In this document: positions 1-64,000 of the stretch, piece after piece | Layout of the letters: each line of letters opens with the position of its first letter | Numbering within the stretch: the first letter of the stretch is position 1 | Assembly: GCA_001872315.1 (NCBI GenBank) | Contig: MNVZ01000010.1 | Span: 1,057 to 65,056, forward strand | From: Candidatus Pacearchaeota archaeon CG1_02_39_14 | GTDB taxonomy: Archaea; Nanobdellota; Nanobdellia; Pacearchaeales; GW2011-AR1 | DNA length: 64,000 bases | Direction: 5' to 3' | The notes under the pieces: model-generated | What the model saw: only the letters and a program-made list of their open reading frames with translations | What the model was told of the DNA's origin: nothing | Database searches by the model: none | Translations under genes and position numbers: made by a program

Positions 1-16
1 TTTTACAACGAAAAAA

Positions 17-502
17 ATGAAAAGCAATTTAATTGTGATAAAAAAATCAATAATGCACGGAAAAGGAGCATTTGCAAAAACAGAAATTAAAGAAAAAACA
101 AGAATTATAGAGTATATAGGAAAGAAAGTTACAAAGAAAAGAGGGGATAAAATATATCTGGAGCAGGTAAAAAAAGCTGAAAAAGAGGGAATCCCGGTGA
201 CTACGTACCTTTTTTCAGTAAGCAAAAAATATGATATAGACGGGGATGTTTCATGGAATTCTGCAAAGTACATAAACCACTCATGCAACCCAAACTGTGA
301 AGTTGTTAATGAAGATGGGCACATATGGATAATATCAAAAGAAGATATTAAAAAAGGTGAAGAGATTACTTACGATTATGGATTCCCACTCATTAACTAC
401 AAAGACCATAAATGCAGATGTGGCTCCGAAAGCTGTATGGGTTACATTCTGTCTAAGAGAAGCAGAAAATGGCTGGAAAAAAGATTAACAAAAAGAAAGT
501 AG
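17..502 (+). CDS. SET-domain protein (putative protein lysine methyltransferase)
   Basis: 161 aa ORF with SET signature motifs NHSCNPN and GEEITYDY, followed by a Cys-rich post-SET-like CRCGSESC. Small size resembles archaeal, viral and bacterial mini-SET proteins. 3' end overlaps mnmA by 34 nt. Confidence 0.7.
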   Translation: MKSNLIVIKKSIMHGKGAFAKTEIKEKTRIIEYIGKKVTKKRGDKIYLEQVKKAEKEGIPVTTYLFSVSKKYDIDGDVSWNSAKYINHSCNPNCEVVNEDGHIWIISKEDIKKGEEITYDYGFPLINYKDHKCRCGSESCMGYILSKRSRKWLEKRLTKRK

Positions 503-1575
503 TGCTTGGCTTATCAGGGGGGGTTGATTCAGCCGTTGCTGCGCTTCTTCTAAAAAAGCAGGGTTACGAAGTAATAGGAGCATTCATGAAAAATTTTTCT
601 GACACAAAAAACAAGCTGACAGGAGAATGTTCTTGGAGAGAAGAAAAAAGAATGGCTCAAAAAGTTGCAAGCCATCTAAAAATCCCGCTGAAAGTTTTTG
701 ACTTTGAAAAAGAATATAGAAAATATGTCATAAATCCTATGTATAATGATTACAAAAGGGGATTGACACCAAATCCCGACGCTCTTTGCAATAAGGTAAT
801 TAAATTTCCGTTGTTCTGGAAAAAAGCCAAAAGAATGGGTGCTGATTGCATGGCCATGGGGCACTATATAAAAAAGAAAAAATCAAAGCAGGGATTCACC
901 TTGAGTTTAAATAAAGACGCCGAAAAAGACCAGTCATATTTTCTTTGGCAGCTTACGCAGGAAGATTTGAAACACACCCTGTTCCCAATAGGGGATTACA
1001 CAAAAGAACAGGTGAGAGAAATAGCAAGAAAAAATAATCTCCCAAACGCGGACAAAAAAGGAACAGTAGGGATTTGTTTCGTCGGAAAAATTGATATGAT
1101 TGAATTTCTAGTCAGAAAAATAAAGCAAAAGCCAGGAAAAATAAAAGATCCAGAAGGAAATATTATAGGAAAACATAATGGAATTGCATATTACACTATA
1201 GGGCAGAGAGCTCCAGACAACAAATACTTCCAGATAAGTGCAAAATATAGAAACTCACAGAAAGAGAAAATTTACATAATAGAGAAAGACATAAGGACAA
1301 ATACTCTTGTTGTTGCCCCAAAGGGCCATCCTTCATCATTCAGAAAATCTTTCAGGATAATAAATGCAAATTTTATCAATCCAGTTAAATTCCCACTAAA
1401 AGATATAATGATAAGAATCCGGCATTTAGGGGATTTTCACAAGGCAGATATAAGAAAACAAGGAAACAGAATTACCTGCATCCTCAAGAATCCGCTTTCG
1501 GGTATAGCCCCTGGACAATCAGCAGTAATTTACCATAATTCAAAAATGCTGGGCGGTGGAGAAATTAGACTTTAG
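469..1575 (+). CDS. mnmA: tRNA-specific 2-thiouridylase MnmA (bacterial-type PP-loop ATPase)
   Basis: 368 aa. N-terminal PP-loop VVLGLSGGVDSAVAA. Overall MnmA/TrmU architecture with conserved Cys residues and a C-terminal beta-barrel region. Confidence 0.8.
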   Translation: MAGKKINKKKVVLGLSGGVDSAVAALLLKKQGYEVIGAFMKNFSDTKNKLTGECSWREEKRMAQKVASHLKIPLKVFDFEKEYRKYVINPMYNDYKRGLTPNPDALCNKVIKFPLFWKKAKRMGADCMAMGHYIKKKKSKQGFTLSLNKDAEKDQSYFLWQLTQEDLKHTLFPIGDYTKEQVREIARKNNLPNADKKGTVGICFVGKIDMIEFLVRKIKQKPGKIKDPEGNIIGKHNGIAYYTIGQRAPDNKYFQISAKYRNSQKEKIYIIEKDIRTNTLVVAPKGHPSSFRKSFRIINANFINPVKFPLKDIMIRIRHLGDFHKADIRKQGNRITCILKNPLSGIAPGQSAVIYHNSKMLGGGEIRL

Positions 1576-1611
1576 CAATACATTTTTATACAAATAATTG
1601 CTCTTATAGCC

Positions 1612-2172
1612 ATGAATCTTGACAAAGTCATAGATGAAAGGCGATCTGTAAGGGAATTTTCGGACAAGAAAGTGAAATGGGCTGATGTTCTTGAAGCAGT
1701 TGATTCAGCAAGAAAAGCCCCTCTGGCAGGGAATCATTGCAACTTTAAGTTCATTATAATAGAAGACAGTAAAAAAAAGAACAAACTTGCAGAAGTTGCA
1801 GAGCAATACTGGATTGCGGATGCGCCTATGATTGTTATAGTTTGCTCAGACGACGCTCCTCTTGAAAATATATACTATGACCGCGGAAAAATCTATGCAA
1901 GGCAGCAGGCAGGCGCAGCTATAGAAAACTTTCTTCTGAAAATAACTGATATGGGATTATCATGCTGCTGGGTTGGCGCATTCCCTGATGAAATAGTAAA
2001 ACAAATCCTGAAAATCCCTAATCATATACACGTTGAAGCGATTCTCCCTGTGGGATATGCAAAATTCAAAACGAAAGCGCCGAAAAAATCATCACTGGAA
2101 AAAATAATTAGCTGGGAGTCCTGGGGGACAAAGAAAAGGCCGACAGGAGTCAAAGACCCGAGAACGATGTGA
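1612..2172 (+). CDS. nitroreductase-family protein
   Basis: 186 aa. N-terminal ERRSVREF motif typical of the NADH-oxidase/nitroreductase fold. ATGA start/stop overlap with the downstream gene. Confidence 0.65.
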   Translation: MNLDKVIDERRSVREFSDKKVKWADVLEAVDSARKAPLAGNHCNFKFIIIEDSKKKNKLAEVAEQYWIADAPMIVIVCSDDAPLENIYYDRGKIYARQQAGAAIENFLLKITDMGLSCCWVGAFPDEIVKQILKIPNHIHVEAILPVGYAKFKTKAPKKSSLEKIISWESWGTKKRPTGVKDPRTM

Positions 2173-2492
2173 TTATGGAGAAAGGCAATCTATTCTCAAA
2201 AATCTCTGACAAGCTCCCTAAAGAGCTGTTCCAAATTTTAGCTTCTTCAAAGAACATTAAAATAGAAAGGATAGTATCAAAAGGGCACATAACTCCGGAA
2301 AACAAATGGTACAATCAGGAGAAAAACGAGTTTGTCCTTTTAATCAAAGGATATGCAGAAATCCTTTTCGCAGATAATAAGCTCGTAAGGATGAATGAAG
2401 GAGACTACATCAACATACCTTCCCATAAAGAGCACAGAGTTGTAAAAACAAGCAGTGAGGAAGAGACAATCTGGCTTGCAGTATTCTACTGA
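2169..2492 (+). CDS. cupin-domain protein
   Basis: 107 aa with a small beta-barrel-like sequence (GDYINIPSHKEHRV). Translationally coupled by a 4-nt overlap to the nitroreductase gene. Confidence 0.45.
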   Translation: MIMEKGNLFSKISDKLPKELFQILASSKNIKIERIVSKGHITPENKWYNQEKNEFVLLIKGYAEILFADNKLVRMNEGDYINIPSHKEHRVVKTSSEEETIWLAVFY

Positions 2493-2535
2493 AAATAAAA
2501 GGGACAGAAAAATAAATGTCCCCTGCTAAAAAAAT

Positions 2536-3615
2536 TTATCTAAAAACTTCAATGCCTAAGTCGGATATTTCAGACTTGTGAGGGGCCTTTTCTTCGTAAA
2601 CGTCCTTCCCAAGAATGTAAGGACTCTTTACTCCGGTCATTATTGTAATGACTCTGACTTTGTTTCCAAAGCCCTTGTCAATTCTGGCTCCAATAATGAC
2701 TTGTGCTTCTGGGCTCAAATTCTCAGTAACTAAGTGTCCGACTCCGGAAAATTCATCCAACTTAAAGTCCGAACCGCATGTTATGTGTATCAGTGCTCCA
2801 GTGGCTCCCCTATAATCAACATCCAGCAAAGGATGCGTCAGGGCCTGCCTTACAGCCTCTTCAACTCTGGATTGCGTATCTGCTTCTCCAACTCCGATAA
2901 CTGCCACGTCACCATTTCGCATGATAGATGAAACGTCAGCATAGTCAAGGTTAATCAATGAAGGCAGGGTAATTGTTTCCACGATTCCCTTAATCATTGT
3001 ACTGACCAGCTCGTTAGCTACCGCGAAAGCTTGTTCCATAGGCAGGTTACCAGCAATGTCAACAAGTCTATTGTTGTCAATAACAATAGCAGTGTCAACA
3101 ACTTCTCTAAGCTCCTGCAATCCAAATTCAGCCTTGTCAATTCTTGCTTTTTCACATTCAAAGGGCATTGTAACAACGCCAATAACAACAGATCCTGATT
3201 CTTTAGCAAGCTGTGCAACCACAGGAGCGCATCCTGTTCCGGTTCCACCTCCCATTCCAGCACATACGAAAACCATATCAGCATTGCCGACAGATTTCTT
3301 CAGCTCTGAAAGGGACTCTTTTGCAGCTTCTCTTCCTTTTGCAGGATATCCGCCGCATCCAAGACCTCTTGTCAACTCCTTACCGATGAGAATTTTCTCA
3401 TCAGCTTTGGTAATGCTCAAATGAAGAGCATCCGTGTTGACTCCAAATACAGTAGCTCCGTTGATTCCTTTGTTGAAAAGCCAAGTTATTGTGTTACAGC
3501 CGGCACCTCCACATCCAAAAACCTTGATGTTGGCCTTACCCGCTCTTAGCTCATCGAAGTTAATACTATGCGTTTCCGCATTTTGTATCGCTTCTTTTGC
3601 AAAATCTAGTACCAT
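2536..3615 (-). CDS. ftsZ: cell division protein FtsZ
   Basis: 359 aa. Tubulin/FtsZ GTP-binding signature GMGGGTGTG, N-terminal GCGGAGCN, and conserved NTD motif. Confidence 0.85.
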   Translation of the reverse strand: MVLDFAKEAIQNAETHSINFDELRAGKANIKVFGCGGAGCNTITWLFNKGINGATVFGVNTDALHLSITKADEKILIGKELTRGLGCGGYPAKGREAAKESLSELKKSVGNADMVFVCAGMGGGTGTGCAPVVAQLAKESGSVVIGVVTMPFECEKARIDKAEFGLQELREVVDTAIVIDNNRLVDIAGNLPMEQAFAVANELVSTMIKGIVETITLPSLINLDYADVSSIMRNGDVAVIGVGEADTQSRVEEAVRQALTHPLLDVDYRGATGALIHITCGSDFKLDEFSGVGHLVTENLSPEAQVIIGARIDKGFGNKVRVITIMTGVKSPYILGKDVYEEKAPHKSEISDLGIEVFR

Positions 3616-3734
3616 TTCTCTTTTTTTATACCTCCTTTCATCTATTTAAGAAATCCAGTTGATTTCTCTTTAAATATTTGACTATATTAAATCACAACAT
3701 AAGAACTTAAAAACCACAGAATCCTTTCTAAGAA

Positions 3735-4295
3735 ATGATAGCTCAGAGAGACGACCCCCTGGAGGACGAACAGCTGTTTAAAAGATACCAGAATGGGGAA
3801 AACAATGCCCTTGAAGTTCTTGCCTCAAAATATACTCCTCCTTTATTGGCATGTTTAAGGAGATTTGTAGGAGACTACGCAGAAGACTGCCTCCAAGAGA
3901 CATTTCTGAGAATACATGAAAAAAAGCATCAATTTGATCCAGATAAGTCAGAAGTATTAACCTGGTTTTATGTCATCGCCCGTAATGTTGCCAGGGACAC
4001 TCTAAGAAAAGAAAAAATAAGACCATTTTACGGCCTGACTTTAAATGAAAGGCTTACAGGCACAAGCCAGGACAACTCTGAAGAAGAAATATCAGAAATT
4101 ATTGAAAAAGATATCAAAAGGCTTCCTCCTAAATATCAGGATCTGATTAACATGGTATACTTTAGAGGTAACAGTCTGAGAAATATCTCAAGATCACTTA
4201 ACCTCCCTCTTGGAACAGTGAAAAGAAGGTTGAACCTAGCTCTAGCAGTTTTAAGAAAAAAGATGGACAAAAGCGTTTATCAGCCGGCTGCTTGA
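3735..4295 (+). CDS. ECF-type sigma-70 family RNA polymerase sigma factor (bacterial-type)
   Basis: 186 aa. Region 2 matches YQNGENNALEVL, AEDCLQETFLRIHEK and FDPDKSEVLTWFYVIARNVARDTLRKE. Region 4 matches LPPKYQDLINMVYFRGNSLRNISRSLNLPLGTVKRRLNLALAVLRKKM. Confidence 0.8.
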   Translation: MIAQRDDPLEDEQLFKRYQNGENNALEVLASKYTPPLLACLRRFVGDYAEDCLQETFLRIHEKKHQFDPDKSEVLTWFYVIARNVARDTLRKEKIRPFYGLTLNERLTGTSQDNSEEEISEIIEKDIKRLPPKYQDLINMVYFRGNSLRNISRSLNLPLGTVKRRLNLALAVLRKKMDKSVYQPAA

Positions 4296-5281
4296 TTTCT
4301 TGCAAAGCTTTCTGCAACTAAAATAGGAAAAAGTATTGTCGCGTCTCCAAAGACTTTCATGCTTTTTGCATTCTTCCTGATTTTCCCCCATGAAACGGCT
4401 TCTTCAGGCAATGCACCAGAGTCAGAAGCATCAAACTCCAGGGCTGTATTGATATAAACCGAGTAATCCAGGCCGTTCCTAAGCATGTTTGCATTCAAAA
4501 CCGCATGCTTCACAACGCCTGCGCCAAGAACAATCGCCCCTGATTTTTTCAGCCCGATTGTAAGATCATTAAACCTTTTCACATCTTCTGCAATGTCTAA
4601 AACAAAATCATCTCTCTTGAATTTAAAGAAATAGACATTATCCCCTAAAGCGCCATCGGTAATAGCAGGGCAATAAACTGGAATTTTGTTTTTCCATGCC
4701 CAGTAATATATACTTCTTTCATCATTTATTTTCTCCCCGAGTTTCAATATCAGCTCGGATGGAATAATTGCCTTTCCTTTAGATTCCTGATACAATTCCT
4801 CAAGAATAGGCTGTATCCACTTCTCAAATTCCACATACCTGTTATTTGAAACAAAAATATTTCCTATCCTATTTACTCCCTTCTCACGCAATTCCTTTCC
4901 TGAAGCCCTGAAATCCCCAAGATAAAAATCTCCAAGACACTTGATAAAGTCCTCTTCAATGCCTCCTGCAGTCGTCACAAGGGCGTTGACCTTATTATGC
5001 TTCACAAGCCATCTTATTATATCTCTATTCCCAGAGCTGATCATATTGCTTGTATACCCAAGAAAGATAAAGGCATCATCCTTAATCATATCATTCACAA
5101 CATCAATCGCTTTAGAAAATTCGCTCGCCTGTGCCCCCGAACTGGCAAAACTCTCAATAATCTTAGAATAATCAACTCCTTTATCAAAGTCATATCCCTC
5201 TATCCTAATCCCATTTATTTCAGCCGCACTTCTTAATAGGTTTTCTCTTGCACTCTTCTCATTCTCGTTTGCTTCATCCAT
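4280..5281 (-). CDS. dys: deoxyhypusine synthase
   Basis: 333 aa with overall DHS family similarity (NAD-binding GxxG region, ...TTAGGIEEDFIKC...). Confidence 0.8.
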   Translation of the reverse strand: MDEANENEKSARENLLRSAAEINGIRIEGYDFDKGVDYSKIIESFASSGAQASEFSKAIDVVNDMIKDDAFIFLGYTSNMISSGNRDIIRWLVKHNKVNALVTTAGGIEEDFIKCLGDFYLGDFRASGKELREKGVNRIGNIFVSNNRYVEFEKWIQPILEELYQESKGKAIIPSELILKLGEKINDERSIYYWAWKNKIPVYCPAITDGALGDNVYFFKFKRDDFVLDIAEDVKRFNDLTIGLKKSGAIVLGAGVVKHAVLNANMLRNGLDYSVYINTALEFDASDSGALPEEAVSWGKIRKNAKSMKVFGDATILFPILVAESFARNQAAG

Positions 5282-5311
5282 TAAAATTAGAAAAAAGGCC
5301 TATTTTTAAGG

Positions 5312-6358
5312 CTATCGCTGAAGCCCAATCCTCTTGGTGATTTCGGGGAGGTCTTTTTTCATAAAATAAGCTCCTGCTGCCTGCCTGTGCCCTCCTCCTC
5401 TTGCATTTTCCAGGCCTTGCAATAACTGTTTCAAAAATAATCCAAGATCAACATTTCCATCCTGCCTTCTGGCGCTTATTGAATATCCATTTTCTTTCTC
5501 ACTCAAAATCATTATGGTTTTATCAGGATATTTTGTGCTTATCATGGTACTAACAAGCCCTCCTACATTAAACCTAGGATTAAAGACAAAAAAGTAGCCT
5601 CCCTCAAATTCAATCCTTTTCTCTTCAAATTCATCCATCGCCCGTTCTACTTCCTTCTCTATCTTAGAGGAATGCTCCTTTAGGTCCCCTATGTCTCCGA
5701 ATGACTCCCCAATAGACTCAAACACTCTCTTCAAATTATCCCTGAAAAAGATTATTGCAAGTCCCAAGTCCCATTGTACCCTATAGATTTCTGATTTGCT
5801 GATATCATCATAAGCAAACCCAAGCTTGTTCATGTAACCCCCTGTCTGGATACCGTATTTTTCAAATATTGCTTTTATCCATTCTCTATTCTTAACATTG
5901 CAAAAATCAGCTATGCAGGCAGATGCAACAAGCCAGTCCAATTTTTCAATGTTCTGCACTTTATTGAAAAGAGAATAGCAAAAGTAAGCTGCACAATACC
6001 CTTCCTCTGCTTTCAGATGTGTGGTCTTATCAGAATTCCAGTCTTTTGAAGGATGATGGTCCAAAATAAGTATTTCTGCAAATGATTCCATAGCTTTCAG
6101 TATCTCTTCTCTTTCAACATACATATCAGAAATAATTATCTTCGTATATCCATCAATCTTCAGCTTTTCGGCGAGTTTCTCATCCACCTCATCATACTGC
6201 AAAATCTTAACATTATCCGCATTCACTACTGCATTCACAACCTTTGCGGAAGTTATTCCATCAAGGTCTACATGGCTTATCAGCACTATCTTGTCTTTCT
6301 CATCCAAATTCTTGATAAAATCAAAAAACCTTTTCTCATTTCCTATCTCAATATTCAT
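5312..6358 (-). CDS. DHH-DHHA1 family phosphoesterase (NrnA/RecJ-like)
   Basis: 348 aa with DHH motif (ILILDHHPS) and C-terminal DHHA1 GGGH motif (ARGGGHRQAAGA). Confidence 0.65.
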   Translation of the reverse strand: MNIEIGNEKRFFDFIKNLDEKDKIVLISHVDLDGITSAKVVNAVVNADNVKILQYDEVDEKLAEKLKIDGYTKIIISDMYVEREEILKAMESFAEILILDHHPSKDWNSDKTTHLKAEEGYCAAYFCYSLFNKVQNIEKLDWLVASACIADFCNVKNREWIKAIFEKYGIQTGGYMNKLGFAYDDISKSEIYRVQWDLGLAIIFFRDNLKRVFESIGESFGDIGDLKEHSSKIEKEVERAMDEFEEKRIEFEGGYFFVFNPRFNVGGLVSTMISTKYPDKTIMILSEKENGYSISARRQDGNVDLGLFLKQLLQGLENARGGGHRQAAGAYFMKKDLPEITKRIGLQR

Positions 6359-7023
6359 ATTTTCTCCAGTATCTCTGCTTTAACATTAACTTCATTGCAC
6401 AGTTCAACAAATTTCTCCGCATCTTTTTCACTTCCTATAACTCCTGCACCATAATGCATCGGTATCGCCAAATCGGGGCTTAGTATGCTTGCAGCTTCAG
6501 CTGCCTTTTCAGCATCCATCACATACTTCCCTGAAACAGGCAGCAATACAATAAACTGGTTCCCGTGTTTTCCGTATCCAGTAAGGTTTTTCATTTCAGG
6601 AATAAAATCGCTGTCTCCTGTATGGTAAACAACCGAACCTCCCATTTTCACCAGATAGCCCACCCATCCCTCTGATTTTGGATGATATTCTTTCCTCAAA
6701 TTATATGCGGGAATAGCTTCTATCTTTATTTCATCAAGGTCTATCTTCTCTCCTGCTTCAATAATCTGCAAGTCGATTCCTTGAATCTTCATCACCTTGC
6801 TCTGCGCATCAGCTGTGCAGACTACAACAGTCCCTGGCTCCGCAAGTTTCTCTATATCCTTTATTGAGCAATGGTCATAATGGCTGTGCGTAATAAGTAT
6901 CAAATCAGCCTTCTCCTGAAACTTTTCAGAAACGTTATATGGGTCTATAGCAATCCTTTTGCCGTTCCTTATAAAAAACCCTGAATGTCCTAAAAATAAT
7001 ATCTCTATCTCTCCTATCTTCAT
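6355..7023 (-). CDS. metal-dependent hydrolase, metallo-beta-lactamase fold (UPF0173-like)
   Basis: 222 aa with HxHxDH motif (ITHSHYDHCS). 4-nt overlap with the upstream DHH gene. Confidence 0.7.
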   Translation of the reverse strand: MKIGEIEILFLGHSGFFIRNGKRIAIDPYNVSEKFQEKADLILITHSHYDHCSIKDIEKLAEPGTVVVCTADAQSKVMKIQGIDLQIIEAGEKIDLDEIKIEAIPAYNLRKEYHPKSEGWVGYLVKMGGSVVYHTGDSDFIPEMKNLTGYGKHGNQFIVLLPVSGKYVMDAEKAAEAASILSPDLAIPMHYGAGVIGSEKDAEKFVELCNEVNVKAEILEKI

Positions 7024-7062
7024 CTTAAACCATATAAATCACGATTTTTAAAGTTATCCTGC

Positions 7063-7611
7063 CTAATATACAACCTGTTTCTCAATATCGCAATTTGCCT
7101 CAATCCAAGGCATATCAAAGTCCGAGATTTCTCTTCTTTTTTCATCAATTATGAAATATTGCCTCTCCTCTTCAGGCCCAACAGAAGGCATCTGGTTGTC
7201 AATCCATCCATCAGGACACTTTTGGATTAGACCGTTGACAACAATTTCAAAATTATAATTGCAATACCTTGTGTCATCCTCCTGGACAGGCTGCATTATT
7301 GGGGCAGGATCTACGCACATCGTCAGGCCACAGCCAAAGCACGCATAATCCTGCGTCTCTGAATTTCTCATCAATATAACTCCGTCCTCTCTCCAGTCAA
7401 TTTCTTCTACAAAGTTCATGCCATCAGCATTGCACTGCCTCGGATAGCTTTCCATAACAGGATATCCGGCTTCTGCACATTCTTCAAAACTTGTGATTTC
7501 CGTATTCTCTCCAAAGTCCTGCCATCCGTAATAGAAGACACCAAAAAGTAAGACAATCCCGATAAGCAAAAAAATCATGAGATAGTTTTTATTCTTCATC
7601 TTAACCCTCAA
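7063..7611 (-). CDS. secreted/membrane-anchored Cys-rich hypothetical protein
   Basis: 182 aa with an N-terminal hydrophobic anchor (LMIFLLIGIVLLFGVFYY) and multiple Cys in the ectodomain. Confidence 0.4.
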   Translation of the reverse strand: MRVKMKNKNYLMIFLLIGIVLLFGVFYYGWQDFGENTEITSFEECAEAGYPVMESYPRQCNADGMNFVEEIDWREDGVILMRNSETQDYACFGCGLTMCVDPAPIMQPVQEDDTRYCNYNFEIVVNGLIQKCPDGWIDNQMPSVGPEEERQYFIIDEKRREISDFDMPWIEANCDIEKQVVY

Positions 7612-9146
7612 TTAGGCCTTTCTCTAGAAGGCCATGGAACATTACAGGCAGGCATATATTCCGGCCTTGCATCAACATCAGATTCCTTTGCAGTAGGATT
7701 AAGAACAACATTGAAAGTGTGCTCAATATGTGGAGTAAAATCATTCCATTCCAATTCTCTCGATGCGACATCATTCATAAGTTTCATTATGCCATATTCA
7801 TCACTTTGGCCCCCATTAGGAGAAACCATTGGAACAGTAAGAAGTGAATTTGACAATCCGTGCACTCTAACTTCCCTATTACCCACTTTCTTATGTTCCC
7901 ATAATGTATAGATGTAAACATCCTCAATCTTGCCTATATATTGTGAATACCTATGTATGCTCTGGCATAAATTCAAAAGCTTAGCATCAAATCCAGGCTC
8001 ATTTTCTTCACCTAATCCTCCAACAGCAACTAAATCTTCCTTGTTAGTCACAGGCATTATAGCTAAATCCATATTAGGCCATCTATTCTGATAATGCTCT
8101 ATCAATTCCAAGGTGTCCCTACAGGTATCTCCATTCGTATAGGCTCCCCCAGGCTGATTGCAAGGATTAATATTATTATAATATGTAAGCCTGTAATCAA
8201 CATCTGCAATCTCCTCACTAAGTTCTACTATCTCGTTACCATCCCACCTTCTCGTGCTTGGACTTCCTGATTGTGGTACCATCGTGAGTTCTGCATTAGG
8301 ATGTCCATAAAGCAAATCTCCAATTCTCCATGCATTATACCATGTTCCAAAACTGCCTGCAGAGCTTCCAGCCATCATAATTCTTGCATTATCAAGGTCA
8401 AAGTCCTTATCTTCCAAAAGTTCAAAAGTCTTATCCAAGCCCGCCTCGACATTCAAAGCGCCTCTGTGTATTATCTTGATATATAGTTTGTCTATCTTTA
8501 TCTCACCGTTTTCCTCATGCGTCTCAACTCTTACATATGGATACTTTCTCTCAATCTGCTCAAGATTTATCTTATTATCATTCAGCAGCCTTTCATACAC
8601 ATTCACCATCTGTGTTTCCGAAGTGAAATCATACTCTATCGGCTCAGTCAATCGGCCTGAATGGAAGTCCTGGGTGCAATAAGGCAAGATTACCCAGTTT
8701 GCATCTTTCACAAAGCCATCATTGTCAGGATGGTCCATATAGATGAAACTCGCACCTTCTATAAGATTTTCAGGAGGGGATATAAGCCCAAGGGCAAAAC
8801 CGACATTTGTAGTAAATTCTCCATCACGGGTAATCATAGTGCTTCCGCCACCAGGCATCCATATCACCAGTCTGCTGTTTGGCTTTCCATCAATTTTCGC
8901 AGGCCCAGGAGAAAAGCCCATGACATACTGCTCTCCGTTTCCGCATTCAGCTCCCGGAACAGAGATGAGCTGCCATTCTCCTCTTTCCCCATCAATTATC
9001 CCTCCATTTCCTCCCCCTCCATTCCCATTTCCTCCGCCATTCCTTCCGATTTTAGTAAAAGCAAATCCCAAAATAAGCACAATAACTATCAGGGCAATAA
9101 CAACCACCATAACAAGATTCTTATTTTGCTCTCTCTTCATAGACAT
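7608..9146 (-). CDS. membrane-anchored secreted alpha/beta-hydrolase-like protein (pectin-acetylesterase/Notum-like features)
   Basis: 512 aa with an N-terminal TM helix, a Gly/Asn-rich linker (GGGNGNGGGGNGG), and motifs WMPGGGS and GxSxG (MMAGSSAGSFG). Confidence 0.45.
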   Translation of the reverse strand: MSMKREQNKNLVMVVVIALIVIVLILGFAFTKIGRNGGGNGNGGGGNGGIIDGERGEWQLISVPGAECGNGEQYVMGFSPGPAKIDGKPNSRLVIWMPGGGSTMITRDGEFTTNVGFALGLISPPENLIEGASFIYMDHPDNDGFVKDANWVILPYCTQDFHSGRLTEPIEYDFTSETQMVNVYERLLNDNKINLEQIERKYPYVRVETHEENGEIKIDKLYIKIIHRGALNVEAGLDKTFELLEDKDFDLDNARIMMAGSSAGSFGTWYNAWRIGDLLYGHPNAELTMVPQSGSPSTRRWDGNEIVELSEEIADVDYRLTYYNNINPCNQPGGAYTNGDTCRDTLELIEHYQNRWPNMDLAIMPVTNKEDLVAVGGLGEENEPGFDAKLLNLCQSIHRYSQYIGKIEDVYIYTLWEHKKVGNREVRVHGLSNSLLTVPMVSPNGGQSDEYGIMKLMNDVASRELEWNDFTPHIEHTFNVVLNPTAKESDVDARPEYMPACNVPWPSRERPN

Positions 9147-9411
9147 AATATCAAAAAGCGTTTTATGATTATAAATCTTTGCAGTATTGTTAGATTCGAC
9201 AATAATCGGATAACTATTTTACACACCAAAAAGCACCAATAAATATTATCCTGATGGTCAAAGTCCAGAGATTATAAAAGATTATTAATTTAGGTTAGTA
9301 AAACCATATCATAGGTGTAAACAATCATATCTTCCTTAGAACTCCCATAATCAACCACAATATCCTTTTCATTGACAATTATATCTCTTTTTTCAGATTT
9401 ATCATTTTAAT

Positions 9412-9786
9412 TTAGAATTTCTGGTCACCACAAAAGTATATCTTTTCATCAATAATCTTATTATCTTTCCAATGCTGGACATTAACTCTATAAATTATTT
9501 TTTTCACTCCTTCTTTATTTTCAATATTAATTGCCCATTCAGTCATAGAAATATTATCTTCTGTTCCTCCAAATGTAACTGAGTTTATTTCAGCATTGTT
9601 TAGTTTTTCTATTTCCTGAAGAAAGATAACCTCTCTTTTTCTATTTGCTTCTTTTCCATGGATAGGGGGATTCCCATTAACTTGCGTAATCACATCATCC
9701 CCATAATATTTCTCAAAAGCCTCCCTTATCTTACCTTCTCTGATTAAGGCATTTAATTTTTCTACATTATTTTTTAGTTTTGACAT
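9412..9786 (-). CDS. NTF2/SnoaL-like fold protein (tandem paralog 2)
   Basis: 124 aa, about 60% identical to the adjacent paralog. Conserved FEKYY, LQEIEKLN and IIDEKIYFCGDQKF blocks. Confidence 0.5.
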   Translation of the reverse strand: MSKLKNNVEKLNALIREGKIREAFEKYYGDDVITQVNGNPPIHGKEANRKREVIFLQEIEKLNNAEINSVTFGGTEDNISMTEWAINIENKEGVKKIIYRVNVQHWKDNKIIDEKIYFCGDQKF

Positions 9787-9804
9787 TTTATCGTGTTTAG
9801 GTTC

Positions 9805-10185
9805 TCAATCTTCTACTTTGAATTTCTGGTCACCACAAAAGTATATCTTTTCATCAATAATCTTATCATCTTTCCAATGTTGAACATTAAGTCTATAAAT
9901 TGTCATCTTTTCCCCTTTCTTGTTCTCTATATTTATCTCCCATTCTGTTACTGAAAAATCATCATTAATCCCTCCAAAAGCAACTAACATTATTTCAGCA
10001 GAGTTTAATTTTTCAATCTCCTGAAGAAATATCATATCTCTTCTTTGTTCTTTTCCAGTTACAGGAGGTTTTCCGTCAAGGTGTATATTTACATCAACAT
10101 TGTAATATTTTTCAAAAGCTTCAGAAATCTTTCCACGTTTAAGTAATGCATTCAATCTGTTTACGTTATCTTTTAAGTCAGTCAT
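9805..10185 (-). CDS. NTF2/SnoaL-like fold protein (tandem paralog 1)
   Basis: 126 aa paralog of 9412-9786. The 3' roughly 75 nt of the coding DNA are nearly identical between the two copies. Confidence 0.5.
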   Translation of the reverse strand: MTDLKDNVNRLNALLKRGKISEAFEKYYNVDVNIHLDGKPPVTGKEQRRDMIFLQEIEKLNSAEIMLVAFGGINDDFSVTEWEINIENKKGEKMTIYRLNVQHWKDDKIIDEKIYFCGDQKFKVED

Positions 10186-10359
10186 TTCATCTTTTAATAT
10201 CTGTTTGGTTGTAATGAGTAGTATATAAACTATGAGAGTATTAGACCATACAACAAGACTAATATTTTATTCTATGTATAAATTATGGTCCTCCGAGAAT
10301 ATCCCATGATGAAACTCAATAATTCGGCTATTTAAATTATCTTGTGATAGAAAAAAGGA

Positions 10360-10986
10360 TTATTTCTCTCTCATCTTTCCAGCTCTCTGACTTTTCAAAA
10401 ACCTCATGTTAAGAATTATTGCAGTAGCAATAAAAATCATGAGGAAAAAAAAGAAAAACCAGTCAAATACATAAGGCAAAGGTGTTTTAAAAGGAAGAGA
10501 AGATGAAAAAACGTAATTGATATTTTGTTCCAAAGTACTAAAAATTCGGCTTATGAAATAAAAAACAATAACTTCAACTATGCTCAATACCCAAAAATCC
10601 TTACGCTTTAGCTTTATCATGGACAAAGAAAAAAGCGCAAGAGGGACTGTAAATAAATGCTGCAGACTTATCAGGTTTCCTATTTTGGTCTGGTCCTCAA
10701 AAAAATAAGTAGTTATCCCCCACAGAGGATCTCCAGTCAGTAAAAAATAAAAGAAATCAATTGCCCATACCAATGAGGGAAGGCCCATAATAGCAAGCTG
10801 GCTCGCAATAAGAAAATCACTTCTGACCAATATCCCTGTCCCAATTAAAATTAATCCTATATAGCAAAACCATAAAACAAAATAATGCTCCTGAATGCTA
10901 AATTGATATAAAACTGCAACTAACCCCCACAATACAAAAACCACTCCAAGAAGATTGAGAATTCTTTCCTTTTTTTTATCTTGCAT
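10360..10986 (-). CDS. polytopic membrane protein, unknown function
   Basis: 208 aa with about 6 predicted hydrophobic helices. No recognisable catalytic motif. Confidence 0.45.
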   Translation of the reverse strand: MQDKKKERILNLLGVVFVLWGLVAVLYQFSIQEHYFVLWFCYIGLILIGTGILVRSDFLIASQLAIMGLPSLVWAIDFFYFLLTGDPLWGITTYFFEDQTKIGNLISLQHLFTVPLALFSLSMIKLKRKDFWVLSIVEVIVFYFISRIFSTLEQNINYVFSSSLPFKTPLPYVFDWFFFFFLMIFIATAIILNMRFLKSQRAGKMREK

Positions 10987-11016
10987 ATAAATAAAATGAT
11001 ATAATCTATTAATACC

Positions 11017-11289
11017 TTACCACTCCAGATTATTCAGCTCAACTTCCTCATAAACTATCACCTTCAGCTCGTAAAATTTGATAGTCTCTTCAACCTGATC
11101 ATCAAAATACCTTAACTGATAGTCTTTGTCTGTTTTTACGTCAAAAAGCTCAATCAGCATCTCTTTCGTTGTTTTGTAATCCTCAAAGACATAATGTGCA
11201 TCCACTTCCAGCTGCAGGCCATTTACTTTAACTTTATCACCTTTCGCTAATTTCGCAATCGGCTTTGATGCTTTTATTTTCATGAACAA
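11017..11289 (-). CDS. hypothetical small protein
   Basis: 90 aa ORF with a plausible start and coding-like composition. No recognised family. Confidence 0.35.
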   Translation of the reverse strand: MFMKIKASKPIAKLAKGDKVKVNGLQLEVDAHYVFEDYKTTKEMLIELFDVKTDKDYQLRYFDDQVEETIKFYELKVIVYEEVELNNLEW

Positions 11290-11317
11290 AAAGAAGACTG
11301 ATAATTTATAAACTTAT

Positions 11318-12499
11318 TTGCCCAAAAAAGTAATGGTAAAACCGGATTATAATGGGGGAGGGACTCTCAATTTAATTTCCTCAATAAGCGAAGCTGCAGG
11401 AAATAAAACCGGCTATCCTATACTAAATGCTCTGCATCCTGAAAAACTGAAAGATGTAAAAAACATAGTCTTTCTGCTGATAGATGGGTTAGGATATGAA
11501 TTCATAAAAGAGTACGGCAAGAACACTATTTTTAATGAAAATATGATTGGGAAAATGACCACTACATTTCCATCAAGCACAAGTGCTGCAACAACTTCTT
11601 TAATGACAGGACAGGAGCCAAGAGAACACGGCATGACTGCATGGCATATGTTCATGAAAGAGATAGGAACTACAATAATCCCCTTGCCTTTTGTAGAACG
11701 AATGGGAAGAAAAGGCATACAGGACAAAATAGAAATAAAAGGCCTTTTCAATCTTAACCCCTTCACATCCAGAATAAAATACAATTCTTATTTAGTACAG
11801 CATAAAGAGATACTTGACAGTGATTTCACCAAGGCAGCCGTCGGAAAGAAAACAAAGCGTATTGGATATAACGATATGACAGACGGACTAAAGAAAGTAA
11901 GAAAAATAATAAAATCAAATAATAAGAACAAGTTTATCTTCATGTATTATAATAAGCACGATAGTTTGTGTCATGATTATGGAACTACTCACAAAAAAGT
12001 CCAAAAACATTTTAAACAAATGCCTGGCATAATCGAAAACTTTTTCAAATCTATTGAGGGTACTGGAACAATTGTCGTAATAACTTCAGACCATGGGCAC
12101 ATGGATATTCATAAAGACAAGAGGATTCATGTTGAAGACCATCCTGAAATGAAAGAGTGCCTCACTATGCCCCTTTGCGGAGAAGCAAGATTTGCATATT
12201 GTTATGTAAAACCTTCCAAGGAGAAGCAGTTTGTCCAATATATAAAAAATAACTTAAAATATTGCTGTAATTTATACAAAAGTGAATCCCTTCTGAACAA
12301 AGGGTACTTTGGAATAAGAAAAGAGAAAGAGCATCCTAATATAGCCCACAGAATAGGAGATTATATTATATTGATGAAAGATAATTATGGAATTTACGAT
12401 AGACCTGCTTATAATAAAAGAGAACATTACAATATAGGCGACCACGGAGGACTATCAAGAAAAGAAATGATTGTTCCCCTCATTATTGTTAAAAAATAA
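11318..12499 (+). CDS. alkaline-phosphatase-superfamily metalloenzyme (type I phosphodiesterase/nucleotide pyrophosphatase-like)
   Basis: 393 aa with an LIDGLG metal-ligand block, a nucleophile motif TFPSSTSAATTSLMTG, and a distal SDHGH motif. Confidence 0.6.
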   Translation: MPKKVMVKPDYNGGGTLNLISSISEAAGNKTGYPILNALHPEKLKDVKNIVFLLIDGLGYEFIKEYGKNTIFNENMIGKMTTTFPSSTSAATTSLMTGQEPREHGMTAWHMFMKEIGTTIIPLPFVERMGRKGIQDKIEIKGLFNLNPFTSRIKYNSYLVQHKEILDSDFTKAAVGKKTKRIGYNDMTDGLKKVRKIIKSNNKNKFIFMYYNKHDSLCHDYGTTHKKVQKHFKQMPGIIENFFKSIEGTGTIVVITSDHGHMDIHKDKRIHVEDHPEMKECLTMPLCGEARFAYCYVKPSKEKQFVQYIKNNLKYCCNLYKSESLLNKGYFGIRKEKEHPNIAHRIGDYIILMKDNYGIYDRPAYNKREHYNIGDHGGLSRKEMIVPLIIVKK

Positions 12500-12501
12500 A
12501 T

Positions 12502-13800
12502 CTAAGGCTTCGTCCTGGCCATCGTCCTTGGGAATGCAATTGCATCCTTGATTGTATCCAAACCGCAAATCCATTTTATCAGCCTCTCAGTGCCTAATCC
12601 ATATCCTCCGTGAGGAACTGCGCCATACTTATGTATGTCAAAATAATAATCATAATCCTCCAGCTTTTCCCCTTTTGCTTTCAGGCTTTTTTTCAGCTCA
12701 TCAAGGTCAGTATCCCTAACGCTTCCTCCAATCAACTCTCCCTGGGCTTCAGGCCCCAACATATCAAAGCATAGGGCAACTTTCTTGTTCTTAGGATCTG
12801 CAGGCTTGTAGAAAGCCATTGCCTCTTTAGGATAATGAGTTACAAAAACGGGGGTGTCATGCATCTCCATAAACTTTTCTTCTTCAATAGTTCTCAAGTC
12901 CTTGCCCCATTTAATATCTATTTTCTTCTTGTCCTTTAATGCCTTCAGTACTTCATCATAAGTAATTCTTGGAAATTTCTTTTTCAGACTGGGAAGCAGT
13001 TTCTTTATATCTCTCTCCAAAAATTCCAGTTCTTCCCTATTTTCCTCAAGCACTTTTTTTATGACGAATTTAGTCATCTCTTCAGCATAGCCCATTATCT
13101 CATCAAGGTCGGCCCATGCGACCTCCATTTCAGTATGCCAATATTCTGTCAGATGTCTTGAAGTATTGGATTTTTCCGCTCTGAATGAAGGGGCAACAGT
13201 ATATATCTTCTCAAGGGCATAAATTGCAGCTTCAGCATATAGCTGCCATGTCTGCGCCAAATACATCTTCTTCCCGAAATACTTGATTTCAAACATGCTC
13301 GGTCCATCTTCGGCCCCACCTGGAATCATTAAAGGGGATTGAAACTCGTAAAATTTCTTACTTCTGAAATACTCATGCAATGCTCCTATGACTGTGCTTC
13401 TTATCTTCAATATAGCAGACATCTTCCTGCTTCTAATCCACAAGTGTCTTCTGTCTCCTAAAAGTTCCTCGTTCAAATCCTTATTTATTGGAAAACTGTC
13501 GCTCTCCCCAACAATCTCAATTTTTTCAGCATGTATCTCATATCCTGAAGGCGCTCTCTTATCCTCTTTTATAGTTCCCCACACTTTCATACTTGCCTCA
13601 ATCTGCAATTTATCTATCTCATTCCAAGAATCCTGGAAATCCTTTTTCTCAAAAACGCACTGGATTATGTCCGAGCTGTCACGAAGAACAATAAACTTCA
13701 ACGCGTTCGAACCTCGCTCTCTGTGAATCCATCCGCGCACAGCTACCTTTCCCTTTCCTTTCTTCATAGCTTCTTTGATTGAGATAAACTCTGATTTCAT
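12502..13800 (-). CDS. asnS: class IIb aminoacyl-tRNA synthetase, AsnRS-like
   Basis: 432 aa with an N-terminal OB fold (VRGWIHRERGSNALKFIVLRD), motif 2 FRAEKSNTSRHLTEYWHTEMEVAW and motif 3 GYGLGTERL. AsnRS versus AspRS assignment is tentative. Confidence 0.55.
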   Translation of the reverse strand: MKSEFISIKEAMKKGKGKVAVRGWIHRERGSNALKFIVLRDSSDIIQCVFEKKDFQDSWNEIDKLQIEASMKVWGTIKEDKRAPSGYEIHAEKIEIVGESDSFPINKDLNEELLGDRRHLWIRSRKMSAILKIRSTVIGALHEYFRSKKFYEFQSPLMIPGGAEDGPSMFEIKYFGKKMYLAQTWQLYAEAAIYALEKIYTVAPSFRAEKSNTSRHLTEYWHTEMEVAWADLDEIMGYAEEMTKFVIKKVLEENREELEFLERDIKKLLPSLKKKFPRITYDEVLKALKDKKKIDIKWGKDLRTIEEEKFMEMHDTPVFVTHYPKEAMAFYKPADPKNKKVALCFDMLGPEAQGELIGGSVRDTDLDELKKSLKAKGEKLEDYDYYFDIHKYGAVPHGGYGLGTERLIKWICGLDTIKDAIAFPRTMARTKP

Positions 13801-15086
13801 GGCTTCACCCTTTCCGGATCTCTTGTCAATAGTAAAGCTTCCCTGATATTCTCAAGGTTCAGCAATCTCTGTATAAGCCTGTCAAGACCCATTCCTGCAC
13901 CACCATGCGGAATAGCCCCATATTTGAATATAGCCGCATATATAGGATCTATTTTAACACCTTTCTCCTTTGCTTGTTTCTCTAAAATATCTAATCTGTG
14001 CTCTCTCTGTGCACCAGTTGTAACTTCTACTCCTCTCCACAGCAGGTCAAAGCTTCTTGTCAATTTTTTGTTATCCGGCCTCATATGATAAAAAGGCCTA
14101 ACGCTTGCAGGATACTCTGTAACGAAAACAAACTCTTCCCCATACTTCTTGAGAACATACTCTCCTATCATCTTTTCTGCTTCAGAATCTAAATCATCAT
14201 CTTCCTTCAGCTTCTTTCCCTTATCAGCCAAAACTTTCTTCAGTTCAGACATAGGAATTCTTGGTATTTTTTTAGGAATTTTAATATCGACTCCAAGTTT
14301 TTTTAATTCACTCTCCCTTTCCTTCTTAATATTCTGAATAACATATTTCATCATTTCTTCTAAAACATCCATAACATCATTCTCATCTTTTATGAATCCC
14401 ATCTCAATATCTGCCCCCATAAATTCCGTCAGGTGTCTTGTAGTATGGGATTTTTCAGCCCGGTAAACAGCGCCTATCTCAAAGACTCTTTCAAATCCTC
14501 CCATGACAAACATCTGCTTGTAAAACTGCGGGCTCTGCGCAAGATACACTTTTTTATCAAAATATTTTACTTCAAAAGATTCCGCTCCTGATTCAAGCCC
14601 GATTGTTGTCAGTTTAGGAGTATTAATTATAGTGAATCCGTTACCCTCAAAAAAATCAGACATGTGTCTGTAGAAGCTGCTCCTTACCTTGAATATCGCA
14701 TTTATCTCCCTCTTCCTTGTATCCAAAAATCTGTAATCCAGTCTTGTAGGAAGATTTGCATCACTTGCTTTCTCCTTAACCTGGATAGGAAGACTTTCGG
14801 ATTTACTGATTATTTTTATGCTCTCAACTTCTATTTCCAGGTCCTTTCTCTCAATATCAGATTTTATGCTTGCTTTTTTTGCTCTTCCTTCAATTTCCAC
14901 AACATATTCATCTCCAATACCATCCGTTTCATTCATCAAGTCCCCAGAAACAACACACTGCACTATTCCAGTATAATCCCTTAAAAGCAAAAACTTCAGT
15001 TTAGACAGGCTCCTGATCTCATGGACCCACCCTTTTAGCAAAACGGGCTTCCCGACTTTTATATCCCTCACAAGAGTTCTTTCCAT
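13797..15086 (-). CDS. aspS: aspartyl-tRNA synthetase (archaeal/eukaryal type)
   Basis: 429 aa with motif 2 YRAEKSHTTRHLTEFMGADIEMGF and C-terminal GAGMGLDRL...TRDPERVKP. ATGA overlap with the downstream paralog. Confidence 0.6.
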   Translation of the reverse strand: MERTLVRDIKVGKPVLLKGWVHEIRSLSKLKFLLLRDYTGIVQCVVSGDLMNETDGIGDEYVVEIEGRAKKASIKSDIERKDLEIEVESIKIISKSESLPIQVKEKASDANLPTRLDYRFLDTRKREINAIFKVRSSFYRHMSDFFEGNGFTIINTPKLTTIGLESGAESFEVKYFDKKVYLAQSPQFYKQMFVMGGFERVFEIGAVYRAEKSHTTRHLTEFMGADIEMGFIKDENDVMDVLEEMMKYVIQNIKKERESELKKLGVDIKIPKKIPRIPMSELKKVLADKGKKLKEDDDLDSEAEKMIGEYVLKKYGEEFVFVTEYPASVRPFYHMRPDNKKLTRSFDLLWRGVEVTTGAQREHRLDILEKQAKEKGVKIDPIYAAIFKYGAIPHGGAGMGLDRLIQRLLNLENIREALLLTRDPERVKP

Positions 15087-15091
15087 CCCAG

Positions 15092-16543
15092 TTATTCCCC
15101 AACAATCCTTTTAATTATTTCCATCGCCTTCTTAGCATCCAGTTTTCCCTTAAACTTGGCCATTACTATTCCCATATAAGCATTCTCTCTCAACCCCGGC
15201 TTTTCTTTCACAATCTTCCTTATCTCTTCCTCAAGTTCATCATGACTTGCCTTTTCTACTTTAACTGCATCTGCAAAATGCACTCCAGAAGATATCTTTT
15301 GCATGACTTCCTTCACATCCCTAGGATTAATTTCTCCGGAATCCACTAGCTCTAGTATTTCTTCAAGCTTTCTTTCATCCAAAATATGCCTGACCTCTTC
15401 CAATGGCTTATTTTCTTTTGTGGCTATTTCCCTTGGCCAAAGAGCAATCATCTTGGCTATTAAGTTAGCATCCTTGTCATGTACCTGGATTAATGCAAAG
15501 AATTCATCTGCCGCATCTTCATTAATAACAAGCTTAATCATCTCATCAGATAATCCTTTCTTCTTCAATTCTTCTTTGATATCGGACCTCAATTTTGGCA
15601 GGTTCTTTTTCAATAAATCGATCCTTTTTTTATCAACCCTTAAAAGCTCCAGGTCAGTTTCCGGATACATTCGTGCCTTTCCAGGAATCGGACGGAGAAA
15701 TTCTGTCTCCCCGAACTCTTTTGCATTTCTTACCTCTCCAGATTTTTTCCCCTTCTTTATATCCTGCAACTGCCTCTCAATTTCCAAGTCAATGGTCTTA
15801 ACAAACATCCTCGGTTCCTGAAATCCCTTTATCTCAACTCTATCATGTCCTTTTATAGAAACATTAACATCTTGCCTAATTGTTCCAATCCCTCTTTTAA
15901 CCTTACACGCTCTCAATATCTCTCCTATTTTCAAAGCACACTCCTTAACCTGTTCAGGATTTTTCATACTTGGACTGGTAGCTATTTCAATCAAAGGAAT
16001 TCCAAGCCTGTCCAGCCTGTATAAGACACTCTCCTTGCCTCTTTCAATAACCCTCGCAGAATCTTCTTCTAGTGCAACAGTATCAACTTCAACTTTTCCA
16101 AAACTTGTTTCCAGAAATCCAGAGTGTCCTATAAGAACAGTTCTTTGAAATCCTGAAGTGTTTGAGCCATCAATGACTGTCTTTCTCATTACCTGAGTAA
16201 CAGGATAAATTTCGCAATTCAGCAATAAAGCTATTTGCAATCCAATTTCCAGGGCTTCTTCATTCAAATTTTCAGGAGGGGACTCGTCCAATTCAACAAG
16301 AGAAGTAGTATCTTTATAGGCCTCATAAATAAACTCCTTATCTAATCTTGCTTCATGTTTGACGGCAACATCAACTTCTCCCTCCTCCCCTGCAACAGCG
16401 TGCAGTTTTCTCTTTATAGTATAATCTCCCTTGTCATTTCTAAGAAAATTAGGAGCATTTGAAAAAAGTTTCTTAGCAGAATCTATTTGCTGGTGTATTT
16501 CCAGGCCTGCCTTGAATCCCAATTTTTTGTAATTATAAGCCAT
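15092..16543 (-). CDS. gatE: Glu-tRNA(Gln) amidotransferase subunit E-like (GatE/GatB family)
   Basis: 483 aa with N-terminal LGFKAGLEIHQQI and a C-terminal GatB/YqeY-like tail. Sits 1.4 kb upstream of gatD. Shorter than canonical GatE. Confidence 0.6.
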   Translation of the reverse strand: MAYNYKKLGFKAGLEIHQQIDSAKKLFSNAPNFLRNDKGDYTIKRKLHAVAGEEGEVDVAVKHEARLDKEFIYEAYKDTTSLVELDESPPENLNEEALEIGLQIALLLNCEIYPVTQVMRKTVIDGSNTSGFQRTVLIGHSGFLETSFGKVEVDTVALEEDSARVIERGKESVLYRLDRLGIPLIEIATSPSMKNPEQVKECALKIGEILRACKVKRGIGTIRQDVNVSIKGHDRVEIKGFQEPRMFVKTIDLEIERQLQDIKKGKKSGEVRNAKEFGETEFLRPIPGKARMYPETDLELLRVDKKRIDLLKKNLPKLRSDIKEELKKKGLSDEMIKLVINEDAADEFFALIQVHDKDANLIAKMIALWPREIATKENKPLEEVRHILDERKLEEILELVDSGEINPRDVKEVMQKISSGVHFADAVKVEKASHDELEEEIRKIVKEKPGLRENAYMGIVMAKFKGKLDAKKAMEIIKRIVGE

Positions 16544-16578
16544 AAATTAGAATAAGAAAAGAGCTTATTAAAGATTAT

Positions 16579-17403
16579 CTAAACTGAATATCCTGCATCT
16601 CTTAATCCTTCCCAACCGTCAAGGAATCCCTGTACAAGATGCCTCTGAATTTCATGAATTTCTTCCCCAGAAATTAATGCCCAAACGTCAAGGAATCCTT
16701 TCCTGGCGCTCAAAATAGGAATCGGAATTTCTCCTACTCCCTCTACTAGTTCAGCAAGTCCAATAACTCTGCTTCCGTCTCTTGACATAACTTTCTTCCC
16801 ATTCAATTTTTTCATGGCCTTTTTGAAGTCTTTGCCGGTGGCTATCCTAAGCTTATGAGCTGCCTTCAAATGCCCTTCTTTAGCGTGAACGAAACTGCAC
16901 CCCAAATCAAGATAGGTAATGTCTCCTCCGTAAGTGCCATTAGGAGCAAAGGCATAATTCTGTCTTCTTCCTACAATGTCCGAGATTAAAAGAGATTCTA
17001 AATAAGGAATTTCTGCATTTAATGCCTCCTTCTCTCTTAGATTTTCCTCCGTTGATTTTGGATTTGGGACCATTCTTGAAACAAAATAATAATCTCTTCC
17101 TGAAGGGTCTTTCCCCCCATGCTCTCTCCAATCATAAAATACAACATCCCTTCTCTTATTCAATAGAACAAAAGTTTCCGGAGTTTTAAGCCCGAAGATT
17201 CTAGCGAGCTCAGCAGTCAGGGCTTCATACACAGGCTGATTGTGTGCATTAAAAGAAGATACCTCTCCATTTCCTATGTGGGACCCATAACAATATTTGA
17301 AGTACGCACTAAAAGATCCGAATCCATTGGAGATTTCACACTTTCCGCCCGGGTTGCTTCCTTTTCTTTCGCTGATTATTCTAACCTTTGTTCCCATAAA
17401 CAA
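16579..17403 (-). CDS. hypothetical protein inserted between gatE and gatD
   Basis: 274 aa long ORF with coding-like composition. No family recognised. Confidence 0.45.
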   Translation of the reverse strand: MFMGTKVRIISERKGSNPGGKCEISNGFGSFSAYFKYCYGSHIGNGEVSSFNAHNQPVYEALTAELARIFGLKTPETFVLLNKRRDVVFYDWREHGGKDPSGRDYYFVSRMVPNPKSTEENLREKEALNAEIPYLESLLISDIVGRRQNYAFAPNGTYGGDITYLDLGCSFVHAKEGHLKAAHKLRIATGKDFKKAMKKLNGKKVMSRDGSRVIGLAELVEGVGEIPIPILSARKGFLDVWALISGEEIHEIQRHLVQGFLDGWEGLRDAGYSV

Positions 17404-17524
17404 GTCTTTATATTTCGACTTATAAATCTTACTATTATAACTACCAAATAGTTACTACATAAAATAGCAAACCCATAAATTATCCTGACAAAAACCTTTA
17501 TATCCTTTTCAACTATCTAATCCT

Positions 17525-17962
17525 ATGAAAAAGAGTATGAATCATAAAAATCACACAATAGCACAGGAGCTAAGGGAGCTGACAGCTCATCCAGCAATAT
17601 CCTCGAAAAAGACTTTCGGGCAGAAAGCGGCAGATGCCCTCACAAAATGGGCAGGCTCATGGGCTTTTATTTTAATCTTTGTTATTATCATGGTTGCTTG
17701 GATTTTCATTAACGGCTATTACTTGACAAGATACGCCAGTGGAAAGCCTTTTGACCCATTTCCTTTCATTTTGCTAAATCTTGTATTATCCTGTCTTGCA
17801 GCAATACAAGCCCCAATAATCCTTATGTCCCAGAACAGGGAAGCCCAGAAAGACAGAATAAGAGCAGAATATGATTATGCAGTCAACAGAAAAGCAGAAA
17901 GGGAAATCAATGAGATAAAGGAGCAGCTTTTCAGAATAGAAAAAAAGATTACGAGAAAATAA
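17525..17962 (+). CDS. DUF1003-family membrane protein
   Basis: 145 aa with two TM helices followed by a conserved block (LNLVLSCLAAIQAPIILMSQNREAQKDRIRAEYDYAVNRKAEREI). Confidence 0.55.
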   Translation: MKKSMNHKNHTIAQELRELTAHPAISSKKTFGQKAADALTKWAGSWAFILIFVIIMVAWIFINGYYLTRYASGKPFDPFPFILLNLVLSCLAAIQAPIILMSQNREAQKDRIRAEYDYAVNRKAEREINEIKEQLFRIEKKITRK

Positions 17963-19219
17963 TCATCCTGCCAGGAACTCATTAAACTCGCCTGCAAAAT
18001 TCTCAAGCAATTTTTCCTTTTCCTTGCCTTTCCAGTTTCTATGTCCTAAAACCCATCCTAATTTTACGAAAGCCGTTTCAGAAAGCATGTCTTTCAAATA
18101 CAAAACGCCTGCCTTCTCCAATTCCCTTCCGGTAGAATATACTTTGGGATTCAAAGCCCCATAAATTGTCCCTGCAGTGCCACAGATAATCATTCCTGAC
18201 TTAACACAATTTTTAATTTTGCCAATCCATCCAGAATTAACATGCCCAAGCCCAGTCATCTCGATTACAATTCCTTTGTGCCCTTTCTCCTTATAGTAAT
18301 CTAAAATACCAGGGTCCTGCCCAGGATAAAATTTCACTAAAGCAACTTTGTTGCTGAAGCTATCATCCAATTCCAATTTTTCTATATTCTGATTTCCTAC
18401 ATTATACTCTTCAAGAAATTCAACCTTTCCCCCAATTTTAGCAATTGGCTTACAATTTATCGCCTTGAAGGTGTCTCTTCTTGAAGTATGCATCTTCCTG
18501 ACTTTAGTTCCCCGCAAAGCATAGCAGCAATCATCACTCTCTGATGCATGCCCGACAATAACAACTTCAGCACAATTAGACAAAGCAAATTTTGCAGCAC
18601 ATTCTAAATTAAGTTCGGCATCGCTGCTTGCCCTGTCAATGCTTCTCTGCGAAAATGTCAAAACAACTGGTTTGTTCAGATTCTTAAGCATAAAACTCAA
18701 AACCGAAGAAGTATAATGCAATGTGTCCGAGCCGTGTGTTATTATAACTCCCTTAATCTCCTTGTCATCACACATCTTTTTTGCTTCCTTGGCAATTAGC
18801 TTCCAGTGTCCTGAATCCATATTCTCTGACAGCTCCATAAAAGGAGAGCTTATTTTAATGTCATATTTTTCAAACAATCCTGGATAAAACTGCGCAAACT
18901 CGCCAACATCAGTCAATGCCTTCACTCCTCCAGTACGCGAATCCAATTTACTCGCAATCGTCCCTCCCGTAACTATCAGCCCAATCTTCGGCTTCCCCTT
19001 TGAACTTGGAATCTTATATTCCTTTTTCTCTTCCTTATACTTCCTTATTACATTTATCTCAAAAACATTTTCCTTTGGAATTCCAATATTGTACCCTGAT
19101 TCCAGCTTAACAAGAATAACGTCCTTATCATAGCTCTCTAAAATTATCCCTTTGATTTCTTTCTTAGCCAGTTTTACAGAAACATAATCCCCTGCATTTG
19201 CCTTAATTTCCATAATCAA
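17963..19219 (-). CDS. gatD: Glu-tRNA(Gln) amidotransferase subunit D
   Basis: 418 aa with an asparaginase-like domain carrying the active-site motif GLIVTGGTIASK plus the N-terminal GatD-specific domain. Confidence 0.8.
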   Translation of the reverse strand: MIMEIKANAGDYVSVKLAKKEIKGIILESYDKDVILVKLESGYNIGIPKENVFEINVIRKYKEEKKEYKIPSSKGKPKIGLIVTGGTIASKLDSRTGGVKALTDVGEFAQFYPGLFEKYDIKISSPFMELSENMDSGHWKLIAKEAKKMCDDKEIKGVIITHGSDTLHYTSSVLSFMLKNLNKPVVLTFSQRSIDRASSDAELNLECAAKFALSNCAEVVIVGHASESDDCCYALRGTKVRKMHTSRRDTFKAINCKPIAKIGGKVEFLEEYNVGNQNIEKLELDDSFSNKVALVKFYPGQDPGILDYYKEKGHKGIVIEMTGLGHVNSGWIGKIKNCVKSGMIICGTAGTIYGALNPKVYSTGRELEKAGVLYLKDMLSETAFVKLGWVLGHRNWKGKEKEKLLENFAGEFNEFLAG

Positions 19220-19247
19220 TCAATAAAAAGTAGATATAAAAATATTC

Positions 19248-19694
19248 CTAAGGTCCGAACGCCCTGACAATCAATGCACTACCTTCCTGACAATCAGCCC
19301 ATTGATCAACAGCATCCATATAAAATTGCCAAGTCCGTCTTGTAGGATTATACCTCATGGCTCTTGAGACTATAGGTTCGTTCTGACTATCCTTGATACA
19401 ATTAACAAATCTATAACCATTCCTTCCCAGCCCTCCGCCATCTGCTGCATCTACGCAAGGCTGCTTACCATCAACATGATTGCAAAGCCACGAGCCAAAT
19501 ATCTCTCCATTGCCTATCGCATCCTGCAAGGTCATCTCAGTACCATTGATGTCAACCCAAACTCTGTCTCCCCCATGTCCAGGATTTGGAATAGGCCCAT
19601 CATAAGCCAAGACTAATAAAACCCCCGCAAAAATCAAAATGGAAGCAATAATTCCAACACCAACCCTTTTATTGATATTCACCTCAAACTTCAT
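19248..19694 (-). CDS. secreted Cys-rich small protein (distant paralog of 26120-26593 and 27343-27780)
   Basis: 148 aa. The N-terminus MKFEVNINKR plus hydrophobic anchor ending in VLAYDGP resembles MNVNINLEKKYFF...VVYAQD and MEFNISIEKRYFF...AVYAYG. Confidence 0.5.
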   Translation of the reverse strand: MKFEVNINKRVGVGIIASILIFAGVLLVLAYDGPIPNPGHGGDRVWVDINGTEMTLQDAIGNGEIFGSWLCNHVDGKQPCVDAADGGGLGRNGYRFVNCIKDSQNEPIVSRAMRYNPTRRTWQFYMDAVDQWADCQEGSALIVRAFGP

Positions 19695-19737
19695 GATTCC
19701 TAGAAAGAAAAGGAATATTTAAACATTATCGTTAGTA

Positions 19738-19760
19738 AACATTGTAACGTTAAAGGGAGT
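19738..19760 (+). repeat. left terminal inverted repeat (23 bp) of putative cargo transposon
   Basis: ACATTGTAACGTTAAAGGGAGTT. Its perfect reverse complement lies at 26093-26115. Confidence 0.7.
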
Positions 19761-19854
19761 TTCTGAAAGTTGACAATCCATCAATGAACTTAGTTCGTAA
19801 CTTAATAGTTAATACAATGGAAACTTATTTAAATTATAAAAATATAAACAAATC

Positions 19855-20802
19855 ATGAAAACAAGAAGACCGGGGATAAGTGCTTTAATAAGATGTAAAG
19901 ATGAAGAAGATTTTGTATATTTAAGTTTACTCTCTATTAAAGATTCTGTCGACGAGATCATTTTTATTGATAATGCCTCATGTGATAATAGCATAAACGA
20001 AGCTAAAAGATTTAGGGATTCTCATTTTAAAAATAAAAGATTTGTTCTGGATTCTTATGAAAAAGATACATTTACTGGAGATAATCTTGCAGAAATGAAT
20101 AATTATGCATTATCAAAAACAGAAGGAGAATGGATATTTAAGTGGGATGTTGATACTATTGCCCAAACTAAAGGAAATCATTCCCTTTATAAGATTAGAG
20201 AAGCAATTAAAAGAAAAGATATAGACATATTCAGGTTCGGCTATTGGAATCTATGGGGAGATCCATTTCATTTCATTTCTAATAGTAAGGATGAACCCGA
20301 ATACGGACCAACAGGTTGCGGATTTGAAATGCAAGGTTTAGAACAGAGACTTTTTAGATTTGATGAATCATTTTATTATAGTATGACTCAATATGGGGAG
20401 CATTTTTGGGAGAGACCAAATTTTCCTTCTGGATTTAAACAAGAATATTTAGAATTCATTCCTGGAGTTCATATGCAAACAGTAAAACCTTCAGAGATTA
20501 TAGCTCGGAGGTATTTTCTTACCCGATATGGTCCAAAGGAAAGGGAAAGTTACAAAACATTTTTAGATTTTGTAATGTCTGAAGTAAGAAAAGAAGGGTT
20601 TAGTAACCTTCTAGATTTTGGGAAATTTTTATTAATTGATAAAGTAAATAAACAAGGTAGAAAATTTGAAAGAGAATATCCTATCACGTTAGAGTCTTCC
20701 GATTTGCTAAAAAAACCTCCCTATCTATTTTTATTTGAAGGAAGCATATGCATAGACCGAACAGAACCAATTAAACGATTTAATTACTTTGAGTTAAAAT
20801 GA
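19855..20802 (+). CDS. glycosyltransferase family 2
   Basis: 315 aa with an N-terminal GT-A fold and DxD-like signature (ISALIRCKDEEDF...IFIDNASCDNS). Confidence 0.7.
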   Translation: MKTRRPGISALIRCKDEEDFVYLSLLSIKDSVDEIIFIDNASCDNSINEAKRFRDSHFKNKRFVLDSYEKDTFTGDNLAEMNNYALSKTEGEWIFKWDVDTIAQTKGNHSLYKIREAIKRKDIDIFRFGYWNLWGDPFHFISNSKDEPEYGPTGCGFEMQGLEQRLFRFDESFYYSMTQYGEHFWERPNFPSGFKQEYLEFIPGVHMQTVKPSEIIARRYFLTRYGPKERESYKTFLDFVMSEVRKEGFSNLLDFGKFLLIDKVNKQGRKFEREYPITLESSDLLKKPPYLFLFEGSICIDRTEPIKRFNYFELK

Positions 20803-21887
20803 AAATACTCAGCTCTCTACATTCATATAATATTACTGGAGTTTTAAAGCAAAATATATCCTTATTAAAATATCTGAGAACTAGTGCTGGAATAGATGCT
20901 TTAGTTATTGGTCCAAATAAGAATTTGGGAATGGAAATTCTTGAAGAAGAAGGATTTATTGCTGAGACTACTTTTGGAAGATCAATTAATGATATTTTAC
21001 ATAGGCACAATTTCCATCCCGATCTTATTTTATCAGAATCTTTATTTTCCTCCGATGTTTCTGATTTATCTAAAGAAATAGGAGCAAAACATATTATTCG
21101 CATTCATGAAGAAATACCATTTCAATCAGGAAAGGGACTATGGTTATTACCTTATAGACCAATCAACGAATATTTCCAAAAGTTTAGAAATTCGAAAGTG
21201 ATCTTTCCATCAAGCCATACTGCTAATCATTACAGAATGCCATTGCAAGAATTTGACATTGATTTTAGTGTGATTCATGGTTCTATAGATGAAGAAAGAT
21301 TAAAAGAACAAAAAGAAGTGTTGAATTTTAGTGATTTTCAGATATTACAACTTGGAACACTTTATGAGAGAAAGGGAGGAATAAATACTTTAGAATCTTT
21401 TTTTAATTTTTTGAATAAAGAAGGAGTGGAAAACGCTAATCTAATTTTCGCAGGAGTAAGGAATGCAAATGAAAAAGAAATTCAATACAAAGAGAGACTA
21501 GAAAGAAGAGCAAAAGAGCTCGGAATTGAGGAAAAGGTCAGATTTTATGATTCGATGAAAAACCCGTATGCGTTAATGAAGGGATCTTCTATAGTAACAT
21601 TACATTCTTATTCAGAATGTTTTCCAACTGTTTTTTTGGAAGCAATGTATTTCGGAAAAATGATAGTCTCTAGTAATGTTGGAGGAGTAGGTGAACAAGT
21701 ATATGAAGGCGTCACAGGGTATTTATTCAATTCTGGGGACATTAATGAACAGTCTAATGCATTTTCAAAGTTATATGATGAAAGACATTTACTAGAGAGT
21801 AAAAGTAAGATTATAAAAGATAGATACATTGATTATTTTTCACAAGAATCTTCAGGAGATAAATTTTTAAATTTTTTAGAAAAATGA
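20799..21887 (+). CDS. glycosyltransferase family 4 (GT-B, group 1)
   Basis: 362 aa with C-terminal GT1/GT4 motif (EAMYFGKMIVSSNVGGVGEQVYEGVTGYLF). ATGA coupling on both sides. Confidence 0.75.
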   Translation: MKILSSLHSYNITGVLKQNISLLKYLRTSAGIDALVIGPNKNLGMEILEEEGFIAETTFGRSINDILHRHNFHPDLILSESLFSSDVSDLSKEIGAKHIIRIHEEIPFQSGKGLWLLPYRPINEYFQKFRNSKVIFPSSHTANHYRMPLQEFDIDFSVIHGSIDEERLKEQKEVLNFSDFQILQLGTLYERKGGINTLESFFNFLNKEGVENANLIFAGVRNANEKEIQYKERLERRAKELGIEEKVRFYDSMKNPYALMKGSSIVTLHSYSECFPTVFLEAMYFGKMIVSSNVGGVGEQVYEGVTGYLFNSGDINEQSNAFSKLYDERHLLESKSKIIKDRYIDYFSQESSGDKFLNFLEK

Positions 21888-23149
21888 GATCTATAGATGA
21901 AATAGTTGAAGAGAAAGTTGAACGAAGATTTAATAGTATCTTAAAAACGATAGATGAAGGATCAGAATTAGAGGATGTTAGTCTAAATGAAATACTAAAT
22001 GTTGCTGGGAAGTTAAAAAGAACCGACCTAATCAATCTCGGAGAGATGCCTAAGATAGAAAGAGACGCCGAAATAAAGTATAGGAAAGCACTTTCAACTT
22101 TATCAACGGATGTTGCTGAAGAGTATGTCAAAATAAAAGACAGCAATAATCCTGCACGCCTCTCTTCACTCAATCTACCAATAGACGATAAACAGTTTAA
22201 ATTAAATTATATAGAAGACAAAATTGCCTATAATCCAGAAATGGATAGAAGTTATCTTGTCGAAGCAATAAGAACAATTGCTGAAAGAAAAGAACAAATT
22301 GAACTTAAAAAGATCAGAGGTTTACATAAATCAGTTTCTAGAAAATCGGAATTCGGAGACTTTTTTAATTTGTACTCTGAAATTTCTCAAGATGCTTCTG
22401 CGGTTCTTTTTGATAGGTCTTTGCAAAAAAACCTAATACTGGCTTGTGATGGAAATAATCTTGAGGTTTTGGTTTACAAGTGTTTGAGATTGACTCATGA
22501 TGCTGGAATTCCCAATATCTGTAGCCACCTTGATGATTATGTGACACAAGATAAAGACGGTAAAGATATAAAATTCTTAGGAGAACCTGATAAATATCAG
22601 CTAGATAGAACAAGAGAACTATCCCAAATGGTATCCAGCAGAATACAAAATCTTTCTTTAATAATGTTAATTTCTGATTTTGATTTATGGAAGTTTGGTT
22701 CTGAAACTGTAACAAGACTTTTACCAAAAGCCAAAGATTACATAAAACATGTTAAAGGCTATCTCCCGGAAATTAAGGTAATTTCTGAAACAGATTATGT
22801 AAAAAGTTTTCCTGATTTTGATTCAAACTTTAATAGGGTTTTTGAATCTATAAGAAATAGAGATGGTAGATTTATACACCCAGCAGAATTCTCAAGGATA
22901 GAAACAGATTATAATAATACTTTCGCTGGTACGCTTAACGAGTGGACTGAGGAAAAAAATCTTCATTACTCTCTTTCGTCTGTTTCAAGAAACATTGCTA
23001 CAGGTATTACATTGGATGAAGCGAGAGGTAATTTTTTATTTGTATTTTATAACAATAATACGATTAATGGGGAGCGGATTAATCTAAATGTTAGAGATAA
23101 AATTCCTTGCCTGGCATATCCAAAAATGAAGTCAAAACAAATCCTGTGA
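21884..23149 (+). CDS. hypothetical protein (third gene of coupled GT operon)
   Basis: 421 aa ORF whose start overlaps the GT4 stop (ATGA). No recognised domain. Confidence 0.5.
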   Translation: MRSIDEIVEEKVERRFNSILKTIDEGSELEDVSLNEILNVAGKLKRTDLINLGEMPKIERDAEIKYRKALSTLSTDVAEEYVKIKDSNNPARLSSLNLPIDDKQFKLNYIEDKIAYNPEMDRSYLVEAIRTIAERKEQIELKKIRGLHKSVSRKSEFGDFFNLYSEISQDASAVLFDRSLQKNLILACDGNNLEVLVYKCLRLTHDAGIPNICSHLDDYVTQDKDGKDIKFLGEPDKYQLDRTRELSQMVSSRIQNLSLIMLISDFDLWKFGSETVTRLLPKAKDYIKHVKGYLPEIKVISETDYVKSFPDFDSNFNRVFESIRNRDGRFIHPAEFSRIETDYNNTFAGTLNEWTEEKNLHYSLSSVSRNIATGITLDEARGNFLFVFYNNNTINGERINLNVRDKIPCLAYPKMKSKQIL

Positions 23150-23935
23150 TGCAAAAGTCTTTGATAATTCAATCGCTTTTGTTGCAGATTCCATATCCCC
23201 TCTCGGTAGATCAATACAAAGTGCTTGAGTAAGTTTACTTGTTATCATGTAAAATAGCAGGATCTCTAAGGAATTTTTGTTATGGGGATAATTTTCTAAA
23301 ATTGCATCAAAAAATGGACGATGATTAGATCCTTCTAGTTCTGATATGTCTGCTAAAAGATTTCCTACATCCACTAAAGGATCAAAAATTCCGAAGTATT
23401 CAAAATCAATTATTGCCTTAACTGTATCATCTTGATTGAAGAAAAAATGTCTCATCTTTGCATCAAACCAAGTATAAGAAAATTTTTCTGGTTCTAATTT
23501 AGATCCTAATTTATTTAGTATGCTCTCAAGATTCCCCATATCAAAATGATTCTTTAAACCACCCACATATTTATTGATAACATGCCTTGTAAGACTATAC
23601 GAAAACCCTTGGATTGAAAATCTCGGATCCGAAATATCTTCAGACACCCTTTCATTTATTGGTATATTGTGAAGATTATATAAAACACGCGAAGCATTTT
23701 TAACTCGCTCCTTACTAAGTTTTTCTAATCCATCTTCATGATTTATTTTTTCAAAAGAAATTGCTCTATTTTCGTGATCTATGTGAATTATTTTTGCAAG
23801 AGGAAAGTTATTTTTATTTAATATTTTATAAGCCAATAACTCTCTTTCAAATCCATTATTTGAATCGTAGGTCTTTGTTACAGAATTTTCTCCATAAACA
23901 ATTTTATTATGATGCCTTCTTTCTCGATTATCCAT
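23132..23935 (-). CDS. APH/choline-kinase-like phosphotransferase
   Basis: 267 aa with Brenner/APH motif (HNIPINE...) and metal-binding IIDFEYFGIFDPLVDVGNLL, typical of the aminoglycoside phosphotransferase/choline kinase family. Confidence 0.6.
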   Translation of the reverse strand: MDNRERRHHNKIVYGENSVTKTYDSNNGFERELLAYKILNKNNFPLAKIIHIDHENRAISFEKINHEDGLEKLSKERVKNASRVLYNLHNIPINERVSEDISDPRFSIQGFSYSLTRHVINKYVGGLKNHFDMGNLESILNKLGSKLEPEKFSYTWFDAKMRHFFFNQDDTVKAIIDFEYFGIFDPLVDVGNLLADISELEGSNHRPFFDAILENYPHNKNSLEILLFYMITSKLTQALCIDLPRGDMESATKAIELSKTFASQDLF

Positions 23936-23948
23936 AACAATGATTTAT

Positions 23949-24812
23949 TCAATTTATTTTTAAATCTTTGCCATCGTATTCTGAAATACCTTCAAATTTG
24001 AACGGGCTTTTTTTGTTACCTTCTCCAAAAGATCTTATCTTTAATATCGGGAAATTATACTCTTTACACATATCAAGTATCTCATTTTTTAATGTTGTCT
24101 CTTTTTCTTCTTCAATTAATGGAAAGCCCCCAAGTATTAGTCCATTAATTTTTTTAAAAATTCCTCTAATCTTGAATTGGTAAAGCCAATATTTTATCAT
24201 CCTATAATCTTTTTCTGTGTGATTTTCCAAAGCAAGAATTTTATTCTCAAAATTTATCAATTCTGGATTTGTCGCGATAATGTTTAATAGAGCTATATCA
24301 TTTCCTGGGATAAGCTTTCCAGAAAATTGTCCTTTTTTATAAACATTTATCTCTTCTGCTTTTATATTCAGAGGTTCTCTTTTTAAAATTGTGTCAAATC
24401 TTTCTATTGATTTCTCATCAAGTTTGGAGAAAGATTTTAAGTTGAGACCAACAAAAACTTCCAGATTAGATATATTATTTAAATATGGTGCAAGATGACA
24501 AAAATCACTATTGCCTAAAATGATTTTTTTATTATTCAACTTAATATTTATATTTAGATAATTAATTAATTCTATACTTCTAACTCCTCCCTTAGCAACC
24601 ATTATCAGGTCTATTCCATCATCAGCTATAGCTTTATTGAGAGATTTTGCAAGAAATTTTGGATCTATAGTTGAGAGGGTATTTTTTATTAAAGAAATTT
24701 TAACATGGTGGTATTTGTTTTGTATAAAACTCATATCTCTTTCTATCTTAGTTAAATCTTCTTTTTTTATTTTTCCTGACAGATTTATTATTACGATATT
24801 TTTAGCTTTCAT
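23949..24812 (-). CDS. S66-family LD-carboxypeptidase/MccF-like serine peptidase (tentative)
   Basis: 287 aa with a GxSD nucleophile-elbow-like motif (ILGNSDFCHL) and size/organisation compatible with S66. No strong catalytic triad can be confirmed by eye. Confidence 0.4.
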   Translation of the reverse strand: MKAKNIVIINLSGKIKKEDLTKIERDMSFIQNKYHHVKISLIKNTLSTIDPKFLAKSLNKAIADDGIDLIMVAKGGVRSIELINYLNINIKLNNKKIILGNSDFCHLAPYLNNISNLEVFVGLNLKSFSKLDEKSIERFDTILKREPLNIKAEEINVYKKGQFSGKLIPGNDIALLNIIATNPELINFENKILALENHTEKDYRMIKYWLYQFKIRGIFKKINGLILGGFPLIEEEKETTLKNEILDMCKEYNFPILKIRSFGEGNKKSPFKFEGISEYDGKDLKIN

Positions 24813-24837
24813 ATATTAAAAGATTTATTCCAGATAT

Positions 24838-25776
24838 TTAAACTTTGCTCAATTTAATCAAGTCCAGCCACTTATTAACTCCTAACTCTAAATGAGGTAT
24901 AGCAACTTCTGCAGGTGTCTTTTTACCTAAAGTCATATGTTTTCTATTAAAGTTATAGTTAATTTCTAGACCTTTCATTATTGCATGGGCACTTTCTATA
25001 CAACCATGAAAACCTCTCATGACTTTTGTTCTTTCTCTAATAGTATTATGTAACCTCTCAATTGGATAATTAAAACCTCTTTCATCTGCTATTACAACAT
25101 TATGGATTATCTTGCTCTTAGTTCTTGAAGAAGCGTGATACGGAGATTGTAAACTAAAAGTCTTCCTTAACACTCTTGGGTAACCTCTTAGTCCATCTGT
25201 TGTAACAATCTCAACCTGTTCTTCTGTCTTAAATTTTGCTCTCTTCATAACTTTGATTAAATTTTCATTAGTTCTACTTCCAATATACTCACCTGTAACC
25301 ATAAACTTAGTTTCTACATCAAAAGTATCAACAAACCAATTCTGTTCTTTTCCTCTGTGATATTTACTTTTTCTTCTGTAATATTCCATTTCATCGCTTT
25401 GCATTTCCTTTCCACATTTTATTGGAATGTTATCAACCAAATTTCCAACCATTTCAGCATATTTTATTATCCATCTGTAAACTGACATATGACTTGAGTT
25501 GTAAGGGTAGAAAGCTTGGAAATGTTCTTGTACTTTTCTTAATGAAACGCCTTTGTAATACAAATCAATTCCAGCAGTAATTTTGTTCTCGTTATTTCTC
25601 ATTCTATAAAACCCATCATCAATGACAAACCTAAAATTACATTCTTTACATCTGTATCTTTGAATTTTACCTCTATTTTGAGTTTTCCTTTTTCCGTCTT
25701 TCTTAATCTTGTTAGAACTACATTTAGGACAAGTTACATTTTTATACTTCTGTTGAATTATCTCTTTGGATTTCAT
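24838..25776 (-). CDS. DDE-type transposase with N-terminal C4 zinc ribbon (IS6/IS1-like)
   Basis: 312 aa. N-terminal CPKC...CKEC zinc finger. The core ends in the integrase-like signature NYNFNRKHMTLGKKTPAEV, with acidic residues spaced as in DDE transposases. Confidence 0.7.
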   Translation of the reverse strand: MKSKEIIQQKYKNVTCPKCSSNKIKKDGKRKTQNRGKIQRYRCKECNFRFVIDDGFYRMRNNENKITAGIDLYYKGVSLRKVQEHFQAFYPYNSSHMSVYRWIIKYAEMVGNLVDNIPIKCGKEMQSDEMEYYRRKSKYHRGKEQNWFVDTFDVETKFMVTGEYIGSRTNENLIKVMKRAKFKTEEQVEIVTTDGLRGYPRVLRKTFSLQSPYHASSRTKSKIIHNVVIADERGFNYPIERLHNTIRERTKVMRGFHGCIESAHAIMKGLEINYNFNRKHMTLGKKTPAEVAIPHLELGVNKWLDLIKLSKV

Positions 25777-25793
25777 CTTAGCGGGTGGAATCT

Positions 25794-25811
25794 GGGACTC
25801 TTCGGAGTCCC
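25794..25811 (-). promoter_or_regulatory. GC-rich hairpin in transposase 5' leader
   Basis: GGGACTC-TTCG-GAGTCCC, a perfect 7-bp stem with a 4-nt loop, 18-35 nt upstream of the transposase start codon in otherwise AT-rich DNA. Confidence 0.3.
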
Positions 25812-25920
25812 TGTATATTATTAACTAATAATATATCAGTTAAGTATATTAGCTATTTAAACTTTTCTATAGTAGAGAATATACTAAATATTTATATACT
25901 AATTAATCATATATCTATTG

Positions 25921-26076
25921 ATGGCGAGAGTAAAAATAGAAGTTGAAGGTTTCCAATGTGAGAGATGTGGGCATAAATGGGTTCCTCGTGGAAGTGATGA
26001 AGAACCTGCTGTTTGCCCAAAATGTAAAAGCCCATATTGGAATAAACCAAGAAAACGAAAAATAAAGAAACATTAA
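25921..26076 (+). CDS. small zinc-ribbon protein (51 aa), not in the six-frame track
   Basis: MARVKIEVEGFQCERCGHKWVPRGSDEEPAVCPKCKSPYWNKPRKRKIKKH. Two CxxC pairs and a basic tail. Followed by a T7 run. Confidence 0.4.
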   Translation: MARVKIEVEGFQCERCGHKWVPRGSDEEPAVCPKCKSPYWNKPRKRKIKKH

Positions 26077-26083
26077 TTTTTTT
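26077..26083 (+). terminator. oligo-T archaeal-type terminator
   Basis: TTTTTTT immediately after the TAA stop of the small zinc-ribbon ORF. Confidence 0.3.
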
Positions 26084-26092
26084 GAGCTAAAT

Positions 26093-26115
26093 AACTCCCT
26101 TTAACGTTACAATGT
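26093..26115 (-). repeat. right terminal inverted repeat (23 bp)
   Basis: AACTCCCTTTAACGTTACAATGT is the exact reverse complement of 19738-19760. Confidence 0.7.
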
Positions 26116-26119
26116 ATCA

Positions 26120-26593
26120 TTAGTATCTGTTAGAAATTATCTTACAGCAACTTATTGCGATGCTCGCCTCAGCAATGTATTCCTCGTTATCTGTTAGGCA
26201 AACCTGTCCCTTGTGGTTAAGATCCCCAGGATAAACATCCCATTGCTCCTGCCTGGAATCATTGCTAGTAACCATAATGTCACATCCCGTTTTCTTATAT
26301 CCTTTTGAACATCCTAAGCCCCACCATTCCCCGCCTTCTTCAGGTCCAAGTTCAGATGCATTCCCTATAGGAATAATGGTCCCTGGCTTGCCTGAAATCA
26401 TTCTTACAAGAGGGGCATCATTGCCCATTCTGGTCGCATAAACGCAATCAAGACTGAGCCCAACATCCGGTTTGATTAACAAAGTAGGATCTTCCAAATC
26501 CTGGGCATAAACTACAAAAAAACCTCCAATCAAAAGCACTAATCCAAGAATTCCAAAAAAATATTTCTTTTCCAGATTAATGTTAACATTCAT
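26120..26593 (-). CDS. secreted Cys-rich paralog family protein A
   Basis: 157 aa. N-terminus MNVNINLEKKYFF plus anchor. Shared blocks with 27343-27780: LDCVYATR, WGLGC..YKKTGC, C(L/V)TD(N/D)EEY, SI.CCKI. Confidence 0.55.
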   Translation of the reverse strand: MNVNINLEKKYFFGILGLVLLIGGFFVVYAQDLEDPTLLIKPDVGLSLDCVYATRMGNDAPLVRMISGKPGTIIPIGNASELGPEEGGEWWGLGCSKGYKKTGCDIMVTSNDSRQEQWDVYPGDLNHKGQVCLTDNEEYIAEASIAISCCKIISNRY

Positions 26594-26651
26594 AAAAATA
26601 TATAGCTCAGAAGTTTATAAAATATGGCAGTCTTAGACCATACTACAATAA

Positions 26652-27356
26652 TCAGAAGCTTCCTGAACTAGTGCAGCAAATCTTCAGAGGATAATTATTT
26701 GCATCCCGAGATTCTAAGTGAGCATTCCTTTCTCCAGTCAAAGAAGCAATTTCTTCTTCATCCGCAAGGCATTCAGCTCTTGAAGTGCATTGCAAGTCCC
26801 CATAACATACAGGAAGATTATAATCTCCTGAAAAAACTTCAGGTGCTTCTGCATGTGAGTTAAAGCTCTTTATCAACCTTAAAACAAGGTTATTTTCCTC
26901 TCCTGAATTGCCGGAACATTGATGTGGATCTCTGTTTCCAAAGTCAAACATCTCTCCAAATATCTCATTGTAACACACCTTCAAAGAATAAACTGTCTCA
27001 TTCCATAAAGCACCATGTGTATTCTCTTCTCCATATAGCCTCATAATTATTTGTCCGTCATCACATATATTTCTCTTTGAAGAGCCACCACCCCCGTTTC
27101 CTCCGCCACGATAAGTCCTGTTGTTCTCATAATTGATAGGGTTATATCCATATTCATTATTATTCAAGTTAGAATTATCGTAATTACCAAGGCCCGTATA
27201 ATTATAATAATCTCTTGATGGGTTAGGTTCGGGATCTTCCTCAGAAGTGTAAACCCTTACAAGCAAAAACATGGAAACAACAATCAACAGGAGCAATAAA
27301 ATAGCTAAAACGATAACTGAAATCTTATCTTTGCTATTCATTTTAATTAGCCGCAA
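26652..27356 (-). CDS. secreted Asn/Tyr-rich and Cys-rich protein (same family, C-terminal CC motif)
   Basis: 234 aa with an N-terminal anchor, a low-complexity N/Y/G linker, and a Cys-rich domain ending in KICCTSSGSF. 14-nt overlap with the upstream paralog. Confidence 0.5.
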   Translation of the reverse strand: MRLIKMNSKDKISVIVLAILLLLLIVVSMFLLVRVYTSEEDPEPNPSRDYYNYTGLGNYDNSNLNNNEYGYNPINYENNRTYRGGGNGGGGSSKRNICDDGQIIMRLYGEENTHGALWNETVYSLKVCYNEIFGEMFDFGNRDPHQCSGNSGEENNLVLRLIKSFNSHAEAPEVFSGDYNLPVCYGDLQCTSRAECLADEEEIASLTGERNAHLESRDANNYPLKICCTSSGSF

Positions 27357-27780
27357 TCTTGCAACAAACGATGCTTAACCCAGCACTTGCATTATATTCT
27401 TCATCATCGGTTACACAACCTTGTCCATCACTAGTAGAAGTAACATCAGAATCGATAGATTCACCTGTAAAATCAGCTAAATAACATCCAGTCTTCTTGT
27501 AATCATTAACACATCCAAGTCCCCACTTCTCGTCAAATCCTCCCCCAATTCCTATACTCTCAATAGCACTGGCATCCCCTGAAATAATAACCGGTTCTTC
27601 TCCAGCATTTCTAATCGCGTAAGTACAATCTAATTTTATATCCAACTCTCCAACACTATGCCCAAAAACCTCTGGCTCATTAGTGCCGTAAGCGTAAACT
27701 GCAAAAATTCCTGTAATCAGAAATAAAGCTCCTAAAATCGTAAAGAAATATCTTTTCTCAATACTAATGTTAAACTCCAT
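27343..27780 (-). CDS. secreted Cys-rich paralog family protein B
   Basis: 145 aa with clear homology to 26120-26593 (see the shared blocks listed there). Confidence 0.55.
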   Translation of the reverse strand: MEFNISIEKRYFFTILGALFLITGIFAVYAYGTNEPEVFGHSVGELDIKLDCTYAIRNAGEEPVIISGDASAIESIGIGGGFDEKWGLGCVNDYKKTGCYLADFTGESIDSDVTSTSDGQGCVTDDEEYNASAGLSIVCCKIAAN

Positions 27781-27837
27781 ATATTTGTTGTCATTTTATA
27801 GTTTATAAAGATTATTATAGTAAGATTAAAGAGAACT

Positions 27838-29271
27838 TTAGTAACTTTTCGCTATGTAAGCCCAATACTTCGCCTTCTCATCACAAACAACACAATCTCC
27901 CAATTTTGCCGACTGATTATCAGGAATGTTCAATACCTTCGCCCCTGTCTTTGCCTTCAAATCATCTTCACACTCCAAGATTCCACATAAAGGAGAGAAC
28001 GCAATCTTCTTTCCAAGAATCGCCTTTTCCAATTCCTTCATATTTTTACATTCAACAATATTATCATACAATAATTTCTTAGCCCCCTCAAAGAGATTAT
28101 CCTGTATCTCTTCCAAAACCCTTGAAATATATTTATCCAAATCCTTCAATTTAACACTTTCCTTCTTTCCAGTATCCCTTCTGGAAACAACAACCTCTTT
28201 CTTAGCCAGGTCTTTAGGCCCTATTTCAATTCTCAATGGAATCCCCTTCATCTCCCATTCTGCAAACTTATTTCCTGGCTTATATCCTTCCCTGTCGTCT
28301 AATAATGCATCATATTTTCTAAGCTTCCCTTCAATCTCCCTGCCTGCCTTCAATACTTTTTCTTTAGAATCCTCAAAGATAATAGGGACTATCACAACTT
28401 TATTAGAAGCCATTTTAGGAGGCAATATCAATCCTTTAGAATCTGAATGGATTGCAAACATCACTCCAAGCATTCTTGTAGAAATTGCAAAAGTATTCTG
28501 CCATGCATATTTCTTCTTCTCATCCTTGTCTAGGAACTGAATGTCGTACGCTTTCGCAAAATGCTGCCCGTCATGATGAAAGTCGGGCCCTTGTATTGCT
28601 TTCCCGTTAGGCATAAAAAATTCCAGGCTTGTCGAATATTCTGCGCCTGCGAATTTCTCTTTCTCGCTCTTTCTCCCAATAAGAGAAGGCAAAGCAAGAA
28701 ACTTCTCGCAAACATCTCTGTAAATTCCTATTACCTGCTTTTCCTCTGCTTTTGCCTCTTTCTCTGTCGCATAAACAGTATGCCCTTCATTCCACAAAAA
28801 TTCCCTTGTCCTTAAAAAAGGAACAGGATGCTTGAATTCCCAGCGCACAACGTTATTCCACTGGTTATACTTCAAAGGCAAATCCCTCCAGCTCCTTATC
28901 CATTTAGAATAAGATTCATACATTATTGTCTCACTTGTTGGCCTAATAGCAAGCCTTTCAGACAGCTTGGAATCTCCTGCTTCAGTGACCCACGCAACTT
29001 CCGGTTTAAAACCAGCAGTATGCTCTTTCAACTTGTCAAATAACCTTTCAGGAATAAGCAATGGAAAATAAACATTCTGAATTCCAAGTCTCTTAAATCT
29101 CTTATCCACTTCCTCCCTAATTTTCTCCCATATTGCATAGGCCCCGGGCTTGTAAACAATCATCCCTGAAACAGACGAATAGTCGGCCAGGTCCGCTTTC
29201 AGCATTATCTGCGTAAACCATTCAGAAAAATCATCCTTTTCAGCAACAATGCCCTTCTCATTCTTGGCCAT
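27838..29271 (-). CDS. proS: prolyl-tRNA synthetase, archaeal/eukaryal type
   Basis: 477 aa class II core with a C-terminal zinc-binding-like domain (CGILECEDD...CVVCDE), typical of archaeal-type ProRS. Confidence 0.85.
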   Translation of the reverse strand: MAKNEKGIVAEKDDFSEWFTQIMLKADLADYSSVSGMIVYKPGAYAIWEKIREEVDKRFKRLGIQNVYFPLLIPERLFDKLKEHTAGFKPEVAWVTEAGDSKLSERLAIRPTSETIMYESYSKWIRSWRDLPLKYNQWNNVVRWEFKHPVPFLRTREFLWNEGHTVYATEKEAKAEEKQVIGIYRDVCEKFLALPSLIGRKSEKEKFAGAEYSTSLEFFMPNGKAIQGPDFHHDGQHFAKAYDIQFLDKDEKKKYAWQNTFAISTRMLGVMFAIHSDSKGLILPPKMASNKVVIVPIIFEDSKEKVLKAGREIEGKLRKYDALLDDREGYKPGNKFAEWEMKGIPLRIEIGPKDLAKKEVVVSRRDTGKKESVKLKDLDKYISRVLEEIQDNLFEGAKKLLYDNIVECKNMKELEKAILGKKIAFSPLCGILECEDDLKAKTGAKVLNIPDNQSAKLGDCVVCDEKAKYWAYIAKSY

Positions 29272-29349
29272 AAGCTAATCTAGGATTATCCGTTATTAAA
29301 AGTTACGTTAGAACGTGAAACAGCAAAAGTTTATAAGTGAGAGGAAGGT

Positions 29350-29892
29350 TTGTTTTTTATGAAGAAAAGATACCTCGGAATTACCGCAGGGGCACTTGCC
29401 TTAGGGGCAACACTTGGAGGTTACCTTTTCCTAAATAAAGAGATAGAAAGAGAAACTCCATTAGAATTGGCCAGGAGAGACTCTATCCAGGATGTTTCTG
29501 GAATAAAGCATGAACCAAAAACTCTGGCCTACCTTTTGGATTTTCATGGTACAAGGCCTCAAATATCTTCCCAGAATCCAGACACATACAGTGACGCATT
29601 ATGGAAAAATCCAACATGGGATGTTGTAGCTTTCTACGACTTGCCAAAGAATTTTGAGAGAGGATTCAATGAAAGCATGGAAGGAATAAGAACAGGCAGA
29701 TATCCTGTCGTGAGTGTCTATATAAGGCCTGATTTAGAAAGAAAATTAGAAGATAATCTTGAACTAAGGAAAAAGCTGAGAGAATATCTCGGGGCATCAG
29801 CAGATACAGAGTATAGAATAATGACCCCAGAACAATCAAAAGTTAATGCCTCAGACGTATTCGATTTCTTTGATCATAAAGCTACTAATTAA
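29350..29892 (+). CDS. secreted hypothetical protein
   Basis: 180 aa with an N-terminal signal/anchor (LGITAGALALGATLGGYLFL). Confidence 0.4.
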   Translation: MFFMKKRYLGITAGALALGATLGGYLFLNKEIERETPLELARRDSIQDVSGIKHEPKTLAYLLDFHGTRPQISSQNPDTYSDALWKNPTWDVVAFYDLPKNFERGFNESMEGIRTGRYPVVSVYIRPDLERKLEDNLELRKKLREYLGASADTEYRIMTPEQSKVNASDVFDFFDHKATN

Positions 29893-29894
29893 AA

Positions 29895-30548
29895 TTACAT
29901 ACATCTATTTGCATTGCACCATTGAGTAGGGCACCTTAAGGTTGGAACCCATGTTCCTGCTGGGCCACAAGTGTATTCACATGCACCTACATCAAGTGGG
30001 AGCTCAAATTCCATACATGCAAGTTGTCCAGGAGTGCAGGCCCCTAGCTTAGCAGGGCATTTTGGCGGAGCAACTGGAGCTGGTTTTGGTTTTCCCCAAA
30101 GAGCAAAATAATTACCGTTATTCTGGCTTTCAATCTGCCCATTAAGAATTACACTAAGAAGCTCTTCTGAAGCTCTTGTTTCTTCTGGATTCAGGCTAGA
30201 GGCTATAGTCTTGCCCTCTTCTGTCCCTCTGGCTACATCCAAAAAATTTTCATTCGAAAAAGAGGAGAGGGTTTCTCTGTTCTCTGTAGAAAGAACCGCT
30301 AAGCCCGAGTAAATAATTCCAAGCAAAGTTTCATCAGAAAGCTGCGATGTATAATAGTCAGCATTCTTGACATATTGCTTCAGGTCAAACTTCCCTGCGT
30401 AAGCAAAAGAAGCAAAAGATGAAAAAACAAGAACTCCGACAAGTAAGATTCCAACGATTAAGGATTCCTTGGTTAGCGATCTCTTAACTCCTAAACTCAT
30501 CAAAAACGCTAGTTTTCTTCTTTTAAATACTTTATTGTGGTAAATCAA
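29895..30548 (-). CDS. membrane-anchored protein with C-terminal Cys-rich module
   Basis: 217 aa with a TM anchor and a C-terminal CPAKLGACTPGQLAC...CEYTCGP...CPTQWCNANRC. Confidence 0.4.
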   Translation of the reverse strand: MIYHNKVFKRRKLAFLMSLGVKRSLTKESLIVGILLVGVLVFSSFASFAYAGKFDLKQYVKNADYYTSQLSDETLLGIIYSGLAVLSTENRETLSSFSNENFLDVARGTEEGKTIASSLNPEETRASEELLSVILNGQIESQNNGNYFALWGKPKPAPVAPPKCPAKLGACTPGQLACMEFELPLDVGACEYTCGPAGTWVPTLRCPTQWCNANRCM

Positions 30549-31177
30549 ACAAGTTTAATTCTTCTTATAACCCTGTGAAATGGAATTATAACAAAATATA
30601 AAGAGAAAAGAGTTAGAAGAATTATAAATGCTGTCCAGGAGAAAGTATAAAAGAGACCAGCAGCACTATTCAGCACTGGAGCACAGAAATAATGAGAGCA
30701 GTTTATGTTATACTCCCTTCCCACAAAATAAGAAAGGACCATTATAATAATTATAGAGATTACAAGGTAAATTACTGACTTTTTATCAGGTCTTTCCGGT
30801 TTAAAAAAGAAAAGCAAAACAATGGAAAGAGGGACCGTAACGGTATGCCTCAAAAAAGTCAGAATCATAAAATAAAGAGGTTGGCCTGCATAAAAATCAT
30901 TTAGACCAAAGAAAGACTGACCAGAAATCAAGAAGTTTGCCCAATCAAGTATCCAGGGGGTTTGGAAAAATATACCCATTGCAGAAAAGAAATAAATCTT
31001 TTTGAGGGATTTTTGGAAACAAGCTATGGCAAGAAAAGCCACGGTAAAGTTGCAGAACCATAGGCTTGAAGAATAATCCCCTTCTGAAAAAGCCAGAGCT
31101 GTGTAGATAACCCAGAATATTGCCAGAATATATCCTATTATTTTAAAGCCAAGGTCTCTCTTCCAAATTTTTCTCAT
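30545..31177 (-). CDS. polytopic membrane protein (start trimmed to avoid tRNA overlap)
   Basis: The track ORF 30545-31243 overlaps a tRNA gene over its first 22 codons. An internal Met (MRKIWKRDLGF...) gives a plausible start at 31177. About 6 TM helices. Confidence 0.45.
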   Translation of the reverse strand: MRKIWKRDLGFKIIGYILAIFWVIYTALAFSEGDYSSSLWFCNFTVAFLAIACFQKSLKKIYFFSAMGIFFQTPWILDWANFLISGQSFFGLNDFYAGQPLYFMILTFLRHTVTVPLSIVLLFFFKPERPDKKSVIYLVISIIIIMVLSYFVGREYNINCSHYFCAPVLNSAAGLFYTFSWTAFIILLTLFSLYFVIIPFHRVIRRIKLV

Positions 31178-31185
31178 TTTTCTTA

Positions 31186-31257
31186 TGGGCCCAAGAGGAA
31201 TTGAACCCCTATCTTCAGGTCCGAGGCCTGACATTCTATCCATTAAACTATGGGCCC
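31186..31257 (-). tRNA. tRNA-Arg (anticodon TCG) - tentative isotype
   Basis: A 72-nt cloverleaf folded by hand. Acceptor GGGCCCA pairs with TGGGCCC. Anticodon stem TCAGG pairs with CCTGA, loop CCTCGGA. T-arm AGGGG-TTCAATT-CCTCT. D-loop contains GG. C at position 33 is unusual. No encoded CCA. Confidence 0.6.
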
Positions 31258-31292
31258 AATAAAAAGAGCCAAATGCAGTTTTTTAAACTTGC

Positions 31293-32444
31293 CTATCTAG
31301 AATTCCTTCGTTCCATCGCCCTCTTAACTCTCTCCTGGGCAATCTTCATTCCTGCTTCTCTTGGAGTAATCTTCTTCTCAAAAGCGGTCTTTAGAACCAA
31401 GTCGGTATTATCACGCAGTTTTTTTCTCACAAGCTCATGCATATACTCGGGGCCCTTGCCTATATATTCGGCATAACTCGAAATAACTCCGCCAGCATTT
31501 GCAACAAAATCAGGAATAATCAATATCCTTTTGGACAATTTTTCCTCAACATCAAGGGGCATCGGTATGTTAGCAGCTTCAACAATTATCTTTGCCTTTA
31601 CTTTATTCATATTACCCTTATTGATAACATCAGGCAATGCGGCAGGGATTAAAACATCAACAGGCAATTCAAATATCTTTTCTCCTGGCAGTTTCTTCCC
31701 ATTTCCAAAAATAACACTTCCTTTATCCATCTTAATTTTCATAACTTCATGATATTTCAGACCGGAAGGATTATACAAAACTCCCTTGCTATCGCTAACT
31801 GCAACAATCTTTGCACCCATCTCTTCCAATTTTTTGAATGTAAATGTTCCTACATTCCCAAAGCCCTCGATAGCAACTGTCGCTTCATTAACTGGAATTT
31901 TGGCATGCTTCAGGGCTATTTCAGTGGAGTGCGCAACACCATATCCTGTACTTCCAAGTTCATGTGGCAGCCCGCAGACCTTTTTCCTGAACAACTTTTT
32001 TCTGCAGAAAGCTAATGGCTTTCCTGTAGCAGAATTGAAATGTCCATTTTCCCTTACATAAATTTCCATTTCTTTCTCGGATGTGTTTATATCTGGAGCA
32101 GAAACATACTGGCTGGGAGATTCATTTCTTATTGCTCTGGCAAATGCTTTGATAAATTCTCCTTTCTTCTTCCCGTCTTTCTTAGAATCAAATATTATTC
32201 CGCTCTTTCCGCCTCCAAAAGGCAATCCTGCAAGAGCGCACTTCCATGTCATTGCCCTTGCCAGTCTGAATACTTCTTTTACGTCCACGCTAGAAGTCAT
32301 CCTGATTCCACCTTTTGCAGGCCCAAGTGCAGTATTATCAATTACTGTAAAACCCCTCATGCCGGTCTTAGGATCGTATACCTCAACAATTTTTTCAGGG
32401 CCCCATTCATCAGTGAACTGGAGTATATCAATTTCTTTTTCCAT
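31293..32444 (-). CDS. gdhA: glutamate dehydrogenase (Glu/Leu/Phe/Val dehydrogenase family)
   Basis: 383 aa with catalytic Lys motif GLPFGGGKSGI and an NAD(P) Rossmann GFGNVG. Confidence 0.8.
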   Translation of the reverse strand: MEKEIDILQFTDEWGPEKIVEVYDPKTGMRGFTVIDNTALGPAKGGIRMTSSVDVKEVFRLARAMTWKCALAGLPFGGGKSGIIFDSKKDGKKKGEFIKAFARAIRNESPSQYVSAPDINTSEKEMEIYVRENGHFNSATGKPLAFCRKKLFRKKVCGLPHELGSTGYGVAHSTEIALKHAKIPVNEATVAIEGFGNVGTFTFKKLEEMGAKIVAVSDSKGVLYNPSGLKYHEVMKIKMDKGSVIFGNGKKLPGEKIFELPVDVLIPAALPDVINKGNMNKVKAKIIVEAANIPMPLDVEEKLSKRILIIPDFVANAGGVISSYAEYIGKGPEYMHELVRKKLRDNTDLVLKTAFEKKITPREAGMKIAQERVKRAMERRNSR

Positions 32445-32484
32445 TAAAAAATATGGAATAGCGGGTATTTAAAATCTTCTCTGG

Positions 32485-33369
32485 CTACTTAAAAAACTTC
32501 CTTACTGCACCCTTAAGATTTTTTTCATGTGCCTGCAAATAGATTCCGGCAATTATTAGGATTACTCCTCCAGTAATAACTCTAACATTCAAATCCTCTC
32601 CCAATATGATAAATGCCCCGATTATTCCGGCAAGGGGCATGGATATCATTATAACTATCGAGCTTATTTCAGCACCAATTTTCTCCAAAGCCAGATTATG
32701 GAAAAGATAAGTTACTCCTGTAGACAGTATTCCAAGTCCAAGAACATACCACATCACACTGCCGGATAGGTTTCCTAATCCATAGATAAAAGGAAAGGGC
32801 AGCAAAATCAGGGTAGCGAAGAGGAAGAACCAAATTATAGCTCCTATTTTATGCTCTCTATTTTCCTTTCTCATCAATATAATAAGAACGGAATACAATG
32901 CCGCCTGCCCGAGAGCGAGATAGTTTCCAAGGGCATTCTCCCCAAATCTGAAAGGATTTATGATTGCAATCCCCACTATACCAACGATTAAAGTGATTAT
33001 CTTTGTTTTTGTTATTTTTTCGTTCAAAAATAAAGCTGCTAGTATTAAAACAATAAAAGGAGAGAAATTAGTAATTAGCACAACATTCTGCACCGGCACA
33101 AAAAGGTTTGCTGCAACAAATAATGTAAAAGTCACAGTCATCACGACAGCGACAATGAAGAAATGCCTCAAGTCTCTTCTATTGACCTTATACCAATTCT
33201 TATCAAGAAAAGGCACAACAATTAAAACCAGGATGAAAGCAAAAAACATCCTGTAAAACATCAGAGTCATCACAGGCACATTACCTCCGATAAGTTTTAC
33301 AAAGATTCCGATGATGCCTGCAAGAGCTCCTGCAATGATAAGATAAATATAATTTTTCACGCCTGCCAT
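32485..33369 (-). CDS. EamA/DMT-superfamily transporter
   Basis: 294 aa, about 10 TM helices, with two EamA-like repeats. Confidence 0.7.
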   Translation of the reverse strand: MAGVKNYIYLIIAGALAGIIGIFVKLIGGNVPVMTLMFYRMFFAFILVLIVVPFLDKNWYKVNRRDLRHFFIVAVVMTVTFTLFVAANLFVPVQNVVLITNFSPFIVLILAALFLNEKITKTKIITLIVGIVGIAIINPFRFGENALGNYLALGQAALYSVLIILMRKENREHKIGAIIWFFLFATLILLPFPFIYGLGNLSGSVMWYVLGLGILSTGVTYLFHNLALEKIGAEISSIVIMISMPLAGIIGAFIILGEDLNVRVITGGVILIIAGIYLQAHEKNLKGAVRKFFK

Positions 33370-33402
33370 TTCAATCCAGGGATATGTAGATTAAAAGCTT
33401 AT

Positions 33403-33661
33403 TTGCCGCTTTCGGCGTTCTGCAAGCCGCTCTGTAACCCGTTCTATGTGCTGCTCTATGTCTGCAAAAGTTGCGCCCCTATGAAGTTTTCTAAGCACAG
33501 CAGGTATTACCTCATCAGGTATGTCTTAACCATTTTTTCTGGCATAATGCGCCTTCAAGGTGTCTATAGCATTATTATAAAGAGAAGGCGAAAAATCAGT
33601 CCCGAACCCTCTATTGAGCCGGGTTGCGAGAGTGTCATAATCTACGGTAGTCATTAAAATA
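33403..33661 (-). pseudogene. GC-rich gene remnant with in-frame stop codon
   Basis: Minus-strand reading frame MTTVDYDTLATRLNRGFGTDFSPSLYNNAIDTLKAHYARKNG-stop-DIPDEVIPAVLRKLHRGATFADIEQHIERVTERLAERRKRQISF, interrupted by an in-frame TAA. Local GC is about 50% against about 33-35% in the surroundings. Confidence 0.3.
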
Positions 33662-33732
33662 CAATCAGCTTTAAGGGTTTTAAATAGTTTTCGCTAATGT
33701 AATCTGCAAAAGTTTCAATAGTTCAAATAAAA

Positions 33733-34062
33733 TCAATCAAATTCTGCTGCCTCTCCGCAAAAGTCCTTGATTGTTTCTGCTGTCCTTTTATCTATTTTTT
33801 CTGCTCCGTCCGATGTATAAAAAGGATGTCCTTCTGGAAAGTGTGATATTCTTATATCCGTTTGCCTTTGCAGTAACTCAAGCGCCCCGAATAGCATTAA
33901 GTCATTAGGGCAATAATGGAGGTCATGGCCTCGGCCAGGAAGATTGCCCAGGACATATGTTCTTGGAGACATAGGAAAATCCATAGCGATACTCGGTATT
34001 TGTCCTCTGCTATGTACCCAAAGTTCTTTTGGAGCTGAACCAACGTAAACAGTTCTGACCAT
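33733..34062 (-). CDS. hypothetical protein in GC-rich patch
   Basis: 109 aa ORF with elevated GC. No recognised family. Confidence 0.4.
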   Translation of the reverse strand: MVRTVYVGSAPKELWVHSRGQIPSIAMDFPMSPRTYVLGNLPGRGHDLHYCPNDLMLFGALELLQRQTDIRISHFPEGHPFYTSDGAEKIDKRTAETIKDFCGEAAEFD

Positions 34063-34107
34063 AAGGGATTATTGGCTTTGGATATTTAAATAATTATATT
34101 CCTGCAT

Positions 34108-35133
34108 TCAACTAAGGCAATGATTCGGAGGGCTTTTCAGGAACTCTCCTAAAACCTTTATCCCTTGTTCGATATCATTCTTAGAAGCAACACTTACAGC
34201 AGTATGCAGATTTCCTACAGGAACGCCAAATACCGCTGAAGGGATACCGCCTTTGGCGACGAATACAGAGGTTGCATCTGTAGTCCCTGATTCGCTGACC
34301 TCTAATTGGAGCTTGACTTTTGCCCTTCTTGCTGCTTTCTCTATGCCTTCAACAAGGCATTTATTGGCAATCATCTCCGCGTCTTTGACAGTAAGAACAG
34401 GTCCATTTCTTAAGGATATTGAATCATCAAAGCTGTTATGCGGCGTGACATCGACAGCAATTGCATAGTCAGGGCTCAAATTAAATACGCTGACTTCAGA
34501 CCCATATAGTCCTACTTCCTCTTGTACAGTGAAGACAAAGACGACTTCATGCCTTGTTTTCAAAGTCCTCATGACCTCAAGAAGCATATAACACCCTATC
34601 CTGTCATCGAGGGCTTTCCCGCCGATTATGTTCTCATTTCCTAAATGGCAGTAATTAGAGCTCTCTGTGAAATGTACATAGCTTCCGACTTCCACTCCTG
34701 CAGCCAAAATTTCTTTTTTTGTAAGCCCGGTAAAGATGAATAGTTCATCCATTGAAAGATTCTTTTTTAGGTCTTGAGAATCTAAAACTTCTGTAGTTGT
34801 TATCAGCCCGCCAATTCTTTTCCTTGTTCTTGTTTTAATATGGACCTTTTGCCCAATGAGGATGTAAGGGTCGATGCCTCCGATAGGGCTTATAGAAATC
34901 TTGCCGTCCTTGCTTATAGAGCTGACCATCATCCCAATCTCATCCATGTGTGCCATCAGCATCACAACAGGTTTTATCCCTTTCTTGATAGCTATAACAT
35001 TCCCAAGCTTGTCAACTTTTACATTTTTCACATATTTCTTAACTTCTTTTATGATAAAATCTCTGACTTCTTTTTCATCACTGCTCACCCCGCTGATGTT
35101 AATAAGCTTCGATAGTAAACTCTCTTTTGGCAT
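34108..35133 (-). CDS. M42-family metallo-aminopeptidase (TET/FrvX-like)
   Basis: 341 aa with M42 metal-ligand blocks (MAHMDEIG..., GGKALDDRIGC, ...VQEEVGLYG). Confidence 0.8.
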   Translation of the reverse strand: MPKESLLSKLINISGVSSDEKEVRDFIIKEVKKYVKNVKVDKLGNVIAIKKGIKPVVMLMAHMDEIGMMVSSISKDGKISISPIGGIDPYILIGQKVHIKTRTRKRIGGLITTTEVLDSQDLKKNLSMDELFIFTGLTKKEILAAGVEVGSYVHFTESSNYCHLGNENIIGGKALDDRIGCYMLLEVMRTLKTRHEVVFVFTVQEEVGLYGSEVSVFNLSPDYAIAVDVTPHNSFDDSISLRNGPVLTVKDAEMIANKCLVEGIEKAARRAKVKLQLEVSESGTTDATSVFVAKGGIPSAVFGVPVGNLHTAVSVASKNDIEQGIKVLGEFLKSPPNHCLS

Positions 35134-35183
35134 TTTTTCCCTCTATAATCAAATAAACAAGAATTCTATTTAAATCTTCTTAA

Positions 35184-35636
35184 TCAGCTCACGCTTTCAT
35201 CATTAATCTGGCACCTTTCAAAGGGAGGAAGAGGTTCTTCCTTCCATCTGCAAATTTTTTCATACTTTTCCAATAAAGCGTTGTGCGAATTTATGGACTC
35301 TGTGCACTTATTCTCATCCTCAATCAACTTCTTCTTGATTTCAGAACAATCTATCTGCTCCAAAAGACATAATTCATACTCCGAGCATTTTTCAGAAGCT
35401 ATCCTGCAATTGGTCTCTACCAGCCATTTTGAGACTTGGAACCTAAGTTCAGGCAGATTGCATTCATTGCTTGAATCAGGAAGCAGGTTTTCGTACTCAT
35501 TAAGCACGCCCAAATCAGATTTAGGGCTAAGCTCTGGCTTACGGATATTGTAACCTATTACTCCTGAAACAGCGATAGCGATGACAAATAAGCTTATCAC
35601 CCATAATGGAATGATTGTTCCTTCCCTTCTTATCAT
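35184..35636 (-). CDS. membrane-anchored Cys-rich hypothetical protein
   Basis: 150 aa with an N-terminal TM helix and 8+ Cys in the ectodomain. Confidence 0.4.
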   Translation of the reverse strand: MIRREGTIIPLWVISLFVIAIAVSGVIGYNIRKPELSPKSDLGVLNEYENLLPDSSNECNLPELRFQVSKWLVETNCRIASEKCSEYELCLLEQIDCSEIKKKLIEDENKCTESINSHNALLEKYEKICRWKEEPLPPFERCQINDESVS

Positions 35637-35672
35637 AAAAAAATAAAGTGCTGCTTATTTATAAATCAACCT

Positions 35673-36362
35673 TTACTTCCCAAAATTTCTTTTTCTTCTG
35701 GAAAATTCTTCTATTGCATCCTTCATATCTTCTGCACTGAAGTCTGGAAAATATTTGTCGCAAAAATAAAGCTCTGCATACACCGACTGGAAAGGCATTA
35801 ACCCTGATGTCCTTTTCTCCCCTGAAGTCCTTATTATCAGGTCTACATCAGGAACCTCTGCATTATCGAGATATTTAGCAAATTCTTTTTCATCCACCTT
35901 CTTTTTTTTGTCTTTTATTATATTGTTCACAGCCCTTACTATCTCATCTCTTCCCCCATAGTCTAGGCAAAGCTGGATGTTAAAATCCTTGAAGTTCTTG
36001 CTTTCTTTTTCCAGGATGCTGATTGCCTCTAGAAGTTTTTTTGGCAGCCTGTCTTTTCTTCCAAAATGCCTGAACCTTGTCTTGTCCTTGGCCAAATCAG
36101 CCCTGAACCTTTCAAAATTGCTTAATATCAGGCTGAAAACAGAATTTATCTCTATCTTAGGCCTTCTCCAGTTCTCAGTAGAAAATCCCCAGAGAGAGAC
36201 ATATTTGATTCCTGCCTCTTTAGCCTCGTCAAAAAGAGACTTAAGGTGGTTGTAATTGCCTCCGCTTAATACTCCCTGGAAGCTCTTCAAGCCATTTTTC
36301 CTGGCCCACCTTCTATTCCCATCAGGGATGATTACAACATGATTTGGAATTATTTTTTTCAT
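35673..36362 (-). CDS. uppS: undecaprenyl/ditrans,polycis-polyprenyl diphosphate synthase (cis-IPPS)
   Basis: 229 aa. The N-terminal HVVIIPDGNRRWA is the cis-prenyltransferase signature. C-terminal RFLxxE-like region. Confidence 0.85.
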   Translation of the reverse strand: MKKIIPNHVVIIPDGNRRWARKNGLKSFQGVLSGGNYNHLKSLFDEAKEAGIKYVSLWGFSTENWRRPKIEINSVFSLILSNFERFRADLAKDKTRFRHFGRKDRLPKKLLEAISILEKESKNFKDFNIQLCLDYGGRDEIVRAVNNIIKDKKKKVDEKEFAKYLDNAEVPDVDLIIRTSGEKRTSGLMPFQSVYAELYFCDKYFPDFSAEDMKDAIEEFSRRKRNFGK

Positions 36363-37399
36363 CCTATCTTTTCTTTGAGTCCCTCTTTAAACCTTTCCAA
36401 ATCCTTGCTTTTAACTCTTACTCCTACAGCGTCCAGATGCCCTCCGCCGGTTGCTCCCTCAAATTCAGGAAGTACTTTTTCTATCAGATCCCTCACATTC
36501 TTTCCCCTAAGAGAAATATTGACAACTCCTCCATTGTCATAAGCAACAACGATTATTTTGTCTGGGTTGTGATAATAGAGCTCGTTTGATATCTCTGAGC
36601 TTATGCTTAAATCCCCTGAATAGGAAAAAAACAAAAGTTTCTCATCATTCTTTTGCCTTGATTTTTTAATAAGGAAATCATATTTCTTCTTTATTTCCCT
36701 ATACTTTTTTCCGAAACTGCTGTAAGAATCCATGTCGGACATCAGCTCGTCCGGAGACTTGCATGAAACAAGAAAATTTTGTAAGGCAACAACATTCGTA
36801 ATGCTGTCCTTCAGTCCAAAAGCCAGGGCTCTTGCAAGCAACCCTATCCCAGTCTTGTAATAAGCATCAAAAGGCCTTTTAATTTCCTTTTTTGCGCCCC
36901 AAAAGTCCCTGTGTCTTTTTGCAAATTCTTCATGAAAGTCAGGAAGATGATTATCAGCTATGCATCCAATCATAGCAATCCACATATCCTCTTTTCTCTT
37001 TGTGACCTCATAACAGATTCTTGTGACTGGCTCTCCTTCCTTGCTTCCCTGTTTTGAAGAATTGTAAGAAAAGACACCTTTATGGTTTTCGTCAATATCA
37101 TGATGATCTATCCAGACAATTGGAATCCCCATATTATCCATCTCCCTGACAAACTTTTCCCCAAGTGATGGCTTGTCAAGAACAAAAATATAATCTGCCT
37201 TGAGCTCCTGAACTTTTCTCATATATCCGAGATCTATATCGGGATGGGTTCTTATTGCAACGCCTCTTCCCCTTCCTAGGTATCTTCTAAGAATAATATA
37301 ACTACACAGCCCATCAGCATCATTGTCGTAAAAGAAAACCGGATTTTGGGCATTTTCCAAATGCTCTTTAATCTCCCTGATTCCATCCTCGTCAAGCAT
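36359..37399 (-). CDS. DHH-DHHA1 family phosphoesterase (second paralog)
   Basis: 346 aa with DHH motif (WIDHHD) and C-terminal GGGH (EGATGGGHLDAVG). ATGA overlap with uppS. Confidence 0.65.
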   Translation of the reverse strand: MLDEDGIREIKEHLENAQNPVFFYDNDADGLCSYIILRRYLGRGRGVAIRTHPDIDLGYMRKVQELKADYIFVLDKPSLGEKFVREMDNMGIPIVWIDHHDIDENHKGVFSYNSSKQGSKEGEPVTRICYEVTKRKEDMWIAMIGCIADNHLPDFHEEFAKRHRDFWGAKKEIKRPFDAYYKTGIGLLARALAFGLKDSITNVVALQNFLVSCKSPDELMSDMDSYSSFGKKYREIKKKYDFLIKKSRQKNDEKLLFFSYSGDLSISSEISNELYYHNPDKIIVVAYDNGGVVNISLRGKNVRDLIEKVLPEFEGATGGGHLDAVGVRVKSKDLERFKEGLKEKIG

Positions 37400-37470
37400 C
37401 CAACAATTTCATAAGCCAGATATTTAAGTCTAACGATGCGATTTAGGACAACAATCTTTATAAATTAAAA

Positions 37471-37683
37471 TTGGATATAAAAAATATGAACAAATGGTCT
37501 GAACTTTTGCTTGGATTGATTCTGATTATAATTCCTATAGTGATTGCATGGTATTCACAATCATGGCCGGGATGGGATTTCTGGAGCGCTGCAGGCACAT
37601 TCTTTAAAGGCGGTTTATTCTGGTTTATTGTCATAATAGGCGTTCTTTTCGTTCTTCTTGGCATTTCTGATTTGAAAGGATGA
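37471..37683 (+). CDS. small two-TM membrane protein
   Basis: 70 aa, strongly hydrophobic. 4-nt overlap with the downstream ORF. Confidence 0.35.
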   Translation: MDIKNMNKWSELLLGLILIIIPIVIAWYSQSWPGWDFWSAAGTFFKGGLFWFIVIIGVLFVLLGISDLKG

Positions 37684-37970
37684 CTTCTGAAAACAAAAGA
37701 CCCTTACCTGAAGCCATAAGAAAAGGATTGATGGATCCTAAAAGATGGGAAGGCATTCCGCAGTATGAATCTCTTCTTGACAGGCTTGTAAAAACCTTTC
37801 CTCCTGATCTAATCGAGAGGGTAGTGAATGATATTGATTCCATGTATCAGGATTCAAATCCTCCAACAAGAGAACAGCTTGAGAAAAGATTGGAAGGCAA
37901 CACGGACATCACTTATGTTACTGCAATGAAGCTTGAATATAATTTAAGAATGAGAAAACAAGATTTATAA
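37680..37970 (+). CDS. hypothetical protein
   Basis: 96 aa ORF with translational coupling and coding-like composition. Confidence 0.4.
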   Translation: MTSENKRPLPEAIRKGLMDPKRWEGIPQYESLLDRLVKTFPPDLIERVVNDIDSMYQDSNPPTREQLEKRLEGNTDITYVTAMKLEYNLRMRKQDL

Positions 37971-37992
37971 TCCCGTTCTCCTTACCCCTTGA

Positions 37993-38238
37993 ATGAAAAG
38001 AGGCAATAATTATATTCTCCAGCAAACCTTGCTTTCTAATGAAAGGACCCTTTTATCATTCATAAGGACTGCAATGGCTTCCCTTATTTTCGGATTTGCC
38101 CTGCTGCAATTCGGCTCGTCAGTGCCAAAACTAATATCAATAGGATATTCAGCACTCGCAGTCGGGATAATATTCATCCTTGTAGGCCTGACACATTACC
38201 ATATAAACAAGGACAAAATCCTGGGTAAAAGGCAATAA
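37993..38238 (+). CDS. DUF202 (YidH-like) membrane protein
   Basis: 81 aa with a conserved SNERTLLSFIRTAMA block followed by two TM helices. Confidence 0.5.
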   Translation: MKRGNNYILQQTLLSNERTLLSFIRTAMASLIFGFALLQFGSSVPKLISIGYSALAVGIIFILVGLTHYHINKDKILGKRQ

Positions 38239-38269
38239 TCCATAAATACTTGCAATTTTCTTCCTGTAT

Positions 38270-39427
38270 ATGCTCCCATGTAAAATCTGCGGCCAGGAAA
38301 ACTGCAAGAAGCATTCCTTTTTGCTTCCAAGTACAAAAAGAACAGAATTTTCCGGGTCATCCCCTCCGGAAATATTTGTAGGTAAATGGAATTATCCGGA
38401 TGTCTACACCGGGATTTTAGCGCCTGAAACCTACGGGAATAATGAGATAATGTCCTCTCCTGAATTATGGCACTCTAAAAAGTTACAGATTCCCGATATA
38501 ATGTCCTTGAGAAACCAGTTGATTTACACAAGAAAACAGAATAATATCAAAAAACTTAATACAAAATTCCATCAGACATTTAATGAGATAGCAATGACCC
38601 ATAAGTCTGTGGCTACAGAATTCAGATTAAAAAAACCCTCCTCTCTTACAAGCCACCCAGATTCAAGAGTTCCTTTGATATCAAGAGCAGCCCCTTTGGA
38701 TTCTGTAAAAATTCAGGAAAACACAAAGATAAAGAAAAAAATAGACTATCTCGTAAACGACACGGACATAAAATCAGCTCCGGCAATTCTTGAACTCCAT
38801 AAATCAGGAATCCAGATATCAAACATAATAAAAATTCTTTCCGCTGGCCTTCTTGGACTAAAAAAGAACCGCCGTTTAGTTCCAACAAGATGGAGCATCA
38901 CTGCAACAGATGACACTATCTCAAAAAACAAGCTGGAAAAGATACGTTATTTCCCGGAGATATCAGAATTTCAGGTTTTCAACGCCGAATATTTAGGAAA
39001 CCATTACGAATTCCTTCTCCTTCCGGATAAATATTCCTTTGAGGTAATGGAGATTTCAATGAAAAACTTTTCTGTTTGGAACGATTATGAAACTTTTTTT
39101 CCTAGAAAAAAATACGCAGATTCGGTTACAGGAGCTTATTATGCAAATCGTCTTGCCCTTGTGGAATACCTGGAAAAAATAAAGCGCCAGGCTTCATGCA
39201 TTGTCATGCGTGAAATCCGTCCTGAGTATTATGCCCCTTGCGGCGTCGGCATATTAAGAGAAGCAAGCCGTGCAGCTTTTCAGCAAAAGGTCAAGACCTT
39301 TCCAACGCTAAAACTTGCCCTTGAAGACATACAGGCAAGATTAAGGCTGAATGTGAAAAATTTCACACAGAGCTCATGGTTATTAGATAATTACGGCAAG
39401 CAAACCAAATTAAGCAGGTTCTTCTAA
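38270..39427 (+). CDS. NreA-like DNA repair protein with C-terminal PCNA-interacting (PIP) box
   Basis: 385 aa with an N-terminal CxxC (CKICGQENC). The extreme C-terminus QTKLSRFF matches the canonical PIP box Qxx(L/I/M)xxFF, as described for the archaeal NreA family. Confidence 0.4.
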   Translation: MLPCKICGQENCKKHSFLLPSTKRTEFSGSSPPEIFVGKWNYPDVYTGILAPETYGNNEIMSSPELWHSKKLQIPDIMSLRNQLIYTRKQNNIKKLNTKFHQTFNEIAMTHKSVATEFRLKKPSSLTSHPDSRVPLISRAAPLDSVKIQENTKIKKKIDYLVNDTDIKSAPAILELHKSGIQISNIIKILSAGLLGLKKNRRLVPTRWSITATDDTISKNKLEKIRYFPEISEFQVFNAEYLGNHYEFLLLPDKYSFEVMEISMKNFSVWNDYETFFPRKKYADSVTGAYYANRLALVEYLEKIKRQASCIVMREIRPEYYAPCGVGILREASRAAFQQKVKTFPTLKLALEDIQARLRLNVKNFTQSSWLLDNYGKQTKLSRFF

Positions 39428-39996
39428 TCTTTCTTCTTTCCGCTTGCACCTATTCTCTTCAAAACTTCTTTGATGTTTTTATTCAGCTGCTCCATTGCGG
39501 CCTCAAGTTCAGCCCGGCTCTTCGTTCCTGTACACACCAATTTCCCATTCGAGAAAAGCAGGAAGGTCGTTGTAGGCTCGTCAAGCTTGTACACAAGTCC
39601 AGGAAACTGCTCTGGCTCATATTCCGTGTTCTCCAGCTCCAAAGCAAGAATATTAAGGTTAAGATCGACGTCAATGCTTCCGGAGGCAACTATGTTCTGC
39701 ACAGTTATCTTCGGCTTGTCCGTTATCTTAACCCCAATTTTAGCAAGCGTCTTTATCACCTGCTCAATCACCTCTTTAACCTGCGCGACCGACTTAGTGC
39801 CAGTACACACAAGATTCCCCGAAGAGAACACCAAAACCGCGGACTTCGGCTTCTGGATTCTCAAAACCAGTCCAGGAAATTGCTCGGGGTTATATTCTGT
39901 ATTGCTGTTGCTCCTTGCCAATTTTGTCAGGGAAACAGGCTTGCCCAAAGAAGATGTAGCGACAATGTTCTGCACTTTTAAATTTGATCTTGCCAT
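39424..39996 (-). CDS. tbp: TATA-box-binding protein
   Basis: 190 aa with two TBP repeats (QNIVATSSLG...LVCTGTKS and QNIVASGSID...LVCTGTKS). Confidence 0.9.
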   Translation of the reverse strand: MARSNLKVQNIVATSSLGKPVSLTKLARSNSNTEYNPEQFPGLVLRIQKPKSAVLVFSSGNLVCTGTKSVAQVKEVIEQVIKTLAKIGVKITDKPKITVQNIVASGSIDVDLNLNILALELENTEYEPEQFPGLVYKLDEPTTTFLLFSNGKLVCTGTKSRAELEAAMEQLNKNIKEVLKRIGASGKKKD

Positions 39997-40074
39997 ATTG
40001 ATACAGCATTTATAAATAAAATCCTTTTATAAAGGTTTCGAGAATAAGAAAAAAATAAAAAAATAAAGAAAGTA

Positions 40075-40893
40075 TTAATTACGCAGCTCTGAATTGATTC
40101 TCTTCAGGTCCTGATACGCGTCAAGGATATATCTGTTTCCTTCCTTGATAAATGCATATCCCTCTCTGAATAATCTGTCAGCATCCTGCAGGCTGTTTAT
40201 TTGTCCGAAGCTGTTTTTTGCCTTGTTGTATTCTGCTTCAGCCAGGTCTCTCTTGGCTTTCGCATCCTCAATCAAAGCTTCTGCCTCTGTAACATCCTTT
40301 CCTGCATTTCTTGCTCTCTCCGTTTCCTGTTCAGCTACTACAATTGCCTTGTCTGCTTCTTCTAAAAGCCACTGGGCTCTCGCATTCAGAATCTGTCCCG
40401 TATAATCTTTCAGATTAACTCTGATTTGATTTCTCCATCTGTCCTGGACAGTTTTTCCTATTTCAACGAGCTCCTCTCTTGTGGCTCCTTCGACTTCAGC
40501 CTGCTTAGCTTCAAGCCATGCAATCTCAACATCGATTTCAGAGATTATTCTCTCCTTATCGGCAGCTTCAAGTGCCCAGTCAGATTCAACAAAAGCTCTC
40601 ATTCTTTCCAGGTGACTGATAGTGACGCCTATTGCCTTGTCCATGAAGTTTCCTGCTGCTTCAACAGTTGCCTGATGTCTTAGGCCATATCTCTGCCTGG
40701 CTTCAATTAGATTTTCCCTGGCATCCTGATACTCTCCGCTCATCTGGGCAAAATCTCCTCTTGCCTGGGCATATCTCTGCCTGGCTTCCCTATTTTCCTC
40801 TCTCAATCCCTGTGCGGCGACAAGAGGAACAATAGCTCCGGCAAAAAGCAAGCCTATCAAAAGCAAAGCTCCAAATTTCAAATTTGTTTCCAT
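40075..40893 (-). CDS. secreted coiled-coil protein, Ala/Glu/Arg-rich
   Basis: 272 aa with an N-terminal signal/anchor and heptad-like A/E/R/Q-rich repeats. Its GC is well above the local average. Confidence 0.5.
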   Translation of the reverse strand: METNLKFGALLLIGLLFAGAIVPLVAAQGLREENREARQRYAQARGDFAQMSGEYQDARENLIEARQRYGLRHQATVEAAGNFMDKAIGVTISHLERMRAFVESDWALEAADKERIISEIDVEIAWLEAKQAEVEGATREELVEIGKTVQDRWRNQIRVNLKDYTGQILNARAQWLLEEADKAIVVAEQETERARNAGKDVTEAEALIEDAKAKRDLAEAEYNKAKNSFGQINSLQDADRLFREGYAFIKEGNRYILDAYQDLKRINSELRN

Positions 40894-40986
40894 TTAGTTC
40901 TTACCTCCTTTCATCTTTCTTTCCATGCAAACACCAGATAATTTTACCTTTTAAAGATACTTTCAAAAAGCTTTACGAAAGCTTTC

Positions 40987-43014
40987 CTAAGAACTGACCT
41001 CAAATTCACCAAGGCCCTTTTGCATTGACTTATTTTTCAGGCTCAGAAATATAATAACAATTATTACAATTATTGCCAAAGTCAGTATGCCGACAACAAG
41101 CCAGAAATAAGCTTCAGAATCCCCTTCAGGGGCCTGGCATACACCAAGGCAGCATTCTCCATCCCTTGAGCTCGTAGTCCCTACAGAACAAACCATCCCA
41201 TTAGCACATACCTCTCCTCCCTGATCGCTGCAGCTCTGACTCTGAACCTGCACATTACATATCTGGGTTTCTAACGGCTTGCCTGCATTTGTCCCGCAGG
41301 AATTAGCATCACTGCATGAGCGAGTCTGCAATCCCGAACTACACTCTGTCCATGCAGTGCAACTCCAGAAAGAAGTGCAGGAAGTTGCATTGCCTGCAAA
41401 ATATTCAAATTCCCTTACACCCGAATTGCTTATCCCTGAAACTCTGTAATCTCCTCCTTCTTCAGTACACAAATAATCCCCGTGCAAAGTTCCATCACAG
41501 AAAACAGCATACTCGCCACTTCCCGTACATCCGGGGCTTATATCTTCAGCTTCGTCAGTCGCTCTGTCCCTTACACAAACAGCATTGCTGTCATTCATGA
41601 TTCTATCCAGATAAACTGCCTTTTCTAAATCAAGCCCATTTACAATCAAGTATCCAAAGCTATCGCTTTCGTTCTGCTTTATCATTTCAATTCTAGTTAA
41701 ATCCAGAATTTCATCGTCAAAATCAAACTCAAATTCAACTCTAACATCACTTCCCTCATTGAAGGTAAGATTCCTTGTTCCGTTAAAATCTCTTGAGATA
41801 TTAATTTCCCCGCCTGAATCGTGGAGGCTTACTTCAAAACTTGAATTGATATCATCCAAAAGCCCAATCACGCGGTTATTGTCATAATCGCATCGGTCAT
41901 AAGTAATATTGCCAGGAATATCTGTAACGCATGAGGAATTTGATAAATAGTATATTTGTCTAAACTCTCCTGGAAGACAGTTAGAAACATTTGCGATGAC
42001 TGAACCTATGCAAATTGCGCCCCTATTGCTGTCAAATCCTCCTCCGCTTCTTGAAACAATAAAATTCTTCGCGTTCTGCGTCTGATTGTAAAACACAGAA
42101 TTGGTTCCTGAAGTCACAAGTAAATCTGAACCACCCTTGCCGATACCAACAAAGTCAGTCCCATTCCCAAAAAGAACAGGAACAGATGCAGCCCCGTCAG
42201 GAGTGGGAAATTTAATATTCAGATATGTATTGCTGATAGATTCAAAAACAAAATTATGAGTCTTTCCTGGAAGTAAGTCCCCATAGGCTATATTGATAGT
42301 GCCATTGTTCCATGAAACATTTACTTGCTGGACAAGGCCTCCGAAACCTGCCCCATCCTTATCTGAAATACCAAACATATAGCTTCTGACAGGCAATTCA
42401 GTTCCCAACGGAAGAGTCAGCTTATTATGCAAATCATCAAAGACAATCCTGAATGGAGTTCCCTGGTTTCCAAAACTGAATCTGCCCCATTTATTTGAGC
42501 CATCAATATATATTTCATCAACTAACAAATCGATGCTTCCAAGATTGCAATACTCTCCTACTTTAGTTTCACATACCACATTAGAACTTACTTCGTTCTT
42601 AATTTCAACCAAATCAAAAAATCCATCGTTCATAAAATTGGCGCTGAGAAAATAGATTTCCCTGGTTGTTTTACAGGCCCCTTCAAAACAGCCAGCCGGG
42701 CAATCATAAGTCCTATAATCATAGCTTCTGCCGGGATTGCAGCTGTATTCCACAACCCTTGTCGAATTCAGGCAGAAATCATCCTTCTCAATAACTCTTT
42801 GATAATTGTAATTGTCCGAGGTCATCCTTCCCGGGGTGCTCGGATATATTCCCTGGTCACTGTCACTACAGCTTCCTGAAGGATTGTTTGGAGGTGCGAA
42901 TAGGACTATTCTGTCTTCCTTAACACTTCTAAGTATTCCTGTAAAAAGAACAGAATAGACTAAAAGCACAAGGACAACCCCGACAATAAAAAAATCCTTC
43001 AGCCTCTTCTCCAT
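40987..43014 (-). CDS. large cell-surface protein, C-terminally TM-anchored and rich in N-glycosylation sequons
   Basis: 675 aa with an N-terminal signal/TM, a long Cys-rich ectodomain, and about 20 N-x-S/T sequons. C-terminal TM (FWLVVGILTLAIIVIIVIIFL) followed by a short basic tail. Confidence 0.55.
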   Translation of the reverse strand: MEKRLKDFFIVGVVLVLLVYSVLFTGILRSVKEDRIVLFAPPNNPSGSCSDSDQGIYPSTPGRMTSDNYNYQRVIEKDDFCLNSTRVVEYSCNPGRSYDYRTYDCPAGCFEGACKTTREIYFLSANFMNDGFFDLVEIKNEVSSNVVCETKVGEYCNLGSIDLLVDEIYIDGSNKWGRFSFGNQGTPFRIVFDDLHNKLTLPLGTELPVRSYMFGISDKDGAGFGGLVQQVNVSWNNGTINIAYGDLLPGKTHNFVFESISNTYLNIKFPTPDGAASVPVLFGNGTDFVGIGKGGSDLLVTSGTNSVFYNQTQNAKNFIVSRSGGGFDSNRGAICIGSVIANVSNCLPGEFRQIYYLSNSSCVTDIPGNITYDRCDYDNNRVIGLLDDINSSFEVSLHDSGGEINISRDFNGTRNLTFNEGSDVRVEFEFDFDDEILDLTRIEMIKQNESDSFGYLIVNGLDLEKAVYLDRIMNDSNAVCVRDRATDEAEDISPGCTGSGEYAVFCDGTLHGDYLCTEEGGDYRVSGISNSGVREFEYFAGNATSCTSFWSCTAWTECSSGLQTRSCSDANSCGTNAGKPLETQICNVQVQSQSCSDQGGEVCANGMVCSVGTTSSRDGECCLGVCQAPEGDSEAYFWLVVGILTLAIIVIIVIIFLSLKNKSMQKGLGEFEVSS

Positions 43015-43044
43015 CAGATATACATAAGCAGGAGCTATATAAAA

Positions 43045-43302
43045 TTAATTCTCTTCAGCAGCATCTTTTTCCAGCAGCTCCTTTTTTCCTCTTATTGAAT
43101 TTCTTACAATAAGAAAAGAAACAAAAATGAGTGTGAGACAAAGACCAATAACTATAATCCAGAAATAAGCTGTAAAACCGGTATCCTGGGGGCTTAGAAG
43201 CACATTGCCTATAAAAAACCCTGTCTTTCTCAGGAGAAATAAAAGAGCGTCGGCAACGACCAACCACAAAAGTATAAGCCACCTTTCTCTATCCTTCATC
43301 AT
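43045..43302 (-). CDS. small membrane protein
   Basis: 85 aa with two TM helices. ATGA overlap with the DNA ligase stop. Confidence 0.4.
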   Translation of the reverse strand: MMKDRERWLILLWLVVADALLFLLRKTGFFIGNVLLSPQDTGFTAYFWIIVIGLCLTLIFVSFLIVRNSIRGKKELLEKDAAEEN

Positions 43303-44981
43303 TTCCTCTCCGCATCTTTCTTTATTTCATCAAGACTTGCGATATCATAAACTCCTCTTTCAGGTCTGTAATGCATAATCCTCGGAAATCTCAAGGCATA
43401 TCCCGAAGAGTATCCGGGGCTTTTTTGTATATTCTGATACGTGACTGAAACAACAACTTTAGGCTTAATAAAAACCTTTCTTCCACTGGTCTTTGTAATT
43501 AAAGGTCTTAAGATTTTATCCATCTCCTTGTAAGTTACCCCCTCTCCCTCTTTTTCTTTCAATCCCGAGCTAACTCTCCCAACTTCAAGAAATCCATTTT
43601 CCTTGTCCTTGCAGGCAACATAAAAGCTTGTCAGCCCTCCCGCCCTTTTTCCTGTTCCGTATTCAGCGCCAACAATCACCAAATCCAAGTCAGCAACTAC
43701 AGGCTTCATCTTGACAATAAATCCTACTCTTCTTCCTGGTCTGTAAATAGCATCCAAGCTCTTTATCATAACTCCCTCCTCCCCTGTTCTCAAGGCCTCC
43801 TTGTAAAATTCATCTATCTTCTTTTTGTCTTCAGAAATAATCTGTGTTGCAGGCCTTATCTTAAAGTGCTCTGCCTTTATTATCTTCTCAAGTAGTTTCC
43901 TCCTTTTGATAAATGGAATGTCCATCACAGTATTACCGTTGTGATAGAGAACATCAAAGACATTTATCTCTACAGGCAGTTCCTTCACAAGTTTCTCAAT
44001 ATCGTGCTTCCTTTTGATCCTCTGGCTTATTGCCTCGAAGGGCATGTATTTCTTTGTCTTAGGGTCATAACCTACAACCTCTGTATCAAGAATAAAGCTT
44101 TTGCCTTTGACATGACTTTTTACAACATTTACAATATCAGGAAACTGATTTGTGACATTATCCAGCTTTCTTGTAAAAAGCATAACGTTTTTCCCATCGT
44201 AACTTATGACGACCCTGAATCCGTCATACTTATGCTCAACAGCAACTTTTTCCCCGCATATTCTAAGAGCTTCATCGATTTCAGTCACTTTTACAGGAAG
44301 CATGACCTTTATCGGTCTGCCTGGCCTTATCTCCGTAGATTTGAGCTTTGTTTTCCCTTTTCCTGCGAGCTCAAATACTTCTGCAAAATCGTTAGTCCTG
44401 TCGTAAGCCTCTTCGACATCAGCTTCCATTTCCTCCCCATCAAAGAATGTCTTGGAAATTGCGTCCCTCAATATGGCATCTGCAACACCTACCCTTAAAT
44501 CATTCAGTAATGTCCTTATTATGTACTTGGCTTCTTTCCCTGAAGCGCTTCCCAAAAGCTCTGCTATCAATCCAAGTTTCTTGTCAACACTTCCCTTTCC
44601 CTGAAGGCCCATAATTTTTCTTAGGTTATCAAAAACTTTTTCTGTTTTTAGGCAGGCGGAAAACAAAGTGCTCTGGCTCTTCTGTCCTAAAAGCTTCTCT
44701 GCTATCTCTCCTAAATCCCCTATCTTTCTATACTCGCTGACAACCCTTGAATCCGAAACGCCTGAAACTCTTGAAATTGCTTTTATTGTCAGTTTTCCTG
44801 AAATCCCAAACTCTCTCTCATCATAATCAGCAACAACCCTCCCCCTCAAAAGATATATCCACTCGCTCTTTCCCCTTTTCTTAAGCTCCTTTAAAAAATT
44901 CGCAAGAATTCCAACTTTCTCAAGCTTCTTTGTTGTTCCGGCAAGTTTTTCATAAAGCTCAACAAATTCTGAATATTTCAT
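43299..44981 (-). CDS. lig: ATP-dependent DNA ligase
   Basis: 560 aa with adenylation motif I (VEHKYDGFR) plus an OB-fold domain. Archaeal/eukaryal ligase architecture. Confidence 0.85.
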   Translation of the reverse strand: MKYSEFVELYEKLAGTTKKLEKVGILANFLKELKKRGKSEWIYLLRGRVVADYDEREFGISGKLTIKAISRVSGVSDSRVVSEYRKIGDLGEIAEKLLGQKSQSTLFSACLKTEKVFDNLRKIMGLQGKGSVDKKLGLIAELLGSASGKEAKYIIRTLLNDLRVGVADAILRDAISKTFFDGEEMEADVEEAYDRTNDFAEVFELAGKGKTKLKSTEIRPGRPIKVMLPVKVTEIDEALRICGEKVAVEHKYDGFRVVISYDGKNVMLFTRKLDNVTNQFPDIVNVVKSHVKGKSFILDTEVVGYDPKTKKYMPFEAISQRIKRKHDIEKLVKELPVEINVFDVLYHNGNTVMDIPFIKRRKLLEKIIKAEHFKIRPATQIISEDKKKIDEFYKEALRTGEEGVMIKSLDAIYRPGRRVGFIVKMKPVVADLDLVIVGAEYGTGKRAGGLTSFYVACKDKENGFLEVGRVSSGLKEKEGEGVTYKEMDKILRPLITKTSGRKVFIKPKVVVSVTYQNIQKSPGYSSGYALRFPRIMHYRPERGVYDIASLDEIKKDAERK

Positions 44982-45029
44982 AACTCATTAAAATAAAAAA
45001 GCTATTTAATCTTTGTCTATTATCACAAT

Positions 45030-45731
45030 TTACAGCCATCCTTTTCTCCTTATGCCTCCGTCCCATATCTGAAAATTAAATACCTCCTCCTTAAGATTCC
45101 TGTGCTTCTTCAGAAAAGCCGACCTCCTTCCCCTATCGTTGGTTAATTCTATGAGGCACTTGCTCCAGTATTGCATTATATCTCCCCCTACCATCCCCAT
45201 TTTTCCGTCCCAGTTATAGACCTGATTTGTGGCTATGACAGGAATTCCCCTTTTTCTTGCGATTTCGGCAAGAATCCTCATCTGCCTTGCAAGTTCTGAA
45301 TTTACTTTTTGTACCTCTCCATTATTTGTTTCTCTTGCGCTTGCAAGCTCAAGCCTATAAAGCATAGTCATTCCATCGACAATGATTAAAGAGACTTCAT
45401 TTTTCAGGTGTTTCAAAAGTTCATCAAAAGATTTTTTCTGCTCATCAAAATTTGTAGGGTTCAGGATAAGAATATTTTCCAGCACTTTTTTGTAATCGGT
45501 TTCCTCTCCGACAAGCTGTTTGACTCTTTCGGAGCTGAATCCCCCCTCTGTATCCACATAAATAACCTTCTTCCCCTTTTTTGCCTGTGAAACTGCAGCC
45601 AGCAGGCAAAAGTTTGTCTTCCCCGTTCCAGGGCCCCCATAGAGGGTTGTGATAATATCACTCTCATAGCCACCATGCAGCCACCTGTTCAAATCATAGC
45701 TTCCCGCAGACAATTTCATATCAGTTACCAA
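45030..45731 (-). CDS. radB: RadB-like RecA-superfamily ATPase
   Basis: 233 aa with Walker A (GGPGTGKT), typical RadB length and KaiC/RadA-like core. Confidence 0.7.
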   Translation of the reverse strand: MVTDMKLSAGSYDLNRWLHGGYESDIITTLYGGPGTGKTNFCLLAAVSQAKKGKKVIYVDTEGGFSSERVKQLVGEETDYKKVLENILILNPTNFDEQKKSFDELLKHLKNEVSLIIVDGMTMLYRLELASARETNNGEVQKVNSELARQMRILAEIARKRGIPVIATNQVYNWDGKMGMVGGDIMQYWSKCLIELTNDRGRRSAFLKKHRNLKEEVFNFQIWDGGIRRKGWL

Positions 45732-45749
45732 TGCAAAGAGGTTATAAAA

Positions 45750-45962
45750 TTACCTGTGTCTCTTCTTTCCCCTAAAGGACAAGGCAACAAATACCAAGCC
45801 AAGAAGCATAACGGCTCCAAAAAGAATTCCAAGATTGGGATTGTACGCTGGAGGGCTAAAAAGAATATTTATTCCTAGCGCAAGTATCGCCCCGAAAACG
45901 CTCAGCACGAGACCTATGCAGACAGATGCAACAAGCACAACTGACAGCAAGCCATCATCCAT
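45750..45962 (-). CDS. small two-TM membrane protein
   Basis: 70 aa hydrophobic ORF with a basic C-terminus. Confidence 0.3.
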   Translation of the reverse strand: MDDGLLSVVLVASVCIGLVLSVFGAILALGINILFSPPAYNPNLGILFGAVMLLGLVFVALSFRGKKRHR

Positions 45963-46103
45963 TAAATAATAAAAAACCAGAACTTATAAACTTATAGGAA
46001 ACTGCGCCCCCTATGCCTCCTCATAAAAAATTTCACTTGAGAATTTCATAAAAGCACATAAAAATACATAAAATCCTCAATAATTAAAAAAGTCTTGCTG
46101 GAT

Positions 46104-46316
46104 TCACCTTCTCTTTCTTCTCTTAGGTCTGGAAGAAGATCTAGGCATCTCCTTCATACGGCAGTTAGCGCAGGATTTGCAAGCCCAAGCATGTATCAAA
46201 AGCAGAATTGCAGCAATCACCACAATCCACTGCGAGTACATCCAATCAGCCCATAGAGCAAAGACTATTATTACAAGAGCAAGAACAGTCTCGGTCCATT
46301 TACAATTACAGTTCAT
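46104..46316 (-). CDS. small Cys-containing membrane protein
   Basis: 70 aa with an N-terminal CNC, a central TM, and CKSCANC followed by an RRKRR tail. Confidence 0.3.
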   Translation of the reverse strand: MNCNCKWTETVLALVIIVFALWADWMYSQWIVVIAAILLLIHAWACKSCANCRMKEMPRSSSRPKRRKRR

Positions 46317-46366
46317 TTAACACCTCCTTTATGTTATTTATTGAATACTCTTAATAAATCTAACTA

Positions 46367-46618
46367 TCACTTAACTGCCTTAACAATCTTCTCGGCATCC
46401 TTCTTCACGGCAGAAACAGCATCACTTATTGCCTTTTTCACAGTTCCCTTGTCGCTCTCAATTCTGAAAAAAACAGGCTTGGCAGGATGCTCTCTTCTCC
46501 ATGCAGCAAACTTAATTCCTTCCTGATTTAAATAAGCCCTTAGAACTTCTGCAACAGTCACATTATCAACTTTAAGCTCAATCAAATCCTTTTCATGATT
46601 CAATATCTCAACGTTCAT
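46367..46618 (-). CDS. rpoL: DNA-directed RNA polymerase subunit L (Rpb11-like)
   Basis: 83 aa with an RpoL-like pattern (EILNHEKDLIELKV...VTVAEVLRAYL...FAAWRREHP...FRIESD). Confidence 0.55.
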   Translation of the reverse strand: MNVEILNHEKDLIELKVDNVTVAEVLRAYLNQEGIKFAAWRREHPAKPVFFRIESDKGTVKKAISDAVSAVKKDAEKIVKAVK

Positions 46619-46652
46619 GTCAATCAGATAAAATGAGTATTTTTAAAGGTTT

Positions 46653-47240
46653 CTAATCGATGACCTCAATCTCATCCCCGAAGATATCTGCCTTGTCTTC
46701 CTCTTGTTTGCCATCGCGCCTGACTCTTTCAATAGCTTCCTGCACCCTGCTCTTTTCCTTCCTCCCCTCTTCAGCTTTCTGGAGTTCAGCCAGATTAACA
46801 TTTCCAATAGAATTTTCCTTTCTCAAAACAATATTCAGTGCCTTCTCAATCTTTATTACCAAGGCAAAGTTATCCTCCGGCAATCCTCCGTTCTCAATCA
46901 CTTTTAACCTTTCTTCCGTCTCTCCAAGCTTGTCAGCAAACTGCTTCCTGCTCATCCCCAGCCCCCTTCTTTTCTTTAAAATTTCCCAATGGAAGTTATC
47001 CTTCAGTTCTTTTGCGACATTATTTTTTTTATAAGCTGCTTTTCTCCAAACATCAAACCTGTCCCTCTTTGGTTCAGAAAATCTAGTTAAATCCAGCGTC
47101 TTTTGGGGCCTCAAGCTGGTTTCTACATCCTTATTAACAACCTCCGGGACATTCCTTAAAACAAAAAGCTCCTCTGCTCTTGCCTGCTCCTCACTAACCC
47201 TCACAATTTCACCCTCTTTTATCGCCTCAACAATCTTCAT
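46653..47240 (-). CDS. HTH (XRE/Cro-C1-type) domain protein
   Basis: 195 aa with a central HTH (LKKRRGLGMSRKQFADKLGETEERLKVIENG) and a charged C-terminal tail. Confidence 0.5.
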   Translation of the reverse strand: MKIVEAIKEGEIVRVSEEQARAEELFVLRNVPEVVNKDVETSLRPQKTLDLTRFSEPKRDRFDVWRKAAYKKNNVAKELKDNFHWEILKKRRGLGMSRKQFADKLGETEERLKVIENGGLPEDNFALVIKIEKALNIVLRKENSIGNVNLAELQKAEEGRKEKSRVQEAIERVRRDGKQEEDKADIFGDEIEVID

Positions 47241-47315
47241 TATAAACCATCATAGTTCGCATTTAAATTAATTATGGTTTTGAATTATCCAATTTCAATT
47301 AAGAAAAAACTAAGA

Positions 47316-47975
47316 TTATCCAAAGATTTTTTGCTCAAGTTCATCAAAAGTGATGAGATCAGAGACAATTTCATCCTCATCAATCAGAATAACTGGCAGT
47401 TCTTCAATCCCATAATCCTTCAAAATCAGGTCAATAGATGCCAGGTCGAGGTTTCCTGCGATTGGAATCAAGAGCATCTTATCCTTATTTTTCTCTTTCA
47501 TGTCCTCAAGCATCCTCCCAAGAAATATTTGCTCTGCGTTTACATTCAGATCTTCAAGGTCATAATCATAAAAATAAACCACTGTATGAAACTCCGTGCC
47601 GCACCTGTCTCTTATTTCAATACTTTCAAGCCAAAGCATCATTCTCAAAAGATCATATCTTCTGTGCACCGCCTTTAATCCGTCTCCAAGTTTGCTCGCC
47701 GAATCATACTCTTCAAGATTCAGTGCCTCTGTATAAATCTGGTCTGCAAAATCAAAAAGGCTCTGTGAAGCAAGCTCGCAATTGACTCTGAAATCCTGCG
47801 TGACCCTGTCTCTTAGCTGTTCGTCAAGAAGATTAATTTCAGAATCATAGACTGCTATCTCAATTTTATCATATCTTGAATTCTCAAGGAAGAAGCCAAG
47901 AAAAATTCCGAGAACAAATACCAGTATAGTAAAAACAAGGGCCTGCCAAAAAGCGTGTTTACTATTTTTTACCAT
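47316..47975 (-). CDS. membrane-anchored hypothetical protein
   Basis: 219 aa with an N-terminal TM helix. 7-nt overlap with the upstream GT2. Confidence 0.4.
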   Translation of the reverse strand: MVKNSKHAFWQALVFTILVFVLGIFLGFFLENSRYDKIEIAVYDSEINLLDEQLRDRVTQDFRVNCELASQSLFDFADQIYTEALNLEEYDSASKLGDGLKAVHRRYDLLRMMLWLESIEIRDRCGTEFHTVVYFYDYDLEDLNVNAEQIFLGRMLEDMKEKNKDKMLLIPIAGNLDLASIDLILKDYGIEELPVILIDEDEIVSDLITFDELEQKIFG

Positions 47976-49213
47976 GAGTACTTTCCTCTCGCCATCTGAT
48001 ATAGTGAATGTATCAGATTAAACGGATAAATCGCTAGGTATATTATAAGATAAAAAAAGATATTAAAAATGTTGCCTTTTTTTACGTGAGTATCATTTAT
48101 CACAAACAAGCCCAAAAAAGTGAAAGAAAGCCCAAGAATGAAAAGGACAAGCCCAAAAAAGTTAAGAATCGATGGAGCAAAAGTCAAGTCCTGAAGCCTT
48201 ACAATTGTAGAGCTTGCATAGATTGAATATTTCGTCGAGAGATACGAAACTAGGGCTCTCCTGCTTAAAAGATAAAAGAACAATCCTAATCCAAAGACTC
48301 CCAGAAAAAGAGAAACGCTAAAAAAAGGAATTATAAAAGAGCCAAGCATTCCTTTTCTGAAAACAAGGCCCTTATACTTCCACAGAGTCTGCTTTCCCCC
48401 TATATTCCACCTAAGTCTTTGCTTCCACCATCCTTTGAAAGTCTTTGGCGTGACAGAGTACACTTTTGTTCCCAGGCACATTCTCGCCATATACCCATAA
48501 GAAAGCATCCTCCAGACAATCTCAATATCCTGCGTCAGATTCCTTTTGTCGAACAGGCCCACTTCAATAAGGATTTTCTTCCTATAAAGGGCAAAAGGTC
48601 CGGGAGTAACATAAACAGCGTCAACCATATCCAGAAGCTTCCTGTTAAATGCGATTACAGAATATTCAATTGCCTGCACTTTTTGCATAAAATTTTTTGG
48701 ATGGTCAGCCAAAACTGCGCAGGTAACTCCTCCAACTTTTGTGTCTTCCTGAAGAAAGCCAATCATCTTTCTCAAAGCATCTCTGGAGGGTGTGGAATCG
48801 GCGTCAGCAACAGCGATATAGTCAAACCTTGAAGCTAAGACTCCTTTATTTGTCGGCTCTGCAGCCCCTCCTGAATTTTTTTCATTCACAATCAGCCTTA
48901 CATTTGGATATTTTTTCACATACTTGGAAATCACCTCAACACTATTGTCGCTACTCTTATCATCTACAATTATTATTTCGAGCTTATTTTTTGGCCAGTC
49001 AAGATTCAGAAGGGACTCAATTGCCTTTCCTATATGTTCAGACTCATTGTAACAAGGCATTACTATGCTAACCCCCTCAACTTTCCCTTTAGGAGAATCA
49101 AAAAGCCTGTTTCTGTTAGGAATAAGAATAAAGAGAAACAATGCAAGCATATAAAGTCCGATAAACATGTAGGTAAAGAAAATTACATCCACCCAAGTTG
49201 CCATATTACCCAA
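47969..49213 (-). CDS. processive family-2 glycosyltransferase (integral membrane, QxxRW type)
   Basis: 414 aa with an N-terminal TM, a GT-A domain (IVMPCYNESEHI, IIVDDKSSDNS), a QRLRW motif (WKQRLRWNIGG), and C-terminal TM helices. Confidence 0.7.
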   Translation of the reverse strand: MGNMATWVDVIFFTYMFIGLYMLALFLFILIPNRNRLFDSPKGKVEGVSIVMPCYNESEHIGKAIESLLNLDWPKNKLEIIIVDDKSSDNSVEVISKYVKKYPNVRLIVNEKNSGGAAEPTNKGVLASRFDYIAVADADSTPSRDALRKMIGFLQEDTKVGGVTCAVLADHPKNFMQKVQAIEYSVIAFNRKLLDMVDAVYVTPGPFALYRKKILIEVGLFDKRNLTQDIEIVWRMLSYGYMARMCLGTKVYSVTPKTFKGWWKQRLRWNIGGKQTLWKYKGLVFRKGMLGSFIIPFFSVSLFLGVFGLGLFFYLLSRRALVSYLSTKYSIYASSTIVRLQDLTFAPSILNFFGLVLFILGLSFTFLGLFVINDTHVKKGNIFNIFFYLIIYLAIYPFNLIHSLYQMARGKYSW

Positions 49214-49724
49214 ACTCCTCTATCTTTTTTCCCCTCTCTATCTGGAAATAATCATAAAAATCCTCGCTTAAAGTAAGCTCCGAAGTATGCCCTGTTTTTT
49301 TCTTGTTGACAAGACCCATTTCAGTAAACTTTTTAACATGGTCATATGCCTTGTTTCCTCTTATCTTTATCAGCACACTCTGTTTCATTGGCTGCTTGTA
49401 AGCGATTATTGCCAGACTTTCCTGTTCTGCCTTGCTGAACTCGGAGCTTCCCCCCGCCAGTCTGTTAACCATCCCAAAATATTCCTGCGAAACATCCATC
49501 TTCCATTTTCCTTCTCTCTCTACAATCTCTATCGCAGAATCCTTATACCTGTCCTTCAAATCATCAAGTATTTTCCTTAAAAGAATAGGATTCACATCTG
49601 TAAGTCCTATCATTTCCTGGATGCTCAGATACCTCCCGGAAATAAAAAGGGCAGCCTCAACCTTTTTTGTATTTTCCACATCTCTTTGCTCATCTATCTC
49701 ATCAATACTTTTGCTTGATACCAT
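49206..49724 (-). CDS. scpB: segregation and condensation protein B
   Basis: 172 aa with tandem winged-helix ScpB-like sequence (VEAALFISGRYLSIQEM...). Confidence 0.6.
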   Translation of the reverse strand: MVSSKSIDEIDEQRDVENTKKVEAALFISGRYLSIQEMIGLTDVNPILLRKILDDLKDRYKDSAIEIVEREGKWKMDVSQEYFGMVNRLAGGSSEFSKAEQESLAIIAYKQPMKQSVLIKIRGNKAYDHVKKFTEMGLVNKKKTGHTSELTLSEDFYDYFQIERGKKIEEFG

Positions 49725-49754
49725 ATAACTCCATAGAATCTCTGATTTTAAAAT

Positions 49755-50333
49755 CTATCCACTAAATCCGATTAATATGCCTTCAACAACTGCTGCAATG
49801 ATGAGAAGAGGGATAACAATTGTAGCAAAAACCTTCAACCCTCCCCAAAACCTTTCTCTGAACTCCTCTGCTCTCCTGCCTTTTTTTGAAAACCAAAAGA
49901 GTCCAAGCTTTACGCCTAATCCCACAGATATGAAAATAGCAGGAAGCTCAAATATACCGTGGGGGACTATTCTCCATACAGAAAAAGCCCCTTCCGCCGC
50001 AACAACCCTGGACATTACGTATCCAAGGAGAGTTCCATTGACAACTATATTAAAAATAGGAAAAATTCCGAGGAACACCCCAAGAATAAAAGCCATAAAA
50101 ACAGAAAGGATGTTATTTTGAAATATGAAGAAAATCAGATCCTCCACACCCATATTAGCAGTTTTCTCGACCAGTTCTCTTATCACATCATCGAAATAGA
50201 AAGAAAAAAGTTCAGGAAAAGCAAATCCCAATATTGTGCCTGCCAAAAAGAGAATAATTGAAAGGTAAATAAAGTTCCTGCTATCTTTAAGATAATCCAA
50301 ACTTTCTCTCCAAATCCCTCTTTTTCTTTTCAT
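49755..50333 (-). CDS. SpoIIM/DUF95-family membrane protein
   Basis: 192 aa with a 5-TM topology and DUF95-like conserved N-terminal region. Confidence 0.5.
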   Translation of the reverse strand: MKRKRGIWRESLDYLKDSRNFIYLSIILFLAGTILGFAFPELFSFYFDDVIRELVEKTANMGVEDLIFFIFQNNILSVFMAFILGVFLGIFPIFNIVVNGTLLGYVMSRVVAAEGAFSVWRIVPHGIFELPAIFISVGLGVKLGLFWFSKKGRRAEEFRERFWGGLKVFATIVIPLLIIAAVVEGILIGFSG

Positions 50334-51053
50334 TTACGCAAACATCCTATTCAGCATTTTAACTTTCCTTGAATATTTATTTCTTAAGTAAAATCCATAG
50401 GCAACTCCGACAATCAGCCCTCCAAAATGGGCAGTGTTTCCTATAGGAAGATTCCCAACGGCAGAAAGAACCCATAACCCAAACATAAGAACAATCATGG
50501 CAATCCACATAGGCATAGGGATTACAAAAAATACCAAAACCCTTAGTCTTGGGATTAAGACTGCAAGCAGGCCTCCAAGTCCGAACAATGCGCCCGAAGC
50601 TCCGACTGCAAAAGCATCTGTTCCTCCGAATAACCTTTCTCCGCCCTGTACAAAAGTGCCCAGATAAGCAAGACCAACAAAAGCCAGCCCCGCAACAATT
50701 CCTGCAACTAGGTAAAACCAAAATAATCTTTTTCTTCCTATTATCTTTTCTATCAGATTTCCTATAAAAAACATAGACACCATGTTAACAAGAAGGTGTC
50801 CAAAGCCAGCGTGCATGAACATACTTGTAATTAATGTCCAGATAAATCCCCCTAAAAACAGTTCCGGATTCAGAGCCACATACCTGAATATCCCTGCATC
50901 TCCTCCTTCTACGTTACCTCCAATCCCAAACCCGATAAGCAGGCTGACTATGATAAAAACAGCAACATTGATGTAAATGATTATATTAGTCAGGCTCATG
51001 CTGCCAAAAAAACTTTGGTTTCTTCTCGAATTCCTCAACCTATAATCAGTCAT
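50334..51053 (-). CDS. rhomboid-family intramembrane serine protease
   Basis: 239 aa with catalytic GxSG (GASGALFG) and a downstream His in a TM helix (TAHFGGLIVG). Confidence 0.8.
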   Translation of the reverse strand: MTDYRLRNSRRNQSFFGSMSLTNIIIYINVAVFIIVSLLIGFGIGGNVEGGDAGIFRYVALNPELFLGGFIWTLITSMFMHAGFGHLLVNMVSMFFIGNLIEKIIGRKRLFWFYLVAGIVAGLAFVGLAYLGTFVQGGERLFGGTDAFAVGASGALFGLGGLLAVLIPRLRVLVFFVIPMPMWIAMIVLMFGLWVLSAVGNLPIGNTAHFGGLIVGVAYGFYLRNKYSRKVKMLNRMFA

Positions 51054-51950
51054 CTACTTTCTTCCTCTTCTAGAAGATTTAACCCTTTTCATTTTCTTTT
51101 TTTTAGAAGATGCTGACTTTTGTTTTCCGGATAAATTTTTTTTAGAAGTAGTTTTTGAAATCTTTTTGCCTTTTACCTTTTTCCCGCCAGGTTTTTCCGC
51201 GGGCTTTTTCTTTCCAGGCCCCTTCTCTGTAGCCTTAGCTTCCTTTTTCTTCTCAATTTCCCTGGTCTTTCTTTTCTTTTCCCTTTCCATCTTTTTCTTT
51301 CTTTCTTCTGCTCTTGCTTTTCTTGCAATGACTGCCCCTTCCTTTTTGACTATCATTCCATGCTGCTCATCAACAACAGCCAAATCTCTCCTTAAGTTTT
51401 CTATTTCCCTATTCAGATTATCTATAACAGCGCTGTTGTCCTTTAGTTCTAAAACTCCTCCGCATTCAACACATGAAAAAAAGTTCTGCAGGGCATCCTC
51501 TTCGTTATATTCCAAGTCGCAAGTGGTGCAATGATAAAACCTGTCTTGCTTCCTCTTATTAAGCTCCTTCTCAAGGGATTCAATTTTTGAATTTATCAGA
51601 ATCCTTAAGTTCTCTATGGATTTTCCAGTTTCCAGTGTCCAGAAATAAGTGTACCATCCACCGTTTTTCTTGTCCTTCTTTCTTACAAAACTTACAAGAC
51701 CCTCATCAGAAAGCTTGTAAAGAATGTTTCTTGTCTGGTTTATTGTAATCTTGAGCTTCTCAGCAATTGTAAATTCATTTACATTTTTCTTTCCAGAAAG
51801 AAGATCAACTATCCCCACAGCTTCAGGGCCTGCAACATTAGCAACAACATCCCTCAAAAGTTTTACCTGCATATCCTCCTGGCTGGAGGCTTTCGGCTTC
51901 GGGATTTTTGCCGAGGAATTTTTCAGATTCTTGTTTTTTTTAGAAGACAT
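51054..51950 (-). CDS. tfe: transcription factor E alpha subunit (TFIIE-alpha homolog) with long Lys-rich C-terminal tail
   Basis: 298 aa with an N-terminal winged helix, a zinc ribbon (CTTCDLEY...CVECGG), and a roughly 90-aa K/R-rich low-complexity tail. Confidence 0.7.
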   Translation of the reverse strand: MSSKKNKNLKNSSAKIPKPKASSQEDMQVKLLRDVVANVAGPEAVGIVDLLSGKKNVNEFTIAEKLKITINQTRNILYKLSDEGLVSFVRKKDKKNGGWYTYFWTLETGKSIENLRILINSKIESLEKELNKRKQDRFYHCTTCDLEYNEEDALQNFFSCVECGGVLELKDNSAVIDNLNREIENLRRDLAVVDEQHGMIVKKEGAVIARKARAEERKKKMEREKKRKTREIEKKKEAKATEKGPGKKKPAEKPGGKKVKGKKISKTTSKKNLSGKQKSASSKKKKMKRVKSSRRGRK

Positions 51951-52070
51951 ACCATAGCTTAAAAAACTGCAAATAAAAACCTTTCGCTATGTATAATTAT
52001 CTCGAAGAAACGTATCTTTCGCAACATATATAAACCAATTTACCCAACTAGCATATATATAGAGGTTAAC

Positions 52071-52661
52071 ATGTTCTGGAAGAAAAAAGAAGAGGATGAA
52101 AAAAATAATCTCCCTGACTTGCCTGGGAGAAAGATTTCAAAGTTTGACTTGCCTCCAATCAGGGCAGAAGCTTCTGAAATATCTGAATCAGCTGAATTCG
52201 AAAGGCCTCCTATAATGAGCCCGTCCATAAGCCGACGTCCAATGCCTGAAAGACAGGCTTTCAGCCCAAGGACAAAGATACCTGAACCTCCCAGGTTCAA
52301 GCAGACTGAAATGCAGCCGGAATTTCTAGGAACTCCCCCAATAAGACAAAGATTTTCTCCAGAGAGAAGCGAATTTGAGGAATCTGAGATGATTCCGCCT
52401 CAAGTTCATATGCACGAAACCCGCGAAATCCAAGAAGCGGATAAAGGTCCTATTTTCGTGCGTCTCGATAAATTCAAATCGGCTAAATCATCTCTGTCTG
52501 ACATAAAAGCAAAGCTTGACGAGGTCGAAGAACTTCTTAGAAAAATTAGGGAAATAAGGCAGAAAGAAGAGCAAGAATTAGAATACTGGGAAAAGGAAAC
52601 CCACGAAATCCAGAATAAAATAAATGGCGTGACAGAAAGTATCTTTGAGAAAATAGAATGA
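52071..52661 (+). CDS. Pro-rich/coiled-coil hypothetical protein
   Basis: 196 aa with a proline-rich N-terminal half and a charged helical C-terminal half. Confidence 0.4.
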   Translation: MFWKKKEEDEKNNLPDLPGRKISKFDLPPIRAEASEISESAEFERPPIMSPSISRRPMPERQAFSPRTKIPEPPRFKQTEMQPEFLGTPPIRQRFSPERSEFEESEMIPPQVHMHETREIQEADKGPIFVRLDKFKSAKSSLSDIKAKLDEVEELLRKIREIRQKEEQELEYWEKETHEIQNKINGVTESIFEKIE

Positions 52662-52981
52662 ACCAAGAATATGTTAAAATGACAGACTCCGAAAAAATAT
52701 TCGGGGCAAAAAGTCTTCTTCATTCCCAGGTGTCTCTTCTTAATTCTGTAAAGCACATCCAGGAATACAACAGGTTAAGAAACGAGGAACTGGCAATCAA
52801 AATACTTCTTAAAAAAAAGCTGGCAGAATTTGATGACGGGTTAAAAGTCCTGGAAAAAGTGATGCCCAAGATGGCCAAAGAAAAGGAAGAGGAAGAAGTA
52901 AGGAAGGATTCTGTCAAGAAGCGCATGAGCCTTGAATCAGAAATAGAAGAGATAAGAAGAAAGATTGAAAAGCTCAAATAA
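52658..52981 (+). CDS. coiled-coil hypothetical protein
   Basis: 107 aa. ATGA coupling to the upstream gene. Confidence 0.4.
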   Translation: MNQEYVKMTDSEKIFGAKSLLHSQVSLLNSVKHIQEYNRLRNEELAIKILLKKKLAEFDDGLKVLEKVMPKMAKEKEEEEVRKDSVKKRMSLESEIEEIRRKIEKLK

Positions 52982-53018
52982 GGACAAACCTTAAAATCCC
53001 TTTTCTCCATAAAACTAT

Positions 53019-54800
53019 ATGATAACAAGAGAAGAGCTCATTAAAAAATACCTGAATTTCTTTAAGAAAAACAACCATAAGGAAATACCCTCTGCCTCCC
53101 TTATTCCCGAAAATGACCCTACTGTATTATTCACAACGGCAGGCATGCACCCCCTTGTCCCATATCTCACAGGACAAAAACACCCCCTCGGAAAACGACT
53201 TGCAAGTGTACAAAAATGCATCCGTACAGGAGACATAGGAGACATAGGAGACACCACACATCACACCTTCTTCGAAATGCTCGGCAACTGGTCTCTCGGA
53301 GACTACTGGAAAAAAGAGGCAATCTCGTTTTCATTTGACTTTCTGACAAAAGAACTCAAAATTCCAATTGAAAAATTAGCAGTCACATGCTTCAAAGGCG
53401 ACAAAGACGCAGAAAAAGATGAGGAATCTGCAGATATCTGGCAATCTCTGGGAATCCCAAAAGCCAGGATTCGATTCCTTGGCAAAGAAGATAACTGGTG
53501 GGGTCCTGCAGGCAAGACAGGCCCGTGCGGCCCTGACACAGAGATATTTTACTGGACAAGCAAAAATCCTGCTCCAAAAGTCTTCAATCCAAAGGACAAA
53601 AACTGGGTTGAGATATGGAATGATGTCTTCATGCAGTACAACAAAACAGAAGACGGTAAATATATTCCTCTAAAACAGAAGAACGTGGATACTGGCATGG
53701 GCGTAGAGAGAATGCTTGCAGCATTAAATGGTCTTGAAGACAATTATCAGACAAATACCTGGACACCAATAATAAAAGAGATAGAAAATCTTTCAAAGAA
53801 AAAATACGAAGAACATTACAGAAAAGACATGAGAATAATTGCAGACCACATCAGAGCAGCAGTATTGATAATGGGTGATGAAAAATCTTTAAAGCCGGGA
53901 AATGCAGAGCACGGATATGTCCTCAGGAGATTAATAAGAAGAGCAATAAGGTACGCCAGTAACTTAGGGATAAAGGATAACTTTACAGCAAAGCTGGCTA
54001 TAACCATAATAGAGATTTACAAAGAAAGCTATCCTGAAATTAAAAAAAATAAGAACTTCATACTGACACAATTAGAAGAAGAGGAAAATAAGTTCAGGAA
54101 AACCCTTGAGTCTGGAATAAAAGAGTTCGAAAAAGTCTCAAAAAATAAAAAAATCATTTCTGGAAAAGAAGCTTTCTTATTATACCAATCATATGGTTTT
54201 CCTATTGAACTCACAAAAGAATTAGCAGATGAAAAGAAGATAAAGATGGATATGAAAGAATACGACAAAGAATTTGAAAAGCACCAGGAACTCTCCAGAA
54301 AACAATCAGCAGGGATGTTCAAATCAGGGTTGGCAGACTCATCAAAAGAGACAACAAGATTGCATACTGCAACTCATCTTCTGAATGAGGCATTAAGAAG
54401 AATTCTCGGCCCTGAAGTAAAGCAAAAAGGCTCAAATATCACGCCAGAAAGGCTGCGTTTCGATTTCAACTTCCCAAGAAAACTGACAGAAGAAGAAATA
54501 AGGAAAGTAGAAAATTTAGTAAATGAAAAGATTAAATCAGGATTGGAAGTCACAAGGACTGAAGAATCCCTTCAGGCAGCATTAAAATCAGGGGCCCAGG
54601 CAGAATTCGGGCAAAAATATCCTGAAAAGGTTTCCGTGTATACAATCATTGACAAAAAGGAGAAGTCAGGTTTTTTCAGTAAAGAGCTCTGCACAGGCCC
54701 TCATGTGAAAAATACAAAGGAAATAGGAAAGTTCAAAATCATAAAAGAAGAATCTTCATCAGCAGGAGTAAGAAGAATTAAAGCTGTTGTAGAAAATTAA
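53019..54800 (+). CDS. alaS: alanyl-tRNA synthetase, compact form lacking C-Ala domain (bacterial/eukaryal-type catalytic core)
   Basis: 593 aa with TVLFTTAGM, QKCIRTGD...THHTFFEMLGNWSLGDYWK. Editing-domain motifs HTATHLLNEAL and CTGPHV...GVRRIKAV. Ends right after the editing domain. Confidence 0.8.
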   Translation: MITREELIKKYLNFFKKNNHKEIPSASLIPENDPTVLFTTAGMHPLVPYLTGQKHPLGKRLASVQKCIRTGDIGDIGDTTHHTFFEMLGNWSLGDYWKKEAISFSFDFLTKELKIPIEKLAVTCFKGDKDAEKDEESADIWQSLGIPKARIRFLGKEDNWWGPAGKTGPCGPDTEIFYWTSKNPAPKVFNPKDKNWVEIWNDVFMQYNKTEDGKYIPLKQKNVDTGMGVERMLAALNGLEDNYQTNTWTPIIKEIENLSKKKYEEHYRKDMRIIADHIRAAVLIMGDEKSLKPGNAEHGYVLRRLIRRAIRYASNLGIKDNFTAKLAITIIEIYKESYPEIKKNKNFILTQLEEEENKFRKTLESGIKEFEKVSKNKKIISGKEAFLLYQSYGFPIELTKELADEKKIKMDMKEYDKEFEKHQELSRKQSAGMFKSGLADSSKETTRLHTATHLLNEALRRILGPEVKQKGSNITPERLRFDFNFPRKLTEEEIRKVENLVNEKIKSGLEVTRTEESLQAALKSGAQAEFGQKYPEKVSVYTIIDKKEKSGFFSKELCTGPHVKNTKEIGKFKIIKEESSSAGVRRIKAVVEN

Positions 54801-55102
54801 GGGCTTAAAGATAGGATTTCTTTCCTGGCTTCATCCGCCTGTTCTTGTCTTGAACTAAATCTGACCAAAACCTGAAGATCCTTCAATTCAGAATATTTAA
54901 GAGGCACACTATTTCCATCATCTCCTCTTAAAAAATAAAAATCATAGCTGCCTTTACCCGATAAAGCAACCCGCCCTTGTAGGCCATATCCTCTCTTCTC
55001 AACTGCATCTCTGACTATAACTTCTGCACCTTCCAGTCCAGAAACAATCCTTCTTCTTTCATCAACATCTATAGGCAGATGCACGCTTCTCCAGTAATTC
55101 AT
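54797..55102 (-). CDS. hypothetical protein
   Basis: 101 aa ORF, GC-rich relative to neighbours. 4-nt overlap with the alaS stop. Confidence 0.35.
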   Translation of the reverse strand: MNYWRSVHLPIDVDERRRIVSGLEGAEVIVRDAVEKRGYGLQGRVALSGKGSYDFYFLRGDDGNSVPLKYSELKDLQVLVRFSSRQEQADEARKEILSLSP

Positions 55103-55154
55103 CTAAAAACCTCGCGGGTAAATATTCCTAAAAATCCGTATATAAAGCTATCTA

Positions 55155-55946
55155 TTAAGCAAAAGCAAGATAAATCCCTAATCCTATTGAAAGGAGGATG
55201 CAATAGATTCCAAACCATGCAAAATTCTTTCTTGAAATAAGGATGTAATTAAATATGACATGTATGGAGGCAAGCCCAACCCCAAAGCCCACTAATGTGG
55301 CCCAAATAAGTTCAGGGGGAAGAGTATTGTTTCCTATACTGACAATGTTTGCACCAAAAACAACAGGAATTGAAAGAAGAAAGGCAAATTTCATTGCGTT
55401 TTTTTCAGAGAGCCCGACTAAAACCCCTGAAGACATTGTCGCCCCGCTCCTTGAGATTCCAGGAATTATTGAAAGGGCCTGGGCAGATCCTATAAAGAAA
55501 GCCTCTCTCCATCCAATCTTGTCAACCTTAATCTTTCCCGGAACGCTTGCAATTAAAAGGAATACTCCCGTAAGAGCAAAACCCCATGCAACAACTGCCA
55601 GATTAGACAAAATCGCATCGAAATACCCTCTGGTGAAAAAGCCGAGCAAAGCTGCCGGAACTGAAGCGATAACAAGCATCAGTCCTAGTCTTCCATTTTC
55701 ACTCTTCCAATTGCCCTTCAAAAGGTCCTCTATTATGTCTATTATATCCTTGCCAAAGTAAACAAAAACAGCCATCAGCGTCCCGAAATGAAGAGCAACA
55801 TCAAAGACCAATCCCCCTTTATATCCCAGAATTTTCTCGAATAAAACCAGATGTCCAGAACTTGAAACAGGAATCCATTCAGTAATTCCCTGGATAACTG
55901 CTAAGATAATAGCAGAAACTAATTCACTGGCCATCAAAACAAGCAT
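55155..55946 (-). CDS. uppP: undecaprenyl-diphosphatase (BacA/UppP)
   Basis: 263 aa with the signature ITEWIPVSSSGHLVL and a polytopic membrane topology. Confidence 0.85.
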   Translation of the reverse strand: MLVLMASELVSAIILAVIQGITEWIPVSSSGHLVLFEKILGYKGGLVFDVALHFGTLMAVFVYFGKDIIDIIEDLLKGNWKSENGRLGLMLVIASVPAALLGFFTRGYFDAILSNLAVVAWGFALTGVFLLIASVPGKIKVDKIGWREAFFIGSAQALSIIPGISRSGATMSSGVLVGLSEKNAMKFAFLLSIPVVFGANIVSIGNNTLPPELIWATLVGFGVGLASIHVIFNYILISRKNFAWFGIYCILLSIGLGIYLAFA

Positions 55947-56037
55947 AAACTCCCAATTATAAATATTGTTGTGTCCTGATTCCCTAATCCCTGCCGTTAA
56001 AACAGGCCTTAAATGCTAATTTACTTCCTGGAAAAGA

Positions 56038-56310
56038 TTAATTCCCGCTTCCAAGCACAAATTCGATATCTATCTCTTCCTGCCTGTTAAGTTCTCTTTT
56101 TCTTCCTACAACATCTGAAAAGAGCTTCAAGGCCCTGCATTTCCAGCACAGCAACTCAACATTAAAATCTATAACTCCCTTAACCCCTTCCTCTTCCTCA
56201 ATGTCATAATTCAGGTCAAAATCAGCTCCGCACCTAATACACCTTTCAAGTATAACGCTTTTTCCATTCATACCACAGAAAATGGGCTTTTCTTTAAATA
56301 TTCTTAACAA
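56038..56310 (-). CDS. small zinc-ribbon protein
   Basis: 90 aa with CxxC (CIRCGADFD) and CWKC pairs. Confidence 0.4.
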   Translation of the reverse strand: MLRIFKEKPIFCGMNGKSVILERCIRCGADFDLNYDIEEEEGVKGVIDFNVELLCWKCRALKLFSDVVGRKRELNRQEEIDIEFVLGSGN

Positions 56311-56397
56311 GCCAGGATATATTTTTCCCAGGACAATCTTATTTATATTGCATAGAACTGAAAAAAGACAACCTGCCTGACCACTTTAGAGACATGA

Positions 56398-58845
56398 CTA
56401 TTCAACATAAATACCGGGTCTTCCTGGCTTTACCTTGTCGGATTTTCCGGAAGGGTCATACTTATCCTTATCGTTAACAGCATACACCTTAACATCCAGG
56501 CCAGTCCTCTCACTCAAGACCTTATTATTATAATTCTTCAATTCATGAGGCAGAACATAAAGATAAACATTCTCTGCTTTTCCTCCCTTGCTTTCAACCA
56601 GCTTCACTATATGCGCAATATCATTAATGATTTTATCCAAAGCCTTATCTCCCTCCTCTATCTTATCATCTATCTTTTTCTCATTCACCCTTGGCCAGGA
56701 AGCCAGAGAAACAAGCCCTTTTCCCTTCATCTTTGCCCAAAACTCCTCTGCAATATGAGGACAAAAAACACAGAGCACTTTCACAAAACTTTCCAAATCC
56801 GATTTCCCAACTTCTTCCTTTTCAATTACACCAAACAGCTCACGCAATTTTATAACTGCAAGATTATATTTCATACATTCTATGTCATGGGCAATTGTCT
56901 TTATTGCCTTATTCATATAATGTTCAACCTTCCTACTGCTTCTTCCGGTCTTTAAATTCCTAAAATATTCGAACAATCTTAAAATAAATCTCAAACTTCC
57001 CTGCGCACCTTCCTCACTCCAGCTAAAATCTTTGTCGGGCCCTGCAACAGAAACCAAAAACAATCTTACTCCATCTACTCCATATTTCTCTGCCGCTTTT
57101 TCAGGAACAATTATATTTCCCAACGACTTAGACATCTTCCTTCCATCCTCCCCATAAATAAAGCCCTGCGGAAACAACCTCTTTGCTGGTTCTCTTACAT
57201 CCAATAATCCCAAATCAGCCAAAAACTTTGTATAAAATCTGAAGTAAATATCATGCATTGTCGCATGTTCCTTTCCTCCAATATACAAATCTACAGGCAT
57301 CCAGTAATCTGCTTTCTTCTTCTCAAATATTTTTTTCTTATTCTTATTATCCAAATATCTCAAGAAATACCAGCTGCTGTCAACAAAAGTATCCATTGTA
57401 TCTGTCTCTCTTCTAGCCTTCCCACCACATTTCCAGCACTTTGCATTTACAAATTTCTTATTCCCAATCAAGGGATTTTCAACACTATTAAATCTAATAT
57501 TCTCCGGCAACTTCACAGGCAAATCCTTCTCCCTGACAGGCACAGCCCCGCAACTATCGCAATAGATAATCGGTATAGGGGTTCCCCAGAATCTCTGCCT
57601 GCTTATCAGCCAATCCCTCAATTTATAAGCAATCTTCTTCCTCCCAAGCCCTTTTTCCTGTAAAGCAATAGTAATATGCTCCTTGGCTTCAACGCTATTA
57701 AGACCGGAAAATCCGTCGCTATTCACCAACTTGCCATAATTTACATAAGCTTCCTTACTCGCATCACCTTCAATGACTTGTTTTATCTTTAAATTATACT
57801 TCTTAGCAAAATCCCAATCGCGGGCATCATGCGCAGGCACACCCATCACAAGGCCAGAGCCATAATCAGCAACAACGAAATTGCCTGTCCAGATAGGAAT
57901 CTTCTTTCCGGTTAAAGGATGCTTAGCATAACTTCCAGTAAAGACGCCTTCCTTATCCATCTTATCCATATCTTCTTCCTTCGTGCTCTTAACTTTCCTC
58001 AAAAACTTTTCAAATTCAGCTTTCCTGTCAGCAGTAACTAAACTCATTAGCTCAGGATGCTGCGCACTAACAACTAGGAATGTAACACCAAATAAAGTAT
58101 CAACTCGCGTTGTGAATACTTTCCATTTTTTATCATTAACAGAAAAATCAACCTCCGTCCCTTCTGACTTCCCAATCCAATTCCTCTGCATCGCCTTTAT
58201 AAGTTCAGGCCAGTCATCCAATTTATCCAAGCCAGAAAGCAGTTCATCAGCGTATTCCGTCGTCTTAAGAAACCATTGCTCCAATTGCTTAACTTCAACG
58301 TCTGTATCTTCATGTCTCCAGCACCTGCCGTTAACAACCTGCTCATTCGCCAGAACTGTATTACACTTAGGACAAAAATTGACCCCTGCTTTTTTCCTAT
58401 AAGCCAATCCTTTCTCAAGCATCTTCAAAAATATCCACTGGTCCCACTTGTAATAAGCAGGGTCATGGCTCCTCAGCATCCTGTCCCAATCATAGGAAAA
58501 GCCAAAGCATTTCATCTGTTTTATAAAATTCTTTATGGCATCCTCAGTAAATTTTTTAGGATGGCTCTTCGCTTTAATAGCTGCATTTTCAGCTGGTAAT
58601 CCAAAAGAATCAAAGCCTATTGGATGCATTACATTGTATCCTTGCATTCTCTTAAATCTGGCATAAATATCCCCTATCGTATAAATGAAAGCGTGCCCCA
58701 TATGCAACCCAGATCCAGAGGGATAAGGATATTGTTCCAGGACGTAAAACTTCTTTCCTTTTCCATCTTTGGCTTTGAAAGCTTCGGATTTCTCCCATTT
58801 CCCCTGCCACTTTTTTTCTATTGCTTTAAAATTGATTAACTTCAT
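56398..58845 (-). CDS. leuS: leucyl-tRNA synthetase, bacterial type
   Basis: 815 aa with a HMGH-type HIGH motif (PYPSGSGLHMGHAFIYTIGDIYARF), a bacterial-like PIGFDSFGLPAE block, and KMSKS (GRKMSKSLGN). Confidence 0.85.
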   Translation of the reverse strand: MKLINFKAIEKKWQGKWEKSEAFKAKDGKGKKFYVLEQYPYPSGSGLHMGHAFIYTIGDIYARFKRMQGYNVMHPIGFDSFGLPAENAAIKAKSHPKKFTEDAIKNFIKQMKCFGFSYDWDRMLRSHDPAYYKWDQWIFLKMLEKGLAYRKKAGVNFCPKCNTVLANEQVVNGRCWRHEDTDVEVKQLEQWFLKTTEYADELLSGLDKLDDWPELIKAMQRNWIGKSEGTEVDFSVNDKKWKVFTTRVDTLFGVTFLVVSAQHPELMSLVTADRKAEFEKFLRKVKSTKEEDMDKMDKEGVFTGSYAKHPLTGKKIPIWTGNFVVADYGSGLVMGVPAHDARDWDFAKKYNLKIKQVIEGDASKEAYVNYGKLVNSDGFSGLNSVEAKEHITIALQEKGLGRKKIAYKLRDWLISRQRFWGTPIPIIYCDSCGAVPVREKDLPVKLPENIRFNSVENPLIGNKKFVNAKCWKCGGKARRETDTMDTFVDSSWYFLRYLDNKNKKKIFEKKKADYWMPVDLYIGGKEHATMHDIYFRFYTKFLADLGLLDVREPAKRLFPQGFIYGEDGRKMSKSLGNIIVPEKAAEKYGVDGVRLFLVSVAGPDKDFSWSEEGAQGSLRFILRLFEYFRNLKTGRSSRKVEHYMNKAIKTIAHDIECMKYNLAVIKLRELFGVIEKEEVGKSDLESFVKVLCVFCPHIAEEFWAKMKGKGLVSLASWPRVNEKKIDDKIEEGDKALDKIINDIAHIVKLVESKGGKAENVYLYVLPHELKNYNNKVLSERTGLDVKVYAVNDKDKYDPSGKSDKVKPGRPGIYVE

Positions 58846-59420
58846 GATTTCAATATTTCCTTCAGTAATTCTGGAAAAGCTTCAGTATTCATGTCTTCAA
58901 AACAATAGTGTCCATGCTTTTTAAGTTCAATTAATTGGCCTCCTAGTGCCTTGTGAAATATTCTTGCACTTTTCTTACCATCTTCTTCTTCATCATCCGC
59001 AGTAAATATAATTATATCACTAACATTATTTTTAATTTCAGGATTTACTTCATAAGTATAGAATTTCCTCTTTAATTCTAATCTTTCTCCTTTTCCGTAG
59101 GGTATCTTCCATGGAGCAACCAAAATGAGCCTTTTTACTTTTTTGCCCGTATCTCCAAGCCACCTGACTAAAAAGGCTGCTCCACAACTATGACCTACCA
59201 ATATGCTATCCTTATTAACATCTAACTTATCAAACTCTTTTTTCCAAGATTCATAATCAGCTTTCCAAGGTATGGGCATATGAGGAGTTTCTGTCTTTAT
59301 CCCTTTGCCTTCAAGTTTCTTCCTTGTCCACGGAATCCAATGCTTATCGTAAGTTCTTCTTTCGGGATCCATTGCCTTTTCTTCGTCTCCGGGACATCCA
59401 TGCAAGATTATTACATCCAT
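58842..59420 (-). CDS. alpha/beta-hydrolase, YdeN/RBBP9-like serine hydrolase family
   Basis: 192 aa with a nucleophile elbow GHSCG and overall PF06821-like layout. ATGA overlap with leuS. Confidence 0.6.
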   Translation of the reverse strand: MDVIILHGCPGDEEKAMDPERRTYDKHWIPWTRKKLEGKGIKTETPHMPIPWKADYESWKKEFDKLDVNKDSILVGHSCGAAFLVRWLGDTGKKVKRLILVAPWKIPYGKGERLELKRKFYTYEVNPEIKNNVSDIIIFTADDEEEDGKKSARIFHKALGGQLIELKKHGHYCFEDMNTEAFPELLKEILKS

Positions 59421-59490
59421 GCCTATCTCAAAAGAAACATCAATTTAAAACTTTCCACAAATTTATATATCATTCTTCCTTACCTCTAAG

Positions 59491-60003
59491 ATGATTCAAG
59501 CCCATTTATCAGGAGATAAAATAACAAGCAATCAGGCATCAGCATTCTCATTATATGATAAGTCAAGATTCGGAGAGAAAAAGCCTGGAAAAATAGAATA
59601 CTCTCCTATAGAAGCGCTATTCCTTGTCAAAGAAGGAAAGATGCAGATAACCCAGAACAAGAAGGAGCTATCAGAATCCCAAATAATGAAGAAGCTGAAA
59701 AGCAAGGACAAAAGAATAGATCTCAAGCTTCCTGTATTTTCAGATTTCAGGAGAAAAGGATACGTAGCAAAAACAGCATTGAAATTCGGGACTGATTTCA
59801 GAATATATAAAAAGGGAATAAGTCCTGGACAGGACCACGCACTCTGGCTGGTGCAATGTATGAGAGAATCATCTTCATTCACCTGGCAGGACTTTGCAGC
59901 CAAAAATCGTGTGGCTCATTCAGCAAAAAAATCTCTTATAATAGCAATCGTAGATGACGAGGATTCAGTAACCCACTATAAAGTAGACTGGCTAAAGCCA
60001 TAA
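59491..60003 (+). CDS. endA: tRNA-splicing endonuclease, catalytic subunit
   Basis: 170 aa with a C-terminal catalytic domain (GTDFRIYKKG...DHALWLV...RVAHSAKKSLIIAIVDD...YKVDWLKP). Length fits the homotetrameric type. Confidence 0.75.
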   Translation: MIQAHLSGDKITSNQASAFSLYDKSRFGEKKPGKIEYSPIEALFLVKEGKMQITQNKKELSESQIMKKLKSKDKRIDLKLPVFSDFRRKGYVAKTALKFGTDFRIYKKGISPGQDHALWLVQCMRESSSFTWQDFAAKNRVAHSAKKSLIIAIVDDEDSVTHYKVDWLKP

Positions 60004-60046
60004 AATTCTCCATAATATTAATAAACCTCTTCTATCTTCCTGCAAT

Positions 60047-60958
60047 ATGCCTGATATACAAAAAGTGGTGCAAACCAAAGATAAAATCATCGAAACCATA
60101 AAAACCAAAGGCCCTGCATATCCGGCAAAAATAGCAAGGGACGCCGAACTATCTCCCCTATTCGCAGCTGCATTCCTTTCCGAACTAGTGAGGGAAAGAA
60201 AACTTAAAATAAGTAATATGAAAGTCGGCAGCTCTCCGATTTATTATCTCCCGGGACAGGAGCCACAGCTTGAAAGCTTTGTAGAACATTTAAACCATAA
60301 GGAGAGAGAAGCATTTGAGAATTTAAAGAGCCAGCAAATACTGGATGACGAAAAGCAGGAGCCGGCAATACGTGTTGCCTTAAGAAAGATAAAGGATTTT
60401 GCGATTCCAATAAGTGTAAGAATAGATGGGGAATCAAAACTTTTCTGGAGACACTTCCAGTTTCCTGAATCAGAAACCCGGAATAAAATAAGGGAAATTA
60501 TATCTCCCATGGGTCCGGTAAACCAGGGAAAAAATCAAACTAACTCTGAAGTAAAGGAAGAAGCCAGAGAAGAACCTGCTAGTCCCCCAAAAGAAAACCT
60601 TGTTGAAAAGCCAGAGAAGTTTAAGCCCGTTAAAAAGCCACAGGCTTCAGAGTTTGCAGAGTCAATAAAAGATTATCTGGCAGCCAAAGATATTGAGATT
60701 TTAGAAGAAATGTCTGCCAAAAAAAAGGAATTTATCGCCAAAATAAGGACAGACACATTATTCGGAAAGCAGGAATATTATTTAACAGCGAAAGACAAGA
60801 AAAAAGTCAGCCAGGATGACCTGATAATCGCTATCCAAAATGCTCAGGCAGAGAGAATGCCAGCTATTTTCCTTGCCCCAGGCCAGCTGGATAAGGCAGC
60901 CCTGTCATATCTCGACAACTGGAAGAACGTGGTAAAATTCGAAAAAATCAGGATATGA
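60047..60958 (+). CDS. hypothetical protein with N-terminal winged-helix-like region
   Basis: 303 aa. The N-terminal about 80 aa resembles a wHTH (AKIARDAELSPLFAAAFLSELVRERKLKI). The remainder is charged and low-complexity. Confidence 0.4.
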   Translation: MPDIQKVVQTKDKIIETIKTKGPAYPAKIARDAELSPLFAAAFLSELVRERKLKISNMKVGSSPIYYLPGQEPQLESFVEHLNHKEREAFENLKSQQILDDEKQEPAIRVALRKIKDFAIPISVRIDGESKLFWRHFQFPESETRNKIREIISPMGPVNQGKNQTNSEVKEEAREEPASPPKENLVEKPEKFKPVKKPQASEFAESIKDYLAAKDIEILEEMSAKKKEFIAKIRTDTLFGKQEYYLTAKDKKKVSQDDLIIAIQNAQAERMPAIFLAPGQLDKAALSYLDNWKNVVKFEKIRI

Positions 60959-60992
60959 CAATCTTTAAAAAGCCCTCAAACAAATCATATTC

Positions 60993-61202
60993 ATGGGAAA
61001 GATTAAATCAGCTTTAATCAAAAGAACTGCAAGGCAGCTCTTAAATGAGGAAAACTTGTTTAACACTGACTTTGACTATAACAAGAAACTATTAGCGGAC
61101 AGCATGCCCAGCAAGAAAACCAGGAATAAAATAGCCGGTTACCTAGCAAGACTTAAGAGATTTGAGGGAAGAGAAAAGATACCTAAGGTAGTAGCTGAAT
61201 AA
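60993..61202 (+). CDS. rps17e: 30S ribosomal protein S17e
   Basis: 69 aa (MGKIKSALIKRTARQLLNE...TDFDYNKKLL...RNKIAGYLARLKR). Confidence 0.75.
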   Translation: MGKIKSALIKRTARQLLNEENLFNTDFDYNKKLLADSMPSKKTRNKIAGYLARLKRFEGREKIPKVVAE

Positions 61203-61203
61203 A

Positions 61204-61518
61204 ATGGATGTAGAACACGCGAAAAAAGAGAAGGTTTCAAAAAATTCTGAAAATACGGTATTTGTAGGGAACAAGCCCCTTATGAGTTATGTTACAAGCA
61301 CAGTCATGCAGCTAAAAACCGTTCCCGAAGTCACAATAAAAGCCAGAGGGAAGTTCATATCAAAGGCAGTCGACATTACAGAAGTAATCAGAAAAAGGTT
61401 CCTAAAAGAGCAGATTCCGGAGATAAAAGAAATCAAGATAGGAACGGAAGAATACAGCCAGGACAGCAGGCAGATAAAAGTATCAACAATAGACATAATT
61501 CTGGCAAATAGGGCATAA
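61204..61518 (+). CDS. albA: Alba DNA/RNA-binding protein
   Basis: 104 aa (VFVGNKPLMSYV...VTIKARGKFISKAVDITEVIRKRF...IKEIKIGTEE...RQIKVSTIDIIL). Confidence 0.8.
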   Translation: MDVEHAKKEKVSKNSENTVFVGNKPLMSYVTSTVMQLKTVPEVTIKARGKFISKAVDITEVIRKRFLKEQIPEIKEIKIGTEEYSQDSRQIKVSTIDIILANRA

Positions 61519-61525
61519 GCAAGAA

Positions 61526-61537
61526 CACTTAAAAACC
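61526..61537 (+). promoter_or_regulatory. putative archaeal TATA-like element upstream of tRNA-Met
   Basis: CTTAAAAACC centred about 26 nt upstream of the tRNA 5' end. A second A/T block, TTTATTAT, lies at about -14. Confidence 0.25.
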
Positions 61538-61556
61538 ATTTATTATTTCTAATCCC

Positions 61557-61628
61557 GGCTCTGTAGCTTAGAGGTAAAGCGCCTGTCTCATGCGCAGGAG
61601 ATCGAGGGTTCGATTCCCTCCAGAGCCA
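61557..61628 (+). tRNA. tRNA-Met (anticodon CAT; elongator/initiator/Ile2 not distinguishable)
   Basis: 72 nt. Acceptor GGCTCTG pairs with CAGAGCC, plus discriminator A. D-stem GCTT/AAGC. Anticodon stem CCTGT/GCAGG with loop CTCATGC. T-arm GAGGG-TTCGATT-CCCTC. Confidence 0.85.
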
Positions 61629-61662
61629 TAACTCTTATAATCCTACCTGCCTTAAAATTACA

Positions 61663-61875
61663 ATGAACCAGCTGGAAAAAGAGTTGAGAAGATACTCAAT
61701 AGCCGATAAAATAGTGCTTTCAGGAAACATAATTGTTGCAATTCTCCTGATAGTTTTTTCTCAAAGACTCCTCGAGACAAACTTTGGAAAATACACAATC
61801 ACACTGGCCCTTGTTGTCCTTGCACTGATAAGCTGTCTTAGAATATTAAAGAAATGGGGCCCTAAAGATTATTAA
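61663..61875 (+). CDS. small membrane protein
   Basis: 70 aa with two hydrophobic helices. Confidence 0.3.
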   Translation: MNQLEKELRRYSIADKIVLSGNIIVAILLIVFSQRLLETNFGKYTITLALVVLALISCLRILKKWGPKDY

Positions 61876-62681
61876 TTTTCGAATATGCTGTTATAGAAGT
61901 TTTCCCTTAAAACCTCTCTGTTAACTTCTTCCTTGCTAAACCTTCCGAAAAACTCTCTGAAGAAAGACCTTTTTTCCTTCAATCCTGTGAGAGAGGCACA
62001 AAGCCTTCTAACTTCTCTTGAAAACTGGCCCCTCTTATTATGCAAAGGCATTGGCTTTCTTTCGTAAAGACTCCTTGCTACCTTTTTTTCCTCATTTATC
62101 ATCGCAACTACTGGGATTCCAAGAGTTTCCTGAATCTCCTCCAGAGTTATCTGATATTTCGTGTCTAAAACTCTGTTCATTATTATTCCAGATACGTTCC
62201 TGCCTCTCTGCCTTGCGACCCTGGCAATTTTCATTGAGCAGCTTAAGGAAGGATAATCAGGTGTTGAAACAATGAACAAGGAATCAGAGGCAAACATAGC
62301 AGACATCAGTTCCTCATTTAAAGAAGGAGAAGAGTCAATTATTATAAAATCATAACTCTTTCTTGCGTGAGTGAGTTTCTGCCTCAATTTCAAAGGACTA
62401 TATTCTCTTTCAAACATGAAATTTCCAGGAACTGTGTCAACCCCATATTTTTCATGGACTGCTCCCTGCAAGCCCATATTGCTGACTGATAAGACGTCGT
62501 GTACAGTATTCCCTGGAGAAATGATATCCATATGCAGCCCCAGGTTAGGCGCAGAATAATTCCCATCAATAAGAAGAACCTTTTTCCCATAATGATTTGC
62601 AAGTTCAGCGGCCAGAGATGCGCTTAGAGTTGTCTTTCCAACCCCTCCCTTTAATGAAACTAAACTTATCACCTTCCCCAT
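61872..62681 (-). CDS. ParA/MinD-family P-loop ATPase
   Basis: 269 aa with the deviant Walker A motif LKGGVGKTT. Confidence 0.75.
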   Translation of the reverse strand: MGKVISLVSLKGGVGKTTLSASLAAELANHYGKKVLLIDGNYSAPNLGLHMDIISPGNTVHDVLSVSNMGLQGAVHEKYGVDTVPGNFMFEREYSPLKLRQKLTHARKSYDFIIIDSSPSLNEELMSAMFASDSLFIVSTPDYPSLSCSMKIARVARQRGRNVSGIIMNRVLDTKYQITLEEIQETLGIPVVAMINEEKKVARSLYERKPMPLHNKRGQFSREVRRLCASLTGLKEKRSFFREFFGRFSKEEVNREVLRENFYNSIFEN

Positions 62682-62747
62682 TTTATAAAATAAGACACAA
62701 CAGATTAAGGAGTGTCCAATATCATCAGGAAAAAGAATCTTATAAAC

Positions 62748-63194
62748 CTAACTAAGGTTGAGTTTTATCCTGTTGATTATCCCATTCATGGCCTTTTTAG
62801 TAACCCTTTTGCCAGTCTTTCTTTTATAATGGCTTCCAAATTCTTTATCTTCGAAAATCTCTCCCTCGAATCTTACACTCTTAGCATATCTCGGCCTGAC
62901 ATGCCAATGAACATATGGGTTCCATGGTTTTTTCTCAAAAGAATTATTCATCAGGCATCCCCAATTAAAAAGATCAGCACCAAAAGCCTTCCTTATAGCA
63001 GCTTCTAATTTTTTAACGATCTTAAAAAAATCTTTTTGCTCTTTTTCATTCAGATCTGCCAAATCCCCGCAATGCCTTTTTAAGGTCACAAAACATCTTC
63101 CTAAATAATATTGGTCTTCAGATAAATTAATGCTCCAATACTTTGTCTCCAATAGCTGATGATTATCCTTGAATCTGCAAATCTCACAGTCCAT
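62748..63194 (-). CDS. HIT-family (histidine triad) hydrolase
   Basis: 148 aa with an N-terminal CxxC (CEICRF) and the histidine triad HVHWHVRPR. Confidence 0.7.
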   Translation of the reverse strand: MDCEICRFKDNHQLLETKYWSINLSEDQYYLGRCFVTLKRHCGDLADLNEKEQKDFFKIVKKLEAAIRKAFGADLFNWGCLMNNSFEKKPWNPYVHWHVRPRYAKSVRFEGEIFEDKEFGSHYKRKTGKRVTKKAMNGIINRIKLNLS

Positions 63195-63223
63195 AGGATT
63201 TCATAGCCAGATTATTAATAAAC

Positions 63224-63976
63224 CTAATGCCCGCCGGTAATCAAAACGCTGGCAAAATACAGAACAACAAGCCCAAGAATAAAGAAGGTAAAAGCAAGAA
63301 GCGCTTTTCCTAATCTCCCTTCCTTATGAAGTTCAGGAATCAGGTCAGTTGTCGCGATGTAGACAAAACTCCCCGCAACAACAGGAATCAGCATGTCAAC
63401 AAAGCCGGCGTCCTTAAACAGAAACCATCCCAAAACTGCTCCTACAACTGCAAGCAATGCTGAAAGAAAATTGAACATCAGGGCCTTTCCTTTACTAAAC
63501 CCTGCATATACTAAAACGCCAAAATCTCCAATCTCCTGGGGGATTTCGTGGGACATCACTGTAATAGTCGTCGCAATTCCTGCAGGGACAGAGATTATAT
63601 AGCTCACACCTATCAGAATGCCATCCAGAAAATTATGGGCTCCATCTCCTATCAGATTCAGAACCCCAAATCTGTGCTTATGCCCCTTATGCTCTCCAGG
63701 ATTATGACAATGATGCCAATGTATCCCTTTCTCTATAAGAAAAAATAAAGAGAATCCTACCATAAGAAGCACTCCTGCAGTGAGAGGCTCAAGCCCCTCC
63801 TCAATAACTTCCGGCATTAAATGAAAGAAAGCGTTCCCAAGCATTGCTCCAGCAGCAAAGGCAATAAGGATAAACAAGATACTGTCAAGAAGGTTTCTAT
63901 TGAACCCAACAAAAAGGATACCCAAAAGAGCTAATAAACTTACAATCAGGCTGCTTATAATGACATATTCTATCAT
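63224..63976 (-). CDS. ZIP-family divalent metal transporter (ZupT-like)
   Basis: 250 aa with His-rich loops and the ZIP signature HEIPQEIGDF in a TM helix. Confidence 0.8.
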   Translation of the reverse strand: MIEYVIISSLIVSLLALLGILFVGFNRNLLDSILFILIAFAAGAMLGNAFFHLMPEVIEEGLEPLTAGVLLMVGFSLFFLIEKGIHWHHCHNPGEHKGHKHRFGVLNLIGDGAHNFLDGILIGVSYIISVPAGIATTITVMSHEIPQEIGDFGVLVYAGFSKGKALMFNFLSALLAVVGAVLGWFLFKDAGFVDMLIPVVAGSFVYIATTDLIPELHKEGRLGKALLAFTFFILGLVVLYFASVLITGGH

Positions 63977-64000
63977 CTTACTTCTTCACCAAGCCCTTAG

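What the first reader, a model, noticed from the sequence alone, without database searches (positions are those of the whole stretch)
3735..4295. Bacterial ECF sigma-70 factor encoded in an otherwise archaeal (TBP/TFE/RpoL) genome
The ORF has textbook sigma-70 region 2 (FDPDKSEVLTWFYVIARNVARDTLRKE) and region 4 (LGTVKRRLNLALAVLRKKM) signatures. The same window encodes TBP, TFE-alpha, RNAP subunit L and Alba, so the host machinery is archaeal. An orphan ECF sigma factor with no adjacent anti-sigma has no obvious partner polymerase here. It is either a recent bacterial acquisition, possibly from a host or co-resident bacterium, or has been repurposed as a DNA-binding regulator. Either way it is unusual.
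Basis: partly seen in the sequence, partly recalled or inferred. Interest (0 to 1): 0.65.

Follow-up and report, generated by a model that had tools for sequence, protein, structure and literature searches.

The report
Swappable bacterial-type sigma gene in Pacearchaeota
A small DPANN archaeon (Pacearchaeota) really does carry an intact bacterial-style ECF sigma factor gene; this has been reported before for DPANN archaea, but here the gene proves to be an optional, very fast-changing cassette at one fixed site next to ftsZ, and its partner and function are unknown.

Summary
Observation confirmed. ORF 3735-4295(+) encodes a 186-aa canonical group-4 (ECF) sigma-70 protein by Pfam, NCBIfam, PDB sequence, AlphaFold and Foldseek. 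The window is archaeal: TBP, TFE-alpha, RpoL, Alba, GatD, Nre and deoxyhypusine synthase are all present.

It is not chimeric. The identical FtsZ / sigma / DHS junctions recur in independent assemblies. GC and GC3 match the host. The gene sits behind the host's usual leaderless TATA box.

It is not a recent bacterial import. The best non-orthologous relative among 1.84 billion representatives is about 35-42% identical.

It is not new as a phenomenon. Castelle et al. 2021 reported sigma-70 genes without anti-sigma in DPANN, and GenBank already names this protein (Ca. Pacearchaeota CG_4_9_14_0_2_um_filter_39_13).

New here: the gene is an accessory cassette.
- It is the fastest-evolving gene of its block (38-46% identity, against 83-96% for FtsZ and DHS).
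- It is absent from two relatives with the same synteny.
- One lineage carries a reproducible in-frame stop.
- Two genomes 92-100% identical in the ftsZ-side flank carry alleles only 29% identical.

Sigma2 hallmark residues stay conserved. The mechanism is inferred: a non-essential regulator that still uses its RNAP-clamp and DNA-binding surfaces, probably on the archaeal machinery.

The parts
3735..4295 (+). ECF (group 4) sigma-70 family gene, 186 aa
   Evidence: ORF. Pfam r2 and r4, TIGR02937. PDB sequence hits to SigE, SigW and sigmaE. AlphaFold2 pLDDT 87. Foldseek top hits are all ECF sigmas.
3756..4019 (+). Sigma2 domain (residues 8-95). It carries AEDCLQETF (region 2.2, the clamp-helix-binding motif in bacteria), F67 and W77 (base pockets) and N84 (melting residue).
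   Evidence: Helices 8-19, 23-62 and 74-95 in the model. 1.0 A rmsd to E. coli sigmaE2 bound to -10 DNA, 4lup. Hallmark positions are kept in all alleles. Residue roles come from PMC6648896. Pfam r2 scores 44-55 bits in all five alleles.
4020..4073 (+). Flexible sigma2-sigma4 linker (residues 96-113), variable in length and sequence between alleles
   Evidence: No secondary structure in the model; mean pLDDT of the 10-residue blocks covering residues 91-120 is 70, 49 and 72. Indels in the allele alignments.
4074..4277 (+). Sigma4 domain (residues 114-181) with helix-turn-helix and recognition helix LPLGTVKRRLNLA
   Evidence: Pfam r4 and r4_2. Model helices 114-128, 132-143, 148-155 and 159-181. 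P158, G160, T161, K163 and R165 are conserved in the three closest alleles. It is weaker in L170 (17 bits) and lies after the stop codon in L169.
3706..3714 (+). CTTAAAAAC: TATA-like box 29-21 nt before the ATG, the predicted archaeal promoter of a leaderless sigma mRNA
   Evidence: Conserved in window, L006, L007 and L169. About 30 of 61 genes in the window have such a hexamer centred -30..-21. The adjacent DHS gene has CTTAAAAAT at the same offset. Function is inferred, not measured.
3663..3686 (-). 24-nt block invariant in window, L006 and L007 (TTTCTCTTTAAATATTTGACTATA on the + strand): the ftsZ BRE/TATA region, not a sigma-specific site
   Evidence: Invariant in three genomes with saturated synonymous sites. 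Its core, GACTATA/TTTAAATATTTG, is also kept in the sigma-less L171 and partly in L174.
3690..4295 (.). Approximate extent of the variable sigma cassette (promoter-proximal boundary to the overlap with the DHS stop)
   Evidence: Window against sigma-less L171: a clean gap at about 3690-4280. Window against L006: nucleotide identity 52-59% at 3697-4284, against 79-89% in the flanks. L007 against L169: 53-58% over the ORF, against 92-100% on the ftsZ side.
2536..3615 (-). ftsZ, the conserved flank, transcribed divergently from sigma (119-bp spacer)
   Evidence: Pfam Tubulin and FtsZ_C. 85-99% aa identity among relatives.
4280..5281 (-). Deoxyhypusine synthase, the conserved flank, convergent; its 3' end overlaps the sigma 3' end by 16 bp
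   Evidence: Pfam DS, 375 bits. Coordinates. 73-89% aa identity among relatives.

Best explanation
Shown:
- The ORF is a genuine, intact, two-domain ECF-type sigma-70 family gene resident in the chromosome of a Pacearchaeota (DPANN) archaeon.
- It occupies a fixed site between ftsZ and the deoxyhypusine synthase gene.
- It behaves as an accessory cassette. It is present, absent, nonsense-truncated, or replaced by a very different allele among close relatives. It is the fastest-evolving gene of its neighbourhood, yet it stays open and keeps the sigma hallmark residues.

Inferred:
- It is transcribed by the archaeal machinery from a host-type TATA box as a leaderless mRNA.
- Its bacterial origin is old. 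Later turnover happened by exchange of divergent alleles among Pacearchaeota through the conserved flanks.
- It works as a non-essential transcription regulator that still uses sigma's own surfaces. These are the polar region-2.2 face, which binds the RNAP clamp coiled-coil in bacteria, the sigma2 single-strand and sigma4 helix-turn-helix DNA contacts.
- The most likely target is the archaeal RNAP clamp coiled-coil, the structural homologue of the beta-prime clamp helices, at a subset of promoters.

My confidence by step: identity and archaeal residence about 0.97; accessory, swappable cassette about 0.85; RNAP-contacting regulator on the archaeal machinery about 0.3.
For: Identity:
- (Pfam, NCBIfam, PDB sequence, AlphaFold2, Foldseek).

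Archaeal residence, not chimeric:
- Archaeal markers across the window.
- The identical protein and junctions occur in independent ENA and JGI assemblies. The index lists it in 32 blocks, and 23 contigs were read.
- Host-like GC and GC3.
- GenBank records from Ca. Pacearchaeota Crystal Geyser MAGs.

Archaeal promoter:
- TTAAAA starts at -28, as in the DHS gene, on the positional peak shared by about half of the genes.
- The element is conserved in relatives.

Selection:
- The ORF is open in four lineages. The chance of 186 open codons in this composition is about 1e-5.
- pN is 0.38-0.41, below pS at 0.61-0.78.
- Hallmark positions are kept: E50, D51, Q54, F57, W77, G160, T161 and K163 are invariant in all five alleles. 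N84 is kept in four of five.

Fast turnover:
- Sigma is 38-46% identical between genomes whose FtsZ is 90-96% and DHS 83-89% identical.
- dN is 0.53-0.60 against 0.02-0.31 for neighbours.
- The gene is absent in L171 and L174, which share the synteny.
- An in-frame TAA is identical in three independent assemblies.
- L007 and L169 are 92-100% identical in nucleotides over about 3.2 kb, but 53-58% over the sigma ORF and 29% in protein.
- The L169 allele scores higher against bacterial-like ECFs than against the other archaeal alleles.

Sigma2 carries the constraint:
- Pfam r2 scores 44-55 bits in all alleles. r4 falls to 17 bits in L170, and in L169 it lies after the stop.
Against: - No expression, binding or structural data exist for any archaeal sigma homologue.
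- Conservation of D51, Q54, E55, F67 and W77 could reflect folding rather than a retained interface.
- Only five alleles are available, so site-wise tests have little power, and dS is saturated.
- Loss, truncation and replacement among close relatives fit a gene of marginal value.
- The rest of the genome was not examined, so no partner or regulon is identified.
- Whether sigma2 can dock on an archaeal clamp coiled-coil is untested.
- The DHS-only neighbour-joining tree is poorly supported (10-54% on key nodes), so gain against loss in L171 is unresolved.
Confidence: 0.55

Rival explanations
1. An ordinary stand-alone DNA-binding regulator. The protein has been domesticated as a bacterial-type transcription factor. 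It binds operator DNA through the sigma4 helix-turn-helix, perhaps with sigma2, near TATA/BRE. It represses or activates without contacting RNAP in the sigma manner.
For: The sigma4 recognition helix (GTVK.R) is conserved in most alleles. By established knowledge, most archaeal gene-specific regulators are bacterial-type HTH proteins. No bacterial RNAP is expected in the cell.
Against: Sigma4 is the less constrained domain: 17 bits in L170, and separated by a stop in L169. Sigma2 keeps 44-55 bits everywhere. The surface residues used for clamp-helix binding and melting (D51, Q54, N84) stay conserved, although a pure HTH regulator would not need them.
Confidence: 0.22
2. A decaying or nearly neutral remnant of an old horizontal transfer, with no current function.
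For: It is the fastest-evolving gene in the block. It is absent in L171 and L174. A nonsense allele recurs across samples. Sigma4 is degenerate in L170.
Against: Four lineages keep a 186-202 codon ORF open although synonymous sites are saturated and the chance of that is about 1e-5 per lineage. pN is below pS. The family hallmark residues are retained. A host-type promoter is conserved.
Confidence: 0.1
3. An effector aimed at a bacterial RNA polymerase. The sigma is passed to, or acts within, a bacterial partner or prey and redirects its core RNAP. Allele diversity then reflects an inter-organism arms race.
For: All residues needed for bacterial core and promoter binding are kept. There is no anti-sigma. 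The cassette pattern is hypervariable and swappable.
Against: No signal peptide or secretion context was seen, but no signal-peptide prediction was run. From my own knowledge, all cultivated DPANN have archaeal hosts (abstract of PMC11291902, listed), and no Pacearchaeota-bacterium association is known. There is no hit to defence or viral families beyond generic sigma.
Confidence: 0.05
4. A recent transfer from a co-resident bacterium.
For: The family is overwhelmingly bacterial. The best labelled non-orthologous hits are bacterial: Phycisphaerales, Aminicenantia, Longimicrobiaceae and Paenibacillus.
Against: No relative is above about 35-42% identity among 1.84 billion representatives; only two hits have E<1e-30, and both are archaeal orthologues. 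GC and GC3 equal the host's in every allele. The promoter is archaeal. The locus is shared by at least five lineages.
Confidence: 0.04
5. A mis-binned or chimeric bacterial fragment.
For: None beyond the bacterial affiliation of the family.
Against: The gene lies inside a 64-kb window with archaeal genes on both sides. The same junctions occur in independent assemblies, on contigs up to 118 kb. Orthologues in two other species show the same synteny.
Confidence: 0.01

Closest known systems
Bacterial ECF (group 4) sigma factors, e.g. E. coli sigmaE/RpoE, B. subtilis SigW, R. sphaeroides SigE, P. aeruginosa AlgU
   Same: The sigma2-linker-sigma4 architecture and size are the same. Pfam and TIGR02937 membership is met. 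The fold matches: Foldseek top hits are 1or7, 6in7 and 5wur, and sigma2 superposes on 4lup at 1.0 A. Conserved residues match: region 2.2 DxxQE, F67 and W77 pockets, N84 melting residue, GTVK.R recognition helix.
   Different: It is encoded in an archaeon whose basal machinery is TBP, TFE and archaeal RNAP. It has no anti-sigma neighbour. It has no ECF-type autoregulated promoter and instead a host TATA box at -28. It falls below the cut-off of every NCBIfam equivalog (best is SigW, 86 bits against 209). It evolves far faster than its neighbours and is swapped between relatives.
Sigma-70 family proteins of DPANN archaea (fam00359) reported by Castelle et al. 2021, Front Microbiol (PMC8204110)
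   Same: These are bacterial-type sigma-70 homologues on archaeal contigs. No anti-sigma was found, mis-binning was excluded by co-encoded markers, and the control mechanism was stated to be unclear.
   Different: That report stresses Woesearchaeota and gives no locus-level analysis. Whether this Pacearchaeota protein is in fam00359 could not be checked: the supplements held as text have no entry. The cassette behaviour, presence/absence, nonsense allele and promoter are described here.
ECF groups that lack a cognate anti-sigma and are controlled by transcription, phosphorylation or C-terminal extensions (my own knowledge of the ECF classification of Staron et al. 2009 and later work)
   Same: Orphan ECF gene with no anti-sigma. 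Control would have to be at the level of its own expression.
   Different: No C-terminal extension: the protein ends 5 residues after the last sigma4 helix. Region 2.2 acidic residues are intact, unlike the phosphorylation-dependent ECFs. The ECF group could not be assigned with the libraries available.
Nuclear-encoded plastid sigma factors of plants and algae (my own knowledge)
   Same: A sigma-70 family protein maintained in a non-bacterial genome.
   Different: Plastid sigmas serve a co-resident bacterial-type (plastid-encoded) RNA polymerase. No bacterial-type polymerase is expected in a DPANN cell, and none is in this window.

Membership tests
ECF (group 4) sigma-70 family | Sigma-70 region 2 domain | tested here: met
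   PF04542: 54 bits against cut-off 24, residues 30-94. All five alleles score 44-55 bits.
ECF (group 4) sigma-70 family | Sigma-70 region 4 domain with helix-turn-helix | tested here: met
   PF04545: 36.2 bits against 24.1. PF08281: 33.7 bits against 25.7. Below cut-off in the L170 allele.
ECF (group 4) sigma-70 family | Only sigma2 and sigma4 joined by a short linker; no region 1.1 or region 3 domain; about 170-220 aa | tested here: met
   186 aa. No region 1.1 or region 3 Pfam hits. The AlphaFold2 model has two helical domains, 8-95 and 114-181, with an unstructured linker.
ECF (group 4) sigma-70 family | Curated family model TIGR02937 (sigma70-ECF) above its cut-off | tested here: met
   93.2 bits against 42.9, covering model positions 2-165 of 165.
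ECF (group 4) sigma-70 family | Fold equal to solved ECF sigma structures | tested here: met
   The first 20 Foldseek PDB hits are all ECF sigmas (1or7, 6in7, 5wur, 6dv9, 6jbq and others). Sigma2 superposes on 4lup at 1.0 A rmsd over 84 columns.
ECF (group 4) sigma-70 family | Conserved functional residues: region 2.2 polar face, -10 base pockets and melting Asn, -35 recognition helix | tested here: met
   A49, E50, D51, Q54, E55, T56 and F57 are present. F67, W77 and N84 are equivalent to sigmaE F64, W73 and N80. P158, G160, T161, V162, K163 and R165 are present. Roles come from PMC6648896; the equivalence uses my alignment to the E. coli RpoE sequence recalled from memory, whose numbering agrees with the paper. 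Departures from the family majority: E150 becomes N, R167 becomes N, W61 becomes H.
ECF (group 4) sigma-70 family | Binds bacterial core RNA polymerase and directs promoter-specific initiation | not testable with these tools
   No biochemical data. No bacterial RNAP gene is in the window. The rest of the genome was not examined.
ECF (group 4) sigma-70 family | Co-encoded cognate anti-sigma factor (typical of most ECF groups, not universal) | tested here: not met
   The neighbours are ftsZ and deoxyhypusine synthase in the window and in the L006, L007, L169 and L170 contexts. No anti-sigma family appears among about 60 window ORFs scanned.
ECF (group 4) sigma-70 family | Membership of a named ECF group or equivalog (SigW, RpoE, SigM, SigK and others) | tested here: not met
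   All NCBIfam equivalog and subfamily models score far below their cut-offs, e.g. SigW 86 against 209 and RpoE 61.9 against 236. ECF-Hub group models were not available.
ECF (group 4) sigma-70 family | Positive autoregulation from an ECF-type (-35 AAC / -10 CGT) promoter upstream of its own gene | tested here: inconclusive
   By eye, no conserved bipartite ECF-like motif appears in the 119-bp spacer. The conserved elements are a TATA-like box at -29..-21 and the ftsZ promoter block. No formal motif model was run.
DPANN sigma-70-like proteins (Castelle et al. 2021) | Sigma-70 homologue on a contig with archaeal, taxonomically informative genes, from a DPANN lineage, without anti-sigma | tested here: met
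   Ca. Pacearchaeota MAG proteins PJC44713.1, OIO43864.1 and NCO11247.1. Archaeal markers in the window. Description of the family. Formal membership of fam00359 could not be checked.
Anti-phage defence or viral sigma families | Match to a PADLOC defence model, or a close relative on viral contigs | tested here: not met
   PADLOC: no hit for sigma alleles or neighbours. PHROGs: only the generic sigma family phrog_1740. IMG/VR: best 33% identity, ordinary bacterial-virus ECFs.

The most novel reading that the evidence does not exclude
The ECF sigma is a working cross-domain factor. Its sigma2 domain docks on the archaeal RNAP clamp coiled-coil, the site used by TFE and Spt5, and redirects or modulates archaeal transcription. 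Alternatively, it is delivered to a bacterial partner's RNAP. In either case, the rapid allele swapping at the ftsZ-DHS locus reflects diversifying selection in a host-symbiont or virus conflict. Either version would be the first functional sigma factor used by an archaeon.
Probability: 0.15. Interest if true: 0.9.

Novelty: new member of a known kind. Interest (0 to 1): 0.45.

Why it matters
Sigma factors define bacterial transcription initiation, and archaea use TBP, TFB and TFE instead. Here a sigma gene stays open and keeps its RNAP-binding and DNA-melting residues inside an archaeon. That raises the question of what it binds. If it binds the archaeal clamp coiled-coil, that would show this docking site is interchangeable across domains. 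It would also add a new class of archaeal regulator.

The locus-level findings make the question sharper and testable. The relevant features are optional presence, a truncated allele and swapping of 29%-identical alleles between near-identical genomes. The natural alleles, including a sigma2-only one and sigma-less relatives, are ready-made contrasts for metatranscriptomics and in vitro binding.

The basic observation is already in the literature and in GenBank annotation, so the surprise for a specialist is moderate.

Tried and rejected
- Chimeric or mis-binned contig: rejected. Junctions are identical in independent assemblies, synteny holds in other species, and GC is flat.
- Recent bacterial donor: the exhaustive HMMER search found only two close hits, both archaeal orthologues. 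The GTDB scan gave at best 31-34% (Phycisphaerales) and did not contain this lineage at all. The profile search jumped from 323 bits (orthologues) to 107 bits (bacteria).
It returned only distant ECFs (33% or less) and not even the window's own contigs, so it was uninformative.
- The first word-index protein search found only 4 weak hits and missed the orthologues.
- Viral origin: IMG/VR gave only generic ECFs at 33% or less. PHROGs gave only the generic sigma family.
- Defence-system link: PADLOC gave no hits.
- I first considered the 24-nt invariant block at 3663-3686 as a possible sigma operator. I rejected this because its core is kept in the sigma-less L171 and L174. It is the ftsZ promoter.
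- The in-frame stop in L169 as an assembly error: rejected. The 640-nt sequence is identical in NCBI, JGI and Logan assemblies.
- L169 as a fast-decaying orthologue of the L007 allele: rejected. It matches bacterial-like ECFs better (81 bits) than its supposed orthologues (24-51 bits), and it keeps the strongest sigma2 score. Allele replacement fits better.
- The DHS neighbour-joining tree was meant to polarise gain against loss, but key nodes have only 10-54% support. FtsZ and DHS give conflicting affinities for L171 (97% against 78% to the window), so the locus is a recombination breakpoint.
- dN/dS: synonymous sites are saturated (dS above 1.2 or undefined), so only pN below pS and relative dN can be used. 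Two earlier scripts failed on a file-lookup bug.
- Supplements of Castelle et al. 2021 held as text contain no fam00359 or sigma entry.
- Other literature hits for sigma with Pacearchaeota or Woesearchaeota were irrelevant.
Full report
**1. The observation**

It is a textbook ECF sigma.
- Pfam Sigma70_r2 scores 54 bits (cut-off 24) and Sigma70_r4 36 bits (cut-off 24.1). Sigma70_r4_2 and Sigma70_ECF are also above cut-off.
- NCBIfam TIGR02937 'sigma70-ECF' scores 93.2 bits against 42.9. Every named equivalog (SigW, RpoE, SigM and others) is far below its cut-off.
- The closest solved structures by sequence are R. sphaeroides SigE, B. subtilis SigW, AlgU and E. coli sigmaE.
- An AlphaFold2 model built on 148 homologues has mean pLDDT 87. 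It shows two helical domains, 8-95 and 114-181, joined by an unstructured linker.
- The first 20 Foldseek PDB hits are all ECF sigma factors. Sigma2 superposes on E. coli sigmaE2 bound to -10 DNA (4lup) at 1.0 A.

**2. The host is archaeal and the contig is not chimeric**

Pfam confirms the archaeal context:
- TBP at 39424-39996 and Nre at 38270-39427, plus ATP-dependent DNA ligase and RadB.
- TFE-alpha at 51054-51950.
- An RpoL-type subunit at 46367-46618, Alba at 61204-61518 and ribosomal protein S17e.
- GatD and a GatB/E-type subunit.
- Deoxyhypusine synthase immediately next to the sigma gene.

GC is flat across the region. The gene's GC of 0.392 and GC3 of 0.353 fall within the range of its neighbours.

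The exact protein is indexed in 32 blocks of the assembly collection. The 23 contigs read come from independent ENA and JGI samples, and the places shown all have the same FtsZ / sigma / DHS arrangement, with eIF-1A and eIF-2-beta further upstream.

The sequence belongs to Crystal Geyser MAGs of Candidatus Pacearchaeota (PJC44713.1, OIO43864.1, NCO11247.1). NCBI already names it 'sigma-70 family RNA polymerase sigma factor'.

**3. Prior knowledge**

Castelle et al. 2021 (PMC8204110) reported sigma-70 family genes in DPANN genomes, most prevalent in Woesearchaeota. They excluded mis-binning, found no anti-sigma factors, and stated that the controlling mechanism is unclear. In 2009, MiST2 listed no ECF proteins in its 67 complete and 2 draft archaeal genomes (PMC2808908). 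So the phenomenon is rare in archaea but already described, and its function is unexplained.

**4. Origin**

An exhaustive HMMER scan of 1.84 billion cluster representatives found 60,961 relatives but only two with E<1e-30 (45% and 42% identity). After those comes a flat cloud at about 30-42%. Both close hits lie in the same synteny, with ftsZ divergent at exactly 119 bp and DHS convergent, on other archaeal contigs (L006, L007).
- A profile of the three sequences scores the two orthologues listed (L006, L007) at 323-331 bits. The next protein scores 107 bits and is bacterial (Aminicenantia, Longimicrobiaceae).
- The GTDB species-representative scan found no archaeal orthologue. Its best hits were Phycisphaerales at 31-34%.
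- IMG/VR holds nothing closer than 33%.
- All alleles have the GC content of their own host locus.

There is therefore no identifiable donor and no sign of recent import.

**5. Expression signals**

In this window, a TATA-like hexamer is centred 30-21 nt before the start codon in about 30 of 61 genes, against 1-5 per 5-nt bin elsewhere. This indicates mostly leaderless mRNAs. The sigma gene has CTTAAAAAC at -29..-21. That is the same offset as CTTAAAAAT in front of the adjacent DHS gene. The element is conserved in L006, L007 and L169.

The 24-nt block at 3663-3686 is invariant in window, L006 and L007. Its core is also kept in relatives that lack the sigma gene, so it is the ftsZ promoter and not a sigma site. 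I saw no conserved ECF-type bipartite promoter in the spacer. That judgement was by eye, not by a formal motif model.

**6. The new result: an accessory, hypervariable cassette**

*Rate of change.*

| Protein | aa identity among window, L006 and L007 |
|---|---|
| FtsZ | 90-96% |
| DHS | 83-89% |
| MBL hydrolase | 76-90% |
| MnmA | 66-68% |
| Sigma | 38-46% |

Non-synonymous divergence of sigma is 0.53-0.60, against 0.02-0.31 for neighbours. Synonymous sites are saturated everywhere.

*Presence and absence.* I used DHS homologues as anchors.
- The gene is at the same site in L170. There it is 202 aa, with sigma4 down to 17 bits.
- It is also at the same site in Ca. Pacearchaeota CG1_02_32_132 (L169).
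- It is absent in L171 and L174, where DHS is followed directly by ftsZ (76 and 90 bp). The MBL-DHH-DHS-FtsZ-nitroreductase-MnmA order is otherwise the same.

*A truncated allele.* In L169 the reading frame carries one in-frame TAA after codon 128. A still-recognisable sigma4 follows it. The 640-nt sequence is identical in NCBI, JGI and Logan assemblies, so the stop is real.

*Allele replacement.* L007 and L169 are near-identical genomes.
- FtsZ is 99% identical, MnmA 95% and nitroreductase 94% in protein.
- Nucleotide identity is 92-100% over about 3.2 kb. It collapses to 53-58% exactly over the sigma ORF and recovers to about 83% in DHS.
- The two sigma proteins are 29% identical.
- The L169 allele matches bacterial-like ECFs better (81 bits) than it matches the other archaeal alleles (24-51 bits, rank 202-273 of 273).

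The boundary on the ftsZ side lies just after the sigma TATA box. Window against L006 shows the same island: 52-59% over the ORF against 79-89% in the flanks.

L171 is 97% identical to the window in FtsZ but only 78% in DHS, so the site is also a recombination breakpoint.

I read this as exchange of divergent alleles among Pacearchaeota through the conserved flanks. Direct bacterial import is less likely, because every allele is compositionally ameliorated and shares the host promoter. This reading is an inference.

**7. Still under selection**

In this base composition, 186 codons stay open by chance with probability about 1e-5. Four lineages keep a 186-202 codon ORF. pN (0.38-0.41) is below pS (0.61-0.78).

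Across all five alleles the invariant positions are D11, E12, L14, A25, L29, Y33, E50, D51, Q54, F57, W77, K92, R144, G145, G160, T161 and K163. Most of these coincide with positions that are conserved in the 145 other, bacterial-like ECF relatives.

Fang et al. 2019 (PMC6648896) give residue roles for E. coli sigmaE. I aligned the window protein to the E. coli RpoE sequence recalled from memory; its numbering agrees with the paper.
- The polar region-2.2 face that binds the beta-prime clamp helices is kept (D51, Q54, E55).
- The T-10 and C-9 pockets are kept: sigmaE F64 and W73 correspond to F67 and W77.
- The melting residue sigmaE N80 corresponds to N84, which is kept in four of five alleles.
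- Six of the seven hydrophobic sigma4 positions that bind the beta flap tip are hydrophobic in the window protein.

Sigma2 is the more constrained domain: 44-55 bits in every allele. Sigma4 weakens in L170 and is cut off in L169.

**8. How it most likely works**

*Shown:* a canonical ECF fold and residues; chromosomal residence in an archaeon; no anti-sigma; no paralogue in the window; accessory and swappable behaviour.

*Inferred:* it is transcribed by the archaeal machinery from its own TATA box.

The surfaces that bind the RNAP clamp coiled-coil and melted DNA in bacteria are the most conserved parts of a very fast-changing protein. I therefore think the likeliest mode is a non-essential regulator that still docks on an RNAP clamp coiled-coil. 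In this cell that means the archaeal Rpo1N coiled-coil, which is the structural homologue of the beta-prime clamp helices and the TFE/Spt5 site. This rests on established knowledge of multisubunit RNAP architecture and was not tested here. The protein would also contact DNA through sigma2 and sigma4. I give this about 0.3.

Alternatives:
- A plain stand-alone HTH regulator, about 0.2.
- A nearly neutral remnant, about 0.1.
- A factor aimed at a bacterial partner's RNAP, about 0.05.
- Recent bacterial import or chimerism: contradicted by the data.

**9. Comparison and membership**

By every sequence and fold criterion I could test, it is a member of the ECF sigma-70 family. It is not a member of any named equivalog group. 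It lacks the usual anti-sigma partner. The biochemical definition, binding bacterial core RNAP and directing initiation, cannot be tested here. It also fits the DPANN sigma-70 set described in 2021. It has no link to known defence systems or to viruses.

**10. Verdict**

What this analysis adds is that the gene is an optional, rapidly exchanged cassette at a fixed site next to ftsZ, with sigma2 under the stronger constraint. That makes the open question of what a sigma factor binds in an archaeon more concrete and testable. Novelty: new member of a known kind. Interest: moderate (0.45).

Noticed in passing
window 19800-25800: Low-GC island (GC 0.27-0.33, against about 0.39 elsewhere). It holds two glycosyltransferases, an APH/choline-kinase-like gene, a bacterial-type LD-carboxypeptidase (Peptidase_S66) and a transposase-like ORF (24838-25776). 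It looks like a horizontally acquired surface or cell-wall gene island.
   Followed up: partly
window 5312-6358 (-), compared with L006: The DHH/DHHA1 phosphoesterase gene two genes from sigma is also very diverged between window and L006 (50-65% nucleotide identity with many gaps). L006 has an extra MYG1-family gene inserted there. So sigma is not the only variable spot in this block.
   Followed up: no
window 3616-3650 and upstream of ORF 40075-40893 (-): ftsZ and the unannotated 272-aa ORF 40075-40893 share the leader AGATGAAAGGAGGTA (a strong Shine-Dalgarno) just before their start codons. About half of the genes instead look leaderless, with a TATA-like box at -30..-21.
   Followed up: partly
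window 9412-9786 and 9805-10185 (-): Tandem paralogues of 124 and 126 aa with clearly similar sequences. Pfam, run on the first only, found no match. They lie in a locally low-GC stretch.
   Followed up: no
window 12502-13800 and 13797-15086 (-), 15092-16543 (-), 17963-19219 (-): Two adjacent class II Asp/Asn/Lys-type tRNA synthetase paralogues sit next to a GatB/E-type amidotransferase subunit and GatD. This is a cluster for Asx/Glx-tRNA formation.
   Followed up: no
window 51054-51950 (-): The TFE-alpha homologue is 298 aa. The TFIIE_alpha match covers only residues 31-133, so it has a long uncharacterised C-terminal part.
   Followed up: no
window 17-502 and 469-1575 (+); L006 6570-8135: A SET-domain gene overlaps the start of bacterial-type MnmA (tRNA 2-thiouridylase). 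In L006 the two are called as one fused 521-aa ORF.
   Followed up: no
window 30545-31243 (-) and tRNA-Arg 31185-31258 (-): The mechanically listed ORF overlaps a tRNA-Arg gene on the same strand, so its true start is probably further downstream.
   Followed up: no
window 35673-36362, 49755-50333, 55155-55946 and others: Several other bacterial-flavoured genes are present: undecaprenyl-diphosphate synthase, SpoIIM, BacA/UppP and ScpB. [quoted passage not shown]
   Followed up: no
P0412 (cluster of P0066): An ECF-like protein named 'RNA polymerase subunit sigma' is attributed to a Methanomethylicota/Verstraetearchaeota MAG (RLE47787.1, contig 5 kb). A Methanosarcinales MAG contig with coverage 0.36 also carries an ECF (L043). 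These are possible further archaeal sigma genes or mis-binned contigs.
   Followed up: no

Follow-up and report, generated by a model that had tools for sequence, protein, structure and literature searches.

A fast-evolving locus of small, putatively exported proteins in a Pacearchaeota clade, with a passenger-carrying transposon between two of its genes

The window analysed here, a 64,000-nucleotide stretch of Pacearchaeota DNA, contains four short open reading frames on the minus strand, named A to D, in the interval between the prolyl-tRNA synthetase (ProRS) gene and gatD (Table 1). Their coordinates agree with a preliminary description, which had read them as a four-gene array of paralogous surface or secreted proteins split by a mobile element, and had taken the host for an episymbiont-type archaeon; the source names indeed give a member of the DPANN (Pacearchaeota). 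One start changes: B, described there as 234 aa, most likely begins at the conserved ATG (229 aa) and not at the upstream TTG. The TATA-like boxes upstream of C-B, A and D are candidate promoter elements, and a 17-nt block, GAAAAGGAATATTTAAA, at the box of D is identical in the related locus L001.

Table 1 Genes, candidate promoter elements and insertion features of the array in the 64,000-nucleotide window.
Feature	Position	Strand	Remarks
Gene D	19248..19694	-	ORF, 148 aa
TATA-like box of D, TTTAAATATT	19714..19723	-	~20 nt upstream of ATG; retained between D and the insertion; putative promoter role
Left target-site duplication copy, ATCGTTAGTAA	19728..19738	.	Directly against the repeat
6.4-kb element	19739..26115	.	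Perfect 23-nt inverted repeats at both ends (19739-19761 and 26093-26115); carries transposase and passenger genes
IS1/IS6-like DDE transposase	24838-25776	-	Inside the element; N-terminal zinc ribbon
Right target-site duplication copy, ATCATTAGTAT	26116..26126	.	Includes the A stop codon and last sense codon
Gene A	26120..26593	-	ORF, 157 aa; C paralog, alike in leader and 6-Cys head; only in some lineages
TATA-like box of A, TTTTATAAA	26614..26622	-	~21 nt upstream of ATG; putative
Gene B	26652..27341	-	ORF, 229 aa from the conserved ATG at 27341; alternative TTG start at 27356
Gene C	27343..27780	-	ORF, 145 aa; kept in every related locus
TATA-like box of the C-B unit, TTTATAAA	27802..27809	-	~22 nt upstream of the C ATG; putative

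The slot between ProRS and gatD holds the C-B core, in the same order, in eight distinct related loci. B begins 1 nt after the C stop codon in the window and in 6/7 of the other distinct loci, the spacer being 5 nt in L021. Genes A and D are variable, present in some related loci and missing from others: A from L008/L018, L009/L019, L020 and L021, and D from L005 and L020. In L001 the order is ProRS-C-B-A-D-GatD, with 39 nt between A and D. Identity to the proteins of this locus is 53% for C, 55% for B, 61% for A and 75% for D, compared with 76% for ProRS and 81% for GatD in the flanks; against L008, C is 86% identical and D only 48%. In these alignments, all four array proteins for the most part change quicker than the flanking genes. 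A word-indexed protein search returned only three relatives of A, eight of B and six of D; P0001 and P0003 are orthologs of A. Scanning a collection of 185,579 species, each represented by one genome, with B gave only 2 loci, so that the gene is restricted to a narrow clade, and a metagenome scan with a closer head alignment gave 4 loci.

The element between A and D had been described as an island bounded by terminal inverted repeats and inserted into the A-D intergenic spacer, and the empty site in a relative, the target duplication and the transposase all bear this out. The perfect 23-nt repeat occurs in only two copies in the window, where 0 would be expected by chance, and the GC content is ~0.30 within the element and ~0.39 in its flanks. 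The duplication is ~10-11 bp long and imperfect: its copies agree at 9/11 positions, and at 9/10 over the first ten. Against NCBIfam models, the transposase scores 52 bits for IS1 (cut-off 100) and 51 for IS6 (cut-off 125). The arrangement of L001, in which the four genes stand in order and the island is absent from the same site, confirms the insertion and shows that these genes formerly adjoined one another; the element is present in 5/5 same-species contigs listed (L013-L017). Its placement is also as first reported, with the right arm ending 4 nt before the A stop codon (26120-26122) and the left arm in the promoter region of D, 44 nt upstream of the D ATG and 15 nt beyond the conserved TATA-like box. 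The element entered at the A stop codon and left all four reading frames and the core promoter of D intact. It is a passenger-carrying transposon fixed in a natural population, with the locus undisrupted.

A and C are true paralogs. Aligned end to end they show 40% identity (composition-adjusted BLASTP, E 1e-32), and the shared blocks pointed out earlier (LDC.YA.R, WGLGC..YKKTGC, C(L/V)TD..EE and CCKI) are all found. C opens with the leader MEFNISIEKRYFF and a hydrophobic helix, from which a shortened motif, FGHSVGE, leads into an all-beta head with six cysteines. D is built from a full N-terminal module (leader, helix and IPNPGHGGDRVWVDINGTEMTLQDAI) followed by a 4-Cys head. The preliminary description gave D the same N-terminal layout as A and C, and this stands for the leader: M..(I/V)N(I/L)EK(K/R)Y followed by a hydrophobic helix is common to all three, with BLASTP E-values of 3e-4 and 8e-3 and a profile-profile (hhalign) match at 96%, E 1.7e-9. 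The match covers residues 1-37 only, however, and past residue ~60 the domain of D is unrelated to the A/C head, so D is not a paralog throughout. The head itself is exchangeable: in L009 and L021, that of D is swapped for a Cys-free one.

The N-terminal module extends far beyond this locus. A profile search returned 1101 cluster representatives at E<=1e-3 (224 at E<=1e-10), nearly all aligning to profile positions 1-70, and by this measure A, C and D are members of a large unnamed superfamily. The four proteins had been thought to have no obvious known homologs; this holds for the curated libraries, since scans of A-D against Pfam, NCBIfam and PHROGs gave nothing meaningful and cover none of the four, but not for the superfamily relatives or for the weak PCSK9/resistin-like matches of the A/C head described below. 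Members are known almost entirely from metagenomic contigs and are archaeal where the source is known. In a logo of 67 members, the module has a Lys-rich MKIEVNxEKKYFF start and a ~20-residue hydrophobic helix ending in V-Y-A-Y, usually continuing with the motif PNPGHG.D.VW....G.E.TLQ.AI; PNPGH...TLQDAI may occur up to three times in tandem. The heads that follow are very different, some being TSP1, InlB B-repeat or RCC1 domains, and one relative (P0096) fuses a full D-type module with an A/C-type head. Cysteine counts are even in 128/149 superfamily representatives, and CC[KR]xx is a frequent C-terminal ending. A 38-residue profile of the PGH-TLQ motif found only short coincidences among PDB sequences (for example an HMA-domain helix, E 0.016), a viral structure library gave no significant match, and literature searches on the module motifs and on DPANN cysteine-rich secreted proteins found nothing relevant. 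One 6130-aa Bacteroidia match, P0158, is the sum of weak PNPGHAIDSVWINGKGY repeats and probably no true member.

The view of A-D as surface or secreted proteins is supported by their build: each has a K-rich N-terminus and then a helix of ~20 hydrophobic residues, and the cysteine counts are even (6 in A and C, 4 in D and 8 in B). The N-terminal module would take the protein across the membrane or anchor it there. The V-Y-A|Y after the helix resembles a signal-peptidase I site, and the ~20-residue core is also long enough for a permanent anchor. The same features could be read as those of pilin-like subunits, with a leader cut by a prepilin-type peptidase, a helix forming the filament core, disulfide-bonded heads decorating it and a cluster supplying major and minor subunits. 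A short conserved leader, the helix and a ~100-aa beta head with disulfides fit such subunits, several such genes adjoin one another, and one N-terminus is common to many otherwise unrelated proteins, as in pilins. We nevertheless consider pilins improbable: the residues before the helix are K-K-Y/F (K-K-[YF]-F-F in the logo), the class III site [KR]-[G/A/S] is absent from this logo of 67 members, in which no small residue is conserved there, the V-Y-A|Y after the helix looks more like a signal-peptidase I site, and none of A-D matches a pilin N-terminal model in Pfam or NCBIfam, even at E<=1. No pilus ATPase, platform protein or prepilin peptidase was seen among the neighbours examined, a part of the genome encoding tRNA synthetases, GatD/GatB, a dehydrogenase, peptidases, a ligase and similar.

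The A/C head is a six-cysteine beta domain of ~95 residues with the pattern C ... C-x2-G-[YW]-x2-TGC ... C ... CC. The AF2 model of C has a pLDDT of 77.9 overall and 85-93 across most of the head, dropping to ~60 in a loop near residues 101-110. The top Foldseek PDB match of the head model is PCSK9 (4k8r_B, E 0.35, probability 0.72), which recurs down the list (3gcw_A, probability 0.75) amid scattered unrelated low-probability matches, all with Foldseek E-values >0.1. PCSK9 is also the best match of a head-only profile among PDB sequences (7anq_A, E 5.1e-4), followed by 16 further PCSK9 sequence entries at 0.01-0.03, with the next unrelated match at 0.57. Pfam PCSK9_C3 matches 5/13 heads, all below threshold (the best score listed for the family is 16.8 bits, for the full-length relative P0134, vs a cut-off of 26.7 bits), and Pfam Resistin matches one relative. 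The invariant cysteines of the head align with those of each of the three PCSK9 modules (C ... C-x8-C ... C ... CC, with the CC near the C-terminus). These PCSK9 modules, classed as resistin-like, have a beta-sandwich fold and the disulfide map C1-C6, C2-C5, C3-C4 and, like the resistin head, are extracellular protein-binding modules. Sequence and fold matches are concordant, and in cysteine pattern and predicted fold the A/C head most resembles the PCSK9 C-terminal (resistin-like) modules, a weak but consistent likeness whose statistics are borderline. Cys-rich sequences can also attract one another. A literature search on resistin or PCSK9 in archaea found nothing relevant.

B has a different build: a signal-anchor helix, a linker rich in N, G, S and Y, and an 8-Cys domain of three ~35-40-aa repeats, which pair in register (hhalign E 1.2e-4 to 7e-4) and share the consensus ..L....N[TSA]H......Y.L.[VI]C[YC] with its conserved His. 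Its AF2 model, made from 8 sequences, has a pLDDT of 38, and the B and D profiles gave chance matches only among PDB sequences. Secreted antagonistic effectors, that is, small disulfide-rich toxins or bacteriocin-like peptides attacking a host or competitor instead of adhering to it, would also be small, exported, Cys-rich, quickly evolving and variable in copy number; the A/C head has a likeness to resistin-like modules, and mammalian resistin-like molecules can permeabilise bacterial membranes. B and two relatives match the putative bacteriocin family PF25184 weakly (B at E 0.028), but the match is confined to the membrane helix and low-complexity linker and scores 15.9 bits vs a cut-off of 40. 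Moreover, no immunity gene, processing protease or export ABC transporter adjoins the cluster, and the TSP1, InlB B-repeat and RCC1 propeller heads of the superfamily are binding modules, not toxins, which makes an antagonistic role an unlikely one.

Homology over the main domain joins A to C, is limited to the leader between A/C and D, and is not detectable for B, so that in place of four paralogs the array holds one paralog pair, D, which has only the leader in common with them, and an unrelated B. B had been said to share the C-terminal I.CC module, and the best local match between it and the A/C head is indeed the segment C.(T/A)D.EE ... CC, but this spans 12 columns at E 0.27 and probability 0.2%; with BLASTP at E 0.11 and the other hhalign probabilities at 1% and 7.6%, B has no detectable similarity to A/C or D, and the profile comparisons led us to reject it as a diverged A/C paralog. 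That all four nonetheless form one family born of tandem duplication, B having kept only its terminal CC, is very improbable and at the sequence level largely refuted: all are small anchored proteins rich in cysteine, with a Cys-Cys pair close to the end, but the triple repeat of B with its conserved His is missing from A, C and D, and the D head is unrelated to that of A/C.

We favour, as the probable reading, a variable exported-protein locus in which a common N-terminal module carries swappable heads, with extracellular binding as the inferred role. The ProRS-gatD interval would be a conserved, fast-evolving exported-protein locus of one Pacearchaeota clade, with a core of two tightly coupled genes, C followed by B; A (a second copy of C) and D, each behind a separate TATA-like box, would be optional extras. 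Beyond the module, the remainder of each A/C/D-type protein would be an interchangeable, usually disulfide-rich head. B, unrelated to them, would be anchored in the membrane and carry, after a flexible linker, a triple repeat with eight cysteines. Binding at the cell surface is the most likely role we infer: heads on or near the surface may bind something outside, for example the surface of a host or partner.

DPANN archaea live attached to other cells and, to our knowledge, the proteins that make this contact are almost unknown. Surveys have reported many Pacearchaeota/Woesearchaeota-specific membrane or extracellular families without predicted function (PMC8204110). The N-terminal signature retrieves >1000 candidate surface proteins, the locus, syntenic and quick to vary, lends itself to comparison between strains, and the PCSK9/resistin-like head offers a testable structural lead to what these proteins bind. 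A bolder proposal, which we put forward as tentative and rather doubtful, is that the module serves Pacearchaeota-like DPANN as a dedicated tag for export or sorting, borne by >1000 swappable-head surface families, that the ProRS-GatD slot is one hot spot of this tag, and that the PCSK9/resistin module, which so far we know only from animals, has a genuine prokaryotic relative in the A/C head. If true, the tag would mark the contact toolkit of DPANN episymbionts.

The element resembles IS-like transposons with passenger genes in its terminal inverted repeats, direct target duplication, DDE transposase and empty site; it differs from IS1/IS6 in its transposase, below the NCBIfam cut-offs, its imperfect ~10-11 bp duplication and its size of 6.4 kb with five or six passenger genes. 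With archaeal type IV pilins, A-D have in common a short leader, a ~20-residue hydrophobic helix, a small beta head and clustered genes, but not the defining cleavage motif, a pilin model match or nearby pilus machinery.

The PCSK9_C1-C3 modules and the resistin (RELM) head, like the A/C head, are six-cysteine domains of ~70-95 residues made of beta strands, in which the C-x2-G-[WY]-x2-TGC motif and a Cys-Cys pair lying a few residues from the terminus align with those of A/C, and they are its only consistent matches by both sequence profile and predicted fold. In the A/C head the stretch from the first to the second cysteine is longer and, compared with PCSK9, the head is a single module instead of three, borne on a membrane helix in an archaeal host. 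The scores are borderline and stay below the Pfam gathering thresholds; the likeness may reflect homology or convergence.

For the module, the closest parallel lies in the YSIRK-G/S signal peptides of Gram-positive bacteria and the ESPR extension of autotransporters, "extended" signal peptides of conserved sequence by which sets of surface proteins are marked. The archaeal module differs in host and bears no sequence similarity to them, its conserved part usually runs past the helix into PNPGH...TLQDAI, and its sorting role is putative; what it shares with both is a conserved N-terminal region before a hydrophobic core, common to many otherwise unrelated surface proteins.

The window belongs to a genome of Candidatus Pacearchaeota (DPANN), the name under which NCBI lists identical proteins, and in it four minus-strand ORFs, C, B, A and D, are enclosed by the genes for prolyl-tRNA synthetase (ProRS) and GatD. 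The preliminary description, which read them as an array of four paralogs, was largely correct in its observations but not in that interpretation. The proposed kinship of A and C is borne out: the two sequences are clearly paralogous, with 40% identity over their whole length (composition-corrected E 1e-32) and 40 invariant columns over six orthologs. D does share their N-terminal layout, over the first ~37 residues only (BLASTP E 3e-4 and 8e-3; hhalign probability 96%, E 1.7e-9), while its head, the domain following the leader and helix, is unrelated to the A/C head. A 17-nt inverted match (16/17) joins D and A; one arm codes for IPNPGH of D and the other for YAQDLE at the equivalent place of A, directly past the membrane helix, and it could be due to chance (~0.1 expected in the region, by our estimate) or to a small ancient inversion.

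B matches none of the other three (BLASTP E 0.11; hhalign probabilities 1%, 7.6% and 0.2%), and the C-terminal module it was said to share with A and C comes down to a C.(T/A)D.EE resemblance of 12 columns (E 0.27), leaving A and C as the only true paralogs. B itself combines a membrane helix with a low-complexity N/G/S/Y linker and a domain that holds eight cysteines and is composed of three repeats (..L....N[TSA]H......Y.L.[VI]C[YC]), mutually in register (E 1e-4 to 7e-4).

Features of the ProRS-GatD locus, the inserted element and related contigs (positions in the window unless a contig is named)
Feature	Position	Strand	Remark
274-aa ORF	16579-17403	minus	
gatD	17963-19219		flank
D	19248-19694	minus	148 aa
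Inverted match, arm in D	19575-19591		
Direct duplication, left	19728-19738		ATCGTTAGTAA
Inverted repeat, left	19739-19761		23 nt
Two glycosyltransferase-like ORFs	19855-21887		passenger
421-aa ORF	21884-23149		passenger, no assigned family
APH-like kinase	23132-23935		passenger
Peptidase S66	23949-24812		passenger
IS1/IS6-like transposase	24838-25776		in element
52-aa zinc-ribbon ORF	25918-26076		in element
Inverted repeat, right	26093-26115		23 nt
Direct duplication, right	26116-26126		ATCATTAGTAT
A	26120-26593	minus	157 aa
Inverted match, arm in A	26492-26508		
B	26652-27341	minus	229 aa from conserved ATG
C	27343-27780	minus	145 aa
ProRS gene	27838-29271		flank
Helix/Cys-rich ORF	29895-30548	minus	adjoins slot
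Helix/Cys-rich ORF	L009 1452-2057		adjoins slot
Helix/Cys-rich ORF	L020 7139-7750		adjoins slot
Relative of 274-aa ORF	L008 4394-5209		
Long C	L009 4040-4744		
Long C	L020 4001-4699		
Long C	L021 2265-2978		
P0036	L022 6001-6984		

The leader common to A, C and D belongs to a much larger superfamily. Searching 1.84 billion cluster representatives with a profile of these proteins and their relatives returned 1101 proteins at E<=1e-3 (224 at E<=1e-10), nearly all matching at profile positions 1-70. The earlier statement that there are no obvious known homologs holds for curated libraries, from which the module is absent, and fails for the wider protein space; a profile search of the PDB gave motif coincidences only. 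The module runs from M-K-I-E-V-N-x-E-K-K-Y-F-F through ~20 hydrophobic residues ending V-Y-A-Y to (I)PNPGHG.D.VW....G.E.TLQ.AI..G, and the PNPGHG...TLQ.AI motif occurs threefold in some members. This motif is shortened to FGHSVGE in C and lost in A; P0096 and several others combine the full D-type module with an A/C-type head, which places A and C within the superfamily. The parts following the module are highly diverse; among them are small Cys-rich domains as well as domains of the thrombospondin type 1, InlB B-repeat and RCC1 propeller kinds. In 128 of 149 representatives the number of cysteines is even, and CC[KR]xx is a frequent C-terminal ending, features that fit disulfide-bonded extracellular proteins. 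Most members come from metagenome contigs, and the source is archaeal wherever context or a name exists. In P0158, a 6130-aa Bacteroidia protein, PNPGHAIDSVWINGKGY recurs in 12 weak repeats that resemble the start of the archaeal motif; they may be kin of InlB B-repeat-like units or a coincidence.

Synteny is conserved and content variable: in every locus with visible flanking genes the cluster occupies the ProRS-GatD slot, arranged as C-B-A-[element]-D in the window, C-B-A-D in L001, C-B-A in L005, C-B-D in L008/L018, long C-B-D with a different, Cys-free D head in L009/L019 and L021, and long C-long B only in L020. Long C (232-237 aa) carries an ~85-residue insert (...GSYK(I/L)GFEKSDGS.VYVGWEEDATPQLQ...) that separates the FGH motif from the six-cysteine head. 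In the more distant archaeal contig L022, the interval from ProRS to GatB/GatD is likewise occupied by a superfamily member, P0036, which has three PGH-TLQ motifs plus a thrombospondin type 1 domain; this suggests that the slot is an old home of such genes. Membrane-helix ORFs with a Cys-rich C-terminus, having neither the shared leader nor a Pfam match, adjoin the slot in several genomes, and the 274-aa ORF, also without a Pfam match, is conserved beside a DUF1003 gene in relatives (L008; 272-aa genes in L013-L015).

The A-D proteins mostly diverge more quickly than the genes on either side, and less evenly: identity between the window and L001 is 76% for ProRS, 81% for GatD, 53% for C, 55% for B, 61% for A and 75% for D, and with L008 it is 82% for GatD, 86% for C, 56% for B and 48% for D (A absent, ProRS not compared). 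B-type proteins are rare, with 8 clusters among 5.8 billion proteins searched and 2 loci among 185,579 species (one genome each). The C stop and B start are 1 nt apart in the window and in 6 of 7 other distinct loci (5 nt in L021). A TATA-like box that ends 20-22 nt ahead of the ATG precedes each of C, A and D, and B has none; from the boxes and the C-B spacing we infer the transcription units C-B, A and D. C and B are adjacent in every case and coupled in nearly every one, so a joint action of the two is probable.

A 6.4-kb stretch of lower GC (~0.30 versus 0.39) separates A from D. A perfect 23-nt inverted repeat marks both of its ends; the window holds only these two copies, and none would be expected by chance. 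In L001 (a 150-kb contig ordered ProRS-C-B-A-D-GatD) the A-D gap is just 39 nt; this is the empty site, in agreement with the proposed insertion into the spacer of the array. The flanking direct duplication (9/11 alike) takes in the final sense codon of A together with its stop codon. The left repeat had been placed in the promoter region of D, but the block GAAAAGGAATATTTAAA, identical in L001 and holding the TATA-like box of D at ~20 nt from its ATG, sits intact between D and the repeat, so the insertion lies 15 nt beyond the core promoter and not within it. The DDE transposase has a zinc ribbon and scores nearest to IS1 and IS6, both under curated cut-offs. The element is found in each of the five same-species contigs listed (L013-L017) and is absent from the seven other distinct related loci.

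We propose that the K-rich start and hydrophobic helix would bring A-D through the membrane so that the C-terminus lies outside, the helix then being retained as an anchor or cut off at V-Y-A|Y; the cysteines would pair as disulfides, and the heads would bind ligands outside the cell, plausibly those of a host or partner cell. That A-D are secreted antagonistic effectors seems improbable to us, and pilin-like subunits are unlikely, as the proteins have no class III cleavage motif and match no pilin model, and no pilus genes occur among the neighbours checked. Ligand binding by the heads fits the adhesion-type heads found elsewhere in the superfamily, as well as the rapid and mosaic way in which the locus evolves. 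The locus leads beyond a single orphan family to a large, as yet unnamed family of exported proteins of archaea.

An AlphaFold2 model built with 13 sequences predicts the A/C head to be an all-beta domain (residues 48-144 of C, after a helix at 9-33), with pLDDT 85-93 over most of it, falling to ~60 in a loop around residues 101-110. Searched against PDB sequences, the full-length profile matched PCSK9 alone (17/17, best E 0.58), and the head-only profile matched PCSK9 at E 5.1e-4; 16 further PCSK9 entries followed at 0.01-0.03, before the first unrelated one at 0.57. Each of the three PCSK9 C-terminal modules can be aligned with the head through the C-x2-G-[WY]-x2-TGC motif, a further Cys after it and the CC pair at the end; these modules have three disulfides apiece and adopt the resistin-like fold. 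Foldseek against the PDB placed a PCSK9 chain at the top, with PCSK9 chains recurring down the list, at probabilities of 0.75 or less and none significant (E 0.35 and above). Below threshold, Pfam PCSK9_C3 matched 5 of 13 heads and Resistin one relative; the sequence-profile, fold and Pfam lines converge on one target but are not fully independent, since profiles and Pfam scans draw on the same head sequences. The link is borderline and may reflect common descent or convergence, yet we consider it reasonably likely that the A/C head resembles the PCSK9/resistin modules at the fold level, and the locus also offers a possible prokaryotic PCSK9/resistin-like module.

What the first reader, a model, noticed from the sequence alone, without database searches (positions are those of the whole stretch)
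19738..26115. 6.4-kb cargo element bounded by perfect 23-bp terminal inverted repeats and carrying glycosyltransferases, a kinase, a peptidase and a zinc-finger transposase
The 23-mer ACATTGTAACGTTAAAGGGAGTT at 19738-19760 recurs as an exact reverse complement at 26093-26115, in an AT-rich genome where a chance 23/23 match is very unlikely. Immediately outside lie near-identical direct repeats: ATCGTTAGTA at 19727-19736 and ATCATTAGTA at 26116-26125, with 1 mismatch and a 1-nt offset on the left. This looks like a decayed target-site duplication. Inside is a translationally coupled GT2-GT4-unknown operon (ATGA overlaps), a convergent APH-like kinase and an S66/MccF-like peptidase. Near the right end sits a DDE transposase with an N-terminal zinc ribbon and a 51-aa zinc-ribbon ORF. 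The architecture is that of a unit transposon or mobilised genomic islet delivering surface-glycan, antibiotic-modification or immunity-type cargo. This is unusual for a reduced archaeal genome and could be a previously undescribed archaeal cargo transposon.
Basis: seen in the sequence. Interest (0 to 1): 0.85.

Follow-up and report, generated by a model that had tools for sequence, protein, structure and literature searches.

The report
Promoter-targeting cargo transposon in DPANN archaea
The 6.4-kb segment is a real, recently mobile transposon that carries five sugar- and peptide-modifying genes between tiny groundwater archaea, and it belongs to a large, apparently undescribed family of gene-carrying transposons that land at a fixed distance upstream of archaeal promoters.

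Summary
The element is window 19738-26116 (6,379 bp). It has 24-bp terminal inverted repeats, of which 23 bases match perfectly and the outermost base differs. It is flanked by a 9-bp target-site duplication, TCGTTAGTA / TCATTAGTA.

The same element, differing at 1 base in 6,379, sits in a second, unrelated Pacearchaeota genome. There the homology stops exactly at the repeat ends and the 9-bp duplication is perfect. Other assemblies of that second genome carry the predicted empty site with one copy of the 9-mer.

The transposase is a divergent IS1/IS6-type DDE enzyme: an IS1-like zinc finger joined to an IS26-like core. It is always paired with a conserved 51-aa zinc-ribbon gene.

In DPANN genomes I delimited 29 related elements of 2.0-9.2 kb. 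Nearly all have perfect 9-bp duplications, and all carry different cargo, including methyltransferases, tRNA synthetases, ABC transporters and restriction-modification genes.

An unexpected result is the insertion site. Insertions lie 5 bp upstream of a TATA box in 20 of 28 sites, against 1.2% expected, so the neighbouring gene's promoter stays intact.

I class this as a new variant of a known kind (cargo-carrying IS or unit transposon). No description was found in the literature searched.

The parts
19716..19723 (-). Host TATA box (TTTAAATA on the minus strand) of the flanking gene 19248-19694. It lies 5 bp outside the target-site duplication, and the gene's ATG is 29 nt downstream of its first T.
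   Evidence: Sequence. The fixed 5-bp offset is shared by 20 of 28 family insertions.
19729..19737 (.). Target-site duplication, left copy (TCGTTAGTA).
   Evidence: A 9-bp duplication is seen at 28 family insertions, 26 of them perfect.
19738..19761 (+). Cargo-side terminal inverted repeat, 24 bp (AACATTGTAACGTTAAAGGGAGTT). The terminal base is A where the family consensus has T.
   Evidence: The homology boundary with the second genome falls at 19738.
19855..20802 (+). Cargo gene 1: GT2-like glycosyltransferase, 315 aa. A C>T nonsense SNP at 20476 truncates it to 207 aa in many other copies.
   Evidence: Pfam PF00535 scores 22.3 bits, just below its cut-off. The nearest solved structure by sequence is GmaR, E 3e-6. 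SNP.
20799..21887 (+). Cargo gene 2: GT4 glycosyltransferase, 362 aa. Its start overlaps the previous stop (ATGA).
   Evidence: PF00534, E 5.5e-28.
21884..23149 (+). Cargo gene 3: 421-aa protein of unknown function, close to an orphan.
   Evidence: No Pfam, NCBIfam or PDB match. Only 3 homologues in 5.8 billion clusters. AlphaFold model pLDDT 62, with weak TyrRS / cyclodipeptide-synthase-like fold hits at E >= 0.02.
23132..23935 (-). Cargo gene 4: APH-family small-molecule kinase, 267 aa.
   Evidence: PF01636, E 6e-9.
23949..24812 (-). Cargo gene 5: S66 peptidase homologue, 287 aa, closest to MccF-type enzymes. The nucleophile Ser and the Glu are kept. The catalytic His is replaced by Glu.
   Evidence: PF02016 and PF17676. 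PDB MccF / MccC-family chains, E 8e-11, with alignment.
24838..25776 (-). Transposase, 312 aa: N-terminal IS1-type CxxC...CxxC zinc finger, helix-turn-helix, and an IS6-like DDE core. Inferred triad D128, D194, E240, with R247.
   Evidence: IS1 52 bits, IS6 50.6 bits, both below cut-off; IS1/IS1595 zinc domain above cut-off. Invariant residues. hhalign to IS26 Tnp: probability 89.7%, E 1.8e-6. hhalign to IS1 InsA zinc finger: probability 80%. NCBI names it 'IS1/IS6 family transposase'.
25921..26076 (+). Conserved 51-aa zinc-ribbon gene with a basic tail, transcribed divergently from the transposase. Probable accessory or regulatory protein of the element.
   Evidence: Present at the same place and orientation in 39 of 48 family loci. 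Pfam zinc-ribbon hits are below threshold.
26093..26116 (-). Transposase-side terminal inverted repeat, 24 bp (TACATTGTAACGTTAAAGGGAGTT on the minus strand).
   Evidence: The homology boundary falls at 26116.
26117..26125 (.). Target-site duplication, right copy (TCATTAGTA). It overlaps the stop codon of host gene 26120-26593.

Best explanation
Window 19738-26116 is an autonomous unit transposon, that is, an insertion sequence carrying passenger genes. It belongs to a DPANN-wide clade of IS1/IS6-type DDE elements.

Shown:
- Two 24-bp inverted ends.
- A 9-bp target duplication.
- An essentially identical copy at a different site in another Pacearchaeota genome.
- Presence/absence polymorphism there, with the exact predicted empty site.
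- Twenty-nine related elements, each with one transposase gene, usually a divergent 51-aa zinc-ribbon gene next to one end, and 0.7-8 kb of unrelated cargo between the transposase and the other end.

Inferred mechanism: the transposase uses its zinc finger and helix-turn-helix to bind both ends. Its DDE centre (D128, D194, E240) frees the 3'-OH ends. It joins them to target phosphates staggered by 9 bp, and repair of the gaps gives the duplication. By analogy with IS6 and IS1 the reaction may be replicative, through a cointegrate resolved by host recombination, but this is not shown.

Target choice is not random. The 9-bp stagger is placed 5 bp (sometimes 7 bp) upstream of a TATA box whose gene reads away from the element. 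This is just upstream of the BRE (the archaeal promoter element next to the TATA box), so the neighbouring promoter and gene survive.

The cargo here is a conserved five-gene module of two glycosyltransferases, an orphan protein, an APH-type kinase and an MccF-like S66 homologue. It has its own TATA-like promoter region inside the cargo-side end. It most likely makes or modifies a glycosylated or phosphorylated small molecule or surface glycan. That function is inferred only from the domain families.
For: - Exact 23-mer inverted repeat, with none expected by chance.
- The identical 312-aa transposase occurs in at least two unrelated contexts. Both ends are present in context B.
- BLAST similarity between context B and the window is confined to 19738-26116 at 99.984%.
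- Perfect 9-bp duplication CTATCACTC in B, and TACTAATGA / TACTAACGA in the window's context.
- Empty B alleles L120, L121, L123 and L125 carry a single CTATCACTC, with flanks 99.98-100% identical.
- GC is 30.3% in the element, 38.8% in host A and 33-35% in host B.
- Hosts are named as different MAG populations: CG1_02_39_14 for the window's genome and CG1_02_35_32 for the second genome.
- Family survey: 30 delimited insertions of 1,993-9,244 bp. Of 28 that can be assessed, 26 have perfect 9-bp duplications and 2 have one mismatch. End consensus is T[GA]CATTGT[TA][AG]C.
- Cargo differs in every element, across 110 ORFs.
- The same cargo module rides a diverged sister element, L134, at 76% nucleotide identity with a different end subtype.
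- Transposase homology to IS26 Tnp and to the IS1 InsA zinc finger.
- Conserved 51-aa gene.
- Target specificity: TTTAWA starts exactly 5 bp from the duplication in 20 of 28 sites, against 1.2% of intergenic positions (P about 1e-32). It occurs at offset 5 or 7 in 24 of 28 sites.
- Of the 27 TATA motifs, 17 are followed 27-36 nt later by an outward-reading ATG ORF.
- Many sites had 60-470 bp of other non-coding DNA available.
Against: - No empty site was found for the window's own insertion. Its duplication has one mismatch, so that copy may be older or fixed.
- No transposition intermediate, circle or cointegrate junction was looked for at read level.
- The transposase scores below the curated cut-offs of both the IS1 and the IS6 models, and the catalytic residues were assigned by alignment only.
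- No vehicle for cell-to-cell transfer was identified. No relatives occur on IMG/VR viral contigs.
- Metagenome assemblers can mix reads of a repeat shared by two genomes, so allele sharing inside the element (the SNP at 20476; the hybrid contig L008) cannot be interpreted.
- Part of the promoter-proximal pattern could reflect survival of harmless insertions.
- The gene calls used were crude ORF calls.
Confidence: 0.9

Rival explanations
1. The promoter-adjacent position is only a survivorship effect. Insertions are random, and in gene-dense DPANN genomes only those that miss genes and core promoters persist. The transposase would then have no target specificity.
For: DPANN intergenic spacers are short. 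At the window's own site the spacer between the upstream stop codon and the BRE is filled by the duplication itself. In L067 two divergent TATA boxes are only 19 bp apart.
Against: The offset is single-base sharp. There are 21 TATA motifs at offset 5, six at offset 7, and none at offsets 0-4, 6 or 8. Survival alone would allow any offset of 5 or more. Many sites had 60-470 bp of further apparently non-coding DNA on the other side. Enrichment over random intergenic positions is about 60-fold.
Confidence: 0.25
2. The segment is a passive genomic island exchanged by homologous or illegitimate recombination. The inverted repeats would be relics, and the resident transposase would play no part in moving the 6.4-kb unit.
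For: The cargo-side end differs in its terminal base. A variant with a 7.3-kb deletion through one end exists (L006, L009, L010), so recombination does act on the element.
Against: The two hosts share no flanking similarity that could support homologous exchange. Both insertions have 9-bp direct duplications of target DNA, and the empty site has one copy, which is the signature of DDE transposition. The same architecture recurs in 29 elements. The transposase ORF is intact and 100% identical in both hosts.
Confidence: 0.04
3. The basic mobile unit is a roughly 1.3-kb IS made of the zinc-ribbon gene and the transposase. The cargo would have been captured once by accidental use of a surrogate distal end, by one-ended or end-skipping transposition as with ISEcp1.
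For: The transposase and zinc-ribbon gene sit at one extreme of the element. The distal repeat sequence often differs somewhat from the proximal one in relatives, by 1-7 mismatches in 25 positions.
Against: No repeat-like sequence lies just downstream of the transposase stop codon in the window. None of the 29 delimited elements is cargo-free; the smallest is 1,993 bp. Distal ends match the family consensus over more than 20 bp, which is too good for surrogate ends. The same cargo travels with a sister element at 76% identity, which indicates long-term linkage.
Confidence: 0.05
4. The shared element is a metagenome-assembly chimera or contamination between bins.
For: Contig L008 joins a flank of the window's genome to the second genome's deletion variant and is probably chimeric. 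Many contigs break inside the element.
Against: Both full contexts were recovered independently in ENA, JGI and NCBI assemblies of different samples. Each has its own target duplication, and the matching empty allele exists.
Confidence: 0.01

Closest known systems
IS6 family (IS26, IS257, archaeal clades; review PMC7986276)
   Same: The DDE core and helix-turn-helix are homologous to IS26 Tnp (hhalign probability 89.7%, E 1.8e-6, 188 columns). Pfam DDE_Tnp_IS240 hits occur in many relatives. The ends T-GCA-T/C-TGTTGCA closely resemble the IS26 end GGCACTGTTGCAAA (with the IS26 end as used in the query). There is a single transposase ORF. The review reports IS6 clades with an extra zinc finger.
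   Different: The target duplication is 9 bp rather than 8 bp. Elements are 2-9 kb with internal cargo, rather than 0.7-0.9 kb (up to 1.8 kb). The review lists only one IS6 member, ISDsp3, with a single passenger gene. There is an extra conserved 51-aa gene. The transposase scores below the NCBIfam IS6 cut-off (50.6 against 125 bits). Cargo lies between inverted ends of one element, not between two directly repeated IS copies as in IS26 pseudo-compound transposons. Insertion next to TATA boxes has not been reported for IS6.
IS1 family (IS1 InsA/InsAB'; archaeal single-ORF members and the ISMhu11 subgroup)
   Same: The N-terminal zinc finger resembles that of InsA (hhalign probability 80%; NF050000 above cut-off). 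The duplication is 9 bp, as is typical for IS1 (own knowledge). The best NCBIfam hit is IS1 (E 8e-14). From memory of the ISfinder family table, the archaeal ISMhu11 subgroup reaches about 4.6 kb with passenger genes. I could not verify that here.
   Different: The catalytic region aligns only weakly to InsB (E 0.11). There is no programmed frameshift. The ends fit IS6 better than IS1. The score of 52 bits is below the IS1 cut-off of 100.
Transporter IS (tIS) and unit transposons in general, such as Tn3-family elements and IS1595-family members with passenger genes
   Same: One transposase, two inverted ends, and passenger genes inside that move as one unit with a target duplication.
   Different: Unlike Tn3, there is no resolvase or res site, no 38-bp ends and no 5-bp duplication. 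In this clade cargo is the rule rather than the exception: every one of the 29 delimited elements carries it. The cargo is housekeeping-like or metabolic rather than antibiotic resistance.
TnGBS, ISLre2 and ISKra4 elements (bacterial Mutator-like DDE transposases that insert 15-17 bp upstream of the -35 box of sigma-A promoters; PMC3942029)
   Same: Insertion at a fixed distance upstream of a promoter that reads away from the element, which leaves the promoter intact. With near-symmetric ends, both orientations are used.
   Different: The transposase superfamily is unrelated. The target is the archaeal BRE/TATA promoter, not a sigma-70 promoter. The offset is 5 bp from the TATA box. The same paper only suggests a possible promoter bias for archaeal ISH6, through an AT-rich duplicated motif.

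Membership tests
DDE transposon with terminal inverted repeats (generic IS or unit transposon) | Terminal inverted repeats at both ends | tested here: met
   24-bp ends matching at 23 of 24 positions. Conserved across 29 elements.
DDE transposon with terminal inverted repeats (generic IS or unit transposon) | Direct target-site duplication of fixed length, with a single copy in the empty site | tested here: met
   9 bp at 28 insertions. The empty site carries one copy.
DDE transposon with terminal inverted repeats (generic IS or unit transposon) | Same element at different genomic sites | tested here: met
   The window's context and the second-genome context, with 99.98% identity confined to 19738-26116.
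DDE transposon with terminal inverted repeats (generic IS or unit transposon) | Catalytically competent DDE transposase | tested here: inconclusive
   D128, D194, E240 and R247 are invariant in 17 relatives and align by eye to the IS26 DDE-K motifs. hhalign places the last acidic residue ambiguously. No activity assay was possible.
IS6 family | Transposase matches the IS6 / DDE_Tnp_IS240 models above the curated threshold | tested here: not met
   NF033587 scores 50.6 bits against a cut-off of 125. PF13610 scores 21.6 against 27. Homology is nevertheless supported by hhalign.
IS6 family | 8-bp target duplication | tested here: not met
   9 bp at all 28 assessable sites. The IS6 value is taken from PMC7986276.
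IS6 family | Ends of the GGCACTGTTGCAAA type | tested here: met
   Family ends such as TGCATTGTTGCATC match at 10 of 14 positions. The window's own end, TACATTGTAACGTT, is more diverged.
IS6 family | Cointegrate-forming (replicative) transposition | not testable with these tools
   Needs read-level or experimental data.
IS1 family | Transposase matches the IS1 model above threshold | tested here: not met
   NF033558 scores 52 bits against a cut-off of 100. InsB hhalign gives E 0.11.
IS1 family | InsA-type N-terminal zinc finger | tested here: met
   NF050000 scores 31.1 bits against a cut-off of 28. hhalign to InsA gives probability 80%.
IS1 family | 9-bp target duplication | tested here: met
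   That 9 bp is typical of IS1 is from my own knowledge.
Composite (two-IS) transposon | Cargo flanked by two IS copies | tested here: not met
   There is only one transposase gene and no second IS inside 19738-26116.
Tn3-family unit transposon | Large Tn3-type transposase, resolvase and res site, about 38-bp ends, 5-bp duplication | tested here: not met
   The transposase is 312 aa and IS1/IS6-like. No recombinase is present. Ends are 24 bp and the duplication is 9 bp.
Promoter-targeting transposons of the TnGBS / ISLre2 type | Insertion at a fixed distance upstream of promoters | tested here: met
   20 of 28 sites have a TATA box at offset 5. This is a functional analogy only.
Promoter-targeting transposons of the TnGBS / ISLre2 type | Mutator-like (p-MULT) transposase | tested here: not met
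   Only a short, sub-domain Transposase_mut hit over residues 60-110. The core is IS6-like.

The most novel reading that the evidence does not exclude
This DPANN-wide IS1/IS6-like clade is a dedicated gene-shuttle system. Its transposase, perhaps with the conserved 51-aa zinc-ribbon protein, actively recognises archaeal promoters. It could read the BRE/TATA sequence directly, or the DNA as bent by TBP and TFB. It then integrates exactly 5 bp upstream of the TATA box. This would give a safe-haven insertion mechanism that lets multi-gene cargo spread between species of ultra-small archaea without disrupting their dense genomes. Cargo seen in the family includes glycosylation modules, tRNA synthetases, transporters and restriction-modification genes. 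It would be the first promoter-targeted DDE transposition system described in archaea.
Probability: 0.55. Interest if true: 0.85.

Novelty: new variant of a known kind. Interest (0 to 1): 0.74.

Why it matters
DPANN archaea have tiny genomes that lack many pathways, and how they gain genes is an open question. This work gives direct, base-pair-resolved evidence for one route.

- A 6.4-kb multi-gene module moved very recently between two Pacearchaeota populations of one aquifer. It is still polymorphic in one of them.
- It represents a large family in which carrying cargo is the norm. Some genomes hold three different elements of 5-9 kb each.
- The fixed 5-bp spacing to TATA boxes points to a target-selection mechanism that has bacterial and eukaryotic analogues (TnGBS, Ty3). 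I found no report of it for archaea.
- If the specificity lies in the transposase, it would be a natural tool for inserting DNA next to promoters in archaea. It would also be a handle for studying how a transposase reads a TBP/TFB-type promoter.
- The family sits between IS1 and IS6, which bears on how those two families are related.

Tried and rejected
- Empty site for the window's own insertion: look-ups of both flanking proteins found only filled alleles or contigs ending in the element. An exact-pattern scan of metagenome contigs for the predicted empty junction found nothing.
- A scan for the cargo-side junction found only one more copy in the window's own context.
A cluster-member id later worked.
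- Viral vector hypothesis: no relatives on IMG/VR contigs.
- Defence-system cargo: no meaningful PADLOC hits.
- Solved-structure relatives: none for the transposase profile or the 421-aa protein.
- Structure of the 421-aa protein: only 4 sequences were available. The model has pLDDT 62 and pTM 0.43. Foldseek gave only weak hits to TyrRS/TrpRS, cyclodipeptide synthases and PvcA (E >= 0.02, TM <= 0.25). I treat this as a lead, not a result.
- Literature: searches on ISMhu11, IS1 passenger genes, DPANN transposons, transporter IS, and TATA-box target sites found no description of this family. The Forterrea transposon paper concerns a roughly 1.5-kb IS in a Diapherotrite, not this family.
- Regulatory palindrome or operator: rejected, because the 12-mer core of the repeat occurs only at the two ends in 64 kb and the flanks differ between hosts.
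- Contig L008, which joins a flank of the window's genome to the second genome's deletion variant, was set aside as a probable assembly chimera.
- About a third of the more distant transposase relatives (50-58% identity) lack the T[GA]CATTGT motif upstream. I did not delimit them.

Full report
**1. Observation**

The 23-mer ACATTGTAACGTTAAAGGGAGTT occurs at 19739-19761 and, as an exact reverse complement, at 26093-26115. There are no other matches with up to 3 mismatches, and none in 100 shuffles.

- GT2-like, 19855-20802 (+).
- GT4, 20799-21887 (+).
- A 421-aa unknown, 21884-23149 (+). These first three are joined by 4-nt overlaps.
- An APH-type kinase, 23132-23935 (-).
- An S66 peptidase, 23949-24812 (-).
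- A 312-aa transposase, 24838-25776 (-).
- A 51-aa zinc-ribbon ORF, 25921-26076 (+).

GC content falls from about 39% outside to about 30% inside.

**2. Mobility**

The exact transposase protein is on record in 59 blocks of the assembly index, and the 23 contigs read fall into distinct contexts.
- Context A is the window's own: ProRS ... 157-aa gene | element | 148-aa gene, GatD.
- Context B has unrelated neighbours: a DUF5667 gene | element | GT2 and radical-SAM genes.

Both repeats are present in B. BLAST similarity between B (L002) and the window is confined to 19738-26116: 6,379 bp at 99.984%, a single difference.

NCBI record names place the window's genome in 'Candidatus Pacearchaeota archaeon CG1_02_39_14' and B in '...CG1_02_35_32'. 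Flank GC is 38.8% in A and 33-35% in B, against 30.3% for the element.

In B the element is flanked by a perfect direct repeat, CTATCACTC. In A it is flanked by TACTAATGA / TACTAACGA.

A look-up of B's flanking DUF5667 protein returned both filled contigs (L122, L124) and four contigs where DUF5667 directly adjoins the GT2 gene (L120, L121, L123, L125). Their junction reads ...AAATATCCTC CTATCACTC TCTTTTGTATTC.... This is exactly the predicted empty site, with flanks 99.98-100% identical to the filled allele.

A further B variant (L006, L009, L010) has lost 7.3 kb, from inside the 421-aa gene through the cargo-side end into host DNA, at a 15-bp microhomology.

No empty allele of the window's own site was found.

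**3. Exact ends**

- The element of P0009 (L028, transposase 82% identical) has ends TGCATTGTTAAG... and a 9-bp duplication, ACCTTGTAG.
- The element of P0047 (L035, L038; 77% identical) has the same type of ends and the duplication CGTTGAACC.

The family end therefore starts with T, and the duplication is 9 bp. In the window this gives:
- the element at 19738-26116;
- 24-bp ends whose outermost base pair is mismatched (A at 19738);
- duplications at 19729-19737 and 26117-26125.

**4. A family of cargo carriers**

The transposase has 1,252 relatives at E <= 1e-3. Those with names are annotated as Nano-, Woese-, Pace- and other DPANN archaea.

A scan of one genome per GTDB species found 154 loci, of which 80 were kept. 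I anchored on the T[GA][CT]ATTGT motif 250-400 bp upstream of the transposase and looked for its reverse complement downstream. This delimited 30 insertions, representing 29 different elements, of 1,993-9,244 bp.
- Of 28 where both flanks could be read cleanly, 26 have perfect 9-bp duplications and 2 have one mismatch.
- L065 is ambiguous, and L066 starts at the end of its contig.
- None is cargo-free.

The 110 cargo ORFs hit 105 different Pfam families at E <= 1e-5. These include SAM methyltransferases, radical SAM, NUDIX, SpoU, TrmB and AsnC regulators, class I Trp/Tyr tRNA synthetases, ABC transporters, HsdM and ADP-ribosylglycohydrolase.

Several genomes hold two or three different elements, for example L045, L048 and L118 in one MAG.

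A 47-57-aa CxxC...CxxC protein with a basic tail is encoded divergently between the end and the transposase in 39 of 48 loci.

**5. Transposase family**

- Pfam and NCBIfam give only sub-threshold hits, about equally to IS1 (52 bits) and IS6 (50.6 bits). The IS1/IS1595 zinc-finger domain is above threshold.
- A profile of 17 relatives aligns to authentic IS26 Tnp over 188 columns (probability 89.7%, E 1.8e-6). It also aligns to the IS1 InsA zinc finger (probability 80%), but only weakly to InsB.
- D128 (SDEMEY), D194 (TTDG), E240 (IERLHNTIR) and R247 are invariant. By eye they line up with the IS26 motifs MDETYV, NTDKAP and IECDHGKLK. This assignment is an inference.
- The ends, for example TGCATTGTTGCATC, resemble the IS26 end GGCACTGTTGCAAA.
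- The clade thus combines IS6-like ends and core with an IS1-like zinc finger and a 9-bp duplication. NCBI labels the protein 'IS1/IS6 family transposase'.
- The IS6 review states that duplications are 8 bp, that sizes are 0.7-1.8 kb, and that only one member carries a passenger gene.

**6. Target choice**

I aligned the reconstructed empty sites. The consensus is TTTAWAAAnnTTT-[N9]-nAAnnTTTAWATA.
- Reading outward from either edge of the duplication, the TATA core TTTAWA starts at offset 5 in 12 right and 9 left flanks. It starts at offset 7 in 6 more, and almost nowhere else within 40 bp.
- 20 of 28 sites have it at offset 5 on at least one side, and 24 of 28 at offset 5 or 7.
- Among about 40,800 intergenic positions of the same loci the expectation is 1.2% and 2.4% respectively. 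The binomial P is about 1e-32.
- Of the 27 motifs, 17 are followed 27-36 nt later by an outward-reading ATG ORF. That spacing is the usual one for leaderless archaeal genes.
- Many sites had 60-470 bp of other apparently non-coding DNA available, so survival of harmless insertions alone does not explain a single-base-sharp offset.
- In the window, the TATA box of gene 19248-19694 lies at 19716-19723 (-), 5 bp from the duplication. In B the offset is 7.

The nearest precedent I found is the bacterial TnGBS / ISLre2 / ISKra4 group, which inserts 15-17 bp upstream of sigma-A promoters. For archaea that paper offers only a suggestion, concerning ISH6.

**7. Cargo of this element**

- The S66 protein is closest to MccF-type enzymes (E 8e-11). 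It keeps the Ser and Glu of the triad but has Glu in place of the catalytic His.
- The GT2-like protein is nearest to the protein glycosyltransferase GmaR.
- The 421-aa protein has three homologues in all. Its model is of low confidence, and its weak aaRS / cyclodipeptide-synthase-like fold hits are only a lead.
- The five-gene module is conserved as a unit on a sister element (L134: 76% nucleotide identity, 30% GC, end TGCATTGTTGCG...). It also occurs, without the kinase, on a 55%-GC contig with no transposase in view (L132).
- There are no defence-system matches.
- The function is therefore inferred only broadly: synthesis or modification of a glycosylated or phosphorylated small molecule or surface glycan.

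**8. Verdict**

The element is a recently active unit transposon. It belongs to a widespread, apparently undescribed DPANN clade of IS1/IS6-type cargo carriers that target promoters.

Literature searches found no description of this family. ISfinder could not be consulted.

Noticed in passing
window 20476 (inside 19855-20802): A single C>T nonsense SNP truncates the GT2-like cargo gene to 207 aa. It is the only difference between the window's element and copies L002 (second-genome context) and L005 (the window's own context). Both alleles appear in both host contexts. This could be real exchange between copies, or assemblers mixing reads of a shared repeat.
   Followed up: partly
L006, L009 and L010 (breakpoint equivalent to window 22427); L008: A variant of the second genome has a 7.3-kb deletion from inside the 421-aa gene, through the cargo-side end, into host DNA, at a 15-bp microhomology. 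It leaves a one-ended, immobilised remnant. Contig L008 joins this variant to a flank of the window's genome and is probably an assembly chimera.
   Followed up: partly
window 23949-24812: The S66 / MccF-like protein has Glu (SFGEG) where solved relatives have the catalytic His (NFGHT). The nucleophile Ser (GNSD) and the Glu are conserved. It may be inactive or use an altered triad.
   Followed up: partly
window 26120-26593, 27343-27780, 19248-19694 and 26652-27356: The element sits within a cluster of small, Cys-containing proteins with an N-terminal hydrophobic segment. The 157-aa and 145-aa proteins are 40% identical paralogues. The 148-aa protein shares only the N-terminus. None has a Pfam or NCBIfam match (the 234-aa protein was not scanned). 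They may be pilin-like or surface proteins.
   Followed up: partly
L045 1168-1200 and 9698-9730: In one relative the 33 nt made up of the 9-bp duplication plus a TGCATTGTTACCTAAGCGGGA end occur both at the left boundary and immediately after the right end. The structure looks like an insertion next to a solo end, or a recombination between ends.
   Followed up: no
window 9412-9640 and 9817-10045: A 229-nt direct repeat at 80% identity, spaced 405 nt apart, with a weaker third partial copy near 8554. It is probably an internal repeat of a coding sequence.
   Followed up: no
L008-L010, about 10622-11845: Downstream of the second genome's insertion site lies a different transposase (SWIM plus DDE_Tnp_1, 326 aa), which also has an adjacent 51-aa ORF. 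I did not check whether that small ORF is related to the zinc-ribbon gene of this family.
   Followed up: no
L121 and L039 (both GCA_002790905.1): The MAG that carries the empty allele for this element does carry a different member of the family, the 7.2-kb P0047 element with SpoU, NUDIX, methyltransferase and flavoprotein cargo. Family members therefore come and go independently within one lineage.
   Followed up: partly
L132 (55% GC contig): The GT2, GT4, orphan and S66 module occurs at 39% amino-acid identity in a high-GC organism with no transposase in view. This may be a source or an independent host of the cargo module.
   Followed up: no
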